Assembly (NCBI GenBank): GCA_037142615.1
Contig: JBAXAI010000003.1
Location: 32,001-96,000, forward strand
DNA: 64,000 nucleotides
Reading direction: 5' to 3'
Origin: Spirochaetales bacterium
GTDB taxonomy: Bacteria; Spirochaetota; Spirochaetia; JABEVK01
Below the pieces are notes generated by a model. That model did not search any database, was not told where the DNA came from, and was given only the letters and a program-made list of their open reading frames with translations. Numbering within the stretch: position 1 is the stretch's first letter; the number at the start of each line of letters is the position of its first letter. Positions 1 to 64,000 of this stretch are shown piece by piece. The position numbers and the translations under genes are program-made.

Positions 1-304
1 ACAACGCCGGACTGACGCGTTCTATGATCATTTCGAGCGCCTGAACGACCGCCGCGACAATGATGATGTACACGAATAGGTCCAGGTAGATCATGTTGAA
101 CGGGATCAACACGTAGTGCAGGATGGGCCAACTGATGGCCGAGCTGAGCACCAGCACCACGATGACCGCGATGCCCAGGCCGTTGGCCGAGCCGATGTCT
201 TTCGAGATGGCGATGAACGAACAGGTGCCCAAGAAGTTTGCCAGCAGGATGTTCGACGTGAAGATCGACGCGAACAGCAGGGTAATGGGGTCAACGTAAC
301 TCAT
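1..304 (-). CDS. nqrE: NqrE/RnfA-family membrane subunit, truncated by the window edge
   Basis: Read manually from ATG at 304 (ATGA overlap with the upstream stop, GGAGG RBS): MSYVDPITLLFASIFTSNILLANFLGTCSFIAISK; not in the ORF track because it runs off the window. Confidence 0.8.
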   Translation of the reverse strand, partial: MSYVDPITLLFASIFTSNILLANFLGTCSFIAISKDIGSANGLGIAVIVVLVLSSAISWPILHYVLIPFNMIYLDLFVYIIIVAAVVQALEMIIERVSPAL

Positions 305-951
305 TTTGTCCCTCCGGCGGTGGCAGGTTTGGCCGCGGCTTCGATTTTCAGAGCCCGGGTCTTGAACACCCACAAGATGATCGCGACGAGGAAGAAGGCG
401 CTCGGGGCCATGATGGCGATGGTCCAGTTGTTACCCGACGACACGTATTCCGGCGGGAAGATCGGGATATCGGCGATGGTTCCGAAGGCCAGCGGTTCAC
501 GGATGAGCGACATCAGGCCGAGCACAAGCATGTAGCCCAAGCCGCTGGTAAAGCCGTCCCACCAACTGATGAGCGGGGGATTGGCCGGCGCGAAGGTCTC
601 AGTGCGGCCCATGACGATGCAGTTGGTGATGATCAGCCCGACGTACGGCCCCAGCGATCGTGCCACTTCCGGCACGAAGGCGTTCAAAATCAACTGCAGC
701 AACACGACGTAGAACGTGATGGCCAACACCTGGAAGATCATGCGCACGCGACGCGCGATCAGGGTGCGGATCCAGCTCAGCGTGTAGCTGGCAAACCCGG
801 TCACCAGCGATACGCCGATGGTCATGATCAGGGTGTTGGTCACCTTGTTGGTGACCGCGAGGGTCGAGCAGATGCCCAGAACCTGAACCAACACTGGGTT
901 GTTGATGTTCAGGTTTTCGCGGGTGACCTGCTTGAAAGTGGGGGTGCTCAC
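301..951 (-). CDS. nqrD: NqrD/RnfE-family membrane subunit
   Basis: NNPVLVQVLGICSTLAVT and YVGLIITNCIVMGR motifs; multi-TM. Confidence 0.85.
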   Translation of the reverse strand: MSTPTFKQVTRENLNINNPVLVQVLGICSTLAVTNKVTNTLIMTIGVSLVTGFASYTLSWIRTLIARRVRMIFQVLAITFYVVLLQLILNAFVPEVARSLGPYVGLIITNCIVMGRTETFAPANPPLISWWDGFTSGLGYMLVLGLMSLIREPLAFGTIADIPIFPPEYVSSGNNWTIAIMAPSAFFLVAIILWVFKTRALKIEAAAKPATAGGTK

Positions 952-1730
952 TTGCTGCCTCCCTTTTGCTGGATGAAGGCCTTGAGCAGGACCAGGGCCC
1001 TTTGGTTGACGGTGTCTTTGACTGCCGTCGACGAGATGGTCGCGCCGGCGATGGCGTCAAACCCGTTTTCGGCCTTTTGGCCGCTCTGGTTGAAGATCAG
1101 GCCGGTTCCTGCGACGGGCTTGAGCCCCGCAAACTGGCCGGTGAACCAAGGTTCCGCGATGCGTCCGCCCAAGCCAGGGGTTTCGACGTTGAACAGGACC
1201 TGCATGCCGGTCAACTGCGTCTGGTCGGGACTGATGCCGATAGCCAAGGCCACGTTGCCCCACAGGCCGGGACCGGTGAAATCGCCGCCATAGTGCTGCG
1301 CACCTTGAGCATCGGTGTAGATGTAGAAGAAGGCGGGGTAGTTACCGGTGTAACTGTTGTCTTGCAGCGCCTTGCTCACGTCGGCGTCGGTCACCTTGAG
1401 GACGGTCGGCAATTTGGAAGGGTCGGTAGCGATGCTCGCGTAGTCCAAGCCCGCGTATTCGACAATATCCTTGTTGTTGGTGTCTTTGACGTACTTGCCC
1501 ACAGTGAACTTTTCAAGCTTGGCGTAGTCCTGTCGGGCCTGATCGATGTTCTTGGCATCAGCGGGCAGAGCCATCGAGGTCAGCGTCTTGAGAATGTGCT
1601 GGTCGAGCCAGTACGCGTCGGCGATGGGCTTGGTCCCCACGTAGGCCAATGTCAGCGGAAAGACCAAGACAATCGTACAGATGAAGGTGAACGCGATCGT
1701 GAAGACGTGTCCGTCTTTGTTGATTTTCAT
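948..1730 (-). CDS. nqrC: NqrC/RnfG-family FMN-binding subunit
   Basis: N-terminal TM; GPGLWG, ETPGLGGRIAEPWF and DAIAGATISS flavinylation-like motif. Confidence 0.8.
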   Translation of the reverse strand: MKINKDGHVFTIAFTFICTIVLVFPLTLAYVGTKPIADAYWLDQHILKTLTSMALPADAKNIDQARQDYAKLEKFTVGKYVKDTNNKDIVEYAGLDYASIATDPSKLPTVLKVTDADVSKALQDNSYTGNYPAFFYIYTDAQGAQHYGGDFTGPGLWGNVALAIGISPDQTQLTGMQVLFNVETPGLGGRIAEPWFTGQFAGLKPVAGTGLIFNQSGQKAENGFDAIAGATISSTAVKDTVNQRALVLLKAFIQQKGGSK

Positions 1731-3016
1731 TCTTCACCTCCGGCGGAGGCGACTGTGCCCCCTGCTTTGGCGGGCACGGCAGGCTTCTTGGCACCGGCCT
1801 TCTTCTTGTTGGAGGGCATCACTTCGTCAATCAGCGAAGCGAAGGTGTTGGCCGTCAGAATGGCAAAACTCACGCCTTCGGGGAAGCCGGCGAACACGCG
1901 GATGGTGATCGTCAAGCCGCCGATGATGATGCCGTAAAGCCACTGACTCCAGAACTTCTTCGGAGCCGACACGGGGTCGGTGGACATGAACACGGCCGCA
2001 AACAGCAGGGATCCCGCCATCATGAACGACAGGATGTCCATCCATTGGTCCATCGACGTTCCGTGCAGACGGTGGTCGGCAAAGATCGGGAACCGGTGGT
2101 CCATGATGCCGCTGTAATAGAACGCCACGGTAAAGCCCAAAGCGCTGACAATCGTCACCAACATGGGGCGCCAGTTGGCGGTCTTGGTCCACAGCAGGTA
2201 GATGCCTGCGAGGATAATCAGGAAGATGGCGCCTTCGCCCATCGACCCGACGCGGATGCCGAACAACAGGGCCAGCGGGTTATTTTGTTCCAGGGCGACA
2301 TTCCAGCCGAAAATCGACACGGTTTGTTGCCAGTGGTTTTGCTGGGCAATACCTCGCATCACTTCGATGGGGGTAGCCATGGCCACGGCGTCGAGTTCGG
2401 TCAGGCCGTTGGCCTTGTGGTTCAAAAACGGGAACGCGTAGGCAATCGTGACGTAGAACGCCACCGTGATCGCGACCGTCAGAGCGACCGAGATGAGCAG
2501 CGCGTTCGACTTGCGCTGTTTGCTCGTGATGTACCAGAACAGGACAGCGACGAGCACGAGCATGACGACAGCCTCGAGCCAGGTGCTGCCCTGAATCAGC
2601 CGGTTCATCCCACTTCCCAGGCCAAAGTTGCCAGGAAGCATCCAAGTCGTCTGAAGCATCAGCGGGAACGAGATGTAGGCGAACGTGCGACCTGTGATGG
2701 CAGGGTTGTACACGTTGCGGCCAAAGCCACCGTAGACTTCCTTACCAAAGATCACAGCGAACAGAATGCCGACGCCGGCGGCCCAAAAGGGCACTCCAGG
2801 CGGCATCGAAAGGGCGTACAAAGCACAGGAAACCAGCACGGCCTCGCTGACTTTCTTGTTCTTTCCCTTTTCGAACACGTACTCGGCCAAAATGCCAAGT
2901 AAATAAATGAAACCGGTCATGGCGACAACGCGCCAGCCGTAGAGGTAGACCGACCAGATGAAGATCGGTACCAGGGAGTAAAGGACCCGTCTCATGGGAT
3001 CCTGTTTGGTGAACAC
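1727..3016 (-). CDS. nqrB: NqrB/RnfD-family membrane subunit
   Basis: GKEVYGGFGRNVYNPA, GSMGE, FMSTDPVSAP and FPEGVSFAIL motifs; GTG start with GGAGG RBS. Confidence 0.85.
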   Translation of the reverse strand: MFTKQDPMRRVLYSLVPIFIWSVYLYGWRVVAMTGFIYLLGILAEYVFEKGKNKKVSEAVLVSCALYALSMPPGVPFWAAGVGILFAVIFGKEVYGGFGRNVYNPAITGRTFAYISFPLMLQTTWMLPGNFGLGSGMNRLIQGSTWLEAVVMLVLVAVLFWYITSKQRKSNALLISVALTVAITVAFYVTIAYAFPFLNHKANGLTELDAVAMATPIEVMRGIAQQNHWQQTVSIFGWNVALEQNNPLALLFGIRVGSMGEGAIFLIILAGIYLLWTKTANWRPMLVTIVSALGFTVAFYYSGIMDHRFPIFADHRLHGTSMDQWMDILSFMMAGSLLFAAVFMSTDPVSAPKKFWSQWLYGIIIGGLTITIRVFAGFPEGVSFAILTANTFASLIDEVMPSNKKKAGAKKPAVPAKAGGTVASAGGEE

Positions 3017-3223
3017 TCTTCCCTCCTTGTGCCTCGAACAACGCTGCCGCCGATTTTAGCCCAGCGACTACTTTGTGTGCAACCGGAATATGATAAAAAA
3101 AGTCACGAATAACTGCCCGCCGGGACCGGTGCGATCCAAGTTGGGCAAAAAAAAGTCTAAGGGAGAGGTTTACCGTTTGCAAGCGAATCCCGTGGACCCT
3201 AGAATGAGATTAAGAGGTCCTGC

Positions 3224-5272
3224 ATGGCTGGCGAACGCATACTGATCGTGGAAGACGAAGCCGTGATTGTTTTTGACCTCCAGCGACGGCTCAAGAGCTT
3301 TGGTTACACCGTGTTGGGACCGTGCTCCAGTGGAGCCGAAGCCCTCGCCGTTTGCGAAGCAGACAAGCCCGAACTGGTACTGATGGACATCAGCATCGAG
3401 GGCCCCATGGACGGCATCGAGACAGGCCGCCGCATACTGGAACAGTTCCGTATCCCGTCGATCTTCCTGACGGCCTATTCCGACGACAAGACCTTTGAAA
3501 GGGCCAAGACGGCCGATCCGCTGGCCTACCTGATAAAACCGTACAAAGAACGCGAGCTGTTCACCACGATCAACATCGCCCTGTTCAAAACCCGCGCCGA
3601 CGCCAAGATCCGCGACCAGGAACGGTGGCTGTCGGCCATTTTGAACAGCGTGAGCGATGCGCTGATCGCGTTCACGCCACAACTCGAGATCCACTATGCG
3701 AACCCCTCGGCAGCAGCCCTGCTCGGAATTTCTCCCGAGGAGCTCGTGGGCCGACCGCAAGCCGAGGTCTTTTCGCTGCTCGATGAAGAGACCCTGATTC
3801 CGCTGCAACTGCTGGAACAGACGCAGGACCGCGAGGAGAGTTTGTTTTTCCGCCGCTGTCTGCTCCAAGCGTCCGACGGGTCGTCGTACCACGTGGAAGG
3901 CAGCCTCTCGAAGGTGCACTTTGCCAAAATGCCGGTGGGACTCGTGCTCACACTCCGTGACGTGTCGCCACTGCGCAAATTGAGCGAAAAGCTGGAGTTT
4001 CAGTCCAAACACGACGCCCTCACCGGCCTGACGGGACGCAAGGAGTTCACCGCGCTCTTGGCCGACGTGTACCTGAACAAGGTCAAGGCCGGAACAAGCT
4101 GCTACATGCTTTACCTCGATCTCGACCAGTTCAAGTTGGTCAACGATACCAGCGGGCATCTGGCGGGCGACGAGTTGCTGCGGCAGGTGGCCGAGCTGCT
4201 CAAGGCGCAGCGCGACCAGCAATTGACCGCCCTTTCGAGACTGGGCGGCGACGAGTTCGCGCTCGTGTTCGAGGACTGCAACCAGGAACAAGCCCTCGAA
4301 AAGGCCTGGGTGATCAAACACGCCATGGGCAGCCACGAGTTCGTCTGGAAGCAGACGCGCTTCAAAATCAAGGCCAGCATGGGCCTGATCCCGCTGTCGG
4401 GGCCCTACGACGACGTGAAAAGCCTTTTGGCGGCGGCCGACGACGCGTGCTACCTGGCCAAGGAAGAAGGCGGAAACCGGATCCGCCTCTATTCGAGCGA
4501 GGAAGACGTGTTCCAGAAGCGCCGGGGCGAGATGGCGTGGATTTCGCGCCTTCAGCACAGCCTCGAAAACGATCGGTTTGTGTTGTACCACCAGCCCATC
4601 CGGCCGCTTTCGCCTACTTCGGGGTTGCGCCCCAAGACCGAGGTGCTGTTGCGTCTTCGCGGCGAAGACGGGCGCATCATTCCGCCGTCGGAGTTCATTC
4701 CTGCCGCGGAACGGTACAACCTGATGCCGCAGATCGACCGCTGGGTGGTGAGCCATGCGATGGCGCAGTGGGAACGGTTCCAAGCAACCCAGACCGATAA
4801 GCCCTTGATGTGCCTCAATTTGAGTGGTGAATCGATCGCCGACCCCAACTTGGTGAGCTTCATCAAGAACGAGCTGAAGAAGAACCACCTCGACCCGGCC
4901 GATTTTTGTTTTGAGATTACCGAGACGGCCGCCATCGCCACGCTTTCGCAGGCCGTGGAACTGATCACCGACCTCAAGGCCATCGGTTGCCGGTTTGCCC
5001 TCGACGACTTTGGCAGCGGCTTCTCGTCGTTTGGCTACCTGCGCAGCCTTCCTGTGGACGATCTGAAGATCGACGGGGCCTTCGTGAAGACGGTCGACAC
5101 CGACGAGGTGAACTACGCCTTTGTCGAAGGCATTCAGAAAATCAGCCGCGTGATGGGCCTGCACACCATCGGCGAGTTTGCCGCCTCGCAGGCCATTCTC
5201 GACACTCTGATCGCGATCGGCGTTGACTACGGCCAAGGTTACGCCCTGGCCAAACCCGAACCTATGCTTTGA
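3224..5272 (+). CDS. Response regulator with REC-PAS-GGDEF-EAL domains (c-di-GMP cyclase/phosphodiesterase)
   Basis: ILIVEDE/LMDI receiver domain; HDALTGL...RLGGDEF; EVLLRL, DDFGSGFSS, LKIDGAFV, YGQGY. Confidence 0.93.
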   Translation: MAGERILIVEDEAVIVFDLQRRLKSFGYTVLGPCSSGAEALAVCEADKPELVLMDISIEGPMDGIETGRRILEQFRIPSIFLTAYSDDKTFERAKTADPLAYLIKPYKERELFTTINIALFKTRADAKIRDQERWLSAILNSVSDALIAFTPQLEIHYANPSAAALLGISPEELVGRPQAEVFSLLDEETLIPLQLLEQTQDREESLFFRRCLLQASDGSSYHVEGSLSKVHFAKMPVGLVLTLRDVSPLRKLSEKLEFQSKHDALTGLTGRKEFTALLADVYLNKVKAGTSCYMLYLDLDQFKLVNDTSGHLAGDELLRQVAELLKAQRDQQLTALSRLGGDEFALVFEDCNQEQALEKAWVIKHAMGSHEFVWKQTRFKIKASMGLIPLSGPYDDVKSLLAAADDACYLAKEEGGNRIRLYSSEEDVFQKRRGEMAWISRLQHSLENDRFVLYHQPIRPLSPTSGLRPKTEVLLRLRGEDGRIIPPSEFIPAAERYNLMPQIDRWVVSHAMAQWERFQATQTDKPLMCLNLSGESIADPNLVSFIKNELKKNHLDPADFCFEITETAAIATLSQAVELITDLKAIGCRFALDDFGSGFSSFGYLRSLPVDDLKIDGAFVKTVDTDEVNYAFVEGIQKISRVMGLHTIGEFAASQAILDTLIAIGVDYGQGYALAKPEPML

Positions 5273-5987
5273 GTGGCTGACGCCCGATGGCGTCTTCCCA
5301 GCGAACCAGGAACGCCTGGCGGGGAAGAACTTTGGCGCCGAGGTCGAGTTTGTACTTCATGTAGGGGTGCCCCAAGTTCCAGAACGCATAGCCGGCGTCG
5401 CGCAGGTGCTGGGCCCAGAGCACGAGCTGGAACTTGCCGGCGTTGTTCCACCGGCGGTCGGCCCGGTCAAAAAAGCCGGTCAAGCTGGTGTAGGTGGCTC
5501 CGGCAACGTAGCCTACCTCGCCGGCGACGAGTTGGCCCTCGGCGCTGCGCAGTTCCACGCTCAGCACTTGGAACTCCGGCTGGGGGTCGGCGGCAAGCTG
5601 CAGCAAGACGCGCCGGTATTCGGGGCAAAGCCACGACCGTTGGTGGTAGGCCGCGATGGCGTCGAGCAAGGGCTCCAGACGGGTCGAGGTGGTCAGGCGG
5701 GGGCATTCGTCCACGGGTCCGGAGAGGAACTTTTTGGAGCCGCGATCCACGACAAGGTTGGCCCAGTCGAGCACGGCGTAGTCCGTTTGAAGTTCCGGTA
5801 GCAGCAGGAAGGGGGGGTCGGAGTACTCCACTGCCGTGCTGATGAAGCCAGCGAGAGCCAGCTTGCGGTACCAGGCTGGACTCCAGTCGTGGCTCCAATA
5901 GTGGGTCTGCCCGGAATCGGCGACCAGGGACCGCCAGGCCGACCCGACCAGATCCGCCGGAGTCACCCGGTAGATCTGGCGGCTCAT
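5262..5987 (-). CDS. Leucyl/phenylalanyl-tRNA-protein transferase-like (Aat-like, GNAT fold) protein
   Basis: LVAGEVGYVAGATYTSLTGFF and GKFQL...WNLGHPYMKYK resemble the L/F-transferase C-terminal domain; start taken at ATG 5987. Confidence 0.6.
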   Translation of the reverse strand: MSRQIYRVTPADLVGSAWRSLVADSGQTHYWSHDWSPAWYRKLALAGFISTAVEYSDPPFLLLPELQTDYAVLDWANLVVDRGSKKFLSGPVDECPRLTTSTRLEPLLDAIAAYHQRSWLCPEYRRVLLQLAADPQPEFQVLSVELRSAEGQLVAGEVGYVAGATYTSLTGFFDRADRRWNNAGKFQLVLWAQHLRDAGYAFWNLGHPYMKYKLDLGAKVLPRQAFLVRWEDAIGRQPLKA

Positions 5988-6133
5988 CGGAACGAATCCA
6001 GCACGTTGGCGCCCAGTCGGAAGGCCAGCGAAATGAGCAAGGTAAGACCCAGAAGTCGATTCATGGCCCCCAGTGTCCCGGGTTGTTCCCTGTTTAGTCA
6101 AGACTTGCTAGGATACGGGGCGAAGGAGGAGTC

Positions 6134-7558
6134 ATGCAAAAGGCCGTTCTCAAGTTCGGGGGTTCCAACCTCCGGCGCCCCGAAGACATCGACCGCATTG
6201 TGCAGGTGGTGCGACTCTACGACCAACCCGTTGTTCTGGTCGTGTCAGCGTTCTACGGTATCACCAACGAACTCGTCGCCTGCGTGGCCGCAGCCCGCCA
6301 GGGAGCCGGCCAAGCCTCCGCGCTGGCCGAGACGCGCCAGTTCACCACCCGCCTGCGCGCCCTCCACGAGGAGATCCTAGACGCGAACTTGGGCCCGGAA
6401 AAGGCCCCGCCCGAGACCCGTGAGCGGGTCTCGAGGGCGCTCGCAGAGCGCCAAGACCAGCTGGAACGCTACCTGACCGGCGTTCACTACATCGGCGACG
6501 TGCCCGACTTTGTCAACGACGCCATCCTCAGCTTTGGTGAGCGCCTTTCGAGCCTGTTGCTGACCGAGGTGCTTCGCTCGCGGAGTCTCGAAGCGCGCGA
6601 GGTTCTGCCAGAGGCGCTGGGCCTTCGCACCGACGGGGTGTTCGGCAGGGCGGCGTGCGATTTTGCCGCCAGCCGGGAGTCGGTCCGCGCCGGCTTGGAA
6701 GGCCCCGGCCTGCTGGTGGTGCCGGGCTTTTACGGCGTCGACGCCGCCGGCAAGGTGACACTGTTCGGCCGGGGTGGGTCGGACTACTCGGCCGCCTCGA
6801 TCGCGCGTTGTATCGCGGCCTCGTCGCTCGATGTGTGGAAGGACGTGGATGGCTTTTTGAGTGCCGACCCGGGAGCGGTGGCCAAACCGCATTCTCTGGC
6901 GCACCTGCACTACCTCGAGGCCGCCGAATTGTCGTACTTCGGCGCCAAGATACTCCACCCGCGCACGGTCGAGCCGCTTTTCGACCAGAACATTCCCATC
7001 CGAATCTTCAACATCACGCGGCCCGAGCGCGGCCTGGAACCCTACACCGTGATCGATGGCACCCGCCGGGTGACCCAGGAGGTCGTCAAGAGCGTGGCTT
7101 CGAGCGATGATGTGGCCATCGTGAAGCTTCATGGGCCCGGCGTCGGCTTCCAGGCGGGAATCTTGGCCCGCGTGACAGGAACACTCGACCGGTTGGGCAT
7201 CAACATCAAAAGTGTTCTGACAGCCCAAACGGCGATCAACCTGCTGCTGGCCCGCGATGATCTGGGCCCGGCCCTGCAGGCGTTGCAGGAGCATCATCTG
7301 GCGGGCGTGGTGGAAGTGACCTCGAACGCCGAAGTGTCGATTCTGGCAGTGGTGGGTGACGGCCTCGTCGGTGGCTCAGTCGTGGGAGGAGGCGTGCCCA
7401 GCCGCGCGCTGTCGGCCGTGCTTGCGGGCGGAGTCCGCGTCACGCTGTCGGCTGCGGGGGCCAGCGAAGTGGCCTGCTACCTGCTGGTGCACCGCGACGA
7501 CCGCAAGAAAGCCCTCGCCCTCATCCACGCCGAGTTCTTCGGCCATGAGAGGACATGA
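6134..7558 (+). CDS. lysC: Aspartate kinase with ACT domains
   Basis: VLKFGGS, SFGERLS, FGRGGSDYSA, WKDVDG, EAAELSYFGAKILHPRT. Confidence 0.92.
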   Translation: MQKAVLKFGGSNLRRPEDIDRIVQVVRLYDQPVVLVVSAFYGITNELVACVAAARQGAGQASALAETRQFTTRLRALHEEILDANLGPEKAPPETRERVSRALAERQDQLERYLTGVHYIGDVPDFVNDAILSFGERLSSLLLTEVLRSRSLEAREVLPEALGLRTDGVFGRAACDFAASRESVRAGLEGPGLLVVPGFYGVDAAGKVTLFGRGGSDYSAASIARCIAASSLDVWKDVDGFLSADPGAVAKPHSLAHLHYLEAAELSYFGAKILHPRTVEPLFDQNIPIRIFNITRPERGLEPYTVIDGTRRVTQEVVKSVASSDDVAIVKLHGPGVGFQAGILARVTGTLDRLGINIKSVLTAQTAINLLLARDDLGPALQALQEHHLAGVVEVTSNAEVSILAVVGDGLVGGSVVGGGVPSRALSAVLAGGVRVTLSAAGASEVACYLLVHRDDRKKALALIHAEFFGHERT

Positions 7559-7564
7559 CGGGGC

Positions 7565-9649
7565 TTACATTTCTACAAAGACCAAGTCATTGCGCTCGGG
7601 GTAAATCGTCGGCGCGATGGTGCTGGTGATCCGTAGAATGATGTCTTCACCCGAGGTGGCGACGATCTCGGCTTCGGCGATGGGGATGCGGTCGCCGGTG
7701 GCCAAAATACGGCTGATGAACACGCGCTTCACCTTGAAGGTCTCGAAGCGGCTCGCTTTTCGCACCGTGACGTTCGGGGTGGCGACGCTGATCACCGAGC
7801 CCAGCGCTTTGGGGATCACCTTTCCGTTTCGGTCCTTGAGGGTGCTGCTGGTCACCTGGTCGATCTCTTTGATCAGCGAGGTCATCAGCGCGGTGGTATC
7901 TTCCTTGGCGTTGCTGGCCCGCGCGAGCAGCCGCACCTGTTCGTCGGCGATCTTTCCTTGGGTGGTGGTCATGAAGGCCAGCAACTCGTCCTGGGCCATC
8001 GCCTTGACGCGAGCGGTCTCGACCTCGATCAGACTTTCGATCAGCGAGTTCATGTACACCGCGTAGTCCGGGAACAGCGATGAGGCCGTGTCGCCGTTCT
8101 TCAGCACTCCCACGAGCGACTGAATGTTGGCCCGCAGTTGCTGCCGGTCGGCGCTGGCCGGAGCTTTTCGCAGGGCCGTGGCCTGCACCTGGTAGTCCTT
8201 GCCTATCTGCGCCACCTTGTCGAGCTGAGCGACGAGCTTGTCGTGGTCGAGCTGCATCTGCGCGATACGGTCGGTGGCCTTTTGGAGCAAGCCCTGCGAG
8301 TCTTGGCCCTGCAAAATGAGCTTCTGCAGGTCGGCCATGCGCCCCGGCAAGGTGTCGACCGTGCTCGAAGTGCTCAGCTGCGGGTCGAAGGTCCGGTACA
8401 GCGCGTCGAAAGAATTGATGACGCTGCTGATCTGCGCCGCCGATTGCGCGCTGCCCGACTGCCCCGAGGCCTTGAGGGTCTCAATTTCGGCGGTCTGTTT
8501 TTGCACCAGCACCTGGAAGTCCTGAACCTTGGCCGCGACAGCCTGCAATTGCTGGATTCGTATCGGGATGCTCTCGAGCGTGGCAGCCGTGAGGTTGCCC
8601 GACGACCCCGGCGACACCCCGGCCATCGGAGTCCCCAACGTGGCGTTGAACGACTTGAGCAGGGCGTCGAGCTGTGAGGCCGCCTGTTGGTTGAGCGTCT
8701 CGAGGCTGGCCAACCGGTCGCCCTGGGTTTTCAGCTGGGCGTTGGATTCCTGCAACTGGACGACTTGCTGACGAATCAGGTCCTGCAGCTTCTTCGTGTC
8801 GTCGGTATTGGCTGCTACCGGGAGCCCGGCGTCGACGGGCCAACCCGACTTGGCCGCCGCGACCAGGGTTTCGAGGCTTGTCAGCAGCGACGCCTGGGCT
8901 TGTGCGCCCGTCTTGTCGGTGTCGGTGACCTTGAGGGCGTATTCGCCGACAAACTGTTTCAGGCGGGCGATTTCGCTTTGCGCGGTATCCCACTTCTTTT
9001 TGCTCAGCTGATCGCTGATGGTGCCCAGCGACGAATGCAGGTTCTGGTCGTAGATCTTGCGGAGTTCCTGCTGGTTCATCAGGTCCTGGAGCGCGTTGTC
9101 GGCTGCCGAGGGTGCCGAGCCCTGAGCTTGCTCCAAGTTCTGGGTCTGGGTTTTGACCTGGGCGGTGAGCGCTTCGCGGTCCTGAAGGGCCTTGGCGAGG
9201 TTGGACTGCAGTTGGGTGCGGCGGTCAGTCAGCGTTTTGCGCTCCACCACTTTGTCGAGGCCGAGCTTGGAGAGTTGGGACTCAATGTCGGTGAGCTCGC
9301 TTTCAATGCCGGCGATTTCTTTGTTCTTGGCGGCCAACGAGTTTTCCGCCTCTTTCAGCAGGGCCGAAATGATGTCAGCACCGCTGGTAGCGGCCGTCGC
9401 GGCCTGAAGCACGTAAGCTTCCTGCGCCGCCGAATACCAGAACCACAGCCCGCTGCCGACGGCGAGCAGAAAAAGCACGGCCCCCGCGTTGAGCAGCAAA
9501 GGAAACGTTCGGCCCGACGATTTGGGCGCAAACTTGGCGCCGCCGGCGCGGAGGGCCTCGCGTTCTTTGGCAATGAGCCCAGAGATTTCGTTCAGGACGA
9601 GGGCTTCGTCGTCGAGAGAAGCGATTTTTTCGAGCGACGTGTCAGACAT
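7565..9649 (-). CDS. Hypothetical membrane-anchored long coiled-coil protein
   Basis: One TM near residues 50-72 followed by Q/L/A-rich heptad regions; typical codon usage. Confidence 0.7.
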   Translation of the reverse strand: MSDTSLEKIASLDDEALVLNEISGLIAKEREALRAGGAKFAPKSSGRTFPLLLNAGAVLFLLAVGSGLWFWYSAAQEAYVLQAATAATSGADIISALLKEAENSLAAKNKEIAGIESELTDIESQLSKLGLDKVVERKTLTDRRTQLQSNLAKALQDREALTAQVKTQTQNLEQAQGSAPSAADNALQDLMNQQELRKIYDQNLHSSLGTISDQLSKKKWDTAQSEIARLKQFVGEYALKVTDTDKTGAQAQASLLTSLETLVAAAKSGWPVDAGLPVAANTDDTKKLQDLIRQQVVQLQESNAQLKTQGDRLASLETLNQQAASQLDALLKSFNATLGTPMAGVSPGSSGNLTAATLESIPIRIQQLQAVAAKVQDFQVLVQKQTAEIETLKASGQSGSAQSAAQISSVINSFDALYRTFDPQLSTSSTVDTLPGRMADLQKLILQGQDSQGLLQKATDRIAQMQLDHDKLVAQLDKVAQIGKDYQVQATALRKAPASADRQQLRANIQSLVGVLKNGDTASSLFPDYAVYMNSLIESLIEVETARVKAMAQDELLAFMTTTQGKIADEQVRLLARASNAKEDTTALMTSLIKEIDQVTSSTLKDRNGKVIPKALGSVISVATPNVTVRKASRFETFKVKRVFISRILATGDRIPIAEAEIVATSGEDIILRITSTIAPTIYPERNDLVFVEM

Positions 9650-9722
9650 GCCAAACGAACTTTAGGGATTTTGAGGTGGATTTGCAAGCAACCTTCCCGT
9701 AATCTGGAACCAGAGTGCCCCA

Positions 9723-11390
9723 GTGAACGTCCGATTCAAGATCATCCTGATCGTTTTGCCCCTCCTCATTTTCTCTCTGGCAGTGGCGGGCCTGACTTCG
9801 GCCCTGTCGGCCCGCAACGGGCTTACTTCGATTGCGGTCGAGTTCCTGGGGTTCAAGGCCGAGGAGCTGGAGCTGTTTTCGAACAACCAGTGGAGCTTGC
9901 TGGTCAACAACCACCTCGAAACCCGCGCCGACTTGGTGGGCATCACCAAACAGTCCATCGCGGCACATGCCATTCAGATGACGCGGAGCAAGACCGAACT
10001 CACCCTCGCGCTGGAGGAAGACGGGACCAAGGCGTTCGCCAACCGACCCCTGGATCTGGCCTCCCTTTCGGAGAGCGAAAAGTCCACGCTGCGCACGATG
10101 ATCCGGACCAAGGCCAAGGGCTGGACGACCGTCTACTTGGCCGGTCGCGAGCTGGTCGGGTTCTCCTTTTATTTGGAGTCCTTCCATTGGCTGGTGCTCG
10201 TCGCCGAGGAGTCCACCGAGTTCTACGCTCCGGTGAACCAAATCGTGGTGCAAACCGCCGTGGTCCTTTTGGTGACAGTGCTGCTATCGGTGCTGTTCCT
10301 GATCATCTTTTCGGGCATTTTGACCCGACCCCTGGGCAAGGTGGTGAGCGCCATGGAGCGAATCATTGCCAGCGGCGAGATGACCGAGCGGGTCGAGGTG
10401 CGTTTTCACGACGAAATCGGGCGCCTGGCGCACACGTTCAACGCCATGATGGAGCAGCTCGATGCGGCCTACCGGCAGGTGAAGACCTACGCCATGGACG
10501 CCGTGATCGCCAAGCGCAACGAGCAGAAGATCCGCCAGATCTTCCAAAAGTACGTTCCGAGTGAAGTCATCAACCAGATTTTCGCGCACCCGGAACAGAT
10601 GCTGGTAGGCGATGTGCGCGAAATCGCCATCCTGTTCACCGACATCCGCAGCTTCACCACGATTTCCGAGGCCTTCAAGCCCGACGAGCTGGTGACCATC
10701 CTCAACTACTACTTTTCGATCCTGGTCGAGATCATCATGGAAAAGCACGGCGTGGTCGACAAATACATCGGCGATGCGGTGATGGCCTTTTTTGGTGCCC
10801 CTGCCCGCTTCGAAAACGACGCCGAGGACGCGCTCCGCGCCGGACTGGGCATCGCCGACGCCTTGGCGGTGTTCAACGGCAAGCAGAAGGCCGAGGGCAA
10901 ACAGCAGTTTCTCACCGGAATCGGCATCAATTACGGGGCGGTGACGGTGGGCAACATCGGTACCGAGAAAAAGATGGACTACACCGTCATCGGCGACAAC
11001 GTGAACCTGGCCAGCCGCCTCGAGGGCCTCACCAAGGAATACCACCAGGCGATCCTGATTTCGCAAAGCTTGACCGAAAAGGCCGGGCCCTCGTTCCCGT
11101 ACCGTCTGGTCGACACCGTCATCGTGAAGGGCAAAACCGAAGGAGTGCGGATCTACACCTCAAGCCTGGCGCTGGACGCTGCGACCAAAGCCGCCTGGGA
11201 GTCCCACAACGCGGCCACCGACCTGTTCTACGCGCGCAAGTTCGCCGAGGCCCGGGCGGCCTTCGAGAAAGTGGGCCGGGTGCTGCCGGGCGACTACCTG
11301 GTCGAACTTTTTGTGCAGCGCTGCCACGACTTTGAGGCCAACCCTCCCCCCAAGGACTGGAACGGGACGATACAGATGACCCACAAATAG
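9723..11390 (+). CDS. Class III adenylate/guanylate cyclase with periplasmic sensor and HAMP
   Basis: Two TMs, HAMP (DEIGRLAHTFNAM), ILFTDIRSFT, DKYIGDAVMAFFGAP, YTVIGDNVNLASRLEG. Confidence 0.93.
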   Translation: MNVRFKIILIVLPLLIFSLAVAGLTSALSARNGLTSIAVEFLGFKAEELELFSNNQWSLLVNNHLETRADLVGITKQSIAAHAIQMTRSKTELTLALEEDGTKAFANRPLDLASLSESEKSTLRTMIRTKAKGWTTVYLAGRELVGFSFYLESFHWLVLVAEESTEFYAPVNQIVVQTAVVLLVTVLLSVLFLIIFSGILTRPLGKVVSAMERIIASGEMTERVEVRFHDEIGRLAHTFNAMMEQLDAAYRQVKTYAMDAVIAKRNEQKIRQIFQKYVPSEVINQIFAHPEQMLVGDVREIAILFTDIRSFTTISEAFKPDELVTILNYYFSILVEIIMEKHGVVDKYIGDAVMAFFGAPARFENDAEDALRAGLGIADALAVFNGKQKAEGKQQFLTGIGINYGAVTVGNIGTEKKMDYTVIGDNVNLASRLEGLTKEYHQAILISQSLTEKAGPSFPYRLVDTVIVKGKTEGVRIYTSSLALDAATKAAWESHNAATDLFYARKFAEARAAFEKVGRVLPGDYLVELFVQRCHDFEANPPPKDWNGTIQMTHK

Positions 11391-11465
11391 TCGCGGTGGT
11401 TGTCTCTTGAAATCCCCGGGTGCAAATGCTAGCCTACAAGTCAAACTCGTATAAGGATGTTTTTC

Positions 11466-12374
11466 ATGAAGAACACAATGATCGCCCTGCTTCTGGCCAC
11501 TTGCCTCGCGGTGCCTTCGCTTTCGGCACAGGTCAAGGCGTACAACAATGGGACCACCGAGTTTGTTCCGCCAGGAACCACTTTTGAGCTGACCGCTAAC
11601 GACCAACTGATTGGGGTCGCCAAGACCCAGTACACCATCAACGGCGGTGAGGCCTTGGAATATTCGGAACCCCTGGTGTTCAACGACGAAGGCCGCTTCA
11701 CCGTCACCTATTGGTCGGAAGACCTGTTGGGCAACGTGTCGGCGCCCCAGATGTTCACGTTCACCGTTGATACGACCGCCCCGACCCTCAAGTCGGCCAC
11801 TCGCGGCGTGTCGCTCGTCAAGGACGGCGTCGTGTACCTCAAGTCGATCACGGGCATTCTGCTCGCGGCCAACGACGCCGGCGCCGGTGTCGAGGCGACC
11901 TACTTCAGCCTCGACAAAGAAAACTACATCAAGTTCAACGAAGAAGCTTTCGTGTCGGAAGAGGGTGAGCGCAGTGCTTGGGCCTACGCCGTCGACCGCG
12001 TGGGAAACAAGAGTGAGCCCATCGAAATCCAACTCGTCGTCGACAACTCCGCACCCGCCGTGTCCATCGTTCCCCTGGATCCTTTGCAGGCCGTTCGAGG
12101 CGACCGCTACGCCAAGCCTGGCAACAGCTTCATCATCAATGCCGTCGACGAGGTTTCGGGCGTCAAGTTCACCGAGGTTTCGATCAACCGCCACGAGTAC
12201 TTCACGTACAACGAGCCCATCCTGCTGACCGAAGCCGGCGAATACTCCATCCGCGCGCGCTCCACCGACAACTTGGGCAACGTCAGCCCCTTGGTGGAAT
12301 TGAACTTCCTGGTCGACGGCGGCAGTCCGAACACCACGATCGGCAAGCCCGTCGTTCCCGAAGTCGCACCATAA
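11466..12374 (+). CDS. Secreted Ig-like repeat protein (OmpL47-type beta-rich repeats)
   Basis: Signal peptide; three repeats ending D.(L/V)GN.S followed by VD..(A/S)P. Confidence 0.7.
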   Translation: MKNTMIALLLATCLAVPSLSAQVKAYNNGTTEFVPPGTTFELTANDQLIGVAKTQYTINGGEALEYSEPLVFNDEGRFTVTYWSEDLLGNVSAPQMFTFTVDTTAPTLKSATRGVSLVKDGVVYLKSITGILLAANDAGAGVEATYFSLDKENYIKFNEEAFVSEEGERSAWAYAVDRVGNKSEPIEIQLVVDNSAPAVSIVPLDPLQAVRGDRYAKPGNSFIINAVDEVSGVKFTEVSINRHEYFTYNEPILLTEAGEYSIRARSTDNLGNVSPLVELNFLVDGGSPNTTIGKPVVPEVAP

Positions 12375-12410
12375 TTCGCTCGAGCGAAGCCAGGGGCCAC
12401 CCAGCCCCGC

Positions 12411-12441
12411 AAAAGCCGCCCCCCAAAGGGCGGTTTTTTTT
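12411..12441. terminator. Intrinsic terminator, probably bidirectional
   Basis: AAAAGCCGCCC-CCCAAA-GGGCGGTTTTTTTT between convergent genes. Confidence 0.8.
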
Positions 12442-12468
12442 ATGCGCCCGGGTGGAGTGCTTGCCCGG

Positions 12469-13263
12469 TCACTTCATGAACAGGGCGGTGAGCCGCCGGG
12501 TGGTGAGAGCCAGCCCCGCGACAATCATCACCGCGAAGTAGGCCACGTGCGTGAGCAGTCCCCAGGTTGGGGCAGCGAGGGTCAGCCCGCGCATGAGTTC
12601 CACGCCGTGCCACAACGGCAGGACCATGATGATGTTCTGGATGAACGTGGGGTACACCGACAGCGGGTAGAAGGTGGCCGAAAACAGGAACATGGGCAGC
12701 ATCAGGAAGTTGATCCAGTCCATCTGCTGAAAGGTCTTCATGTAGCTGGTGATGGCCATGCCGCAGGCCGAAAAGGCAAACGCGATCAGGGTTGCCCCGC
12801 CCACCGCCAGAAAGCCCCACGGCGACAACACCAAACCCAGGGCGTACATCACGATCATGAAGCCGAGCGAGTAGACCAGGCCTCGCAGCAGCGCATAGCT
12901 GATCTCGCCCAGCGCGATGTCGAAGGTGCCCAGCGAGGTGGCAACCATGCCCTCATACAGCCGCGCGAACTTGAGCTTGAAGAAAACATTCCAGGTGGAG
13001 TCGTAAATCGCCCCGTTCATAGCCGAGGTGGCCAAGAGGGCGGGGGCCAAAAAGGCGGCGTAAGGCACCGCGTTCCCGGCGGGCCCATTGACGGTGCCGA
13101 TCATGCCACCCAGGCCCAGGCCGAAGCTCATCAGGTAAAACACCGGCTCAAAAAACCCCGAGAGGACCACGCCCCACGACGAACTCTTGACGGCCCAAAG
13201 CGAGCGTTGCACCACCGTATGGGCGCGACCGGCGTACAGACCGCGCAGCAGGTTTCGGATCAT
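12469..13263 (-). CDS. ABC-2 exporter permease (NodJ-like)
   Basis: SGFFEPVFYL, PMFLFSATFYPL, LPLWHGVELMR; ATG at 13263 overlaps the upstream stop. Confidence 0.88.
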   Translation of the reverse strand: MIRNLLRGLYAGRAHTVVQRSLWAVKSSSWGVVLSGFFEPVFYLMSFGLGLGGMIGTVNGPAGNAVPYAAFLAPALLATSAMNGAIYDSTWNVFFKLKFARLYEGMVATSLGTFDIALGEISYALLRGLVYSLGFMIVMYALGLVLSPWGFLAVGGATLIAFAFSACGMAITSYMKTFQQMDWINFLMLPMFLFSATFYPLSVYPTFIQNIIMVLPLWHGVELMRGLTLAAPTWGLLTHVAYFAVMIVAGLALTTRRLTALFMK

Positions 13264-14144
13264 TTGGACAGCCTCCTCGCGAACACGCGGAAGGCCAAGT
13301 ACAACCCAACCACCGACAGCACCAGGAGATAGCCCAGGTGGACTACCACCAGCCACGGTTCCTCGGCACGCCCGTAGGTGAGCATGCGGCCGAGCTCGGT
13401 GGCGTGCCACAGCGGCGAGACCCAGCCGATGGCCTGCAGGAAGGTGGGGAGTTGGGTCAGCGGATAGAACGTTCCCGAAAACAAGAACATCGGCGCGATC
13501 ACGAACCGGCCGATCATGGCGAAATAGCCATCGTCGTTTTCGAGCGTGGCCGCGAACGCCATCATCGGAGCCCCGAAAGCCAAACCGGCCAGCATCGTGG
13601 CGGGAACAGCGAGCAGCGACAGCGCCGAAGGGGCAGCGCCGAAGGCTGCCAGAATGGCCCAGAACACCGTGACGGTCAGGATGACGCGAGCGAAGGCCGC
13701 GAGTATGACCCCCACCACGATCTGGCCGGGGGTAATCGACGTGGCGTTCATGGCCCAGAACTCGCGGGTCCACTTGAAGCCTCCCATGACGGGAAACGAC
13801 AGTTCTTCGTAGGCCGAGGTGATAGCGGCTGAGGCGAGCAAGGCCGGCCCGACAAAGGTGATGTAATTGACGCCATCGACGCCCTTGGCGCCGGAGTTGC
13901 TGTCAATCAGGGCCCCAAGCCCCACTCCCAGCGAAAAGAGGTAGAAGAACGGCGAGCCAATGCTGCCCATCAGGATGGACCACAGGTAGGCCCGCATGGT
14001 GCGCAGCCTGTGTTCGGCAACGAACCACCAGCCCAACGTGCGCGCGCTGGCGGCCCGGTCGTTGCCCAAGTGGGCTCGTGCTCCCACGAGGGCTGCCCGC
14101 TCGATGCGGGGGTTCGCGGTGCTCAGGGGACGAGCCCCGTTCAC
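13260..14144 (-). CDS. ABC-2 exporter permease (NodJ-like)
   Basis: Y..FVGPALLA, PMFLFSGTFYPL, SPLWHATELGR. Confidence 0.88.
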   Translation of the reverse strand: MNGARPLSTANPRIERAALVGARAHLGNDRAASARTLGWWFVAEHRLRTMRAYLWSILMGSIGSPFFYLFSLGVGLGALIDSNSGAKGVDGVNYITFVGPALLASAAITSAYEELSFPVMGGFKWTREFWAMNATSITPGQIVVGVILAAFARVILTVTVFWAILAAFGAAPSALSLLAVPATMLAGLAFGAPMMAFAATLENDDGYFAMIGRFVIAPMFLFSGTFYPLTQLPTFLQAIGWVSPLWHATELGRMLTYGRAEEPWLVVVHLGYLLVLSVVGLYLAFRVFARRLSK

Positions 14145-15109
14145 TCGACCAGACTCCGGCCGGTCAGGCGCAAAAAGACGTCCTCGAGGCTCGAACGGCG
14201 AACCAGCGACGTCAGCGGGTGCAGGCCCTTGGCGGCGATGGCTTCGAGCACCGCCTCGCCGTCACCCGAGTAGATCAAAATGCGGTCGGGGAGCACTTCC
14301 AGGCGGTCGCCGAGGCCTTCGAGCTGTTTGGCAACGTCGGCGTTCTTGTCGCTGCCGAAGCGCACCTCGACCACTTCACGGCTCGAATAGCGGGCAATCA
14401 GGTCGGCCGGGGTGCCTTCGGCCATGATTTTGCCCTTGTCCATCACAATGAGCCGGTCGCAAAGTTGTTCGGCCTCGTCCATGTAGTGGGTGGTGATCAC
14501 CAGCGTCACGCCCTCTTCTTTGAGCCGGAACAGCCTGTCCCACAAGATGTGGCGGGCCTGAGGGTCAAGGCCGGTCGTCGGCTCGTCGAGCAGCAGAATG
14601 TCGGGTTCGTTCACCAAGGCGCGGGCAATGGTAAGTCGGCGTTTCATGCCGCCCGACAGGTCATCGACCTTGGTCTTGGCCTTTTCGGTCAGTTGGGCAA
14701 ACTCGATGAGCTCGTCGGCCTTTTTTTTGAGGAACTTGTGCGGCAGGCCGAAGTAGCGACCGTAAATGATGAGGTTTTCGCGCACCTTGAGCTCGGTGTC
14801 GAGGTTGTCTTGCTGCGGCACCACGCCGAGGTGGGCGCGGATGTCGGGGCCGCGCGTGTTGGGGTCGAGCCCGAGAATCGTCAGTTCGCCCGAGGTGCGC
14901 TTGGACACGCTGGCTACCATGCGCATGGTCGTCGACTTTCCGGCGCCATTGGGCCCGAGCAACCCGAAGGCCTCGCCCTTTTTCACTTCAAAATGGATGG
15001 AATCGACGGCCTTGAAGTCGCCGTAGGTTTTGGTCAGATTGTGGGCCGAAATCATCACGTCGGCCGCCGGTTGGGGAAGTTTGTTCACCGCGACAGTCTC
15101 GGCTTGCAA
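14141..15109 (-). CDS. ABC exporter ATP-binding protein (NodI-like)
   Basis: Walker A GPNGAGKST, LSGGMKRR, LLLDEPTTGLD; the start may be GTG at 15088. Confidence 0.92.
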   Translation of the reverse strand: MQAETVAVNKLPQPAADVMISAHNLTKTYGDFKAVDSIHFEVKKGEAFGLLGPNGAGKSTTMRMVASVSKRTSGELTILGLDPNTRGPDIRAHLGVVPQQDNLDTELKVRENLIIYGRYFGLPHKFLKKKADELIEFAQLTEKAKTKVDDLSGGMKRRLTIARALVNEPDILLLDEPTTGLDPQARHILWDRLFRLKEEGVTLVITTHYMDEAEQLCDRLIVMDKGKIMAEGTPADLIARYSSREVVEVRFGSDKNADVAKQLEGLGDRLEVLPDRILIYSGDGEAVLEAIAAKGLHPLTSLVRRSSLEDVFLRLTGRSLVE

Positions 15110-15155
15110 TGAAAAATTGTCAAAGGGTACCGAGGCACCGCGTGGGCGTGTCCGG

Positions 15156-15608
15156 TCACTTGGGCGGCAGTTCGACCAGTTCGGGAAAGTAGTAGTCCAG
15201 CGTGCCGTTGTCTTTGACGCGCAGTTCGGCGTAGCCCCGTTTCGACAAGTCGGTCAGCACGGTCTCGGCCTCTTCGAGCTTCAGGTCGGACTCGAGCACC
15301 ACCAGCGCGGGCGTCACGACTCCGCTTCGATTGCGGGCCACCTTCAGGACCGTCTTTTCGAGGGAGTCGCGGCGCTTGGTGTCCTTCTCGATGCGTTTTT
15401 CGAGGGCCCGGCGCTTTTCGTGGCTGCGGTCGGCAATCGCGGTGGCGCCCCGGCGCAGTCCCGTGATCACGGGGAGCACGCCAAAAACCAGGCCGAGACC
15501 CAGAGCCCAAGCGGGGTTGAGAATCTGAAAGAAGAACAGACCGTAGATTGCCGCTCCGGAGGTAAGCCCGGCGACGATGCGCTCGAGTCCTGACTTGGAT
15601 CTTGCCAT
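15156..15608 (-). CDS. Hypothetical membrane protein with a C-terminal winged-helix-like segment
   Basis: Two TMs, then GVVTPALV...LEEAETVLTDLSKRGYAELRV; ATG 15608 follows TTTACA-17-TATCTT. Confidence 0.65.
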   Translation of the reverse strand: MARSKSGLERIVAGLTSGAAIYGLFFFQILNPAWALGLGLVFGVLPVITGLRRGATAIADRSHEKRRALEKRIEKDTKRRDSLEKTVLKVARNRSGVVTPALVVLESDLKLEEAETVLTDLSKRGYAELRVKDNGTLDYYFPELVELPPK

Positions 15609-15764
15609 GCCCCGAAAGATACCGACACAACTGCGAGTTGTAAAGCGGAGGCGAAGGGCTTTGACGACTTCGCGACCAGCGTCCCTTTCGTGTCCCCCAG
15701 TCCAGTACAAGCTAGCCGTGCCCACGAAAATGAATCATCCTGATTGAATCTGATTGGAGGGTCT

Positions 15765-15938
15765 ATGGATCAAGCCCTGGCCGCTTGGGTCGACCTCGAG
15801 GAAGAAAAAACACGACTGACGTTGGAAGCCCTCAAGGATGTTGACGAAGGAAGAGTCGTCGAGCACGCAGACGTCCTCGCCTGGGCAGAAAGCTTGGCGT
15901 CCAGCGAACCGATTCCCGTCCCCGGTACTCCCGCTTGA
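15765..15938 (+). CDS. CopG/ParD-like antitoxin lacking its N-terminal ribbon-helix-helix domain
   Basis: QALAAWVDLEEEKTRLTLEALKDVDEGRVVEH..V.AWAESL matches the C-terminal part of this family; GGAGG RBS before ATG 15765. Confidence 0.7.
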   Translation: MDQALAAWVDLEEEKTRLTLEALKDVDEGRVVEHADVLAWAESLASSEPIPVPGTPA

Positions 15939-16210
15939 AGATCGTCTGGACCAGCAAAGCGCTTTCCGGCCTGGTCCGAGTCCACGAGTTTCTCGCGCGG
16001 GTGAATAAGCCCTCGGCGGCACGCCGGGTCTTGGCCTTTACGAAGGCCCCCGAGGTGTTGCTCTCGAACCCTCAACTAGGCGAGAGACTCGAAGAGTTTG
16101 CTCCCCGCGAAGTGCGCCGAGTTCTGGTGGTGGAATACGAACTGCGGTACGAGCTTCAGGAGACTACCATCTTCATCTCGCGGATCTGGCACACCAAAGA
16201 AAACCGCTAG
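15935..16210 (+). CDS. RelE/ParE-family toxin
   Basis: MKIVWTSKA.S.L.R..EFL...NP.LGERLEEF.PREVRR.LV..YE.RYE...RIWHTKE; overlaps the antitoxin stop. Confidence 0.88.
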   Translation: MKIVWTSKALSGLVRVHEFLARVNKPSAARRVLAFTKAPEVLLSNPQLGERLEEFAPREVRRVLVVEYELRYELQETTIFISRIWHTKENR

Positions 16211-16224
16211 GGTCCGCGAGAGAC

Positions 16225-16245
16225 GTCTGACCCCCGGTGGATTCA
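16225..16245 (+). repeat. REP-like repeat copy R1 (GTCTGACCCCCGGTGGATTCA)
   Basis: Near-identical to 18090-18120; its TCA is the stop codon of the Rpn gene on the minus strand. Confidence 0.75.
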
Positions 16246-17058
16246 GGATTTCAAAAGCGCCTCGACGGTCGCCGAAGGGAGTCCAGTCAGCGCTGCGACT
16301 TTGGCAACACTCATGCCATCTTCCAACAAGGCCGCTGCGACTTCGGCCTTTCCCTCGGCCTTTCCCTCGGCCTTTCCTTCTGCTTTTACGCTGAAGTAGT
16401 CATGCCGCTCCATTGACTCGTGTATCTCTCTGTAAACTTCAGGTTCAAACATGAGGTACGCCTCCATCCGTTGCTTCGCTGATCCGAGCAAGGCAACCAA
16501 ATCGGCCGGGCCGTTGGCTGGCCTCGTCTCGGGCTTCTCCAAGAATGTGTCCCAAATGGCCGCTTTTTTCAACAGCGTTCGGCGGCTCGGCGACCTCAGG
16601 AGTTTGGGAAGTTCCACGAAGATGAAGCCCAGATGTGCCGTATGTGGTAACCGAAAGTGGTGCAACCAAGGTCCTTTCTTTGAGATCTCATACTCGAGAA
16701 AATTGAGAGAAATGACCGGTTTCAACGTGGCGTAGTTTTCGCCTTTGGGGAGTTGGCGGGCAAAAAGGCGCGCCCAGTAGAACAAGGTCCGCTCGAAATA
16801 GGCGGGTTTGCGGGTAGTTTGCACTTCGACATTGATGATGCGGCCGTTGTCGTCTTCGGCCAACAGATCGAGAATTGCCAGCTTCTCGCCATTGTGTCCT
16901 GGAGTCAATTCTCGGGGCTGGAGCTGCAGCTTGTGGACCAGCGGCAGCCCGACGGCCTCGAAATGGGCGTTGACGAGACTTTCAAGGAGCGGTAAGCCTT
17001 CGGGCTCGCCAAAGACGTGCAAGAAAACGGAGTCGTGAGTGAGCGGGGAATAGGGCAT
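16243..17058 (-). CDS. Rpn/YhgA-like PD-(D/E)XK nuclease-family protein
   Basis: DSVFLHVFG, LDLLAED..GRIINVEVQ, R.LFYWARLF..QL.KGE.Y..LKPVI, FVELPK; C-terminal (AEGK)x3. Confidence 0.9.
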   Translation of the reverse strand: MPYSPLTHDSVFLHVFGEPEGLPLLESLVNAHFEAVGLPLVHKLQLQPRELTPGHNGEKLAILDLLAEDDNGRIINVEVQTTRKPAYFERTLFYWARLFARQLPKGENYATLKPVISLNFLEYEISKKGPWLHHFRLPHTAHLGFIFVELPKLLRSPSRRTLLKKAAIWDTFLEKPETRPANGPADLVALLGSAKQRMEAYLMFEPEVYREIHESMERHDYFSVKAEGKAEGKAEGKAEVAAALLEDGMSVAKVAALTGLPSATVEALLKS

Positions 17059-17180
17059 TTGGTACCTCGAGGTACCAGACAGGAAAAAGGGGCGTCTTGC
17101 TTCTACGTTGGTAACGAAATCGAAGGAATCGGGGTTTCGTTCTTGGGGACGCAGGCTGCTTTACGCGAATCTAGTTGGAG

Positions 17181-17224
17181 GCCTGGGCGACACTTCGTTT
17201 ACGCTTGGGCGACGCTTCGTTTGC
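17181..17224 (+). repeat. 22-bp tandem repeat, two imperfect copies
   Basis: GCCTGGGCGACACTTCGTTTAC / GCTTGGGCGACGCTTCGTTTGC. Confidence 0.65.
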
Positions 17225-17245
17225 GCCTGAATTCCCGCGGTGGAT

Positions 17246-17416
17246 TCATTCCACTGGCGGTGTCAGATTACTCCGAAGCAGCTCGTTCAGTAACTGCGAG
17301 GGGTCTTTTCCGGCCTTTTGGGCTTGTTGCTGCAAGAGAGCGGCGAGATCGGCTTCGAGGAAAACAGCCAATCGGTTGTCTGAGCGAGGATAGTACCTCT
17401 TGCCAACGATGATCAT
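17246..17416 (-). pseudogene. Orphan, truncated BrnA-like antitoxin fragment
   Basis: GKRYYPRSDNRLAVFLEADLAALL...LLNELLR resembles the antitoxin at 23711-23929 but lacks the YDF N-terminus and has no toxin partner. Confidence 0.5.
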
Positions 17417-17477
17417 GGCAAACGGATTCTGGAAAACACCCTCGGCCTGCTGGAAGGTTACTTTGCGGAATTTGGCG

Positions 17478-17497
17478 GAGGTCTGTCCCCAGGTGGG
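17478..17497 (+). repeat. REP-like repeat copy R3 (GAGGTCTGTCCCCAGGTGGG)
   Basis: Lies about 11 nt past the RAYT stop; variant of GAGGTCTGACCCCCGGTGG. Confidence 0.65.
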
Positions 17498-17508
17498 AAC
17501 ATGCCCTG

Positions 17509-18027
17509 TTATTGGAGGGTCAACAACCTGTGCGACGGAAACAGCCCTTGCAGCCAGGCCGGCAGAGGAGCGAGCCAGCTTGGTGGGCCAGTCCGTCGAA
17601 GCCCGACGCCGCCCCATTTCCACTGCTCCGGGGTGGAAACCAGTTCGGCCCTGACGGGATTGTTGTCGACGTACGCGAACACACGAAGAAACTCGACAAA
17701 GTTGGGGATAATCCACGAGAAGAACCGGCCACCCCAAAAGTGCCCCCAGAGGCCGTTGGCCTTGTTATAACGGATGGCGAACGTCTGGAGAATCCATTTC
17801 ATGATATTGGCGAGAGTTGAAGCCCCTTTGGGCTGGAGGATCAGGTGAAAATGGTTGCCCATGATCACGAAGTTGTCGAGGTGGAAGTCGAACTTCTCGT
17901 GTGCCCTGGCGAGCACGTCGAGGAACATCTGTTTGACCGTGTCGTGTTCCATCAGGAGTTTTTGGTGGTTGGCCCGGGCCGTGACATGGTATTTGGCGCC
18001 GTCCTGGATGATTCGGGGTTTTCTCAT
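17509..18027 (-). CDS. REP-associated tyrosine transposase (RAYT, Y1 HUH, IS200/IS605 TnpA superfamily)
   Basis: YHVTAR.N, FVIMGNHFHLIL (HUH), GHFWGGRFFS, YVDNNPVRA.LV..PEQWKW. Confidence 0.9.
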   Translation of the reverse strand: MRKPRIIQDGAKYHVTARANHQKLLMEHDTVKQMFLDVLARAHEKFDFHLDNFVIMGNHFHLILQPKGASTLANIMKWILQTFAIRYNKANGLWGHFWGGRFFSWIIPNFVEFLRVFAYVDNNPVRAELVSTPEQWKWGGVGLRRTGPPSWLAPLPAWLQGLFPSHRLLTLQ

Positions 18028-18086
18028 ACCTGCATGACTGCGATCGAGGCGGTTCTGCTTCTACGAATGACGAAGAAATCGGTTTT

Positions 18087-18120
18087 GAGGTCTGACCCCC
18101 GGTGCCCCCCGGTGGATTCA
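18087..18120 (+). repeat. REP-like repeat copy R4 (GAGGTCTGACCCCCGGTGCCCCCCGGTGGATTCA)
   Basis: Upstream of the RAYT; longest copy, with an internal CCCCCGGTG duplication. Confidence 0.75.
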
Positions 18121-18159
18121 CGATGGGATCACCTCTGGAGAGGTCAGTCCCTCCGAAGT

Positions 18160-18378
18160 CTACCGCGAGTGGCTGAGAATAAACTCCCGCAGCGCTGAGT
18201 TCATCAGGGTCTGGTAACCGATCTTTTCTTCACCGGCTTTTTTTCGAAAGTACAGGAGCACATCGTCGTCGAGTCGAATGGAAGTGGAGATTTTCTTCGG
18301 CTGATAGAACCGACCGCGGATTCCCTTGGAGAAGTCGTACTCGTCGGCAAGTTCAAACAAGTCCTCAGATTCTCTCAT
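18160..18378 (-). CDS. BrnA-family antitoxin
   Basis: EYDFSKG.RG.F..PKK.S.SIRLDDDVL.YF......GYQTLMN.ALRE. Confidence 0.9.
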   Translation of the reverse strand: MRESEDLFELADEYDFSKGIRGRFYQPKKISTSIRLDDDVLLYFRKKAGEEKIGYQTLMNSALREFILSHSR

Positions 18379-18649
18379 AGTGCTTTCGTTCATTCTGGCT
18401 GGCCTCCCTTGCCGAAATAATCCGGATCACTTCTTGACCGTTGGAATCGAAATACAGGTTGGCGACAACGAGAAGCCGGCCGTACGGGGTTTCGCCGATG
18501 GTGATCCAGCGCTCCTCGAAATACGAAAAACGATGATCCAGAAGCGAAACGTGCAGAGGGTCGGCAAACACCAACTTGGCCTCGTCGAACGACACACCGT
18601 GCTTCGCTTGGTTTGAGGCGTCCTTCCCTGCATCCCAGTCGAACGTCAT
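18365..18649 (-). CDS. BrnT-family toxin
   Basis: MTFDWD..K...N..KHGVSFDEA..VF.DP...EERW.TIG...IRIISAREA. Confidence 0.92.
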   Translation of the reverse strand: MTFDWDAGKDASNQAKHGVSFDEAKLVFADPLHVSLLDHRFSYFEERWITIGETPYGRLLVVANLYFDSNGQEVIRIISAREASQNERKHYERI

Positions 18650-18655
18650 GGAGGA

Positions 18656-18684
18656 AGCCTAGTGAGTTGTAGTGACACTGTCAA
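18656..18684 (-). promoter_or_regulatory. Sigma70 promoter of brnTA (probably leaderless) with an operator-like palindrome
   Basis: TTGACA-17 nt-TAGGCT-6 nt-ATG; TGACA-G-TGTCA palindrome overlaps the -35. Confidence 0.65.
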
Positions 18685-18845
18685 TGCAAGTACCGTGGAA
18701 TCAGTGGAGGTGAGGCCCCCGGTGGACCCCTGTGATTTCGAGACCGGTTAGAGGGGCGCCTGCCCCTCGCTTCAGCCTCCTCGGCGGGCGACCTTCGGAT
18801 CGCCAGCCTCCGGGGTCTTCCGCTACCCCCTCTGGGTCTACTGTA

Positions 18846-18866
18846 GAGGCCTGACCAGGGGTGGGG
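18846..18866 (+). repeat. Degenerate REP-like copy R7 abutting the RT stop codon
   Basis: GAGGCCTGACCAGGGGTGGGG immediately followed by TTA (RT stop on the minus strand). Confidence 0.45.
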
Positions 18867-20051
18867 TTACACTTTCCTAACTTTGGTAGCGTCCGGAACC
18901 AAAACGAACCGGCGCTTCCAGTGTGGCGATATTCGACTGGCCACTTCCTCGGTTCGAAACCGCCAACTCCGCGAATGGCGCAGAATACCCAAATAAGAGT
19001 TCATGCTCGCGAGGAAGGCCGCTTTCTGCTCGCGTTTGGGTGGCCTACGGGCGACAACGAGATTATGCCGGTCGATGGCCTGCCGGAAGTTGCTACGAAG
19101 CCGTCGGCTCGGGTACAGCCGGTCGGGACGCACGAAAGCCCCGAGAAACGCCACACCGACACTGGCCCGAGCCAGGCGAATCTTTCGAGGGTGCAAAGTG
19201 AGGGCGAGTCGGTCGTGAAGGAAGTTGCGGATAGCCGCAGTGGCGGTGACGAGCACCTCATGGTCGCGGTGCACCAGGAACAGGTCGTCCACGTAGCGGC
19301 CATAGCTGGCGATGCCTAGGGTGTGCTTCACGTAGTGATCCAGTCCGCTCAGGTAAAAGTTCGCCAGCACCTGCGAGGTCAGGTTGCCAATCGGCAAGCC
19401 GCAGCCCGAAGGAACTTTGAAGAGGCTCTTGTCGGCCGGAAGGTTGTCCCAGCTCGAAAGCGGGCTTTGTCGGCGGCAATCGCGGGTCGGGTCGGCCAGA
19501 ATCAGGTTTCGGAGCAACTGGAGAATCAGTTTCAAGTCGTCGCCGCGGTAAGTCCGGTTGAGGAAATCTTCCAGCAAGTTCAGCAGTTTGGTTCGCTGAA
19601 TGTTCATGAAGAACCCCTGGATGTCGAGACGTAGCACCCAGGGGTCGCAAGGTGGGTTTGACGATTCGCGGCGCAAGAAGCGCTGAAGCCGCGCTATGCC
19701 CAAGTGAGTTCCTTTGCCGACGCGGCACGAATAGCTGTCGTAAATGAACTCGCGCTCAAAAAGCGGATTGAGCCGACGGATCAGCACATGGTGCACCACG
19801 CGGTCTCGGAAGCCGGCGGCAAACACCTCGCGCTTGACGGGGGTTTCCACAATGAAAACGTTCGTGGGTGCAGGAACCCAGCTACCTGCGTTGAGCTCGG
19901 CACAAAGCTCAATCAACGAGTGTTCCAGATCGAGCTCAAAGGCGACGGCGCTGGGTTTATTGCGCTTGTGGCGACGGCACTCATGGTAGGCCTCAAAGAC
20001 TTCGGCCAACGAAAACGCAGGTGGAGAAAGAGGTTGCGGTGTGGCAGTCAC
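18867..20051 (-). CDS. DGR reverse transcriptase
   Basis: KREVFAAGFRDRVVHH, SYSCRVGKGTH, LDIQGFF, GLPIGNLTSQ..ANFYL (DGR-type SQ), YGRYVDD, FLGAF; start taken at GTG 20051 because the ORF-track start at 20081 lies inside TR. Confidence 0.95.
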   Translation of the reverse strand: MTATPQPLSPPAFSLAEVFEAYHECRRHKRNKPSAVAFELDLEHSLIELCAELNAGSWVPAPTNVFIVETPVKREVFAAGFRDRVVHHVLIRRLNPLFEREFIYDSYSCRVGKGTHLGIARLQRFLRRESSNPPCDPWVLRLDIQGFFMNIQRTKLLNLLEDFLNRTYRGDDLKLILQLLRNLILADPTRDCRRQSPLSSWDNLPADKSLFKVPSGCGLPIGNLTSQVLANFYLSGLDHYVKHTLGIASYGRYVDDLFLVHRDHEVLVTATAAIRNFLHDRLALTLHPRKIRLARASVGVAFLGAFVRPDRLYPSRRLRSNFRQAIDRHNLVVARRPPKREQKAAFLASMNSYLGILRHSRSWRFRTEEVASRISPHWKRRFVLVPDATKVRKV

Positions 20052-20072
20052 ACCGCAACCGGCCTGTTCAAG

Positions 20073-20183
20073 AGCCCGCACCGCCCGGACATAGTTTTTG
20101 TTGTTCTTGTTGTTGTTGTTCTGATTGCCATTGTCGAAGTTCTGTTTCCAGGCGTTGTTGTTGTTGTTCTGCGAAGAAGACCA
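20073..20183 (-). repeat. DGR template repeat (TR)
   Basis: 111 bp reading WSSSQNNNNNAWKQNFDNGNQNNNNKNNKNYVRAVRA; 43 adenines, 13 AAC codons; aligns without gaps to 20762-20872. Confidence 0.96.
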
Positions 20184-20348
20184 TGAGTGCGGGAGTCAGT
20201 ATGCCCGGCAGGCGTCTGCCGTCCATGTCGTGTTCCTGCCATCACCCGTGCCACTGGGGGCACCATGGGGATCTGCTGGCAGGCCCCGCACCGCTTTTGA
20301 ACGAAGCCTGGCTCGCCCGGCAACACCGTGACACTGCCGGTTCGGGCC

Positions 20349-20690
20349 TTACCGGTGGGCATTGCGCCATCCGGTGACCTGTTTGCTGATGCCTTCCATC
20401 AACTCGGCCAGCTCGGCCTGGTTGCGGATGGGCAGCAGTTTGAGGTCGGTGCACAGACGGATTTCGAGCTTGAGGACCTCGAAGTCGTCGAGGAAGGTTT
20501 CGAGGGGCACCTCCTTGTGTTGGGTCTTGTGCGCGCGGTAAATGCTGCGCACCAGCGACAAACAATCGCGCTTCATATCTTGGCCCAGGGTGAACTTGTA
20601 CTCGCGGGCAAAGTGCTGGGTGAGCTCGAACACCCGCAGGGTGAGTTTGTACACATCTTTGAACACCGGCAAGTCGTAATAGAGCGCCAG
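20349..20690 (-). CDS. avd: DGR accessory variability determinant (four-helix-bundle protein)
   Basis: ALYYDLPVFKDVY.L...F...F.REYKFTLGQ...I..A......L...E.LKL.IRL..DL.L......ISKQVTGW; lies between VR and TR; AGGAG RBS 6 nt before CTG 20690 (alternative ATG at 20732). Confidence 0.9.
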   Translation of the reverse strand: MALYYDLPVFKDVYKLTLRVFELTQHFAREYKFTLGQDMKRDCLSLVRSIYRAHKTQHKEVPLETFLDDFEVLKLEIRLCTDLKLLPIRNQAELAELMEGISKQVTGWRNAHR

Positions 20691-20700
20691 AGTGAACTCC

Positions 20701-20724
20701 TGAGGGGGGCGACCACCCCCCTCA
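20701..20724 (-). promoter_or_regulatory. GC-rich hairpin/cruciform downstream of VR (DGR homing element)
   Basis: TGAGGGGGG-6 nt-CCCCCCTCA, perfect 9-bp stem, 31 nt after the target stop. Confidence 0.8.
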
Positions 20725-20755
20725 ACCCCCATTCCAAAAAGTCAAAGGACAAAAG

Positions 20756-23266
20756 TCAAAAAGCCCGCACCGCCCGGACACAGCTTTCGTTGCCCTCGGC
20801 GTTGACGTTCTGATAGCCAATGGCGAAGAGCTGTAGCCAGGCGTAGTAGTTGTCGCGCTGCGAAGAAGACCAGTACCACTGCTTGGCGAAGCCTCCCTGC
20901 CCGTTCTTCGCGAGCACGGTGTAGAGCAGGTTCAGCTCGTCTTTGCTGGGCAAGAACCAGTCGTTGAAGCCGCCGGTGCTCAGGTCGTAGCACAGTTGGG
21001 CGGCGTAGCTACCGCTGCCTTGGGCCGCGATAATGGCCTCGGTGTTGGCTTTGCCGCTGCCGATCTTGGTGTCGGTTTTCACGTCGATGTGGCTGCCGTT
21101 GTACCACTGGATGCCGGCGCTGGCGTCGCTGGGGGCGGCCTCGAGGTAGCGCCATCCACCCGAGTTGTTGCCCTTGTCGTAAAACACAATGCCACCAGCG
21201 GGGCCCAGGTCACCCAGCTTAATCCCGGGTTTGTCGGCCACCACGTTGGTTGTTTGCCCGGCGGCGAGCGTGGCACTGCCCTTGTAGGGGATGCCGTAGT
21301 TGTCGGTCCATCTGACCTCAAGTTTCACGCTCCCCTCGGCCAGCTTCACCGTCAGCGGCGTGCTTCCCATCACCTGCCCGTCCACGTACACCTGCGCCAC
21401 GCCGTCGCCCTTTTTGGTGTTCACGACAAGCGTTCCCACGGCCAAGATGGGCTTGGCCCACTGGCCCAGCGCAAAGTACGCGGCCCGTTTGACGGCGGTG
21501 TTTTGCACCACCACCGCGTTGCTGGTCAGGTTGCGTACCCGCACTCCGCGCACCTCGACGGCGTAGCGCTTCTGGTCGGCTTGGCGCACCAGGCCCCAGT
21601 CCACTTCGGCGGTGAGCGCGTTGGCTTTCACGGCGGCGTCGAGGGCGCGGATGGCGGTCGCGGGGTCGTTGGCCAGGCCCAGTTCGGCCACCAACGGTAC
21701 GGGCGTGAGAGGTACGGTGGCGTCGGCACTGCCCACGGTGAACGGCCAGGTTTTGGCGTTGCGGTCGTAGGTGCCCACCGTGAGCGTGGCGGCGCTGCCG
21801 GTCAGCGTCCAGGTTTTCGTCTGCAAGGTGCGCAAGGTGCTATCGAACTGCGCCCGGATGCTCGCGGTCTGCGCCACGCGCTGCGCCTCGGCGCTGGCTT
21901 TGAGCTGGCTCAGGTCGGCCTGTCGTTTGCCTTCGAGCGTGGCGCGTTCCTGATTTTGACGGGTAGCAAACTCGGCGTCGCTTTCCACGATGTCGGCCTC
22001 TTCTTTGTCGATGGCCTTGACTTGTACATCCCACGTCGCGTTGGTGCTGGCCACGCTCTTGGCCAGCGCGGCGGCGTACTGGCCGTCGACCTCCTTGAGC
22101 ACGGCGTCGAGGCGTTCCACGGTGTCGATGAGCACGTCGGGGTTGTCGCTGGCGGCGGCGGTAGCCAGCTTGTCGAGCTCGGCGCGGCGGGTGGCAGCGA
22201 GGTTTCCCAGTTCGTTCTGCTTGGCGGCGGCTTCGTTGGCCGCTGTTTGCCGTTGCAGGCTCACCTGCTGGGCCTGCGCCGCCAATTGCGCCTGACGGGA
22301 GGCCTCGGCGGCCAGGTTGTCGGCTTCGAGTCTTTTGGCCGCCTGCAGGGCCTGTTGGCGTTGCTGTTCCACCTCGAGCTTCTGTTTGGCGCTGGCGTCT
22401 TTGGTGGTGTTGATCTTGGCTTGCAGTGCCGCCACCTGGGCATCGAGCGCGGCCAGTTCGGCGGTGCTCTTGGCGCTGGCCGACTGCGCCTTGGCGGCGG
22501 CCAAAGCGGGGTCATTGAAGTAAAAGGCCTTCGAGAGCCCGTCGTCCACACGGGGTTGCTGTTTGCCGCTGGTAGCCGCTTTCACATCGGCCTTCACCTG
22601 CGTCATCACCTCGGCCACCGTTTTGCCCGGCGCGGCGAGGTTTTTGAGCACCGCAGCCGTGAACACGCCGTTGCGGCCCGCACCGTCTTGCGCCACGTCG
22701 CCGGGCTGCGTGGCGTAGGCAATCAGCGTTTCGACGTCGCGCGGGGCGGCGATCGCGGCGAGGCCCCGGGTGCCCGACCGGCTGGAACCTGGGAACGGGT
22801 TGTCACGGCAGGCGTCAAGGAAGATGAGCGCCGTGGCCACCCCTGCGTCTTTGATGCGACCCAACACGTCGGCCAATGGCACGCCCCGGCTCTTGGCCTT
22901 GGCGAGGCTGGTGATATCTTCTTTGACTGGAATCAGATAGTTCTCGCCATCGGCTTGCACACCGTGGCCTGCGTAGTAGAACAAAGCGGTGTCTTTGCCC
23001 TTGAGGGCCTTCTGAAAGTCGGCCAAGGCCGCGTCCATGCCTGCGTAGTCGGCGTCGGTGCGCAACAACACGTCGAAGCCTTGCTCGCGGAGCGCGGCCG
23101 CGATGTCGGTGGCGTCGTTCACAGGGTTGGTGAGCGCGTTGCTGGCGTAGGCGCTGTTGCCAATCACCAAGGCAGCGCGGGTGTTTTGAGCGGCCACAGG
23201 AACGGCCACCACGGCGAAGATCAGGGCGAGCGCAAACAACGCAATCGGGCGGCTGAGAGTGTTCAT
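20756..23266 (-). CDS. DGR target: secreted caspase-family (Peptidase C14) protein with coiled coil, PEGA and C-terminal C-type-lectin-like (DUF1566/Lcl-like) variable domain
   Basis: Signal peptide ending VAAQ; ALVIGNSAY, FYYAGHG, IFLDACR, AYAT.PG..A.DG; VYVDG..MG.TP (PEGA); GPAGGIVFYDKG...WFLPSKDEL...YWSSS...VRAVRAF. Confidence 0.92.
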   Translation of the reverse strand: MNTLSRPIALFALALIFAVVAVPVAAQNTRAALVIGNSAYASNALTNPVNDATDIAAALREQGFDVLLRTDADYAGMDAALADFQKALKGKDTALFYYAGHGVQADGENYLIPVKEDITSLAKAKSRGVPLADVLGRIKDAGVATALIFLDACRDNPFPGSSRSGTRGLAAIAAPRDVETLIAYATQPGDVAQDGAGRNGVFTAAVLKNLAAPGKTVAEVMTQVKADVKAATSGKQQPRVDDGLSKAFYFNDPALAAAKAQSASAKSTAELAALDAQVAALQAKINTTKDASAKQKLEVEQQRQQALQAAKRLEADNLAAEASRQAQLAAQAQQVSLQRQTAANEAAAKQNELGNLAATRRAELDKLATAAASDNPDVLIDTVERLDAVLKEVDGQYAAALAKSVASTNATWDVQVKAIDKEEADIVESDAEFATRQNQERATLEGKRQADLSQLKASAEAQRVAQTASIRAQFDSTLRTLQTKTWTLTGSAATLTVGTYDRNAKTWPFTVGSADATVPLTPVPLVAELGLANDPATAIRALDAAVKANALTAEVDWGLVRQADQKRYAVEVRGVRVRNLTSNAVVVQNTAVKRAAYFALGQWAKPILAVGTLVVNTKKGDGVAQVYVDGQVMGSTPLTVKLAEGSVKLEVRWTDNYGIPYKGSATLAAGQTTNVVADKPGIKLGDLGPAGGIVFYDKGNNSGGWRYLEAAPSDASAGIQWYNGSHIDVKTDTKIGSGKANTEAIIAAQGSGSYAAQLCYDLSTGGFNDWFLPSKDELNLLYTVLAKNGQGGFAKQWYWSSSQRDNYYAWLQLFAIGYQNVNAEGNESCVRAVRAF
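20762..20872 (-). repeat. DGR variable repeat (VR)
   Basis: Encodes WSSSQRDNYYAWLQLFAIGYQNVNAEGNESCVRAVRA; 22 mismatches to TR, each opposite a TR adenine. Confidence 0.96.
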
Positions 23267-23272
23267 GCACAA

Positions 23273-23301
23273 AACCTAGGCGATGGAGCGCTCTGCGTCA
23301 A
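23273..23301 (-). promoter_or_regulatory. Putative sigma70 promoter of the DGR target gene (leaderless)
   Basis: TTGACG-17 nt-TAGGTT-6 nt-ATG(23266); no SD. Confidence 0.55.
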
Positions 23302-23411
23302 CGGGCCATTGCAAATGGAGGCGTTGCTTCGCACACCAACACTTCGAAGATTTGTTCCGAAACACACAAGCAAAACGGACGAAGTCCCCGTTACCACCAT
23401 GGGAGGGCAGC

Positions 23412-23714
23412 GTGGCGCTGGACTTCGACTGGGACATAGACAAAGACCTGGCAAATCGGAAGAAGCACGGTCTAGCCTTCGCCGAAGCGGCAGAAGTGTT
23501 TTCGGACGTTGATTTGATGACAAAATTTGACTGGGATCATTCCGATGGGGAAGAACGTTTCATCTCGCTTGGTCAATTGCCAAGTGGAATCACGCTCGTT
23601 GTCTGCCACACGATTCGCAACCGCGCTGGGGTCGAGGTGACCAGAATCATCAGTGCGCGAAAGGCTGACAAGGGTGAGCAAGCAGCTTACTATGAAGGGA
23701 AGGACGCCGAATGA
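23412..23714 (+). CDS. BrnT-family toxin (second copy)
   Basis: FDWD..K..AN.KKHGL.F.EA.EVF.D...D.DHS.GEERF.SLG...RIISARKA; GGAGG RBS before GTG 23412. Confidence 0.88.
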   Translation: MALDFDWDIDKDLANRKKHGLAFAEAAEVFSDVDLMTKFDWDHSDGEERFISLGQLPSGITLVVCHTIRNRAGVEVTRIISARKADKGEQAAYYEGKDAE

Positions 23715-23929
23715 GAGAACACTATGACTTTCGAGGTGCAGAGCGTGGCAAGTTCACAGTGCCCCGCGACCAACTCAGGATTCCCGTGTATCTTGACCCC
23801 GAAGTTAGCCAAGGTCTGAGGGAGTTGCTCCCTACGTTCGAAATGGGACTGGAAGAAACCGTGAACGAACTCCTGCGTCGAGAGCTTGAGAGCCTGCGCC
23901 AGAAAACCCCCAAGTCGACTGGTACCTGA
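23711..23929 (+). CDS. BrnA-like antitoxin
   Basis: MREHYDF.GA.RGKF...IPVYLDPEV...VNELLR; ATGA overlap with the toxin. Confidence 0.75.
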   Translation: MREHYDFRGAERGKFTVPRDQLRIPVYLDPEVSQGLRELLPTFEMGLEETVNELLRRELESLRQKTPKSTGT

Positions 23930-24009
23930 CCGCGCCCAAGCTGTTGAACTTGGGCCAATCCCGCAAGCAAAACCTCGTCAACCTCCGTTAGCTCAGGTAC
24001 AATGGAGGC

Positions 24010-24615
24010 ATGAGGAACATGGGAATCCCCGTACGAAAGTTTGACCAGCACTACACCTACCGCGACTACCGCCAATGGACCGGCGAGCGATGGGAACTCA
24101 TCCACGGCGTGGCCTACAACATGAGCCCGGCACCAAGGATTCCGCATCAAGGGGTGTCGGGCGAGATCTTTGGGCAGCTGCGGGATTTTCTCAAAGGGCA
24201 ACACTGCACGCCTTTCCACGCGTCCGTCGATGTGTTTTTCCCTCCGCTGCGCGAAATGGAGGAGGACGACGTGGACACCGTGGTGCAACCCGACGTCCTG
24301 GTGGTCTGCGACAAAACCAAGATCCGCAACAACGGCATTTGGGGTGCGCCGGACCTCGTGGTCGAGATTCTGAGCAAGTCGACCAGCCGCAAAGACCAGC
24401 ACGAAAAGTTCGACCTGTACGAGCGCGGTGGCGTGCGCGAGTACTGGATCGTCGACCCGAACGGCCAGTGGATCCAGCAGTACGTCCGCGAGGGGAACGG
24501 CAAGTTCGGTGTCGAGGTGACCTTCGAAAAGACCGGTCGCGTGGCCAGCGCCGTACTACCCGGCTTCGAACTAGACGTCGACGAAGTCTTCGCCGCGGGG
24601 CAACTTCCCGCATGA
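24010..24615 (+). CDS. Uma2-family endonuclease
   Basis: YTY.DY..W...RWELI.G..YNMSPAP...HQ, VVQPDVLVVCD, GAPDLVVEILS.ST...D...K..LYE..GVREYWIVDP. Confidence 0.92.
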   Translation: MRNMGIPVRKFDQHYTYRDYRQWTGERWELIHGVAYNMSPAPRIPHQGVSGEIFGQLRDFLKGQHCTPFHASVDVFFPPLREMEEDDVDTVVQPDVLVVCDKTKIRNNGIWGAPDLVVEILSKSTSRKDQHEKFDLYERGGVREYWIVDPNGQWIQQYVREGNGKFGVEVTFEKTGRVASAVLPGFELDVDEVFAAGQLPA

Positions 24616-24618
24616 GCG

Positions 24619-24676
24619 GCCCGGCCACGCGCCTGCGGCGCTTAGGCCCGGGCACGCGCCTTCGGCGCTTAGCCCC
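24619..24676 (+). repeat. Tandem hairpin repeat, two copies of CCCGG(C/G)CACGCGCCT(G/T)CGGCGCTTAG
   Basis: Direct repeat right after the Uma2 stop; each unit folds GCGCC-TNCG-GCGC. Confidence 0.6.
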
Positions 24677-24850
24677 ACACTTTCCGGGCAAGCCCGAAAA
24701 GTGTCCCCACGCGTAAGGTGCCTGGAGGGCGAGGCGCTCGCCAGAGGCGAACGTCCGGTTCCTGGGGGACGCCGCCCTGCGGCTTACCCCAGAACGGAAC
24801 CCCGGAAGGGACCGGCCCCGGCGACGTCGGCCTGCGGCCGCCTTACGCCC

Positions 24851-24995
24851 ACAGGTCTCGGCCGCTGGCCGAGACCTGTCATATGCCAACAATGCGGCCC
24901 GGCGACAACAGGAACGCGGGTCTGGCCTTGGGGTGGCAGGTAGACCGGCTGCGCTGAGCATTCTCTTCGCATGCTCAGCGCGGTCGGACTACCTG
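24851..24995 (+). other. Highly structured intergenic segment (possible ncRNA or mobile-element end)
   Basis: Perfect 13-bp stem 24851-24879; long stem 24937-24995 with G-U pairs on the + strand. Confidence 0.4.
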
Positions 24996-25099
24996 ACAGG
25001 ACCCCTGACCCCGATGATGCGTTCCTGGTGTCGCCGCGACCAACCTTGACCGGGGACACGCCCTTCGGTACAATGGGCTTCCGCATCCAAGGAGTCGCC

Positions 25100-25264
25100 A
25101 TGTCGAAAGCCCACCGGGGAAAACCCCTTCGTGAAACCCCCAACAGCAGCCGGGGTACTTGCCCCAGTTGCAGCCGCACCGCCATCAAGGTCGTGTACGA
25201 GCTTGAAGTCGCAGGTGCCAAGACCAAGGTCTGCAAGCAGTGCAAGGCCAAGGCGAAGGCCTAA
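25100..25264 (+). CDS. Small basic zinc-ribbon protein (54 aa)
   Basis: AAGGAG RBS; upstream TTGACC-17-TACAAT promoter; CPSC...CKQC; K/R-rich. Confidence 0.75.
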   Translation: MSKAHRGKPLRETPNSSRGTCPSCSRTAIKVVYELEVAGAKTKVCKQCKAKAKA

Positions 25265-26178
25265 ACCCAGCGCATCGTCTCGTCCGCGAGCTGTCCCGGA
25301 TCCTTCTGGGCAAGGACGAGCTTCTGCGGCGCGTGGCCCTGGCCGTTTTGGTCGGCGGCCATGTGCTCATCGAGGACGTTCCCGGGGTGGGCAAAACCAC
25401 ACTGGCGAAAGGCCTCGCTGCGGTGTTGGGCGCCAAGTTCCGCCGCATTCAATTTACCCCCGACCTGCTTCCGTACGACATCACGGGGTTTGATGTGTTC
25501 CACCCCGAAACCCGGCAGTTTGAGTTCCACCCAGGGCCGATCTTCGCGCAGGTGGTGCTGGCCGACGAAATCAACCGCGCCACGCCCAAGGTTCAGGCGG
25601 CCCTGCTCGAGGTGATGGAAGAACACCAGGTGACCAGCGGTTCGGTGACCCGGCCGATGGAACCGTTCTTTTTGGTGCTGGCCACGCAGAACCCGTTTGG
25701 CACCGAGGGCACCTACCCTCTGCCGTCGGCCCAGCTCGACCGCTTCTTTTTGCGCCTGTCGGTGGGCTACCCCGATTCGGCGTCCGAACGGGCGGTGTGG
25801 TTGCAAGACCCGGGCCACCACCTTTCGACGCTGGTTCAACCGTCGGTCAGTGTGGACGAATTGCTGGAACTGCGGCAGGGCTTGGATACGGTGCACGTGT
25901 CTGAAAAACTGCTGAACCTGATCGAAGCGGTGATTGGCCGGACCCGCAACCATCCGTCGGTGCTGCTGGGCCTGAGCCCCCGCGCCGGTGTGCACCTGGT
26001 GAAGGCCGTGCGCGCCTGGGCCTGGCTAGCGGGACGCGACTTTGCCACCGCGCGCGATGTCGCCGAGATCGCCGTAGACGTGCTGGCGCATCGGTTGCAG
26101 CTTCGCGACTTGGGCCTGAGCGCTCAAGCCGTGCTGCAAACCGTGCTCGACGAGGAGTTGGCACGCCATGAAGCGTGA
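25240..26178 (+). CDS. moxR: MoxR-family AAA+ ATPase
   Basis: GHVLIEDVPGVGKT, RIQFTPDLLP.D, LADEINRATPK.Q.ALLE.M.E, ATQNP...EGTYPLP.AQLDRF; start uncertain. Confidence 0.92.
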   Translation: MQGQGEGLNPAHRLVRELSRILLGKDELLRRVALAVLVGGHVLIEDVPGVGKTTLAKGLAAVLGAKFRRIQFTPDLLPYDITGFDVFHPETRQFEFHPGPIFAQVVLADEINRATPKVQAALLEVMEEHQVTSGSVTRPMEPFFLVLATQNPFGTEGTYPLPSAQLDRFFLRLSVGYPDSASERAVWLQDPGHHLSTLVQPSVSVDELLELRQGLDTVHVSEKLLNLIEAVIGRTRNHPSVLLGLSPRAGVHLVKAVRAWAWLAGRDFATARDVAEIAVDVLAHRLQLRDLGLSAQAVLQTVLDEELARHEA

Positions 26179-27252
26179 TCCGGGGGCCAAGCGGTTCCCG
26201 CTGACCCTCACCGGCGCCGGTTTTTTTTTGCCTCGTCGGTCCTGCTGACCGTCGGCTTTGTCCACGGGGAGCTCGCCACCCTGCTGTGGGGCGCGTTGTT
26301 CGCCTTTCTGGTCGTTTACACCGCCAGTGTTTCGCTGCTGCTCCGTCTCCGCGTTCCTGATTTGGTGGTCGAACAGGTGTTGCCGGCCGCCCATTCGGGT
26401 GAACCGACGAGACTTTCGTGGCGCTCGGGCTTGCCGGTGACGCCGCCTTTGTTCGTTTGGTCGGTGAGCGTGGTGGCCCGCCATGGGGCGCACCGCAAGG
26501 CCGTCGGCCGGTTTGACCTGGCTGCGGGGGCCTGCTCGTGGGAACTTTTGCGGGGGACCTACCAGACGACGGCCCGCCTGGAACTTCGCGACCTGTGGGG
26601 GCTGACCCTCTGGCGTCCCCGCGCCCGCTTCGACCTGACGATCAAGGTGCTCCCCGCGAAGTTTGCGTCGGCGGTGCCCCTGCCGACCGCGCGTCCCACC
26701 GACCTGACCGGTCCGCGCCAAGCGGTGCGCCGCTCGGGTGAGGCCTTCGACGTGCGGCCGTATCAGCCGGGTGACGACTTGCGCCGCCTTCACTGGCCCT
26801 TGTGGGCGCACTCGGGGCAAACGTGGCTGCGAATCCCCGACCTGACTCCACCCCCGACAGGCCTGAGCGTGTGGCTGGTCGATCTCAGCGTCCCGGCTTC
26901 GACACCGGATCCCGAGGCGGTGCTCGACCTTCGGGCTGGGAGCCTGGCGTTCTGGCTTCAGCCTGGCGAGGCGTGGACTCTGCAAGTGCCAGCGCTGGGC
27001 TTGGCTTGCAGCAATCCCGGCGAGTTGGGCAACTTCCTGGCGGCGCTGACGCCGAGTCAGGACGCACCTGACCCGGGCGAGCGCTGGCTTGGGAGCCTGC
27101 CGCCGGAAGTGCTTGTGGTGACAGGAGAGGGCAGTCCGGGTCTAGAAGCGTTGCGGAGGCTGCTCGAGCCCCGCACGCGGGTTCGGCCGGTGCTGGTTCC
27201 CCTGCCTTCGCCGATCGTGCTGGCCCGGCCTCGCTGGTGGGAGCGCCGATGA
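26168..27252 (+). pseudogene. DUF58 protein, frameshifted at a T9 run (26221-26229)
   Basis: VRPYQPGDDLRRLHWP DUF58 motif; the ATG 26168 frame stops after 26 codons, but one extra T joins it to the 26296-27252 ORF. Confidence 0.75.
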
Positions 27253-29324
27253 CAACCCTTCTGCGTCTGGCTTCGCTGGGCTTTCTGGCGTGGAACTACG
27301 GCCTCTACTTTCCCGGGTTGGTCAATCCGGTAGCCCTGGTCGCGATCGCCGCAGCGGCGCTGGCGGGGGGCCTTTTTACGTCGCGGACCCGAGCGTGGGT
27401 GGCGGCGTTGGCGTCCGTTGCCGTGTGGCTGGGGCTCCGCTTGCTCTTGGTCGGTGTGCCGCAAGCGCTTTCGTCGTTTTCGGCAACGCCCTTGCCTTGG
27501 GATACTTGGCCCCTGGCGGCCGACCGCCATCTCGTGTTCGCCTTGCCGGTGGTGGCGCTGGGTTGGTTTGAGGGCTGGTGGTTCCGACCCGGCCGCTCCT
27601 CGCCGGCCAGGGAACGGTTGGTTCACGCCCTCGTGCTGGTGGCGTTGTTCTGGGCCCAGGGGCCTTTCCACCTCACGCTGTACTCGTCACCGTTCCTGTT
27701 CGGGCTGGTCCTTTTGCCGTATTTGGCCGTCGAGGCCTACTTGCTGATTCCTGAAGCCAGGCTCGTGGCTCGGCGAACCTTGGCCTCGGTCGCGGGCGTG
27801 CTGCTGCTCGTGCTGGCCGTCGTCGCGGTGCTGTGGAGCCTGTTCGGCAAGTACGAGGAGCTCTCGACAGCGTCGGGAGGGGGCCTGATGAAGCCCGACC
27901 TGTTCCAGTTTGACTTTTCACCGTTGATACGGCTCGAAACGCAGATCTCGCTGAGCGACCACTTGGTGCTACTTTACCGCGAACCCGGGCCAGGCACCAA
28001 GCGGTATTTGCGCCGTTTCGTCTTGTCGGGCTACGACCCGGCCAAGGGGTTCTTTGTCGACCCACCGGCCGGGGGTGGCGAAACCGCGCTTCCTCCTGTG
28101 GGGCACAAAGCTCTCACTTTCCCGAACAATGAAAGCTTGCCGGGGCGACAACTCGTTACGCAGGAATACTTTCTGGTGAACCTGGACCCTGCGTCGCTGC
28201 TTGCGCTCAACGCGCCGGTGCGGTTGCAACCGTACGCCCGCTGGAACAAGTCGTCGTTCGTGAATGCCTACAAGGTCGAGTCTCGCGTGGCTGGCGACCT
28301 GTACTGGGAACTCGGCGACGAACCCGGCGACGGCTTGAACGACGCCGAGAGGCAGCACGACTTGCGCTGGGGCGACGATGCCGAACTCCGGGAGCTGGCC
28401 CTCAGCATTACCGCCCACGCCGAAACGCCCTACGAAAAAGCGCTGGCGGTGCAGAACTACCTCAAGGACAATTTCCTGTATTCGCTCAAGCCAGGCGAGC
28501 CGGGACCCGAGGGGGCGCTGAAGCACTTCTTGTTCCAGTCGAAGAAGGGCTATTGCTCCTACTTTGCGTTTTCGATGGCGCTGCTCTTGCGAAGCGTGGG
28601 GGTCCCGGCCCGGGTGAGCGTTGGGTTTTTGACCAATCCCGACGAAAAAGTGCTCGACTTTTACCCTGTGAGGGCCTTCCAGGCTCACGCCTGGGTCGAG
28701 GTACCGTTTGGCACCTACGGCTGGGTCGACTTTGACCCCACCAGCGAAAACTTAGCGCCGGGGGAAGGACTGACCTCGCCCAAGGGGATGGATCCCGACG
28801 AAATGACCCGCATGATCGCCGAGATTCTCAAGGCCCAGCCGGTGCCGCTCACGGAAACTCCTTCGGAAGCGGTTTCGGCCCAACCCGAGTGGAGCGTGGG
28901 GGCGGCAATGGATTGGGGGCGTCGTTTTGGAGGCCTGCTGCTGTTGACGCTCCTGCTGCTGGCTCAGGAGTTCTACCGGCAGCGCTTCCGCGCCAAGGCT
29001 TGGTTCGCGCCACCCCGGCAAAAAGCCGAACTCGCGTGGCGCCACCTGCGCTGGAAGGCCCTGCAGGTCGGGTTGGGCCCACAGGCCGCCGAGACCCCAG
29101 GCCAGTGGGCCGACCGTGTCGACTTGGCTCAGGGTTGGGTGCAAGGGCTCGAACGCGCACGCTACTCTGCCGAGTTTTCACCAGCCGAGGCGAAACTCGC
29201 TTGGTCGGAGCTTCCGGCGATCACGAGGGAGTTGGCCCTCCGCGGAAGGAATCTTCGTTGGGGCCGCGCGCGGTTGGTCGCGATGGTCGTGTTCCCGTGG
29301 TGGCCGCATCGGAGGCCACGTTGA
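27249..29324 (+). CDS. Membrane transglutaminase-like protein (TgpA-like)
   Basis: Multi-TM N-terminus; catalytic triad GYCSYFA / HAWVEV / DFDPT. Confidence 0.9.
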   Translation: MTTLLRLASLGFLAWNYGLYFPGLVNPVALVAIAAAALAGGLFTSRTRAWVAALASVAVWLGLRLLLVGVPQALSSFSATPLPWDTWPLAADRHLVFALPVVALGWFEGWWFRPGRSSPARERLVHALVLVALFWAQGPFHLTLYSSPFLFGLVLLPYLAVEAYLLIPEARLVARRTLASVAGVLLLVLAVVAVLWSLFGKYEELSTASGGGLMKPDLFQFDFSPLIRLETQISLSDHLVLLYREPGPGTKRYLRRFVLSGYDPAKGFFVDPPAGGGETALPPVGHKALTFPNNESLPGRQLVTQEYFLVNLDPASLLALNAPVRLQPYARWNKSSFVNAYKVESRVAGDLYWELGDEPGDGLNDAERQHDLRWGDDAELRELALSITAHAETPYEKALAVQNYLKDNFLYSLKPGEPGPEGALKHFLFQSKKGYCSYFAFSMALLLRSVGVPARVSVGFLTNPDEKVLDFYPVRAFQAHAWVEVPFGTYGWVDFDPTSENLAPGEGLTSPKGMDPDEMTRMIAEILKAQPVPLTETPSEAVSAQPEWSVGAAMDWGRRFGGLLLLTLLLLAQEFYRQRFRAKAWFAPPRQKAELAWRHLRWKALQVGLGPQAAETPGQWADRVDLAQGWVQGLERARYSAEFSPAEAKLAWSELPAITRELALRGRNLRWGRARLVAMVVFPWWPHRRPR

Positions 29325-31117
29325 AGTGGCTGGGTTGGGCGCTCGCTTGCCTGCTGCTCAGCGCGACCTCAGTTGGGGGACAGACCTCACTCGGGGAGCA
29401 GACCCCGGGGCCCCAGACCTCGGCCGACCTCTTGTTACTGGGGCAACAGGCCGAAAGGGCCGAAAACTACCAGCAGGCCATCGCCGACTACCAGCGGGCG
29501 GCCGAGCTCGACCCGAAGTCGCCAGAACCGCCCCGGGCCTTGGCCCTGCTGTATGCGTCGCAGAACCTTCAGCGCTTGGCGCTTCCGGCCTGGGAGGCTG
29601 TGCTGGCGAAAACCCCCGACGATCGTGATTCCTGGATCGAAGTGGCCCAGACTCACGGCTACCTGAACGAAGACCACGAGGCGGTGGTGGTCTACGAGGA
29701 GGCGCTGCGTCGTTTCCCGGCCGACCTGGACTTGGCGCAGGCTTTGGCGTGGATGTTGTTCAAGACCGAGGACTTTCAGCGGGGCATCACGTTGCTCGAG
29801 TCGATGTTGAAGTCCCAGGCGACCACCGCCGGCGTCGAAATGATTCTCGGCACGCTCTACTCGAGCCAATTCAGCGAGGCCCAGGCCCGGGTGCACTACC
29901 TGCAGTCCATCGCGCTGACCACGGGCAACTCGTTGACCGAGAAGGTTTTCCGTTCTATCGCCTGGTACAACCTCAGCCTTCTCGACAAGGACTTTTACCA
30001 CTTTGAGGCCTCGCGGGACGACCTGAAGCAGTCGATTCTCCAACAGGAACGCGCCTCGAACCACCTCGCGATGGGCGAGCTCGAACAGGAGGCGCTCCAG
30101 GAAAAGGCCGCACGCCAGTCGTACACCAAGGCTCTCGAGACTGACGACACGCCCCTGAGCCTGTTCGATCTGGCCAAGCTGGAGCAGCTTTTTGGCCATT
30201 TGAACGACGCGAAGTCGAGGGCCACCGAGGTCGCCAACTTCCGCGACGAAACGTGGATCTTCAATTTCGGCGTCACCAAAGAGAAGTTTCTGCGCGACCA
30301 GGAAGAGCTTGCGGCCGACATTCATCACGCGGCGTGGTTGCTGCTGGATTTTCAGGCCCGCACCACCGTGTGGGACTGGTTCGTCTGGGCTTGGAACAAG
30401 ACCTCGGAAGGCCTGCAGTGGTACTACCACGACCAGAATTGGAAGAACCTGCTGGTGAAGACCGGAAATACCTCGCTCCAAGTGCGCAATTCGCCCGAGG
30501 CCTGGGTCAACCTTACCCTGGCACACCGCGACCTGCCAGGGCTCGGCCTCAAGTACCTGTCGCTGAGCCGCCAGCACGAACTGCCGCGCAACCCGCTGTC
30601 ACAGCCGAGCTATCAGCTCGAAGAGGGTCTGCTCGCGGGCGACGAAAAACTGCTCGAACGAGCGCTGAAACAACTTCAAACGCCGGGCGAAAACGCCGAT
30701 CGGGCCCGAGGACTGGCGAAACTTGTCGAACTCCGCCGGGGTCGGGGCGCTGAAGTCGCCGCACGGCAGGCGCTTTCCGACCTGTTTGCCATCGGAGCCG
30801 GCCTCATGCCCGCTCAGGGTCTGGCACTTCCGGTTCGCTCGCTTTGGTTTGGGGCCGACGCGACCCAACTCGAACAATGGCGCCGGGCCGAGTCCGACTA
30901 CGCCAGCCAGAGTCACTGGGACATCAGTGGCGCCAGCCGTCCGGGTGTGGTGTACGACCTCGACATCCAGGTGTTTTCGAAAGATTCCCGCCAACTGTTT
31001 TGGACGCTCCGCGATGCGACAGGGGCCCCGAAAAAATCGGGCCGTGTCGAGTATGACCCCCAAACGAAAATGGAGGCTCTCGCCTCCATCCTCCTGCAAG
31101 TTCACACTTCGGACTGA
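29321..31117 (+). CDS. Secreted TPR-repeat protein
   Basis: TTG start after GGAGG; signal peptide; YQQAIADYQRAAELDP-type TPR repeats. Confidence 0.8.
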   Translation: MKWLGWALACLLLSATSVGGQTSLGEQTPGPQTSADLLLLGQQAERAENYQQAIADYQRAAELDPKSPEPPRALALLYASQNLQRLALPAWEAVLAKTPDDRDSWIEVAQTHGYLNEDHEAVVVYEEALRRFPADLDLAQALAWMLFKTEDFQRGITLLESMLKSQATTAGVEMILGTLYSSQFSEAQARVHYLQSIALTTGNSLTEKVFRSIAWYNLSLLDKDFYHFEASRDDLKQSILQQERASNHLAMGELEQEALQEKAARQSYTKALETDDTPLSLFDLAKLEQLFGHLNDAKSRATEVANFRDETWIFNFGVTKEKFLRDQEELAADIHHAAWLLLDFQARTTVWDWFVWAWNKTSEGLQWYYHDQNWKNLLVKTGNTSLQVRNSPEAWVNLTLAHRDLPGLGLKYLSLSRQHELPRNPLSQPSYQLEEGLLAGDEKLLERALKQLQTPGENADRARGLAKLVELRRGRGAEVAARQALSDLFAIGAGLMPAQGLALPVRSLWFGADATQLEQWRRAESDYASQSHWDISGASRPGVVYDLDIQVFSKDSRQLFWTLRDATGAPKKSGRVEYDPQTKMEALASILLQVHTSD

Positions 31118-31139
31118 GCGACACTCGCCGGAACGCGGC

Positions 31140-33311
31140 CTACGACTTCTTGAGCACCACCAGCGAAATATCATCGGTGAAGAACCCGCCGTGTTTCTTG
31201 AGGTCACCCCCGGCGGCGTGGCGTCGCAGGTTGTCGAGCAGGCCCGCGATGATGTCGGCAGGCGCCTTGTCGGCGTGCTCGGCCATCGAGTTCTTGATGC
31301 CGTCGAGCCCGAACATGGTCCCGTTGGCGTTCTTGGCCTCGCTGACCCCGTCGGAGTACAAAATGAACAGATCGCCGGGCTTCAGGCTGAACTCGACCAG
31401 CGACTGCGCCGAGACGGCGAACTCCGACAGGCCCATGTACCCGGCGCGCCCCGAAAGCCCGGGAATCTCTTCAAACTCGCCCTTTTCGCGGCGGAAAATC
31501 ACCGTTACCAGGTGCGAACCCACCCCCTGAATCTTTCCGTTCTTTTCGAAGAAGTAGTTCTGGGTCATAAACTTGTCGCTGCCGATGCGGTCACGGTTGA
31601 GCGTACAAAGCACGCGGTTCACCGAATCGAACACCTGGTCGAGCGGTAGGGGCTTGCCCAACACCTTGCTCGCGTCGAGGGCACCGTGCAAGGCCGCAAT
31701 CGAAATCACGGCCATCATGCCGGCGGGCAGCCCGTGGCCCGAAACGTCGCCGATGCCGAAGTAGTTGCCAAACGGCGTGGGCAGAAAGTCGAACACGTCG
31801 CCGCCGACTTCCGAGGCTGTTTCCATGAACGAGCCGACTTCGTAGCCGTCCATGACGATGTTCTTGGGAAGGATGGCCGTTTGAAGGTCCTTGGCAATGT
31901 TCATTTCGCCCTGCAGGCGGTTGCGCTCCCGCTGCACTTCCTTGCCGCTGATCAAGGCAAAAATCGTCGCCAGGTTTTCGGCAAGTTCGAACAGAACACC
32001 ACGCTCGGCCGGGTAGAGCTTGTCGAACGAGTCCTTGAACACGGTGATCGAGCCGACAAAGTTGGTTCCGTCAAAAATGGGCACCACCGCGACCAGCCGT
32101 TGAAGCCCTTTGATGCCCTCGGGCATCTCGGTGGAAATCGCAATGTCATTCGCGGTCATGGCCTGCTTGAGCAAACGTTTGCCGAAGTCCTTCAGGTCCT
32201 CGAGGGGCGTGTTCTGCAGTTCGGGAACATCGTAGGTGGTGCGCAGGATCAAATCATTGAGCTTGGCCTTGTCGAGGCTCTTGATGTTCTTGTTTTCTGA
32301 CAGCGGCGTGCAATAGCCCGAGATGTGGCCCACATCCTCGACCCGGAGGATATTCCCTACCGCGCGCCGAACCGTCATTCCGGTCATCCGGTATTCGGGC
32401 ACCACCATACGTTCCTTCACCTTGTCGAGGGAACTTTCCATGGCCTCGCGGATCATCACCAGGTCTTCCTTGTCCGATGAAGCGATGACTCGGCGGATCA
32501 ACAACGCCTGCGTGTGCTGGCGCGCTTCGATCTTGTTGCGGTCGCTTCGGAGCTGGTAGTTCGACCAGAAAAAGAACTCTTCCACCAGTCGGACGACGAA
32601 CATGATGTTGAGGATGGTGTACCAGTACAGCGGCAGATTGACCTGCTGGTGCACTTCGGTGGGCGGCGCGATCGACAAGATATCGATCAGCATGACGAAG
32701 GCGAGGGCCATCATCGTGTAGAACGGGTAACCCCGCTTGCGGATCACGCCTTCCTGCAGGTTGAAGACTTTGCGAGCCGCAAAAAACGCCACAATGATCA
32801 GCGACAACGTGAAGAGAATGGTAAGGATCTTCATGTGCGACGAGTACCCGAGCACGGGGTTCGCCTTGGCGTCGTCAGAAAGGAGCAGGCTCAAGAAGCC
32901 GCTGGAATGGTCCCAGTTGAAGCCGCCGACATAAAGCAACATCACCAGCCCGAACCCGCCAAACAGCCCGAACCAGAGGGCCAGAGACTTCAGTCCTTTG
33001 CGGAAGTCGACAGCCAGAAAGGACTCTTCGATGCGCTTCACGTGAATGGCATACTCAAGGAACATGAACGCCAGGAAGTACAGCACCCCCGAGGCAACGA
33101 GAAGCTGGGGCCAGATCAGCAACCAGGAGTCCTTCATCACCCAACTGGCGGTTTGCGCGATTCCGACGGCCGCGATCGCCAAGAGCGCCAGAAAAAGATA
33201 GTTGGTTCGCTTCTGGGGCCCGTGCCGGAACATGCGTTCGGCCCAGAAGATGCCGCCGATGGCGATCACGGGAATGAAGCTGAAGAGATGGAAGTCGATT
33301 AACAGGTCCAT
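31140..33311 (-). CDS. Membrane-bound SpoIIE/RsbU-type PP2C phosphatase
   Basis: Multi-TM N-terminus; AKDLQ..ILP, EVGGDVFDF, IGDVSGHGLPA, LYSDGVSEA, DDISLVVL. Confidence 0.9.
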   Translation of the reverse strand: MDLLIDFHLFSFIPVIAIGGIFWAERMFRHGPQKRTNYLFLALLAIAAVGIAQTASWVMKDSWLLIWPQLLVASGVLYFLAFMFLEYAIHVKRIEESFLAVDFRKGLKSLALWFGLFGGFGLVMLLYVGGFNWDHSSGFLSLLLSDDAKANPVLGYSSHMKILTILFTLSLIIVAFFAARKVFNLQEGVIRKRGYPFYTMMALAFVMLIDILSIAPPTEVHQQVNLPLYWYTILNIMFVVRLVEEFFFWSNYQLRSDRNKIEARQHTQALLIRRVIASSDKEDLVMIREAMESSLDKVKERMVVPEYRMTGMTVRRAVGNILRVEDVGHISGYCTPLSENKNIKSLDKAKLNDLILRTTYDVPELQNTPLEDLKDFGKRLLKQAMTANDIAISTEMPEGIKGLQRLVAVVPIFDGTNFVGSITVFKDSFDKLYPAERGVLFELAENLATIFALISGKEVQRERNRLQGEMNIAKDLQTAILPKNIVMDGYEVGSFMETASEVGGDVFDFLPTPFGNYFGIGDVSGHGLPAGMMAVISIAALHGALDASKVLGKPLPLDQVFDSVNRVLCTLNRDRIGSDKFMTQNYFFEKNGKIQGVGSHLVTVIFRREKGEFEEIPGLSGRAGYMGLSEFAVSAQSLVEFSLKPGDLFILYSDGVSEAKNANGTMFGLDGIKNSMAEHADKAPADIIAGLLDNLRRHAAGGDLKKHGGFFTDDISLVVLKKS

Positions 33312-33314
33312 GGT

Positions 33315-34436
33315 CTACTCCTTGGGTAGGTAGTCTTGCAGGCGTTTTGCCCAACCAGCCACCTGGGCTTGGACCCCGTTGCCGGGCGCGGGTTCTTGGA
33401 TGAGGCGGGCGATGAAGGCGGAGTTTTCCTCGGACTTTTCCTTGGCGAACGAACTGACGGCCCTGACGATTTCGACTCCCAGAATGACCCCCTGAAGGGA
33501 CCCGGCCACCGAGATCAGGCTGCTGGTTTCCTCTTCGGTCTCTTTGTCGGCGTCGGTCACCACGCGCATCACGGTCGCGATGGTGGTCTGCAGCAGGCCG
33601 ATGACCTCTTCGATTTCGCCGAGGGACAACTCCGTTTCTTTGGCCAGAGCGCGAATCTCCTTGGCCACAACCTCGAAGCCGCGACCCGAAACTCCGGCGC
33701 GGGCCGAAACAATCGACGCATTGATCGAAAGAATGTGAATCTTGTCGGACACCTCGCTCATCAGGCCGAGAATCTTGGCGATCCGCAGCGAGTGTTCGTA
33801 AAGCACCTTGGTCTGCCCCAGCGACTCCGACAGGGCCCCCGTGACAATCCTGAGGCCACCCTGCACCTTTTCGGAAAGGTCAAAGGCCTGCTTGGCCGAA
33901 TTGGCCAAGTTGTCCGAAATCTCGTACCCGCGAACCACATTCTCGCGGACGAAATCAACGCCTTCCTGAATTTCGACCAGTTTTCCAGACAGGGGTGACG
34001 GTTGGTCGAGCACCTTCGGCAACTCGCTCAAGAAGGGCAGCAGCTCGCGGATCAGCGCCTGAGCCTCGGCAAGGGCCTCGACGGCTGCAGTCTGGGTTTG
34101 CACGTCAGCGTTCTCGGGAGGCAAGGGTCCGACCTCCGGTCCAACGTCGCCAGCAGGTTCCTCTTCTTCGGCCAAGTCGTCCTGAAAGGCGACGGGATCG
34201 CTTTGAAAAGCGACGGGTACCTCGAGTGCCGGGGTCAGAACAAGGCCTGCGGGTGCCACGGCGACGCGGCCCTTTTCGGGCCAAAACAAGCGCTCGCCCG
34301 CAAAAAACAAGCCCACGGCCAGTGCGATATCGCACAAAACGCCCCAGGGCAGGGGAATCAGCGAAAACGCGCCAAAACCCGCGGCTCCCAACGCCAGAAA
34401 GACGGCAAAGGCGATCCGGCGGTTGAAGGGGCTCAT
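33315..34436 (-). CDS. MCP signalling-domain protein (two TMs, no periplasmic sensor)
   Basis: IHILSINASIVSARAGVSGRGFEVVAKEIRALA hairpin tip. Confidence 0.8.
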   Translation of the reverse strand: MSPFNRRIAFAVFLALGAAGFGAFSLIPLPWGVLCDIALAVGLFFAGERLFWPEKGRVAVAPAGLVLTPALEVPVAFQSDPVAFQDDLAEEEEPAGDVGPEVGPLPPENADVQTQTAAVEALAEAQALIRELLPFLSELPKVLDQPSPLSGKLVEIQEGVDFVRENVVRGYEISDNLANSAKQAFDLSEKVQGGLRIVTGALSESLGQTKVLYEHSLRIAKILGLMSEVSDKIHILSINASIVSARAGVSGRGFEVVAKEIRALAKETELSLGEIEEVIGLLQTTIATVMRVVTDADKETEEETSSLISVAGSLQGVILGVEIVRAVSSFAKEKSEENSAFIARLIQEPAPGNGVQAQVAGWAKRLQDYLPKE

Positions 34437-34813
34437 TCGACTTTGACGGCTCCGGGAACCAAGAACGTGAGCGTGGGAAGGCTGGTCACCTGCCAGGTGA
34501 TGGCCTTGTTGTGCGCGATGCGGATCTGGTACTTCTTGTCGGCCGGGAGCATGGCCAGTTTCATGATCCACTTAGCGACAGCCTTGATGCCCGAGGAGTT
34601 CAGGAACGTCAGACCGTTGAAGTCGGCGACAACGAAGGGGACCTTCTGGGCCACCATGCCGCTGTGGATCTTCTCAAAAAGCGGGTCAAGGATGATGCTC
34701 GGGTCTTCCATGTCGATGTCACCGATGAGCTTCACCAGCAGGCCGTCGTCCTTGTCGAGCACCTCGATCTTGATCTTGTCTTGCGAAATCGAATCAACGT
34801 TCAGTCTGTTCAT
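34433..34813 (-). CDS. STAS-like anti-anti-sigma factor
   Basis: L.GDIDM...DF.GL.FLNSSGIK phosphoacceptor-like motif. Confidence 0.75.
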   Translation of the reverse strand: MNRLNVDSISQDKIKIEVLDKDDGLLVKLIGDIDMEDPSIILDPLFEKIHSGMVAQKVPFVVADFNGLTFLNSSGIKAVAKWIMKLAMLPADKKYQIRIAHNKAITWQVTSLPTLTFLVPGAVKVE

Positions 34814-34827
34814 GGCATTCCTCTTTT

Positions 34828-35295
34828 TTATTTAACGATGATGGTGAAGGTGATCTTGTGTTCGGGGGTAACCACCAGCTTGATATCGGCTCCGATTTCG
34901 TAGCGGATGCGTGCCAAGCCGAGTTGGCTCTTGCCGTCGGTCCGTGTGGCGGCTTCGCGCATCTGCACGATGTAGGCCTCCAGCGGATCACCGGTCATGA
35001 TCTTTTTGTACAAGGCCCGCACTTCGGTGGCGCCCTTTTCGGTGGCCTGATTGGTCACCGAGCACTCGATCACACCGGTTTCGGGGAAGGCCTTGACGAT
35101 GCAATGGGTATCTTCGCTGGCGCCGTACTTGACGGCGTTCTCGAGCAGTTCGCTCGCGGCCATGGCGATGCCGTCGGCCTTGCCTTGGTCCGATAGCGCA
35201 ATGGCGATGAAGTTCTGAATGAAGACTCGGGCCGGTGAAATGTACTTCCACCGGGGTCCAAAACGGATCTCAATATAGCCGTCGGGTGTTGCCAT
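34828..35295 (-). CDS. RsbW/SiaB-like HATPase Ser kinase (anti-sigma type)
   Basis: AASELLENAVKYG (N box); SQLGLARI (G2-like box). Confidence 0.7.
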   Translation of the reverse strand: MATPDGYIEIRFGPRWKYISPARVFIQNFIAIALSDQGKADGIAMAASELLENAVKYGASEDTHCIVKAFPETGVIECSVTNQATEKGATEVRALYKKIMTGDPLEAYIVQMREAATRTDGKSQLGLARIRYEIGADIKLVVTPEHKITFTIIVK

Positions 35296-35385
35296 GGTCG
35301 CCGTCCTTTTGCCCGCAATTCCTTGGGGTAACAATGATCATAGGCCGGCCCTACCCAAATGGCAAGTTAATTGACAGTGGGGCGC

Positions 35386-36348
35386 CTACCAGACAAAGAG
35401 GTTGGCCCCATAAGAAAGTCCGGCACCGAATCCGACCGTGAGCAGGAGGTCTCCTCGAACCAGGAGCCCTTTGGCGTCCATTTCGGCCAAAGCCAGCGGA
35501 ATCGTGGCTCCGGACGTGTTCGCGTAGTTTTCCATGTTCAGGTAGAAGCGCTCGAGTGGCACGCCGAGTCGCTTGGCTGCGGAGTCAACGATGCGCACGT
35601 TGGCCTGGTGGGGAACGATCCACTTCACTTCGTCGAGGCTGCGGCCGTTGCGCGCCAGGATTTCGAGGATACTGTCCTTGACGACACGGATGGCAAAGGC
35701 GTAAACCGCCCGGCCGTCCATGGCCACACAGGAACTGAGCTGGTCGGTCACGGGACTTCGGGTTCCACCGGTGGGCCTGGTCAGCGCGGTGGCGCCTTCG
35801 CCTTCGGAGCGGAGGAACGAAGGGTAAAACGACACGCTGGAATCCGGACCGAGCAGCACGGCGCCCGCGCCGTCGCCAAACAAAATGCACGTGTTGCGGT
35901 CGCTCCAGTTGATGATGCGGCTGAAGGTTTCGGCGCCAATCACCAAAACGTGCTTTGCGGTGCCGGCGACAATGAAAGCCCGGGCCGTTTCGAGGGCGTA
36001 CACAAACCCGGTGCAGGCTGCGGCGATGTCGAAAGCCCCCGCGTTCGTCGCACCAAGGCCATGCTGCACAAGGCTGGCCGTGGCGGGAAAGCCCAGGTAG
36101 TCGGGCGTACTGGTGGCAACAAGGACCAGATCAAGTTGGGCGGGATCGAAAGCGGCCCGTTCGAGTGCCTGCCGCCCCGCAGCGAGCGCGAGGTCGGAAG
36201 TGGCTTCGTGGTCGGCAGCAATACGCCGACGTCGGATGCCTGTGTGGCTGTAGATCCACTCATCTGAGGTGTCGACCAATCGAGACAGCTCTTCGTTTTC
36301 CATGATTCGCTGGGGAACGTAGAGTCCCGTGGATAGTATTCGCGGCAT
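35386..36348 (-). CDS. fabH: 3-oxoacyl-ACP synthase III
   Basis: DTSDEWI..HTGI..RR, AACTGF, LFGDGAGA, VPHQAN.RI, YANTSGA, GFGAGL. Confidence 0.95.
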   Translation of the reverse strand: MPRILSTGLYVPQRIMENEELSRLVDTSDEWIYSHTGIRRRRIAADHEATSDLALAAGRQALERAAFDPAQLDLVLVATSTPDYLGFPATASLVQHGLGATNAGAFDIAAACTGFVYALETARAFIVAGTAKHVLVIGAETFSRIINWSDRNTCILFGDGAGAVLLGPDSSVSFYPSFLRSEGEGATALTRPTGGTRSPVTDQLSSCVAMDGRAVYAFAIRVVKDSILEILARNGRSLDEVKWIVPHQANVRIVDSAAKRLGVPLERFYLNMENYANTSGATIPLALAEMDAKGLLVRGDLLLTVGFGAGLSYGANLFVW

Positions 36349-36383
36349 GTTCCCTCCGGTTTGGACGGCGCCATCTTAAGCGG

Positions 36384-36412
36384 TTGACAAAAAAAAATCC
36401 ACTGGATATATT
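36384..36412 (+). promoter_or_regulatory. Sigma70 promoter of tRNA-Ala
   Basis: TTGACA-17 nt-TATATT, 12 nt before the tRNA. Confidence 0.75.
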
Positions 36413-36424
36413 CCTGTTCGTTCT

Positions 36425-36497
36425 GGGGATATAGCTCAGTTGGTAGAGCACTACAATGGCATTGTAGGGGTCAGGAGTTCGAATCTCCTTATCTCCA
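36425..36497 (+). tRNA. tRNA-Ala(GGC)
   Basis: GGGGATA/TATCTCC acceptor stem with G3:U70; AGCTCAGTTGGTAGAGC D arm; CTACA-ATGGCAT-TGTAG anticodon arm; GTTCGAATC T loop; CCA not encoded. Confidence 0.97.
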
Positions 36498-36522
36498 TAT
36501 TTTCAAGGTTTCCCAATACAAC

Positions 36523-36583
36523 GAAAGCCAGATAGAGCAAGGATTTAGCTGAAAAGCTAGCCTGCTTAGTCTGGCTTTCTTTG
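36523..36583 (+). terminator. Long stem-loop after the tRNA (terminator-like)
   Basis: GAAAGCCAGA...TCTGGCTTTC with inner TAGC/GCTA pairing, followed by a T-rich tail. Confidence 0.55.
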
Positions 36584-36787
36584 CTTCACACTCGATTCGG
36601 ATTGTCTCACTATTGGCGCACGGGACCTTGGGGGTGCCCTGGCGACGGAACCGCCTATGGTAGCCAGTTGCAAGGTAACTGCGGCTGGCAGGTTTTGGGC
36701 ATCATTCGTGAGACTTAAAGTTTCAAAATGAAGGTGCAAAAGTGCTTATTCTTGACACCCTTCGCTTTCAGCGGCCATCCTTGGGGC

Positions 36788-37756
36788 ATGTCAGACGGGC
36801 GCAAGAAAAAAATCACGGTGGACGATCTGGTGCGACATTCCGGAGTCTCGCGGAGTTCCGTGTTCCGGTACTTTCAGGGTAAACCCCTGAAACCGGCTCT
36901 GAAAGAGGCCCTGGAAACTGCGATTTCCCATTTGGAAGGCGCTGGGCCCCGGTCCGGGCTGGGCCAGAAACTGGTGCAGGAAGTCTTGGTCTCGATGGCG
37001 CCGGGAGGGGCCAAGTTTGCCGGGTTCGCGCAGGTGGTCGATGGGCTGATGGAACGGCTGGCCGAAGTCGGCGGCAAGGTCCGGTTAGTTTCGGGGACAG
37101 ACCTCCCCACGGAACGAACCTCCGGGGCGGGTGTCGTCATCCTGGGGAAGAACCTGGCAGAAGAGGAGGCCGAGGCAACTCAACTCGAGGCGGCGGGAAT
37201 CCCCTTTGTGCTCATCAACCGCCTGTTGCCGCATTCCCGCTGGAGTTCGGTGGGCATCGACAACCGCCGCGCCGCTGCCGAAGTCGTCGGACTGCTGCTC
37301 GATCGGGGACACCGGCGCATTGGGCTGTCGGCCGAGGGCTCGGAAGTGAACCGGAACGTCGCCGACAAAGTGCTGGGGTTCCAGGACGCTTTCACCGCGC
37401 GAAACCTGCCGGTGCCGGGCGAGTTCGGCGGGCTGGGCGGCCCCGAACGTCCAACCGCTTGGTTCGCCTTCGACGACGAGGCGGCCATCCAAATCATCCG
37501 CGACGCGCAGAACGCCGGTTTGAGGGTTCCGCAGGATCTGGCCGTTCTTGGGTTCAACGACCTCGAGTCGGGCCTGTATGCCTCCCCGTCGCTGTCGACC
37601 GTGCACGTCCCTTTCCGGCGGTTTGGCACCGATGCCGTCGAAGTTTTGAACGCCCTGATGGCCGACCCCGGTCGGAAGTCTATCCAGTGGGTTCTGAAGC
37701 ACCAACTCATCGAAAGGGAGTCCACAGGGCCCCACACCAAAAACCAAGGAGAATAG
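36788..37756 (+). CDS. LacI-family transcriptional regulator
   Basis: ITVDDLVRHSGVSRSSVFR HTH; IPFVLINR, GHRRIG, VPQDLAVLGFND, PSLSTV, LIEREST. Confidence 0.9.
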   Translation: MSDGRKKKITVDDLVRHSGVSRSSVFRYFQGKPLKPALKEALETAISHLEGAGPRSGLGQKLVQEVLVSMAPGGAKFAGFAQVVDGLMERLAEVGGKVRLVSGTDLPTERTSGAGVVILGKNLAEEEAEATQLEAAGIPFVLINRLLPHSRWSSVGIDNRRAAAEVVGLLLDRGHRRIGLSAEGSEVNRNVADKVLGFQDAFTARNLPVPGEFGGLGGPERPTAWFAFDDEAAIQIIRDAQNAGLRVPQDLAVLGFNDLESGLYASPSLSTVHVPFRRFGTDAVEVLNALMADPGRKSIQWVLKHQLIERESTGPHTKNQGE

Positions 37757-37758
37757 CC

Positions 37759-38958
37759 ATGAAAAATTTACCCACCGAATTCGTCCTCGAGCCTCTCACC
37801 AACCCCACCCGCTTTTCGCGGGGTCCCGGCCTCACCTCCAGCGCGCTCGACCGGGCGATTTCCAAAGCTTTGAAGACCGTGAAAGCCAACATCGCCCGAT
37901 TCCCGGCAGGGTCCTATCCTCCGCCGGCCAGCACAGGCCAGGTGTACACGCCCATCGCCAACACCGAGTGGACTTCCAGCTTCTGGACCGGCCAATTGTG
38001 GCTTGCTTACGAACTCACCGGCGAAAAACGCTACCTGACCGCAGCCCAGTCCCACCTTCCCGATTACCGGAGGCGGCTCGACACCCGGACGGCCATCGAT
38101 ACCCAAGACCTGGGGTTTCTGTACAGCCTGTCGGCCGTCGCCGAGTTCAAACTGACCGGCAACCCCGAAGCGCGCGCCACGGCTCTCAAGGCCGCCGACC
38201 TGCTGATGGTCCGCTATTTTGAGAAGGCCGGGGTCATCCAGGCCTGGGGCGATTTGAACGACCCGGTGAACAAGGGGCGGATCATCATCGACTGCGCCAT
38301 GAACATGCCCCTGCTGTTCTGGGCCAGCGAACAAACGGGGAACCTCTACTACCGCGAGGCTGCCGCCGCGCACCTGGCGCAGGCCAACCGCTACTTGATC
38401 CGCCCCGACGCGTCGAGCTTCCACACCTACTTTTTCAACACGGAATCCGGCGAACCCCTGCGGGGCAAAACGGCTCAGGGCTACGCCGACGACTCCTGCT
38501 GGGCCCGGGGACAGGCTTGGGGAATCCTGGGTCTGCCTTTGAGCTTCCGCTACCACGACGACCCCGCCTACCTCGAAACCGCCCGGAAGCTGGCCCACTA
38601 CTTTCTGAACCGCCTGCCCGAGGACTTTGTCTGTTACTGGGACCTGTGTTTCACCTCTGGGCCCGAAGAACGTGACTCGTCGGGTGCAGCCATCGCCGCC
38701 TGCGGCCTGCTGGAACTCGCCAAGGCCCTGCCCGCGACCGACCCGTGGCGCCGCACTTACGAGGACGCCGCGCTCAAAATCGTAGGGTCGCTGGCCAAAA
38801 ACTACACCGCCGACCTGCCGGCCTCCAACGGCCTTCTGCTTCACGGGGTGTACAGCAAACCCGGCAAGGCTGGCGTCGATGAGTGCCAGGCGTGGGGCGA
38901 CTACTTCTACCTCGAGGCGCTGGTCCGCCTGAAGAAGAGCTGGAAGGCATACTGGTGA
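37759..38958 (+). CDS. GH88 unsaturated glucuronyl hydrolase
   Basis: [61 protein letters not shown]. Confidence 0.92.
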
Positions 38959-40583
38959 ACCCCGGCGACTTCATGCCCTGGGTGGCTCGGACCGACGCCG
39001 AAAAGGCCGCGCAGCGCGAGCATCAGCAGACCTTGGCGCTCCAGTTCCCCTGCAGTTTTGGGGACGATAGCTTCGTGTCGCCCGAAGCCCTGCTGGGAGG
39101 TCTGGACGAGTTGGTTCTCGGCGACCGCAGCTACATCACCGCCGGCGCGGTGATCCGCAGTGGCCGCGTCGAGCTGGGTGATGACTGCTCAGTAAACGCC
39201 CACGCGGTGGTGGCCGGCAACGTCACCTTCGGCAATGGCGTGCGCATGTCGTCGCTGGCTTCGGTGTACGGGTTCAACCACATGTTCGACCGTACCGACG
39301 TCCCGATCCACCAGCAGGGCGTCGTCTGCAAAGGCGTGGTCATCGAGGACGATGTGTGGATTGGCTCGCACGCGGTGGTCGTCGACGGGGTGAGGGTCGG
39401 CCGGGGCTCGGTGCTTGCCGCCGGCGCGGTGGTGGTCAAGGACGTGCTGCCAGGTTCAGTGGTCGCCGGAAACCCTGCCATCGTCATCAAAACCCGGGGC
39501 GCCTCCGCTGCCAGCCCCTTGGACCGCAGTTTGAAAGAGTTTTCCGGTCGCGTGGCCGGGGAGTGGAAGAGCGTGCTGAGCGCGCATTCCATTGTGGGGG
39601 AGGAAGGCCCGGCCTGGGTGAACGAGGTGGGCGGCCCACGGACTTTCCGCGCGCTCACCGACGCTGTGGAAATCGCCGATCTGTTCGGGGCGCTCCCGCC
39701 CGGCGTCCCGCGCGCGGAGTTGGTCCGGCGCCTGCAGGTTGAGCAGAATCCCGTTACGGGCCTGGTGCCCGATCCGTTCAACCCGCCCTCGGTCACCTCG
39801 CGGCCCGAGGCCCTCGAAGATCATCTGTCGCGTTACCTGATGATGGCGGCTGGGTACTGCCTGGAGCTTCTGGGGTCGTCGTTGCCGAATGCCGTGCACG
39901 TGGTCGAAGACCTCGACGCGGAAACCCTGACCGCTCTGTTGCAAACCCAGCCGTGGGAAACCAACGCCTGGAGCGCCGGTGACTGGATCGACGCTGTGGG
40001 CACGGGGTTCGCCTTCAACCGCCGCCGCTCGCCCGCCAGCCGGCGCCCCGACGCCCTGTTCGGCTGGCTGCTCGCCCACTGCGACCCCGCCACCGGCTTG
40101 TGGGGCCGACCCACCCGCCAAGAGCGCCTGCTGCAACCCGTGAACGGGTTCTACCGCCTTACCCGAGGCACTTTCGCCCAGTTTGGCTTGCCGGTCCCGT
40201 ACCCGGAGCGGACCCTTGACAGCGTGTTGGCCCACTCGGCCGACCCCGCCTTTTTTGGGCCCGCGCGGGGCAACGCCTGCAACGTGCTCGACGTGATCCA
40301 CCCGCTTTGGCTGTGCCGCAAGCAGACCGCCTACCGGTATGAGGACGGCCAGCGGTGGGCCTTGGGCCAGCTGAAGCGCCTCCTGCAGGCGTGGGTTCCG
40401 GGCCGGGGTTTTGCCTTCACCTTCGAGCCCGCTGCCACCACCTCGCTGCAGGGCACCGAAATGGGGCTGGCCATCGTGTATTTGCTGGCCGACTACGCCG
40501 CGTCGGCGGGACCCTTGGGGTACCGGCCCCGGGGCATCCACCGCCCCGAGGCGCTCGTCAACCCGGGCCCGACAGCTGGTTAG
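38955..40583 (+). CDS. Hexapeptide-repeat acyltransferase fused to an uncharacterised C-terminal domain
   Basis: [42 protein letters not shown] followed by about 350 extra residues; GTGA overlap with GH88. Confidence 0.8.
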
Positions 40584-41731
40584 CGGTAGTCCCTGACCTT
40601 CTCGAACTCGTCGAGCATGGTCATAAAGTTGCCGTAACTGCTGCCGACGGCGATGGAGTGGCTGGTGCCGAAGATGTAGCCACCCCCTGGCCGGGCGTTG
40701 GTCACGGCGTAGGCCACCGACCGTTTGATGTCATCCCTGGTGCCCCGCATCAGGTGCTCGACGGGCACGCCGCCCCACAGGCAGAGTTTGTCGCCGTAGC
40801 GCTTTTTCACCTCGGCGATGTCCATCTCCGCGGTGGGCTGAATGGACTGGTAACAATCCCAACCGATGTCGACAAACATGTCCATCAGCTTCCAGTTGTT
40901 GCCGCAGGCGTGCTTGAGCACCGGTAGTTGGTACGCCTCGTGGATGCGCTGGACGCGCTCTTTGGTGTAGGGAACCACAAACTCGGCGAACAGTTCGGGT
41001 GAGATCATGGGTCCGGTCTTGTAGGCGAAATCTTGCCCCCACAGCACGGCGTCCTGCCCGGGCCGAATATAGTAATGGTCATCGAGGTGGCCTTTTTTCA
41101 GGTTGTACTTTGCCGCCGCATGGACCACGTCGGGGTTGAGCAGAAACTCCGACAGCGCCCGTTCCATTTCGCCCAGCATGGTCATCTCGACCCCGGTGCC
41201 CGAACCACCAACCAGGTATTTTTCCTTGCCCAGGTGCGCGATCACGTGATCGACCACCTCGAACACCGAAGGGTCAGGCGGGCTGGCCACCGGCTCCGCC
41301 AGGTAGTCCTCGAGGCGGTACTCCCTGTCCCACAGCAGGGGGTCATGCACCATGGTGATGTCCCAGGTGGTCTCCGAAAGCTTGAAAATGCGGCCCTCGG
41401 CGTCTTCCCAGGTTTTTTCGTCGATTCTCCGGGGTGGGTTCGGCTGGTAGTCCTTCGGGGGAACCAGGCTCGAAGCCATGGCCCCAATATTCACCAGATC
41501 GATGCAGTCGAGCTTGGTATACAGCTCGACGGTGTCTTCTTTCCAGCTTTGCACCACCTCGTCGCGGCGGCCTTCCCAAAAGGCGATTTGGCTCTTGGCT
41601 TTGGCCCTCAAGTAAGTCTCGTGGCCCAGGATTTTCTCGGCCGTGTCGAAGTCGATGGCGAACTCGCCAAACGGGATTCTGTCGGGAATCTGGTGGTTGA
41701 GCGCCGCCTGCACACGTTGTTTGGAAGTCAT
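40580..41731 (-). CDS. Uroporphyrinogen decarboxylase/MtaA-like (URO-D superfamily) protein
   Basis: [61 protein letters not shown]. Confidence 0.85.
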
Positions 41732-41812
41732 GGCACCGTCCTTGTCGCTGCGAAAAGACTCCCTCGAGTTTACCCGCATTCCTCAGAGGACGCCATGGAA
41801 GACCCGGAAAAC

Positions 41813-41841
41813 TTGACAGATCGGGGGGGGCGATCTACCCT
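41813..41841 (+). promoter_or_regulatory. Putative promoter of the AraC-type sensor, with a G8 tract in the spacer
   Basis: TTGACA-GATCGGGGGGGGCGATC-TACCCT, ATG 7 nt later; AGATCG/CGATCT inverted repeat. Confidence 0.5.
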
Positions 41842-41848
41842 CGACGCC

Positions 41849-44140
41849 ATGCTTCCCCAGGTCCACTTCGGCGGTCGACGTTCGTTCTCTATCCGATTCA
41901 CGTGGATCCTGTCGTATGTCGCCCTGTTTATGGTTCCCATTGTGGTGTTTCTGCTGGTGTCGTGGAGCAGTTCGCGGATTCTCGAGGAACAGTTGGCCGA
42001 GTCCAGCGCCACTTTGGTCGACCTGATGGTCAAGGAAATCGACGGCAAGCTGGACGACGTGAACCGCATGGTCAACGACGCCACCTGGAACCCCCTGACC
42101 CAGTCGCTGTTCAATCAAACCGAACTGAACGACGGCGCCAGAATGTACGATATGGTTCGGTTGGCCAACGATCTGGCGCTCTATTCGGGGTACAACCGGT
42201 TCGGGGAGTTCTTCTTCATTCACTTTCCCAACTTGAACGGGGTGCTGATTCCTGGCTCGTACTAGCAATTCGGCCTCTTCCGCGATACCTACTTCCCGCC
42301 CTCTGTGCCTGGTATTTTCGACCTCCAACAGGCCTTGGAACGCCGCAACGACGACGCCTCGCTGCCCATTGTGTACCGCGACGTCCAAGGGAATGCCGCC
42401 AAGGCCGTGCTGCTTCTCAAATCCATCCCGCCCTCGCCTTCCAGCCCCGTTTCGGCCACTTTGGGAGCCATCGTCCGCGCCGATGCGGTGATCAGGACCC
42501 TTCATTCGACCATCAAGGCCTCGAGGTCGGAAATCCGCATTGTCAATCAGCAGGGTGCGGTGCTCGTTTCGTCGCTTCCGACGGTGTTTCCCACCGACCA
42601 GCCCCCGGGGTCGGTGCGCATCGGCAACGAGGACTACACTCTTCTGGAAAAAGAAACCCGGACCTTTGGCTGGAACGTCCAGGTTTTGGTCCCTGAGTCG
42701 ATTATCCGGGGCCGTCTGCTGATCAACCAGGCCCTGATCGTGCTGGGGCTTCTGGCCAGCCTCGTGCTGGGAACCGGGTTGATCATCTTTCTGCTCCGGC
42801 GCAACTACGGCCCGGTCAGCCGGCTGCTCGAAACCCTTCCCGCTGGCAAGGATGGGACGTGGGAGAAGGACGGGGATGAGTTCAGCTACATCGGCAAGGC
42901 CGTTTTTCAGGTCCAGGACAGGTTTGAACGCAACAAAGAGCCCTTGCGGCAGAACCTGGCGAGCCGTTTGTTGCGGGGCCGCCGGGAAACGGGGATCTCG
43001 CTTGAAGACAGCCTGTCGGCACTCGACCTCGCGTTTGCCACGCAGGAGTTCGTCGTTTATCTGGTGCAGGTCATCCATCCCGAGGACCCCGAGCAGGAGA
43101 TCTCCCACCTGTTTCATCGGCAACTGGCCGTGAGCCTCGAGGCGTTGGGTCTGGTGCTCCGGGGATCGGACGAGAACCCCCTCGTGTTCCTGATCAACCT
43201 GCACGCCCTGGCCAGCGAACAGACCCTACACAACCTTCAGGAGGCGGTAGTCGCTTGCGGACAAGCCTTGCGGGAACAGCACGGGCAACCTGAGCTGATG
43301 TATGCCAGCGCCTTCAGTTCGGTGGTGCACGAAGTGGCGGCCATTCCCACGGCCTGGCGGCAGGCCAAGACCGCGCTGGAATATCGGTTCGTGGTCGGGG
43401 GGGCGCTCCCTTTCGCTTGGGACGATCTCAAGCTGGAAAAACCTGCCGCTCTTTACCATTACGACCAGGAGCGGGAAACCAAGCTCATGACCGTGGTGAA
43501 AGCTGGCGACGCCGAGGCAGCCGCCGACATTTTGTCCGAGATTTTCGCCGAGAACTCGCAACCGGGAACGCAGATCCTTTCGCCGTTAGCGGCCCAATGT
43601 CTGGTGTGGGACCTCGTGGCCACGCTGATGAAGGCTCTAGCCGAGATTTCGGAGGGCGATGAGAGTTTCACCCGCTTGTTCGAGCCCGTTTCGTCGCTGG
43701 CCCAAAGCACCCAGTGGGACCTGGTCCGTCAGGGCATGCAGAACATCGTCCGCGACGCCTGCCAGCACGCGCGCGAGCTCAACAGCCACCATGTCGCCCA
43801 GCTGAAAACCACGGCCAACCGCCAGTTTATCCAGCAGGTCTGCGCCTACCTTCAGGCCCAGTTCCGGGACCCCAGCCTCAACCTGACCAAGATCGCCGAC
43901 GCCCACTCGCTCACCCCGGCCTACCTTTCGCGCCTGTTCCGCGAAAACACCGAGGAAGGGATTTTCGACTTCCTCAACAGGATCCGTATCGAAAATGCCA
44001 AGACCCTGCTGCGCACCGGCAATGGCAACCTTCAGGAAGTCGGTCTGGCCAGCGGCTACGTCGACGTAAAGACGTTCATCCGCTCGTTCCGACGGTTCAC
44101 GGGCGTGACCCCGGGCAAGTACCGCGAGACCACCAAGTAG
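41849..44140 (+). pseudogene. Membrane-bound AraC-family (YesS-like) regulator interrupted by an in-frame TAG at 42263-42265
   Basis: N-terminal TM/sensor ORF (to 42265) and ORF 42305-44140 (TM, C-terminal AraC HTH: LTPAYLSRLF...GY.D..TFIR.F...TG.TPG.YR) are in the same frame with only that stop between them. Confidence 0.8.
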
Positions 44141-44285
44141 GCCATTTTCCCCGTTTTTGGCCCTTCTATTCGCGTTTTTGACCCTCGCAACCCCCCGAAC
44201 TTGCCCATGGCGTTCACCTTATTGACCCTTCACGGGCGGGCAAACTGACTCCATCATGAGCCAAGTTTCACTTCAGGAGGATCTC

Positions 44286-45854
44286 ATGATGAGATTGCGA
44301 ATTAGTTCTCTGTTGATCGCGGTTGTCCTGCTTCTGTCGGTGGTTTTGCCCACCACAGCGCAGGTTTACCCGCTCAAGAATGCCCCGACGTTGACCTATT
44401 GGATGAACGTGAACACCGCGTGGTCCAACCGCTTCAAGACTTTGGGCGACACCACCTTTGGCTTGGAACTGGCCAAGCGTACCGGCGTGAACGTGGTGTA
44501 TACGCACCCGGTTCCCGCTCAGTTCGACCAGAGCTTCAACCTGATGCTCGCTTCGGGCGACCTGCCCGACCTGATTCAGAACAACTTCCTGACCAAGATT
44601 CCCGGCGGACCCGACAAGGCCATCAAGGATGGCTACCTGCTGCGCCTCAACGAAGCCATCGCCAAATGGGCTCCCAACCTGACGGCCTACCTGAAGGCCC
44701 ACCCCGAAGTCGATAAGCTGGTGAAGTCCGACGAAGGCAATTACTACGCCTTTCCGTTCATCCGCACCGACCCTTACCTGATGACCTATCAGGGCCCCAT
44801 CGTTCGCCAGGATTGGCTGGATGAGCTGAAGTTGCCCGTGCCGGTGACCATTGACGACTGGACTGTGATGCTCAAGGCCTTCAAGGAAAAGAAAGGCGCC
44901 ACTGCTCCCTTCGCCATGGCTCCCTACTGGGGACCGACGAACGCCGCCTGGCAGAGCCCGGCCTTTGTCGGTGCCTACGGTACGCTCAAGAACTGGTACA
45001 TCGACAACGGCAAGGTGAAGTTCGGTCCCAGCGACACCCAGTACAAGGAGTTCCTCAAGCTGTTCGCGGGTTGGTACAAGGCCGGCCTGATCGACCCCAA
45101 CTTTGCCCTTTCCGACGCCAAGCAGCGCGACGCCATCTATGTGGCCGGCATGTCGGGCGCCACGGTGGCCAACATCGGCGGCGGCATCGGCTACCTCGTC
45201 AAGCTGATGGAAAAGGTCGACCCCAAGGCCCGGTTCGTCGCCGCCCCTTACCCTGTGCTCAAGAAGAGTGACAAGCCTGAGTTCGGCCAGATGGACCTGC
45301 CCTTTACCGGCGTGGCCATCGCCATTTCGGCCAAGACCAAGAACCTCGAAACCGCCGTCCGTTACTTGGACTACGGCTACTCGCCCGACGGCGCCATGTT
45401 CTACAACTTCGGCACCCCCGGCGTCAGCTACAACATGGTGGGTGGTTACCCGACCTATACCGACTTCATCATGAAAAACGCCAAGCTTTCGCTCCAGGAA
45501 GCCATGGGAGAACACATCCGCGGTTCCAGCGATGGTCCCTTCCTGCAGGACAAGCGTTACGCCGAGCAGTACTTCCTGCTCCCCGAACAGAAAGCTGCGG
45601 CGACCCTCTGGAGCAGCACCAACGCTGCCAAGCACCTGTTCCCCAACCTGTCGCCCGACAAGGCCGACATCGCCGAAATGTCGAAGATCATGTCGGAAGT
45701 GAACACCTACGTCGACGAGGCGTTCATCAAGTTCGTCATCGGCGCCGAGCCGGTGGAAAACTTCGACAAGTACCTCGCCACGCTCAAGCAGCTCAAGATC
45801 GACCGCGCCATCGCGATTTACCAGAAGTCGTACGACGACTTCCTCAAGCGCTGA
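44286..45854 (+). CDS. Oligosaccharide ABC transporter substrate-binding protein (LplA/AlgQ-like)
   Basis: AGGAGG RBS; signal peptide; FNLMLASGDLPD, VRQDWLDEL.LPVP.TIDDW..ML.AFK. Confidence 0.9.
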   Translation: MMRLRISSLLIAVVLLLSVVLPTTAQVYPLKNAPTLTYWMNVNTAWSNRFKTLGDTTFGLELAKRTGVNVVYTHPVPAQFDQSFNLMLASGDLPDLIQNNFLTKIPGGPDKAIKDGYLLRLNEAIAKWAPNLTAYLKAHPEVDKLVKSDEGNYYAFPFIRTDPYLMTYQGPIVRQDWLDELKLPVPVTIDDWTVMLKAFKEKKGATAPFAMAPYWGPTNAAWQSPAFVGAYGTLKNWYIDNGKVKFGPSDTQYKEFLKLFAGWYKAGLIDPNFALSDAKQRDAIYVAGMSGATVANIGGGIGYLVKLMEKVDPKARFVAAPYPVLKKSDKPEFGQMDLPFTGVAIAISAKTKNLETAVRYLDYGYSPDGAMFYNFGTPGVSYNMVGGYPTYTDFIMKNAKLSLQEAMGEHIRGSSDGPFLQDKRYAEQYFLLPEQKAAATLWSSTNAAKHLFPNLSPDKADIAEMSKIMSEVNTYVDEAFIKFVIGAEPVENFDKYLATLKQLKIDRAIAIYQKSYDDFLKR

Positions 45855-45857
45855 TCC

Positions 45858-45871
45858 GAGGTCTGACCCCC
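45858..45871 (+). repeat. Isolated copy of the REP core GAGGTCTGACCCCC
   Basis: Identical to 18087-18100; 3 nt after the SBP stop codon. Confidence 0.55.
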
Positions 45872-45926
45872 TTTTCTACAAACCCGCCCCGGACACTTCC
45901 GTCCGGGGCCTCAAGGAAGCAACCCT

Positions 45927-46859
45927 ATGCCTGGTAAACCCAAGAGACTGCTCAACAAGAACTCGCTCGGCTGGGACCTTGTCCAGAACAAATCTCTCTA
46001 CTTGCTGATGATTCCTGTGCTGGCGTACTACCTTTTGTTCCATTACCTGCCCATGTACGGCGCGGTGATGGCTTTTCAGGACTACAGCCCCATGAAGGGA
46101 CTTTTTGGGAGCGATTTTATCGGACTCCAGAACTTTTTCGACTTTTTCGACAGCTACTATTTTTGGCGGATTTTCGGGAATACCCTGATCATCAGCTTCC
46201 TTTCGCTGGCCTTTGAGTTCACCACACCCATCCTTCTGGCTCTGATGATCAACGAACTGCGGTCGCAGAAGCTTTCGAGCGTGGTCAAGACGGTCTCGGT
46301 GTTTCCGCACTTCATCTCGCTGGTCATCGTGTGCGGCATGGTCAAAGACTTCACCAGCATGAACGGCATCTTCAACGAGATCTTCAAATTGTTTGGGTAC
46401 GACGGGCTCTCCATGCTGCAAAAGCCCGAGCTGTTCCGGCCCATCTACATCATCTCTGGCATTTGGCAGAATATCGGCTGGGACTCCATCATCTACATCG
46501 CCGCCCTCATGGCCATCGACCAGACGCTGTACGAGGCCGCCGAAATCGACGGAGCCGGCCGGTGGCAGCAACTGTGGAAAGTCACCATACCCTGCATTTT
46601 GCCCACCATCGTCGTGATGTTCATCCTTCGCGTCGGCAACATCATGAACGTCGGGTTTGAAAAGATCATTTTGCTGTACAACCCGATCAACTACGAGACC
46701 GCCGATGTCATCTCGTCGTTCGTGTACCGCAAGGGGCTGATCGACTTCCAGTGGAGTTACGCCGCCGCCGTCGGTCTGTTCAACTCGGTGATCAACCTCG
46801 GCCTGCTGCTGGTGGCCAACCGCCTGAGCAAAAAAGTTACCCAGTCGAGTCTGTGGTAG
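45927..46859 (+). CDS. Carbohydrate ABC permease (LplB-like)
   Basis: YLPMYG..MAFQDY, PHFIS.VIVCG, EAA loop LYEAAEIDGAGRWQQ. Confidence 0.92.
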   Translation: MPGKPKRLLNKNSLGWDLVQNKSLYLLMIPVLAYYLLFHYLPMYGAVMAFQDYSPMKGLFGSDFIGLQNFFDFFDSYYFWRIFGNTLIISFLSLAFEFTTPILLALMINELRSQKLSSVVKTVSVFPHFISLVIVCGMVKDFTSMNGIFNEIFKLFGYDGLSMLQKPELFRPIYIISGIWQNIGWDSIIYIAALMAIDQTLYEAAEIDGAGRWQQLWKVTIPCILPTIVVMFILRVGNIMNVGFEKIILLYNPINYETADVISSFVYRKGLIDFQWSYAAAVGLFNSVINLGLLLVANRLSKKVTQSSLW

Positions 46860-46868
46860 GAGCCCGCC

Positions 46869-47750
46869 ATGAAAAAAAGACAATCCCTTGCCGAGCATCT
46901 GGGCCAAGGCTTCATCAACCTGTTCATGATCGCCTTCCTGGTGGTCACGCTGTACCCGCTGCTGCACGTTCTGTTCGCGTCGATCAGCGAGCCCTCGCAA
47001 CTGGTTGCCCACCGGGGGCTGATCCTCGCGCCTCTGGGTTTCAGCTTGCAGCCGTTTGAGTACCTGTTCCGCAACCAGTACATTCTGAGTGGTCTGTCGA
47101 ACTCGGCGCTGTACATCCTGGGCGGTGTGAGCGTGAACATCGTGATGACGGCCATCGCGGCCTACGTGCTTTCCAAGCGCTACGCCAAGCTGACCAAGTT
47201 TTTCACCATGTTCATCATCTTCACCATGCTGTTTTCGGGCGGTTTGGTGCCGTTGTACCTGACCATCCGGGGTTTTGGCATGTACAACTCGTACACTTCG
47301 CTCATCATCCCGTTTGCCATCAGCACCTTCAACCTCATCATACTGCGCACCGCGTTCGAGGGCGTTCCGGTCAGCCTCGACGAGTCGGCCCGCATCGACG
47401 GGGCGGGGCACTTCACCATCCTGTTCAAGATCACCATGCCGCTGGTGATGCCCATGATCGCCGTCATCATCCTGTACTACGCGCTCGACCGCTGGAACGG
47501 CTGGTTCTTCGCCTCCATCTTCCTCAAGGACAAGGAATTGTTCCCCATCCAGGTCATTTTGCGGGAACTGCTGATCGACGGCGACAACGGGGCCACCATG
47601 GCCGGCAACGACAACGCCGACTTGATGATGCTGTCGCAGTCGATCCGCTACGCGGGCATCGTGATCGGCACGCTGCCGGTGCTCTTCTTCTACCCGTTCC
47701 TGCAGCGCTATTTCGTGAAAGGGGCGCTTTCGGGCGCTATCAAGGAGTAA
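46869..47750 (+). CDS. Carbohydrate ABC permease (LplC-like)
   Basis: FSGGLVP.Y, SLDESARIDGA, YPFLQRYFVKG...GAIK. Confidence 0.92.
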   Translation: MKKRQSLAEHLGQGFINLFMIAFLVVTLYPLLHVLFASISEPSQLVAHRGLILAPLGFSLQPFEYLFRNQYILSGLSNSALYILGGVSVNIVMTAIAAYVLSKRYAKLTKFFTMFIIFTMLFSGGLVPLYLTIRGFGMYNSYTSLIIPFAISTFNLIILRTAFEGVPVSLDESARIDGAGHFTILFKITMPLVMPMIAVIILYYALDRWNGWFFASIFLKDKELFPIQVILRELLIDGDNGATMAGNDNADLMMLSQSIRYAGIVIGTLPVLFFYPFLQRYFVKGALSGAIKE

Positions 47751-47752
47751 CC

Positions 47753-48904
47753 ATGACCCCGCAAGACCAGCTTTGGCTCGACGACGTGGCCGGGCGCCTC
47801 ACCGCCAAGCTTGCCCGCACCAGCCGCCGCATTGGCGACAGCCTGCCGTTTGTTTCGGTGAACGGCCGTTATCAGAACTTTGACGGGCGCGAGAACGCGC
47901 TGGCTTGGTGGACCAACGGCTTTTGGCCGGGGTTGCTGTGGCTGGCCTACCGGGAAACTGGCGACGAGTTTTACCGCACCACGGCCGAATCGTGCGAAAA
48001 ACAGCTCGACGGCGCGCTGTACGGCTTTGACGGCCTGCACCACGACGTGGGGTTCATGTGGTCGCTGAGCAGCGTGGCCAACTTCAAACTGACGGGGAAC
48101 GACGCTTCGCGGCGGCGCGCGCTGTTGGCTGCCAGCACCCTGGCCAGCCGGTTCAACCTCAAAGGCGGCTACATCCGCGCGTGGAACGGCGACAACCAGG
48201 GTTGGGCCATCGTCGACTGCCTGATGAACCTGCCGTTGTTATACTGGGCCTCCGAACAGACCAACGACCCGCGTTTTGCCCACGTGGCGCGCGCCCACGC
48301 CGACACCGCTATCCGCGCCGTGCAGCGGCCCGACGGCTCGGTGAACCACATTGTGCACTTCGACCCCGACACCGGCGAGGTTCGCGAAACCTTGGGCGGG
48401 CAGGGGTACGGGGTGGGATCCTCGTGGTCGCGCGGCCAGGCTTGGGCCGTCTATGGGTTTGCCCTCAGCTACCGCCACTCGGGCGACGTGCGCTACCTCG
48501 ACGCCGCCAAACGGACGGCCCACTACGTGCTGGCGAATCTCGCCCTCGGAGCGGGCGGCAAGGGCGTTCCCGCCGTGGATTTCCGCGCCCCGCCCGAACC
48601 CGCACAGATCGACAGCACCGCCGGGGCCATCACCGCCGCCGGCCTGCTGGAAATCGCCAGTCACGTGCCCGAGCTGGAAAAGGCACTCTACCACAACGCC
48701 GCCGTCCAGATGCTGCAGGCGCTCGACACCACCTGCGGCGCGTGGCAAGCCGCCGAGGAAGGCCTGCTGCTGGAGGGAACGCACGCCTACCACGACTCCA
48801 AGGTCAAGCTGTACCCTAACAACCACTCGCCCATCATCTACGGCGACTACTACTTCGCCGAGGCGATCTACCGGTTGCGGGGGCAGACCGCGCTGTTTTG
48901 GTAG
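47753..48904 (+). CDS. GH88 unsaturated glucuronyl hydrolase (second paralogue)
   Basis: WTNGFWPG.LW, HHDVGFMW, IVDCLMNLPLLYWAS, GQGY..GSSWSRGQAW, YGDYYFAEA. Confidence 0.92.
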   Translation: MTPQDQLWLDDVAGRLTAKLARTSRRIGDSLPFVSVNGRYQNFDGRENALAWWTNGFWPGLLWLAYRETGDEFYRTTAESCEKQLDGALYGFDGLHHDVGFMWSLSSVANFKLTGNDASRRRALLAASTLASRFNLKGGYIRAWNGDNQGWAIVDCLMNLPLLYWASEQTNDPRFAHVARAHADTAIRAVQRPDGSVNHIVHFDPDTGEVRETLGGQGYGVGSSWSRGQAWAVYGFALSYRHSGDVRYLDAAKRTAHYVLANLALGAGGKGVPAVDFRAPPEPAQIDSTAGAITAAGLLEIASHVPELEKALYHNAAVQMLQALDTTCGAWQAAEEGLLLEGTHAYHDSKVKLYPNNHSPIIYGDYYFAEAIYRLRGQTALFW

Positions 48905-48974
48905 CAGTAGCAGACCTGTGCGGTCTTTTTTTGTCCCTAGACAGCTTGCTCCGCATGAGTCAGAATGAACGGCG

Positions 48975-50606
48975 ATGAGCGACAAGTATTCTGGCGACAT
49001 TGATCCCGAAATTGCGGCCCTCCTCAACGCCGATGGACCTCCTGGTGGCGCTCCGAACTTTGACGACCTGTTTTCGGCGGGGGGCGGTGGCAATTCGTTC
49101 GGCGGCGAGCCGGCCGACTTCTCCAAGAAAGGTTTCCCCCCGGTCAAAGAGTTTTTTGAGTCGCCCAAGCCCTACTTTACGAATCCCAAGTTCTACAATG
49201 TGGTGTTGGCCGATCTCGGTGATCCGGCAGCCCGCGTGCACCAGATCCTCACCGACCTGATGAATGCCCCCGACCCCGAGACCCGGGGTCAGGCCCGTCT
49301 GCGCTTTACGCCGGCGTGGTGGACGCTGCTCGAGGCACTGGTTCGCGACATTTCGTCGGCGGCGCCCGAACCGAAGCGGCTTGCCGTGCGTTATGGCGTC
49401 CTGTTGCCTTCCCTGCTGGCCCCGGAACAGCGCGACATTCTGGCCTCGATCATCTACGACAACCGGACCGGCGAAGCTGTCCATTATATTGACGAGTGGA
49501 TGCGCAAAGTCGGCAGCGGCGAAGTGGCCCCTCTGGCTACCGACGAAGAAATCAAGGTGGTCAAGAAGGGCTCGGCCGACAACACGGCCAACATCCAGCG
49601 TCTGGAAAAGGTTCAGGGACAGTACCAGGCTCAGACCAACCTCATCAACGTCAAGTTTCAGGAAGTGAAGGAGCTTGAGGCCCTCATCGCCAAAAACTCG
49701 CTGGAGATCGGCCGTCACGACGCTCACCCGATGTTCACCAATCTGGCCGACGTGTTCAACAGCACCCAAAAGAGCGCGCTGTTCGGCATCCAAGAGGCCA
49801 TGAAGAGTCTGTCGGCGCTCGACAAGGAAATCGCGCTCTACTTCCGTGACCTCGAGAAGATGAAGGGCGACCTGACCCGAGCCGAGGCCGCCGTCAACGA
49901 ATCCGGTGGTGTCACCGTCGATACCAAGGCCGTGGTTCGCGAACTGAACTCGATCCGTCAGATGGCCAAGCTTTCGGTAGGGCGCCAGGGCAACCACTTT
50001 CCGGTGCTGATGAAGCAGTACATGCCAGGTCGCATCGACGACATCGCCACCCGCGAAAATGTCCTTTCGATCATGAGTGAGGTGGAGAGGCTCGACCCGG
50101 GTATTTTCATCCGGATGTTCAAGGGAACCAGCAACCGGATCGTTCCGCACCTCATCCTTTTTCCGTCATTTGGCGAGCTCGGGGTCTGCTGGGAGCCGTT
50201 CGAGAAGTTCAACCGTTCGACCAGCCGCGGCCGCATCGGGATTCCCATGTACTCCAAGAGCGTCAAGAACGCGGTGCTCACAGGCCTTGCAGACTTCCGC
50301 TGGCAGGTGGTCAAAGAAAAGGCCGGCTACCGTTGGATGGAAGAAGGCCTTACAGGGTGGTACTATCAGCAATTCACCGATTCCGGTGGCCGTGGCGACG
50401 TGCGCGAGTACTTCATTCAGGACTACATTCTGTGGATCACCAAGGAAAGTGAAGGCACGCAGAAGCTCGACAAGGAAGTGCGTGGCATCTTTTGGCGCAA
50501 CATGCCCTTCCCGCCCGAGATCCGCGAAATCCTTCGCAACCGTGGGTTTGTCTACAGCGAACTGTACAAGAAGGACCTTAACCGCGCCATGAGTGATGGA
50601 TACTAG
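48975..50606 (+). CDS. Conserved hypothetical protein
   Basis: 543-aa ORF with strong codon bias; no family recognised. Confidence 0.75.
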   Translation: MSDKYSGDIDPEIAALLNADGPPGGAPNFDDLFSAGGGGNSFGGEPADFSKKGFPPVKEFFESPKPYFTNPKFYNVVLADLGDPAARVHQILTDLMNAPDPETRGQARLRFTPAWWTLLEALVRDISSAAPEPKRLAVRYGVLLPSLLAPEQRDILASIIYDNRTGEAVHYIDEWMRKVGSGEVAPLATDEEIKVVKKGSADNTANIQRLEKVQGQYQAQTNLINVKFQEVKELEALIAKNSLEIGRHDAHPMFTNLADVFNSTQKSALFGIQEAMKSLSALDKEIALYFRDLEKMKGDLTRAEAAVNESGGVTVDTKAVVRELNSIRQMAKLSVGRQGNHFPVLMKQYMPGRIDDIATRENVLSIMSEVERLDPGIFIRMFKGTSNRIVPHLILFPSFGELGVCWEPFEKFNRSTSRGRIGIPMYSKSVKNAVLTGLADFRWQVVKEKAGYRWMEEGLTGWYYQQFTDSGGRGDVREYFIQDYILWITKESEGTQKLDKEVRGIFWRNMPFPPEIREILRNRGFVYSELYKKDLNRAMSDGY

Positions 50607-50619
50607 GAGCCCGTGATCC

Positions 50620-50892
50620 CTAAAGCTTGCCCTTGAAGATGCGGGAGTCGAGGTACCGGTCGATGGGGAAGCGTTCGCGAAGCAACGCCAGCGCCCAACG
50701 GTAGGTAAACCACGTGGCCATGAGCGAAAGCAAAAAAAGGCCGATCCAGAAGCCGACCGCGACAAAGCCGGTCCGCACGGGTACGAAGATCCCGGCGATT
50801 CCCGAAAAGCCCAGAAAGAAGAAGAACAGCAACACGAGGTTGAGCACGGTTGCACCCGCCAGAAAGGCAATGGTGTTCAGACGACGGTTCAC
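50620..50892 (-). CDS. Small hypothetical membrane protein
   Basis: Two TMs; GTGA overlap with lspA. Confidence 0.65.
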   Translation of the reverse strand: MNRRLNTIAFLAGATVLNLVLLFFFFLGFSGIAGIFVPVRTGFVAVGFWIGLFLLSLMATWFTYRWALALLRERFPIDRYLDSRIFKGKL

Positions 50893-51392
50893 CGCTTTCG
50901 CATTCCGAACAGAAGTGAGAGCACGAACAGCGCTCCTCCTACGTTGATACAGACATCGGCCACATTAAAGATCGCGAACCGTTCCATGCCGAACAGTCCA
51001 TAAAGCCGGAAGCTCAGAAAGTCCACGACGCCCTCGGGCCGGAAGATTCGGTCGACCTGGTTGCCCAGCCCGCCGGCGACGATGAGGGCCAACGACCAGC
51101 GCTGCAACTGAGTCATCGTGGCGTCGCGCCAGTAGTAGACCAAGAACGCAATCATGACCCCCAGCGGGATCAGGATGAACAGACCGACGCGCAGCCAATC
51201 GGGCAGGTTATTGCCCATCGAGAACGCGACGCCCGTGTTGCGCACGTGCACCAGCCACAAGAAGTCGCCCCCCGAGGCCCAACCAACGGTGTTGAGGGGA
51301 ATCAGTGCGACCACGGCCAACTTGCTGGCTTGGTCGGCCACGATCAAAAGGGCCGCGATGATCAGCGGCACGATGCGTTTCATGGCGGGCAT
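50889..51392 (-). CDS. lspA: Lipoprotein signal peptidase II
   Basis: ADQASK, VRNTGVAFS, GGLGNQVDR, VVDF, FNVAD. Confidence 0.95.
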   Translation of the reverse strand: MPAMKRIVPLIIAALLIVADQASKLAVVALIPLNTVGWASGGDFLWLVHVRNTGVAFSMGNNLPDWLRVGLFILIPLGVMIAFLVYYWRDATMTQLQRWSLALIVAGGLGNQVDRIFRPEGVVDFLSFRLYGLFGMERFAIFNVADVCINVGGALFVLSLLFGMRKR

Positions 51393-51396
51393 CGTA

Positions 51397-52158
51397 TCAT
51401 AATCCCGTGGGCAAATCCAGAAACACGGTGGGGACTCCGGTTTCCTTTTGCAGGTGCTGAGCCAAGAGGCGAACTCCCCAGGTCTCGGTGGCGTAGTGCC
51501 CGCCGCTGATCAGGTTGATACCGGCTTCGAGGCAAGTGTGGTACACGGTGTGGTCGGCGTCGCCGGTGATAAACACGTCAAGACTGGACCGAATGGCGTC
51601 GGCCACCTCGCGGGTAGCTCCGCCCGAGACCAGACCCACCGTCCGTACGGGATTCTTGCCAAAGGGAAGCAGTTGCAAGACATTCTCGCGACCGTGAAAA
51701 AGGGTGTCGCACAGCTCTTCCAAACTGCGCGGCTCGGGCAAAGTGCCACGGACTCCCACCAGACGGCCCTTGTACTCCCCGAAGGGTTGTAGGTCGCCGA
51801 GCCCGAGCGCGGTGGCCATGCCGGCATTGTTGCCCAGCGTCGGGTGCGCGTCGAGCGGAAGGTGGTAGGCAAACAACGCCAAATCGTGGTCGAGCAGCGA
51901 CCGGACCCGACGATAGTGATCGCCGGTGAGTGCGAGTGGCTGCCCCCACCACAGGCCGTGGTGCACCACCAGGGCGTCGGCCCCGGCGTCGGCGGCCCGC
52001 TCGAAGCTCTGCAGACTGGCGTCGACGGCGAAAGCGACCCGACCCACCCGGGCCTCGCGGCGGGCCACCTGAAGGCCGTTCAGGGCGGCGTCGGCCCCTT
52101 TCCAAAGCTCAGGTTGCAAGGTGTTGTTGAGCCAGTTTTCGAGTTCGGTGAGCGTCAT
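51397..52158 (-). CDS. Nif3-like dinuclear metal centre protein (YbgI family)
   Basis: NGLQV, AVDAS, VHHGL.W, YHLPLDAH...GNN, GGHYATETWGV; ATG 52158. Confidence 0.92.
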   Translation of the reverse strand: MTLTELENWLNNTLQPELWKGADAALNGLQVARREARVGRVAFAVDASLQSFERAADAGADALVVHHGLWWGQPLALTGDHYRRVRSLLDHDLALFAYHLPLDAHPTLGNNAGMATALGLGDLQPFGEYKGRLVGVRGTLPEPRSLEELCDTLFHGRENVLQLLPFGKNPVRTVGLVSGGATREVADAIRSSLDVFITGDADHTVYHTCLEAGINLISGGHYATETWGVRLLAQHLQKETGVPTVFLDLPTGL

Positions 52159-52227
52159 TCCGGCAGTATAGTTCCGGTTTTCTTGACAGACAACCGGGGC
52201 CTTCGTATCCTGACTCCCGAGGTCTCC

Positions 52228-54615
52228 ATGAACCGTGCGCCGTATGAACTCACCGATGAAGATCTCCGCTTCGAGTTTCCTTTTCCCCAAGAGCCTTGGA
52301 ACGACAAAGTCTCGAAAGACGTGATCGGCCAGCCGCGCGCCATCCGGGCCCTGACGCTCGGCACGGCCATTCAGGCACCGGGCTACAACATCTTTGTTTC
52401 GGGGCCTCCAGGAACGGGACGTCAGACCGCGGTCAAGAAGATTCTGGCGTTGTTGCCGCCATCGAAGACCCTTCGAGACCTTGCCTACGTCAACAATTTT
52501 CCCAAGCCGGACAATCCGGTGGTGCTTAGCTTGGCCCAAGGTAAAGCCCCGGTGTTCAAGCAGCGTCTGCACGAACTGGTCGAGTCGCTCAAGTTGACGA
52601 TACGCCACGAGTTAGCTAGCGAAGTCTATAAAAATCAGCGCGACCATCTGCTCAAGAAAACTGAGTTTGCCGAAACCCATCACGTTTCGGAGTTCGAGGG
52701 TCGGTTGGCCACCGAAGGCTTCAAGATGACCCCGGTCGAAGAGGAAGGCACCGATCCGGGCTCGATGGACATCATGCCGCTGTTTGAGGGCCTGCCGGTG
52801 AGCTTTGACACGCTGCAGGAAAAGGTGACGGCGGGCCAGATCCGTGAAGAAGATTGGAACCGGACCCGTGAGGCCTATTACCGCTTCATCGACGAAATGA
52901 AGACGCTGTTCGACCGCCTGCGTGAGGCCCGCACTCAGATGGAAAAAGACCTGCAGAAGTTGCAGGTGACCTCGGTGAAACGGCAAGTCCACCGGCAAAT
53001 CTCGTCGGTCTCGCGCAGTTTTGCCGACCCGGCGACCAAAGAATGGCTGGTCAGCCTCGAAAAAGACATCGAAGCCAATTTGTTTCTGTTTACCAGCGAC
53101 AAGGCGCTCGAAGACGGTCAGGGCAACCCGGCCCTCGCCCGCTACGCTGTCAATGTGCTCGTCGACCATGGCACCTCGCCCAAGTTGCCCCTGGTGTTCG
53201 AAAAGCGCTCCACTCCGGCCAACCTGTTTGGTACCGTCGAATCGAGGCCCGACCCCACAGGCGAAAACCGGTCCAACTTTCTGCAGATCAAGCCCGGGAG
53301 CATTCACCAGGCCTCGGGGGGGTATCTGGTTCTGCGGGCAGAAGATATCCTTCACCAGGAGGAATCGTGGCCCCTGCTCAAGCAGGCGTTGCAGACCCGC
53401 CAGGTCGAAATCCAGGCGGCAACGGGGCCGTTCGGCGCCACCAGCCTCCTGAAACCCCAGCCCGCCGACATCGATGTCAAAGTCATCATCATGGGCAACG
53501 AGGGCGTGTACGATTTTCTGATTCAGGAAGACCCCGAGTTCGGTCGGCTGTTCAAAATCAGCGCCGAGTTCGATTCAGTGATGGCCCTCACACCCGACAC
53601 GGTGAAAGAATACTTCCGGTTTATGGACAGTCACCTCGAGAGGCACCGGCTTCTGCCCATCGACAATTCCGGCCGACAGGAGATTCTCGAGTTTGGGGTC
53701 CGTTTGGCCGGTCACCGCCGCAAGCTGAGCACGGAGTTCAGCCGCATCGCCGACCTGCTCACCGAAAGCAACTACTGGGCCAGGCAAGAGGGAGAAACGG
53801 CCATTACCCGGCTGTCGGTCGCCAGGGCCGTGGCCGAGAGAAAGTACCTGTTCTCGCTCCCCGAAGAAAAAATGGACGAGCAGGTGCACGAGGGCCAGAT
53901 CTTGCTGAGCGTAACCGGTAGCGCGGTGGGCCAGGTGAACGGCTTGGCCATCCTCGACCGCGGCTCGACGTCGTTTGGGCGACCCATGCGCATCACCGCG
54001 GTCGCTGGTCCAGGCGAAGACGGAATCATGAACATCGAAGGCGAGGCGGGCCTTTCGGGCGAGATCCACGACAAGGGGGTGCTCATTCTTCGGGGCCTCA
54101 TCCGCGGTTGGTTCGCCCGGGACTTTCCCCTCAACCTGTCGGCCAGCGTCGGTTTTGAACAGAGCTACGGCGGCGTTGACGGCGACAGCGCCAGTTCCAC
54201 CGAAGCGTACGCACTCCTGTCGGCCATCAGCGGTGTTCCCCTGCGTCAGGACCTGGCAGTCTCGGGCTCGGTGAACCAAAAAGGCGAGATTCAGCCGGTC
54301 GGCGGCATCACCGAAAAGGTCGAGGGTTTTTACTACACCTGCAAGAAGCAGGGCATGACCGGGACCCAAGGTGTCATCGTACCCTGGTCAAATATCCAAA
54401 ATCTCGTGCTGTCGAAGGAAGTCCAAGCGGCCGTGCGAGAAAAACGGTTCCATATCTATCCTGTGAAGACAATTGATGAAGGGATGTTCTTGCTTTCGGG
54501 CCTCGAAATGGGCAAAATGAAAGAGTCCGGAAAGTACCCGGACCGGACGCTGGGGCATATCATTGTCGCCGCGTTGGAACGTATGCGCGAGCTCACTCAT
54601 CCGAAGGAGGACTGA
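52228..54615 (+). CDS. Lon-family (S16, LonC/AAA_32-type) protease
   Basis: IGQPRA, GPPGTGR, GQVNGL, IHDKG, FEQSYGGVDGDSASS (catalytic Ser), EKVEGF (Lys). Confidence 0.92.
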   Translation: MNRAPYELTDEDLRFEFPFPQEPWNDKVSKDVIGQPRAIRALTLGTAIQAPGYNIFVSGPPGTGRQTAVKKILALLPPSKTLRDLAYVNNFPKPDNPVVLSLAQGKAPVFKQRLHELVESLKLTIRHELASEVYKNQRDHLLKKTEFAETHHVSEFEGRLATEGFKMTPVEEEGTDPGSMDIMPLFEGLPVSFDTLQEKVTAGQIREEDWNRTREAYYRFIDEMKTLFDRLREARTQMEKDLQKLQVTSVKRQVHRQISSVSRSFADPATKEWLVSLEKDIEANLFLFTSDKALEDGQGNPALARYAVNVLVDHGTSPKLPLVFEKRSTPANLFGTVESRPDPTGENRSNFLQIKPGSIHQASGGYLVLRAEDILHQEESWPLLKQALQTRQVEIQAATGPFGATSLLKPQPADIDVKVIIMGNEGVYDFLIQEDPEFGRLFKISAEFDSVMALTPDTVKEYFRFMDSHLERHRLLPIDNSGRQEILEFGVRLAGHRRKLSTEFSRIADLLTESNYWARQEGETAITRLSVARAVAERKYLFSLPEEKMDEQVHEGQILLSVTGSAVGQVNGLAILDRGSTSFGRPMRITAVAGPGEDGIMNIEGEAGLSGEIHDKGVLILRGLIRGWFARDFPLNLSASVGFEQSYGGVDGDSASSTEAYALLSAISGVPLRQDLAVSGSVNQKGEIQPVGGITEKVEGFYYTCKKQGMTGTQGVIVPWSNIQNLVLSKEVQAAVREKRFHIYPVKTIDEGMFLLSGLEMGKMKESGKYPDRTLGHIIVAALERMRELTHPKED

Positions 54616-54618
54616 GGG

Positions 54619-56100
54619 ATGAACATCGATCGGACCAAAGTTCTCCATGCAGCCCGAAATGGCATCCCACTGGTCATCAAGACCCACGCTCTTCCTCCAC
54701 AAACTGAGGCCGATCTCGAAGAGATCTTGCTGATCTACCTGGAAGAACTCGGGCAGGCCGCCGTGAAGGACCATTTGGCCTACTGCCTGAAAGAGCTGAC
54801 GGTGAACGCCAAGAAGGCAAACACCAAACGGGTCTACTTCAAAGAAAAAGGCCTCAACCTCGACGCGCCCGCCGACTACGAAAAGGGCATGAAGTCCTTC
54901 AAGGGCGACACGCTGGGCAACATCAACCACTACCTGGAATTGCAGGAACAACAGGACCTGTACATCAAGGTCACCTACCTGATCCGAAACAACGTGCTGC
55001 ACTTCAGTGTGCGCAACAACGTGCCCATCAAGCCCAAGGAACTCACCCGGGTGTACGACCGTGTAGCCCGGTCGCGCGCCTTTGAAAGCATGGAAGAGGC
55101 CTTTTCGGAGGTTCTCGACGACACCGAGGGTGCCGGTCTGGGCATCGTCATCATGATCCTCATGCTCCGCAAGATGGGCCTGACGGAAAAGTCGTTCGAC
55201 CTCAACTCGCAGAACAACGAAACCGTCGCTTCGCTGGCGATTCCGATGAACAAGGTGAAGCTCGAGCATGTCACCATGGTAGCCGAGGAAATCGTCGGCG
55301 AGATCGAATCGTTGCCACCCTTCCCCGACAACCTGCAACGCCTGCAACGCCTCCTTGGCGATCCCGACGTCAAGTTCGAACAGCTGGCCATTCAGCTTTC
55401 GAACGACCCGGCGATGACGTCAGACCTGCTGAGGTACGTCAACTCTGCCAAGTACGGCATGCGCAAAAAGATCGAAACCATCCAGGACGCGATCAAGATT
55501 GTGGGCATCCGCGGCATCAAGGATCTCGTGTACCCGTACGGCGCGCACAAACTGCTCGACAAATACATGGCCAAGCAGAAGTTCCTGTGGCAAAACGCCG
55601 CCAAGGTGTCGGCCTACGCGTCCGATCTCGCGCGACTTCACAAGCTCGACAAAGACGACCAGAGCCAGGCCCAGATCGGCGGCATCCTGTACAACCTCGG
55701 TCAGATCATCCTGAGCTTCATCCACCCCGAGCAGAGCAAAAACATCATGGACTTCTGCCGGTCCAAGAGCTTCAGCATCGAAATGTTCGACGACCTGACC
55801 AACGCCATCAACCCGACCGAGATCGGTTACCGCATCGCCGAAAAGTGGGATTTCCCCGAAGAACTGGTGCAGATTATTCGCTACCAGAACCAACCCCAGG
55901 CAGCCGAACCGGGGCTTCAAGCTATCATCTGCGTTATTCATTTGGCAGGCAGCCTCCTGTCGGTCGAACAGGATCTGATGACCTACCCCCAGATCAACGC
56001 GGGCGTCATCCGCGCGCTGGGCCTGACCAACCTCGACAAGCTCCAGGCCGAGCACCAGCAGGTGAAAGCCAACTACGAGAAGAACATCTCGGGCGTGTAG
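54619..56100 (+). CDS. HDOD-domain protein with an N-terminal HATPase-like domain
   Basis: KELTVNAKKAN and GAGLG boxes; LPPFP...DPAMT..LLR.VNSA.YG...I.TI.DAI..VG; IG..IAEKWDFPEEL. Confidence 0.85.
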   Translation: MNIDRTKVLHAARNGIPLVIKTHALPPQTEADLEEILLIYLEELGQAAVKDHLAYCLKELTVNAKKANTKRVYFKEKGLNLDAPADYEKGMKSFKGDTLGNINHYLELQEQQDLYIKVTYLIRNNVLHFSVRNNVPIKPKELTRVYDRVARSRAFESMEEAFSEVLDDTEGAGLGIVIMILMLRKMGLTEKSFDLNSQNNETVASLAIPMNKVKLEHVTMVAEEIVGEIESLPPFPDNLQRLQRLLGDPDVKFEQLAIQLSNDPAMTSDLLRYVNSAKYGMRKKIETIQDAIKIVGIRGIKDLVYPYGAHKLLDKYMAKQKFLWQNAAKVSAYASDLARLHKLDKDDQSQAQIGGILYNLGQIILSFIHPEQSKNIMDFCRSKSFSIEMFDDLTNAINPTEIGYRIAEKWDFPEELVQIIRYQNQPQAAEPGLQAIICVIHLAGSLLSVEQDLMTYPQINAGVIRALGLTNLDKLQAEHQQVKANYEKNISGV

Positions 56101-56101
56101 C

Positions 56102-56797
56102 TTGCGAATCGACGGTCCGCCTCGCAATGCGACGCCTGTCGCGTGCCCCTACCTCGAAGACCGACAGTTCGTGCAGGAGTATTTTTTCGGCGACCAGGTG
56201 AACGGGCCGGAGTTCGGTTCACTGCTCGACGGTGGCTGGAGGCATTTTGGCGCCTTCTTCTTTCGGCCCCATTGCGGCGATTGCCGGGCGTGCGAGCCCC
56301 TGCGCATCGATGTGGCGGCTCTGAGCCCGAGCGCCAGCCAGACCCGCATCGTTCGCAAAAACGCCGATGTGGAGTTTTCCGTCGTCCCCCTCGAATACAA
56401 GCCGGAGTATTACGAAGTCTACGAGGAGCACAGCCGGTTGCGGTTCGGCAAAGACAGCGACGAGGAAGACTTTCAACACACGTTCTTCACCCCGGCGGTG
56501 CCATCGTTTGTCACCGAGTACCGGGTGGGGGGCGAGCTCGCCGCGCTGGGCTTCTGTGATCAGTCGAGCGAGGGCATCAGCTCGGTGTATTTCGTTTTCC
56601 GCGAAAAGTTTGCCTCGCGGAGTCTGGGCATCTACAGCGTGCTGCGAGAATGCGAACTCGCCCGCGAAAGGGATCTGAAGTGGTACTACCTGGGCTACTA
56701 CGTGCGCGGCAATGCCACGATGGCCTACAAAGGCAAGTTCCTGCCGCGTCAGATTCTGGACTGGTCGACCGGGGAATGGAGACAGACCGCAGACTGA
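56102..56797 (+). CDS. ate: Arginyl-tRNA-protein transferase family (Ate/Bpt)
   Basis: CPYL, GWRHFG..FFRP.C..CRAC..LRI, GISSVY, SLG.YS.L.E, YYLGYYV..N..M.YK..F.P. Confidence 0.88.
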   Translation: MRIDGPPRNATPVACPYLEDRQFVQEYFFGDQVNGPEFGSLLDGGWRHFGAFFFRPHCGDCRACEPLRIDVAALSPSASQTRIVRKNADVEFSVVPLEYKPEYYEVYEEHSRLRFGKDSDEEDFQHTFFTPAVPSFVTEYRVGGELAALGFCDQSSEGISSVYFVFREKFASRSLGIYSVLRECELARERDLKWYYLGYYVRGNATMAYKGKFLPRQILDWSTGEWRQTAD

Positions 56798-57609
56798 TCC
56801 CAAAGCTGCCGGGCCAATTCGGGCGTCGTCCGAGAAGGCTTCTTGAGCTGGTTGCGGTACCAGTAGCCCCCGCTGGGTAGCTCGTGTTCGGTCTCTGCCA
56901 AGTATACGGCCGTCTGGGCACCCTTGGCCGGTGTCACTCCGAAGGCAACCGCCAGCAAGAAGGCGTTGTGATACAGGGCGTCGGCACCAGACCCGAAGTT
57001 CGTCTTGACGTAGCCAGGGTGGAAGGCGTGGGCGGTCACTTTTGATTCCGGATGCCGCCGGGACCATTCCTGCACAAAAAGGATGTTGGCGAGTTTCGAC
57101 TGGCCGTACATGCCCACCGTCGGGTAGCCCTTGCCCGCAGGAGAATCGAGCCAGTTCGTGATGCCCCGGGGCGCAGCTGAGTGGATCGACGAACTGGTGC
57201 AGAGCACCCGACCGCGGGGTGCCGCTTCGAGAGCGGGCAACAGCAGATGGGCCAACTGAAAGCCCGCCAGATGGTTCACGGCCATTTGCCATTCGGCGCC
57301 GTCGATCAGCGTTCGCTTGGAGGTCTGTCCCCCTGCATTGTTCCACAGCACGTCGAGTCGCGGGGCCAAAGCCAGTACGGTGCTGGCCAGCGACGTGACA
57401 GCAGCGCGTGACGACAAATCCGCCGCCACCGCTTCGAACGAGCCGCTGGGGACTTCCGCCTGAAGCCGGGCAACAGCCAAGCCGGCCTTGTCGGGAGAGC
57501 GGCCGTGCACCAGCACGCGCCAGCCCCGCCTTCCGAGTTCCAGCGCCCCCGCAAAGCCAATGCCCGAGGTTGCGCCTGTGATCAAAATCGTTCGTCCGTC
57601 AGTTGCCAT
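56749..57609 (-). CDS. SDR-family oxidoreductase (retinol-dehydrogenase-like)
   Basis: ITGATSGIG, NNAG, VNHL, YGQSKLAN, HPG.V.T. Confidence 0.9.
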   Translation of the reverse strand: MATDGRTILITGATSGIGFAGALELGRRGWRVLVHGRSPDKAGLAVARLQAEVPSGSFEAVAADLSSRAAVTSLASTVLALAPRLDVLWNNAGGQTSKRTLIDGAEWQMAVNHLAGFQLAHLLLPALEAAPRGRVLCTSSSIHSAAPRGITNWLDSPAGKGYPTVGMYGQSKLANILFVQEWSRRHPESKVTAHAFHPGYVKTNFGSGADALYHNAFLLAVAFGVTPAKGAQTAVYLAETEHELPSGGYWYRNQLKKPSRTTPELARQLWDQSAVCLHSPVDQSRI

Positions 57610-57688
57610 GCGTCCCAAGATAGGCACCACGTCCGCGATCGGCAACCCGCGACAAACAACCGGCGATCGTCTAAGCTGGGCGCACGCC

Positions 57689-58117
57689 ATGCAAGTCCTT
57701 GCCATCGCCACCGGAGCCTTCGTTGCTTTCATGCTCGTTGCCAACTCGGCACTGCAGCAACTCTTGGGACCAGCACCCGCCCTGGTGGCCGTTCACCTGA
57801 TCGGCCTCGTGGTCGTCATCCCGCTGGCGCTGTTGGTTCGATGGCCCGCGAGGAACCCAGGAAAGGTCACCTGGCCGCTCGTTCTGGGCGGACTGGTGGG
57901 TGTGGTACTGGTTTCCATCAACAATCACACCTTCCCGGTGCTCGGAGCCGGCCTCACCGTGGCGCTCGGAGTCGTCGGCCAGCTGACCGCCTCGGCGGCA
58001 GTCGACCACTTTGGTTTATTCGGCCTACCCCGCCGAGCCGTCGGGTTGGCCCAAGTGGCGGGTTTGCTGGTCGCCAGCGCCGGAGTCTTCCTGATGACCT
58101 GGGGGGCAACCCTGTGA
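57689..58117 (+). CDS. DMT-family (YdcZ-like) transporter subunit
   Basis: NSAL...LG; GG..GV; GQL..S..VDHFGLFG. Confidence 0.8.
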   Translation: MQVLAIATGAFVAFMLVANSALQQLLGPAPALVAVHLIGLVVVIPLALLVRWPARNPGKVTWPLVLGGLVGVVLVSINNHTFPVLGAGLTVALGVVGQLTASAAVDHFGLFGLPRRAVGLAQVAGLLVASAGVFLMTWGATL

Positions 58118-58533
58118 TCGACTACGTGCTAGCCACCTTGGCGGGGGGCTTGGTCGTACTTTCGATGACCCTCAACTCGGCGCTGGGTGAGCGAATCGGA
58201 GTTCTGCGCGCCGCCGCCGTGAACTACATCGTGGGTCTGGTGGGAGCGCTGAGCCTGTTGCTGGTGCTCGGTGGCGGCGACTTTGACAAGCTGGCCACTG
58301 TCCCTTGGTGGGCCTGGACAGGCGGAGTGCTGGGCGTCGCCGTCGTTGCTGGTTCCAACCTCGTGTTCCCCCTCATCCCGGTAGTGCTCGCGGTTGTGCT
58401 GGTCACACTGGGCCAGCTCGCCACCGGCCTCGCCCTCGACGTCGCCCGCACCGGAAGCGCGAAGCCGCTACCCCTCGTCGGTGCCACACTCGTTCTCGTT
58501 GGACTCTTCATAAGCCAACGAAGAAAACCCTAA
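58114..58533 (+). CDS. DMT-family (YdcZ-like) transporter subunit
   Basis: LNSALGERIG; PWWAWTGG.LG; GQL..G..LD; GTGA overlap. Confidence 0.8.
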   Translation: MIDYVLATLAGGLVVLSMTLNSALGERIGVLRAAAVNYIVGLVGALSLLLVLGGGDFDKLATVPWWAWTGGVLGVAVVAGSNLVFPLIPVVLAVVLVTLGQLATGLALDVARTGSAKPLPLVGATLVLVGLFISQRRKP

Positions 58534-58724
58534 CAACAAGCGAAGCGAAGTTGCGTGGCTATCCACCAGTTGACCCTTCTCAACAAGCGAAGCGAAGTTG
58601 CGCACCAACCGCAACAAGCGAAGCGAAGTTGAGTGTTTACCCAGCGGTTACCCTCCTCAACAAGCGAAGCGAAGTTGCGTGGCTATCCACCGGTTGACCC
58701 TTCTCAACAAGCGAAGCGAAGTTG
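58534..58724. repeat. Cluster of five identical 20-bp repeats CAACAAGCGAAGCGAAGTTG with 27/11/26/27-bp spacers
   Basis: Copies start at 58534, 58581, 58612, 58658 and 58705; spacers 1 and 4 differ by one base. Confidence 0.9.
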
Positions 58725-58881
58725 CCCCCAACCCCCACAAATTGCCCACCGGCCGACCGAAGCCGCGACGTCGACGCGGATCGTCGTTTTGGCTAAGTCG
58801 AGGGAGGATGAGGACCGGAGCCGTACTGGAAAGTACGGTGAGGACCGGAACCGACCGAGACGACGCCAAAACGGCGAGACG

Positions 58882-59964
58882 CTAGACGTCCAACATCCAG
58901 GAGTGGGTGTCGGGGAGGTGGCCATACTGTATCCCTTTGAGCGTCTTCTGCAGTTCCAGGGTCACCTCGCCGATCTTGCCCCCGCTGAAGAGGGCCGTCT
59001 TGTTTTTGTGGGTTACGGACTCGAGGTACGACACGCCGGCGGCCGTACCCGTCACGAAAGCTTCGCGACCTTTTTCGAGCACTTCTCTAATGGGGAGTCG
59101 GCGTTGTTCCACTTTCAAGCCGAGATCGCCGGCCAAAGTGATAATGCTGTCGCGCGTGATTCCGGGCAGGATGGTATCGCCCAGAGCGGGAGTGACGAGC
59201 GTTCCATTCTTCATGACAACAAAGAAGTTGCAGCTCGACCCTTCTTCGACGTACTTCTGCTCCATCGCGTCGAGGAAGATGGCTTCCATGTAGCCTGCGG
59301 CTTCTGCTGTCTTCTTGGCCAGCGTCGGGATGACGTAGTTGGCGTCGCATTTGATCCAGCCGGTGCCTTGGCGCGTCGCCCGGACGGCCTCGGTGGTGAC
59401 GGCTGCGCTCGAGCCTTCCTTGAAGTAACTGCTCACGGGCGTGGAGATAATGACGACCCACGGCGTCGTGGAAAGCCCCAGGCCGATGGCTGGCTCGGAG
59501 TACGTGAACGGTCGCAGGTAGATGGCCGACGCATTCAGGAAGTTGTCCTTTATCCACTCGTCGTCGTAGTCGGGGCGAAAACCGAGAGCCGCGTTGCGGG
59601 CCACGATTCCTTGGGCAGCCTTCACGAATTGGCCCGCCGGGAAGCCAGGCATCTTGAGACCTTCCATCGACATCTTCATTCGGGCTGCATTCCGGTCGGG
59701 ACGGAACAGCTTGAGTGTGCCGTTCGGCTGAGGAAAAGCCTTGAGGCCTTCAAAACAACCCATGCCGTACTGCGTGGTATAGTTGACCAAGGGGAGTTCG
59801 GGAAACGAGTTTCGCTGGGCCAGGAGCCTCTGGAGGTCGGCAGCCGAGAGTGCGGCTTCCTCGGCGGGCGTCTTGTGGGGCTTTTCGTCGTAGGACTCGG
59901 TCCAACCGCTGCCGTCGAACTGCGCCTTGAACACCCAAGGGTAAATGCTCAGCGAAAATGCCAT
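58882..59964 (-). CDS. ilvE: Branched-chain amino acid aminotransferase (class IV)
   Basis: QYGMGCFEGLKAF, LFRPDRN..R, YLRPF, GTGWIKC.ANY, EEGSSCNFF, ILPGITRDS, TGTAA. Confidence 0.92.
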   Translation of the reverse strand: MAFSLSIYPWVFKAQFDGSGWTESYDEKPHKTPAEEAALSAADLQRLLAQRNSFPELPLVNYTTQYGMGCFEGLKAFPQPNGTLKLFRPDRNAARMKMSMEGLKMPGFPAGQFVKAAQGIVARNAALGFRPDYDDEWIKDNFLNASAIYLRPFTYSEPAIGLGLSTTPWVVIISTPVSSYFKEGSSAAVTTEAVRATRQGTGWIKCDANYVIPTLAKKTAEAAGYMEAIFLDAMEQKYVEEGSSCNFFVVMKNGTLVTPALGDTILPGITRDSIITLAGDLGLKVEQRRLPIREVLEKGREAFVTGTAAGVSYLESVTHKNKTALFSGGKIGEVTLELQKTLKGIQYGHLPDTHSWMLDV

Positions 59965-60074
59965 GTCGCACCTCTCATAGGCGATTATTCTAGCTTCCCA
60001 AGTACCCGAAGTAAAGCACTTTGTCTGCTCGGCTCCCTTTGCTTCGCCCCCCCGTTTGTCCTATATTAATTGCC

Positions 60075-61031
60075 ATGAGTACTACGCATCCTGTCATCAT
60101 CATCGGTTCCGGCCCCGCAGGGCACACCGCCGCCATTTATTCCGCTCGGGCCAACCTGACCCCGCTCCTTTTTGAGGGCTTCATGGCGGGTGGCGTCGCC
60201 GCCGGTGGGCAGTTGACGACAACCACCGAAATCGAAAACTTCCCCGGGTTTCCCGAGGGCCTGGGAGGTCCGGAGTTGATGGAACGCATGCGTGCCCAGG
60301 CCCTGCATTGCGGCGCCCGCATCGAGACCGAAACCGTGAGCGCCGTCGATCTTTCCAAGCGGCCGTTCCGGGTCACCGCCGACAGCGGCGACTATCTGGC
60401 CCACACGCTGATCATCGCCACGGGAGCCACCGCCAAGCGCATGGCAATTCCGGGCGAGGACAAGTTCTGGCAGCGGGGAATCTCGGCCTGCGCGGTGTGT
60501 GACGGGGCGCTCCCCGCGTTTCGCGACAAGCCGCTGGTTGTTATTGGCGGTGGCGATACCGCGTGCGAGGAGGCCACCTACCTCACCAAGTTTGGCTCGA
60601 TGGTTCACCTGCTGGTGCGGCGCGACGTTTTGCGGGCCAGCAAAGCCATGCAGGCCCGTATTTTGGGCAATCCCAAGATCACAGTCCATTGGAACACCGA
60701 GGCTCTGGAAGCCACAGGAGCGGGCAAGGCCCTCGAGGGCGTGCGGGTCAAGAACAACAAGACCGGCGTCGAGGCCCTCCTGTCGGTCAGCGGCCTGTTT
60801 TATGCCATCGGCCACGAACCCAACACGACCTTCCTCGGCGGGCAGTTGCAGCTCGACAGTACCGGCTATATTGTCACCACCCCGGGCACCACGCAGACCT
60901 CAGTCAAGGGTGTGTTTGCCGTCGGTGATGTGCAAGACAAAGTGTGGCGACAAGCCATTACCGCCGCAGGCTCGGGCTGCATGGGTGCGCTTGAGGCAGA
61001 ACGATTACTGAGTGAAGAAGAGGGAGTTTGA
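60075..61031 (+). CDS. trxB: Thioredoxin reductase
   Basis: [62 protein letters not shown]. Confidence 0.96.
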
Positions 61032-61032
61032 A

Positions 61033-62832
61033 ATGAACAGAACCATGTCGGTTGCCACAAAACTGGGACTTTCTTTTGCAGTCCTGGCTGCACTTCTGGT
61101 GGGCGTTTCGCTTGTCGGAGTTCTCGGGATGCAAGGGATGTCCGCCACGGAGAAGGTCCTGGTCGCCGACTCGCTCGAAGGGTCAATCCGTTTGTCCCTC
61201 GCGGAGAAGTCTTTGGTGGCGTACTCTCGCCTTGTTTTTGAACACATCGGGCAGTCGGACGACAAGTTGGCTGCGTCCCTCGAAGTCGAGCTCAAGAAAG
61301 AGCAGGGTCTGATCGAGCTGATGATCGCGGAGTTCCTCAAGAACAACGCCGATGCCACGCAGAATGCCAAGATCACCACAGTCCAGACGGAGCTCAAGGC
61401 CTACTTCGCCAAGACGGAACCCATCTTGGTGCTGTCTCGTGCCAACAAGAACGACGAGGCGATGAAGCTTGTCTACGCGACGATCGACCCCGTGTACGAC
61501 GAACTGGTCGGCGATTTCGAGGGTCAGTTGACCAGCCAGCGCGAGGAAGCGGCCGCCATGCGAGCCTCGAGTGAACAATCTGCGGTCGTCAGTGAGTTGG
61601 CGCTGGCCGGAGTGTCGGTCGTTGCGGTCGTCGTGGCTCTCCTCTTGGCGCTGGTTCTTATCCGCACGATTCGGGCCCCGCTGAAGCTCTCACTTCAAAT
61701 CGCTACCGCGATCAGCCAGGGCAACCTCACCGGGCAGTTCGACACCAAGCTACTGGCTTCGAAAGACGAGTTTGGCCAGCTTCTCGCCGCGCTCAAAGCC
61801 ATGCAGGATGATCTGGCGGAAAACCTGCGCCGCATCGATGCCAGTTCTGACAATCTCAGCGAGGTTGGCAGGGAGCTTGGTCAAACCCTTGAGAACGCTT
61901 CCGAATCGGTAGAGGCCATCGGCACCAGCGTGCGCGAGGTCAACGACAAGGTTGTGGGGCAAAGCGCCAGCGTGACCGAAACCAGCGCAACCATCCAGCA
62001 GATTGTGAAAAGCATCGAAGGGCTGGAGCGCGACATCAACGAGCAGGCTGCGGCGGTCACCCAGTCTTCGGCGTCGATCGAGCAGATGCTCTCAAACATC
62101 CAGTCGGTCACCAGGAACATCGAGCAGATGGGTGGCGAGTTTGTAAAGCTAACGGCCGCCAGTGACGACGGCAAAGCCCGTTTGGTGGTCGTCAGCCAGA
62201 AGATCAAGTCCGTCTCGACTCAGAGCCAGAAACTACTGGCCGCCAACAATACGATCAAAAGCATCGCCGCGCAGACCAACTTGTTGGCGATGAACGCCGC
62301 CATCGAGGCCGCCCACGCGGGCGACGCCGGCCGGGGGTTTGCGGTGGTCGCCGATGAAATCCGCAAGCTGGCCGAACAATCGAGCAAGCAGTCCGGCGAT
62401 ATCAGCCGCGATGTGGGAAGCATCCTCAAAGAAATCCTTCTGGTGGTGGAAGCCTCGACGTCGGCCGAAAATTCCTTCGGCCAGATTTTGGCCAACATCG
62501 AAGTGTTGGTGCGCTACGAGCACGAGATCACCAACGCCATGCAGGAACAGAACGCGGGTTCGAAGCAGATTCTCGAAGCCTTGGGCCAGATCAACACCAT
62601 CACGACCCACGTGAAAGACAGCTCCTACGAGATTTCCGAAGGCAGCCGCAACATCAGCGGCGAAATGCATAATCTGGCCGGCGTGAGCGAGGAGCTTGCG
62701 GGGAGCATGCATCAGATCGAAGACGGTACGGCACGAATCCAAGCGGCAACCGAGACCTTGGAGGCAGCGGAACGGAAAAATGCGGCCCAAATCGCAGTTC
62801 TGGCCGAAATCGTCTCAAAGTTTCAGCTGTAA
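61033..62832 (+). CDS. Methyl-accepting chemotaxis protein
   Basis: TM-four-helix-bundle sensor-TM-HAMP (DEFGQL); [38 protein letters not shown]. Confidence 0.95.
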
Positions 62833-62845
62833 CGTAGTTCCAGCT

Positions 62846-63613
62846 TTAGGACTTGCGGAAAACGGTCGTCGCGTTCGCTTGGTGCGTCGCGTTGACCGAA
62901 ATCTCGGTAATCTGGACGTGGGCAGGCGCAAAGGCTGCGTAGACCACGAGCTCGGCGATGTCAGCGGCTTTGAGGGGTTCAATACCCGTGTAGACGCCCT
63001 TGGCGCGCGCCTTGTCACCGTGGAAGCGCACCTCGCTGAACTCGGTTTCGACCATTCCCGGCTGAATCAGCGTGACCCGCAGGGGATGTTTCACGGTTTC
63101 AAGGCGCAGGCCGTCGGTGATTGCCTTCACGGCCGCCTTGGTCGCGCAGTAGACCGCCCCGTTGGGGTAGGCTGCGACACCGGCCAGTGACCCGAGGTTG
63201 ATGATGTGACCGGTTTGGTCGGGGTGAGCCGTCAGCCTCGCCACCATTTGTTTCAGCACGGGGCGCGTCACCCACAGAAGTCCTTTGACATTGGTGTCAA
63301 GCATCGCGTCCCAGTCGTCGGGATCGTTGTCGGTCAGGGCTTCCAACCCCAGCGCCAACCCGGCGTTGTTCACCAGCACATCGATCGCAGGGTCGCCCGC
63401 CCGGGCCAAAAGCGACTCGGCCTCGCTTCGCTGGCGCACATCGGTTGGCACGGTGGTAACCAGAATGCCGTGGAGGCCGCTGAGTTCGGCGGCCAAAGCG
63501 TGCAGACGGTCTTCCCGGCGCCCAGCCAAGACCAAATCGGCACCACGTGCAGCAAAGGCCCGCGCGCAGGCTTCTCCAATCCCGGCGGTCGCGCCGGTAA
63601 TCAGAACCGTCAT
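62846..63613 (-). CDS. SDR-family oxidoreductase (YdfG-like)
   Basis: ITGATAGIG, LVNNAGLALG, TNVKG, YCATK, PGMVETEFSEVRF.GD. Confidence 0.9.
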   Translation of the reverse strand: MTVLITGATAGIGEACARAFAARGADLVLAGRREDRLHALAAELSGLHGILVTTVPTDVRQRSEAESLLARAGDPAIDVLVNNAGLALGLEALTDNDPDDWDAMLDTNVKGLLWVTRPVLKQMVARLTAHPDQTGHIINLGSLAGVAAYPNGAVYCATKAAVKAITDGLRLETVKHPLRVTLIQPGMVETEFSEVRFHGDKARAKGVYTGIEPLKAADIAELVVYAAFAPAHVQITEISVNATHQANATTVFRKS

Positions 63614-64000
63614 CCCTTGACCGGGTACACCCAAACCTTCAGGTTGGGCGAAATCTCGACGGTGCGCAAGGCGCGGAAGTTCCAGTGGTTACCCGCCTTG
63701 GACGGCAGGTCCTTCTGCGCAAAGGGAAACTCACCGGGCTTGGCGTGGTACTTTTCGCGGATTTCGGAATGCTCCAGACCTGTCTCGGAGAATGCCGAGA
63801 TGCTTTCGTACCACAAGGCGAACACCAGCAATTGGGTGGCGCTCGAGACCATCCACCAACCGTAGCTCATTCCGGCGTAGCTTTCGACAAGTTGACCCGC
63901 TTCCAGCGACGGACGCAGCTCCTTAAAGAGGTCTTCCAGGTGGTGATAGGCTTCGCTGAAGTCCTGATCTCCCACCCAGTTGAGGTTCTTTTCGGTGACA
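63610..64000 (-). CDS. Hypothetical protein, 3' part only
   Basis: Frame is open to the window edge; stop overlaps the SDR ATG (ATGA). Confidence 0.55.
   Translation of the reverse strand, partial: VTEKNLNWVGDQDFSEAYHHLEDLFKELRPSLEAGQLVESYAGMSYGWWMVSSATQLLVFALWYESISAFSETGLEHSEIREKYHAKPGEFPFAQKDLPSKAGNHWNFRALRTVEISPNLKVWVYPVKG

Follow-up and report, generated by a model that had tools for sequence, protein, structure and literature searches.

The locus described here is almost certainly a complete chromosomal DGR of the commonest layout (target-avd-TR-RT), with a VR of the DUF1566/Lcl_C class ('CLec2', Legionella-like). Its target is a self-contained protein, predicted to be exported, in which a signal peptide and a caspase-type protease are followed by long helices spanning approximately 230 residues, a beta domain, PEGA and, as the head, a lectin fold. 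Taking the evidence together, we consider it probable that the element is active and diversifies an exported caspase-lectin protein with a ligand-directed protease role. Taken alone, that role, i.e. ligand-directed proteolysis in the envelope or outside the cell, is proposed tentatively.

The window analysed (64,000 nucleotides) originates from an uncultured freshwater member of the Spirochaetota. The following features were recognised, the two BrnT loci belonging to the flanks:

18160..18649, minus strand: BrnT/BrnA toxin-antitoxin pair directly downstream of RT, outside the DGR (Pfam BrnT 7.3e-25, BrnA 5.6e-12)
18867..20081, minus strand: reverse transcriptase (RT), 404 aa as listed (RVT_1 2.3e-16)
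20032..20060, minus strand: perfect 12-pair hairpin, 13 nt 3' of TR (terminator-like scan and RNA fold)
20073..20183, minus strand: TR, with 43 adenines, located by alignment to VR
20349..20732, minus strand: avd accessory gene, 127 aa (Pfam bAvd 2.6e-17)
20701..20724, minus strand: GC-rich hairpin 3' of VR, 37 nt from it; stem of 10 pairs, including one G-T pair, and 4-nt loop (GGTC)
20756..23272, minus strand: DGR target gene, 838 aa (Pfam Peptidase_C14, PEGA, Lcl_C)
20762..20780, minus strand: IMH-like GC-rich 3' end, read from the sequence; identical in VR and TR, with divergence immediately beyond
20762..20872, minus strand: VR, the last 37 target codons before the final Phe codon and stop; differs among near-identical proteins and among metagenomes
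20765..21127, minus strand: Lcl_C/DUF1566 lectin-type domain, aa 716-836 (Pfam 2.8e-9), with VR as its C-terminal end
21242..21436, minus strand: PEGA domain, aa 613-677 (Pfam 2.7e-5; 24.4 bits against a cut-off of 20.8)
21473..21811, minus strand: family-specific beta-rich middle domain, aa 488-600, mostly strands (pLDDT >90)
21818..22510, minus strand: helical stalk region, aa 255-485 (AlphaFold2 helices 255-289, 293-373, 378-422, 432-485)
22520..23179, minus strand: Peptidase_C14 (caspase-type) domain, aa 32-251 (Pfam 4.6e-37), with His103 (YYAGHG) and Cys155 (LDACR)
23189..23272, minus strand: signal-peptide-like N-terminus, aa 1-28, with a hydrophobic core, ending in VAA before QN
23283..23929, plus strand: second BrnT gene (1.6e-21) and a 72-aa partner lacking a Pfam match, divergent from the target

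Direct alignment of the minus-strand cassette reproduced the TR/VR pair of the initial annotation: the repeats align without gaps over 111 bp and differ at 22 positions, all of them TR adenines on the coding (minus) strand, i.e. T on the plus strand. The hypergeometric probability that 22 random mismatches among 111 positions would all land on the 43 adenines is 1.1e-11. Every mismatch, as well as 41 of the 43 adenines, occupies codon position 1 or 2, and AAY accounts for 15 of the 22 adenine-containing TR codons. Identity ends at 20073/20762 and 20183/20872, so that the repeat could not be extended, and a genome-wide search returned VR as the sole match of TR (one VR for this TR). When translated, TR still matches the end of Lcl_C (C3:52076-52201). 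The previously calculated repertoire for 43 adenines (4^43 variants at the DNA level) is arithmetically right; the number of variant proteins, stop-codon outcomes left out, is approximately 2.3e24.

The claim that the DGR is complete was likewise borne out. The ORFs of RT, avd and the target are all open on the minus strand, and comparison with PHROGs linked avd to phrog_3206 ('Avd protein of DGR', 3.7e-20) and RT to phrog_1423 (2e-87); avd scored 52.6 bits against NCBIfam DivGenRetAVD, under the cut-off of 80. RT carries the motifs LPIGNLTSQ and YVDD, and its tblastn search retrieved 101 phage records (5 from Bordetella phages; 34-41% identity). Conserved similarity sets in only at about aa 24-28, which makes an in-frame TTG near 20010 the probable true start of RT. 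The GC-rich hairpin after VR (DNA fold -12.7 kcal/mol, z = -2.6; 6 of 200 shuffles equally stable) lies within the opening codons of the listed avd ORF, and inspection of the sequence at the matching distance 3' of TR revealed no equivalent. The 12-pair hairpin beside TR falls in the N-terminal part of RT as listed and may serve as a structured spacer in the DGR RNA.

Retrohoming is envisaged as in the homologous systems of Bordetella and Legionella. TR would be transcribed and its RNA copied by RT and Avd into cDNA, with misreading of adenines; the cDNA would then replace VR, with the GC-rich 3' end common to both repeats and the hairpin found after VR only serving as guides. The shared end may act as IMH, a role taken from the Bordetella model as presented in PMC5758913. 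In this way, the C-terminal tip of the target would be rewritten at 22 codons, TR remaining unchanged.

The start of the target is listed as TTG at 23272, and an ATG two codons in (23266) is used by the database copies P0198 and P0001. What had been annotated as a signal peptide stands as a signal-peptide-like N-terminus, called by a purpose-made hydrophobicity rule, which is a heuristic (Kyte-Doolittle 12-residue maximum 3.12). By the same rule, 19 of 20 close homologues and 40 of the 45 family representatives begin in this manner, and aa 1-28 contain no lipobox. As the signal peptide appears to be of type I, with neither a lipobox nor a known surface-sorting domain, a periplasmic location is the default expectation in a diderm spirochaete. 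This placement would suit a sensor no less than a weapon.

The domains initially assigned to the target (Peptidase_C14 with a His/Cys dyad, PEGA, and DUF1566/Lcl_C holding VR) were all recovered by the Pfam HMM matches given above. The closest solved relative of the protease is the MALT1 paracaspase (7e-8 with the single sequence, 2.8e-20 with a profile), whose corresponding motifs align with YYAGHG and LDACR. Two acidic residues of the target align with positions which we take to line the S1 pocket of MALT1. These two pocket aspartates, the Arg after Cys and the catalytic His and Cys are invariant in all 20 close homologues; the catalytic His and Cys are kept in 40 and 41 of the 45 family representatives, respectively. 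AlphaFold2 modelled the domain with pLDDT mostly of 80-90, and the score against the NCBIfam EACC1-type caspase model was 57.9, under the cut-off of 140. MALT1 itself (catalytic C464 and H415) requires dimerisation and is activated via induced proximity (PMC3747146).

As regards the 'long coiled coil', the region was modelled as four long helices (pLDDT 74-92; 26% Ala, 12% Gln, 2% Pro+Gly); a crude heptad test showed weak periodicity, and the coiled coil is putative. With its four modelled helices, the stalk could also fold back on itself. Neither the stalk (aa 255-485) nor the middle domain (aa 488-600) matched a Pfam family. PEGA was modelled as a beta sandwich (pLDDT ~90). The C-terminal part of the protein (aa 661-838) matched phrog_4245 (1.3e-33), and the Lcl_C domain matched PDB chain 8q4e in a profile search ('HbP1', 5.9e-13). 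Because the lectin head was modelled poorly (pLDDT 33-65), its fold and the exposure of the VR residues are read entirely from the Pfam and profile matches.

We suggest that this protein would act in the cell envelope or extracellularly as a ligand-directed protease. Selection of the molecule bound would fall to the hypervariable head, and the protease, probably basic-P1-specific and probably dimerisation-dependent, would cut that molecule or a neighbour. The earlier description of a 'ligand-triggered or retargetable extracytoplasmic caspase' is reasonable as a hypothesis.

A search defined by aa 372-487 and the middle domain yielded a family of 99 cluster representatives (E<=1e-3). The middle region is common to 45 full-length representatives, among which we detected C14 in 43, FGE-sulfatase in 12, PEGA in 10 and Lcl_C in 9. 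The member from Victivallales, another phylum (L017), has the same signal peptide-caspase-helices layout but carries an FGE-type head; it is accompanied by avd, RT and a TR, with 24 of 25 TR/VR mismatches at A. The other full-length relatives with DNA context showed either no RT or avd within the available flanks (L102, L103) or only a 30-aa avd remnant (L104), and therefore the scaffold also exists without a DGR in cis. No neighbour gene is conserved across four related loci, which fits a self-contained target. The host genome contains 22 Peptidase_C14 matches; expansions of this family have been linked to conflict systems in published work. A paralogue on contig C20 ends in membrane helices and adjoins a separate Lcl_C lipoprotein gene. 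PEGA is also found in clusters automatically named S-layer proteins.

The surroundings had been described as a TA/defence island without phage genes. The flanks indeed carry TA and mobile genes (ParE, two BrnT/BrnA pairs, PDDEXK_2 and an IS200-like Y1 transposase, identified with Pfam), and a PHROGs scan of 10 ORFs gave no match to a phage structural family; the term 'defence island' is too strong, as the PADLOC matches were confined to a generic caspase model, several generic models for RT and the candidate family PDC-S03 (Uma2 gene).

The TA genes on both sides and the multiple genomic Peptidase_C14 matches count in favour of a rather unlikely alternative, in which the protein is an envelope sentinel. 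The lectin head would sense an invader component (e.g. a phage protein) reaching the periplasm or surface, clustering would activate the caspase by induced proximity, as in MALT1, and cleavage of the cell's own envelope proteins would lead to arrest or death, comparable to the proposed intracellular lectin-caspase conflict systems. DGR-diversified lectin domains have been proposed as antigen sensors with fused peptidases as their effectors, periplasmic in some cases (PMC10907252, PMC8195603). Against this, among the neighbouring ORFs scanned, neither a STAND nor any other NTPase adjoins the target, nor does an adaptor domain, a small EACC1-like gene or a separate effector, the sole nearby NTPase gene lying in an opposite-strand MoxR-DUF58-transglutaminase cluster behind two other genes. 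Furthermore, the related loci share no conserved partner, and the latency of the protease is putative.

Somewhat less probable still is a variable adhesin or surface-layer component binding particles, cells or polysaccharide, with a caspase serving self-processing, anchoring or maturation, or a structural role only. LdtA of Legionella, the best-studied DUF1566-class target, is displayed on the surface (PMC5758913); the S-layer naming of PEGA clusters points the same way, and the C20 paralogue suggests an envelope-anchored assembly. However, the invariant dyad and pocket, together with the fact that the protease domain is the part most conserved between strains (no differences in 600 residues), argue for a selected catalytic function, and neither a cleavage site nor an anchoring motif was identified in the target.

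VR turnover between strains is recent. Protein P0001 is identical to that of the window over the first 600 residues and differs at 21 of the last 45, every altered residue falling on an adenine-containing TR codon. In metagenome run X7, a loose contig end represents a third VR allele, with 4 of 4 differences from TR over 30 nt at TR adenines. VR is not monomorphic across strains; a monomorphic VR across reads and strains was what the initial annotation had named as a sign of dormancy. In 6 of 8 family clusters (90% identity), the VR tail is the main site of difference between near-identical proteins. In runs X2 and X5, contigs break at VR; in X1, the run most like the source, one contig spans VR and equals the window. 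The X1 result says little, because the runs were compared as assembled contigs, in which minor variants are masked; no within-population VR variation was seen among them.

It is very improbable that the TR/VR pattern records past mutagenesis by a cassette that no longer works here: the X1 contig and the loss of the cassette in relatives (e.g. the avd remnant of L104) would agree with a fossil, but all three ORFs are intact, unrelated VRs occur on proteins identical over 600 residues, and a third allele is present, all of them obeying the adenine rule. Least probable of all is a ternary conflict system with the target as sensor for the MoxR AAA_3 ATPase gene 2 kb away (25240-26178; weak bpMoxR match, 9.1e-9), since, although MoxR often adjoins targets in published DGR clades (PMC10907252), this gene is on the opposite strand beyond a BrnT pair and a Uma2 gene and leads a typical housekeeping row (MoxR-DUF58-transglutaminase-TPR), no vWA or VMAP domain was found among the ORFs scanned, and the L102, L104 and L017 homologues have no adjoining MoxR.

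An active DGR serving an exported caspase-lectin protein remains our favoured reading. The novelty initially claimed for it was overstated, considering the L017 element described above and the published precedents. We did not find a DUF1566-class head on a stalked, exported caspase scaffold in the published literature. Fusions of metacaspases with FGE were already known in 2012 (PMC3501461), Caspase/STAND/FGS proteins have been tied to DGRs (PMC8195603), and orthocaspase-lectin DGR targets have been described in cyanobacteria (PMC7517822). The present system is a well-supported example of this already described kind rather than a new kind.

The window contains a complete DGR, in which the genes of the element and both copies of the repeat (template repeat, TR; variable repeat, VR) are read from the minus strand. 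Its components are as follows.

Components of the DGR (positions in the window)
23272-20756, minus strand: target gene (838 aa); VR makes up the 37 codons that precede the terminal Phe codon and the stop codon
20701-20724, minus strand: hairpin 3' of VR, with a 10-pair stem and a 4-nt loop
20732-20349, minus strand: avd (Pfam bAvd, 2.6e-17, above cut-off; phrog_3206 'Avd protein of DGR', 3.7e-20)
165 nt, minus strand: spacer from avd to TR
20183-20073, minus strand: TR, delimited by repeat alignment to VR
20032-20060, minus strand: hairpin 3' of TR, with a perfect 12-pair stem, 13 nt after TR and inside the N-terminus of the listed RT
20081-18867, minus strand: reverse transcriptase (RT) gene (RVT_1, 2.3e-16; phrog_1423, 2e-87)

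The avd product also scored 52.6 with the NCBIfam model DivGenRetAVD, i.e. below the cut-off of 80. In a tblastn search the RT matched 101 phage records (with query coverage of 80% or more in 42 cases), five of which were from Bordetella phages, and it shares with the three other DGR RTs inspected the motif LPIGNLTSQ, which we take to be a mark of such enzymes. Since similarity to other RTs starts only at about residue 24-28, the true start of the gene is probably an in-frame TTG near position 20010, which would place the 12-pair hairpin (20032-20060) within a short, structured spacer in the DGR RNA. With its avd-TR-RT order the element corresponds to Architecture B1 as defined in the main text of Wu et al. 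2018 (PMC5758913), in whose set Architecture B overall is the commonest (253/372).

The hairpin located 37 nt past VR (z = -2.6) has no hairpin counterpart after TR; in the same survey (PMC5758913) a repeat after VR is recorded for only 127 of the 372 DGRs. Together with an identical, GC-rich 3' end of 19 nt common to TR and VR, immediately beyond which the two copies diverge, this hairpin makes up a candidate IMH and inverted-repeat region, the bases acting as IMH not being deducible from sequence. The initial annotation, which had proposed a complete DGR with RT, avd and a downstream hairpin, was thus borne out by the bAvd and RVT_1 matches and by the 10-pair hairpin, found after VR only. 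No Rfam family matched within positions 15000-26000, and a search of the minus strand ahead of the target showed no sigma-70-like promoter. In one of the public sequencing runs holding parts of the element (X2), the hairpin region after VR (20689-20716) differs in one contig, where 84 other letters replace 26.

TR and VR aligned without gaps over 111 columns, with no further extension possible at either side, and differed at 22 positions. All of these (22/22) are T in the plus strand, i.e. A in the minus strand, which codes for all genes of the element. The probability that 22 mismatches placed randomly among 111 positions would all fall on the 43 adenines of TR is 1.1e-11, which upholds the gapless, adenine-restricted pair described in the initial annotation; its figure of 43 mutable adenines also agreed with our count. 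In theory TR can give rise to 7.7e25 different DNA sequences and, if those with stops are left out, to 2.3e24 proteins. When TR is read in the target frame, codon positions 1 or 2 hold 41 of its 43 adenines and all of the mismatches (22/22), AAY accounts for 15 of the 22 adenine-bearing codons, and a stop codon can be reached from just three codons of TR (AAA, AAG, AAA). No second VR for this TR was detected in the 4.27-Mb genome, in which the 14 other matches were all short (E >= 0.009). A separate low-depth contig of 273 nt in run X1 covers TR (20075-20183) with four other letters and runs on at either side into sequence unlike the window; another strain could be the origin of this contig, as a related TR or VR.

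According to the standard model, TR would be transcribed into RNA, from which the RT with Avd would make adenine-mutagenic cDNA, and this cDNA would replace VR, guided by the common 3' end and the hairpin. That the DGR part of the locus follows this model is hardly in doubt, homology being what suggests the single steps.

The target is a multidomain protein. Pfam matches were obtained for Peptidase_C14 (aa 32-251; 4.6e-37; score 128.4 bits, cut-off 21.4 bits; positions 2-233 of the 233 in the model), for PEGA (aa 613-677; 2.7e-5) and for Lcl_C, the former DUF1566 (aa 716-836; 2.8e-9), the last of which encloses VR (codons 801-837 of 838). The closest solved relatives of the protease domain are chains of the MALT1 paracaspase (PDB 3v4o and others), with values of 7e-8 for the single sequence and 2.8e-20 for the family profile. 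The motifs YYAGHG and LDACR of the target align with YYAGHG and LDMCR of MALT1. Residues His103, Cys155, Asp53 and Asp153 are kept in 20 of 20 close homologues, among which Arg156 is likewise invariant; Asp53 and Asp153 align with MALT1 positions that presumably line the Arg-specific pocket. In MALT1 the catalytic dyad is H415/C464, and the protein needs to dimerise (PMC3747146). The target is predicted to be proteolytically active, and the HMM check of the C14 domain agreed with the earlier identification of this domain and of both catalytic residues (His103 and Cys155); the PEGA and variable C-type-lectin-like domains noted at the same time are likewise predicted by the Pfam matches.

The N-terminus of the target begins with charged residues, continues into a hydrophobic core of 20 residues and ends in VAA/QN; it lacks a lipobox. 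By a simple hydrophobicity rule, a signal-peptide-like N-terminus occurs in 19 of 20 close homologues and in 40 of 45 members of the wider family, the exceptions being mostly truncated records. On the basis of this N-terminus the target is predicted to be exported. In diderm bacteria a type-I signal peptide leads to the periplasm by default.

An AlphaFold2 model of the target, built from a 20-row alignment (mean pLDDT 76.6, pTM 0.48), shows the caspase fold with confidence, followed by a helical region of 230 residues in four long helices (255-289, 293-373, 378-422 and 432-485), a confident beta domain (488-600) and a beta sandwich at PEGA. The lectin head was modelled poorly (pLDDT 33-65), and its lectin fold is therefore predicted from sequence matches. 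Of the long coiled coil put forward in the initial annotation, the helices were recovered in the model, but the heptad signal of the region is weak, and both an extended coiled coil and a fold-back are compatible with the model. An Atlas search with aa 255-690 gave no usable feature match, only structure rows of low TM score that resembled PEGA.

Comparison of strains revealed that the DGR has recently been active, as evidenced by its VR alleles. The protein P0001, a database member of the same family, is 96% identical to the target and has the same first 600 residues; there are 21 differences in the last 45 columns and 14 in the preceding 195. Every change in its VR falls on an adenine-containing TR codon, and each new residue can be reached through adenine changes alone. 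Parts of the element were present in 20 of 22 listed public sequencing runs from 13 studies (fresh water, lake water, pond water), at least half of its sampled words being found in four runs, and 0.08-0.12 of them in the RNA runs X12, X17 and X18. VR was compared across four runs from four studies in assembled contigs only, which hide variation within a sample. Run X1, which is probably the source sample, has a single contig across VR, equal to the window, while the contigs of X2 and X5 end at VR (20780 and 20858). In X7, a loose contig end before 20837 represents a third VR allele, in which all four differences from TR over 30 nt (4/4) lie at TR adenines. In total, three VR alleles were found on near-identical backgrounds, each obeying the adenine rule; the adenine-restricted variation that the initial annotation had proposed to look for was thus seen between strains, in a database protein and in assembled contigs.

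Turnover of VR is a trait of the family, because in six of eight family clusters defined at 90% identity near-identical members differ mainly in the last ~35 residues (the tails are identical in the other two). Two members of cluster 3 (P0004 and P0205) have a frameshift-like extended tail that starts within VR, whereas their 90%-identical cluster mates end normally; this could reflect either an indel introduced by the DGR or a fault in assembly. Among near-identical strains, differences outside VR are concentrated in the lectin/PEGA scaffold (20880-21480 in the window). In the closest pair all of them (14/14) lie within 195 residues and none in the other ~600 (P = 3e-9), in another pair 6/6 are in this scaffold, and the excess was significant in five of six clusters. 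The lectin/PEGA changes in X2 are ordinary substitutions with no adenine restriction. The clustering could result from recombination or selection, and the faster change of this scaffold relative to the protease and stalk fits selection on target choice.

A word-indexed protein search with the target yielded 1302 matches at E <= 0.001 among 8000 scored candidates. Among the 120 matches listed, about 50 carried Lcl_C (the CLec2-type lectin class) and 16 FGE-sulfatase (CLec1-type) beside Peptidase_C14, and the named sources were Spirochaetota, Rectinemataceae and Sphaerochaeta, with Smithella for one distant row (27% query coverage). The middle region of the target (aa 372-612), which has no Pfam match, was used as the query of an exhaustive phmmer search over 1.84 billion representatives, giving 99 matches at E <= 1e-3, 55 at 1e-10 and 23 at 1e-30. 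This region is specific to the family, and the matched part of full-length proteins falls almost invariably at about residues 370-610. As 43 of the 45 representatives of at least 700 aa contain Peptidase_C14, but 12 contain FGE-sulfatase and 9 Lcl_C (PEGA is present in 10), the conserved unit consists of a signal peptide, caspase domain, helices and beta domain, to which exchangeable lectin heads of both DGR classes are attached.

Members of this family are not always tied to a DGR. A contig profile search, whose alignment was dominated by caspase motifs, matched at least 600 stretches, and the 80 loci examined were mostly generic caspases of many phyla. An adenine-restricted repeat pair was detected at only one of these 80 loci (L017, from Victivallales), where avd, RT and TR come after a target of 686 aa (signal peptide, caspase domain, helices, FGE head), and 24 of 25 TR/VR mismatches are at A. 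A metagenome scan with the middle region identified four loci: (i) L101, which is the same element as that of the window, (ii, iii) L102 and L103, metagenome contigs with full-length relatives, which show no RT or avd in the flanks present, and (iv) L104, which encodes another full-length relative, a protein of 770 aa lacking PEGA, followed by an avd remnant of 30 residues (L104:4757-4936; 80% identical) and by AT-rich unrelated genes, and which looks like a lost DGR.

Within the phylum, 5 of the 401 genomes sampled, the one studied here included, contained a full-length relative. In the same order 3 of 12 genomes gave a match, again including this one, the other two being matched by the lectin part alone. 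The DGR element is accessory, since the RT and full-length target were not found in four genomes of the same genus (80-99% completeness).

The 4.27-Mb genome contains 22 Peptidase_C14 matches above the Pfam cut-off, corresponding to roughly 20 caspase-family genes (e.g. C3:102316-102978, about 6 kb past the end of the window), which is a large expansion for a spirochaete, and seven Lcl_C matches. Four further loci of this genome are related to the DGR or its target.

Related loci in the same genome (C, contigs of this genome; L, related loci)
C55:3397-7996 (L097, L099): second DGR, HRDC type, complete; TR 3437-3571, VR 5139-5273
C67:378-4085 (L098, L100): third DGR, with HRDC, RT and a 680-aa FGE-type target; TR 3944-4085, VR 2268-2412
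C20:59280-62350 (L094): split paralogue of the target, an 813-aa protein followed by a separate Lcl_C lipoprotein
C2, ~114151-115815 (L110:304-1968): exported-looking caspase-Lcl_C fusion of 554 aa with no helical stalk; followed by an AAA+ ATPase gene

TR and VR of the second DGR differ at 18 positions, all at TR adenines (18/18), and its target, a lipoprotein of 953 aa, has a lectin end of the FGE type. In the third, 14 of 18 substitutions are at A, in addition to a 3-nt indel; this contig may be a binning contaminant, because its GC content is 52.6% compared with 61% for the genome. In the 813-aa paralogue, which shares 63% identity with the target (aa 11-661), a signal peptide, caspase domain, helices and beta domain are followed by membrane helices at the C-terminal end; the tail of the adjacent Lcl_C lipoprotein is VR-like but Ser-rich. 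None of the TR matches in the genome corresponded to this paralogue or to the caspase-Lcl_C fusion. The window DGR and the one on C55 have similar flanks, with PDDEXK_2 family genes past the RT and a near-identical Uma2 gene past the target (16243-17058 and 24010-24615 in the window; C55:333-1043, 2390-3532 and 8893-9507), which could reflect multicopy families or a shared type of island.

The surroundings of the window DGR form an island of toxin-antitoxin (TA) and mobile genes in which no recognised defence system was found. Past the RT are BrnT/BrnA, an IS200-like Y1 transposase gene, a PDDEXK_2 gene and a ParE pair, and upstream of the target a divergent BrnT pair and a Uma2 endonuclease gene that matches the PADLOC candidate family PDC-S03. 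The initial annotation had placed the DGR in a TA/defence island without phage genes: the TA genes were recovered and none of the 10 ORFs scanned against PHROGs matched a phage structural family, but the defence component was not supported. No NTPase adjoining the target, EAD adaptor or separate effector gene was found in these surroundings. Farther upstream (25240-29324) lies a row of MoxR (AAA_3; 25240-26178), DUF58 and transglutaminase-like genes followed by a TPR protein, which looks like a housekeeping cluster and not a conflict system.

MoxR, considered as a partner in a MoxR-vWA (VMAP) ternary conflict system, was dismissed because it is on the opposite strand behind two genes, the 20 neighbouring ORFs scanned against Pfam contain no vWA or VMAP domain, and the related loci have no MoxR. 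The target does not match the type of caspase that has an EACC1 partner: it scored below the cut-off of the corresponding model NF047832 (57.9 bits against 140), and its upstream neighbour is a divergent BrnT.

We tentatively favour the view that the target is a ligand-directed protease with its site of action in the envelope or outside the cell. Rather less probable is an envelope sentinel, in which ligand-induced clustering would activate the protease; the default periplasmic location expected for a type-I signal peptide in a diderm is in line with it, as is the activation through dimerisation of the closest solved relative, MALT1 (PMC3747146). A variable adhesin whose caspase domain merely processes its own protein seems improbable. 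A real catalytic role is favoured by the invariance of the dyad and of the presumed pocket residues, as well as by a protease half that is fully conserved from strain to strain. Returning to the ligand-directed protease, a doubtful but specific form of it is a programmable extracytoplasmic enzyme, whose hypermutable lectin head would aim the caspase-type protease at changing targets (phage particles, surface proteins of competitors, prey). In this view the head would be swappable between DUF1566 and FGE types on one conserved protease-stalk scaffold. If true, the programmable enzyme would be a bacterial counterpart of an antibody-guided enzyme.

To our knowledge, DGRs are the only natural systems outside vertebrate immunity that rewrite binding sites on demand, and we know of no established role for most cellular DGR targets. 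The locus described here is a clean, recently active example of a diversified binding head fused to an enzyme with intact active-site residues and a predicted export signal. Its target is part of a family that can be defined by its middle region, which is common to 99 cluster representatives; because this family combines a constant protease and stalk with an exchangeable lectin head, any assay result would generalise. Should cleavage prove to be directed by binding, the scaffold would offer a natural model of proteases that can be retargeted; otherwise the locus would still be a useful, if ordinary, reference for DUF1566-class DGRs in Spirochaetota.

In gene order, adenine-specific differences, a GC-rich, putatively IMH-like end, a candidate downstream inverted repeat and the presence of Avd, the element is similar to the DGR of Bordetella phage BPP-1 (mtd-avd-TR-brt), and its RT resembles those of Bordetella phage records. 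However, the window element is chromosomal, has no phage structural genes nearby, and its target is not a tail fibre. In addition, its TR abuts the listed start of the RT, whereas the spacer between TR and RT is presumably longer in the phage DGR. The similarity to MALT1, a eukaryotic cytoplasmic protein with death and Ig domains, is confined to the protease domain of the target. Caspase-type DGR targets have reportedly been published from Trichodesmium.

The element is also similar to the DGR of Legionella pneumophila LdtA (category 'd'/CLec2; PMC5758913), which has the same avd-TR-RT core with the target upstream, a C-terminal VR domain of the DUF1566 type, a GC-rich inverted repeat past VR and an exported target (in our case the repeat is a candidate and export is predicted). 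LdtA, as described there, is a short surface lipoprotein without an enzyme domain, whereas the window target is 838 residues long, bears a protease domain and lacks a lipobox; no caspase is named among category 'd' targets in the main text of that survey. The TvpA DGR of Treponema denticola (HRDC, 'Architecture C' of Wu et al. 2018) is from the same phylum, and two HRDC-type DGRs with FGE-type lipoprotein targets are present on C55 and C67 of the genome studied here. In contrast, the window element uses Avd and not HRDC, has a VR of the DUF1566 class and a protease-bearing target.

Caspase/STAND-NTPase/FGS lectin systems, as presented in the main texts of PMC8195603 and PMC10907252, likewise join a hypervariable lectin-fold domain to a peptidase effector, in a TA and mobile gene setting and in genomes with many caspase genes. 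The window DGR differs from them in having no adjoining NTPase, EAD or separate effector gene, in the predicted export of the target (theirs are cytoplasmic) and in the lectin class. Other published architectures include caspase/STAND/FGS combinations with DGR components (PMC8195603, Kaur et al. 2021), a CHAT-TIR DGR target in Thiohalocapsa (PMC10907252, Dore et al. 2024) and, in a 2025 preprint, cysteine proteases beside EACC1 that are fused to DGR-linked domains (PMC12642450). As early as 2012, FGE-sulfatase was listed as the fifth commonest extra domain of prokaryotic metacaspases (33/671; PMC3501461). The main texts of the DGR papers PMC8144416 and PMC11661182 mention neither caspase nor peptidase.

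A close parallel in overall plan is provided by the cyanobacterial orthocaspase-CLec proteins (PMC7517822, Vallota-Eastman et al. 2020), which, like the target, combine an N-terminal caspase-type peptidase with a C-terminal lectin-fold domain tipped by VR, and for which the main text raises both ideas, i.e. the lectin head as activator or as substrate chooser. According to that description, their heads are of the FGE-sulfatase class (CLec1) and the proteins are mostly predicted to be cytosolic, whereas the head of the window target is of the Lcl_C/DUF1566 class, and the target and its family have signal-peptide-like N-termini. Beyond the orthocaspase-CLec plan, the target has the 230-residue helical region, a family-specific beta domain and PEGA, and its host belongs to Spirochaetota instead of Cyanobacteria. 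The novelty that the initial annotation had seen in a caspase-target DGR is overturned by these published targets (PMC7517822, PMC8195603) and by L017 of Victivallales. For Spirochaetota, no published case of a DUF1566-class VR on an exported C14-helical-PEGA scaffold was found in the main texts consulted, although the supplementary tables of the surveys may list one. The architecture of the target is notable, not unprecedented.
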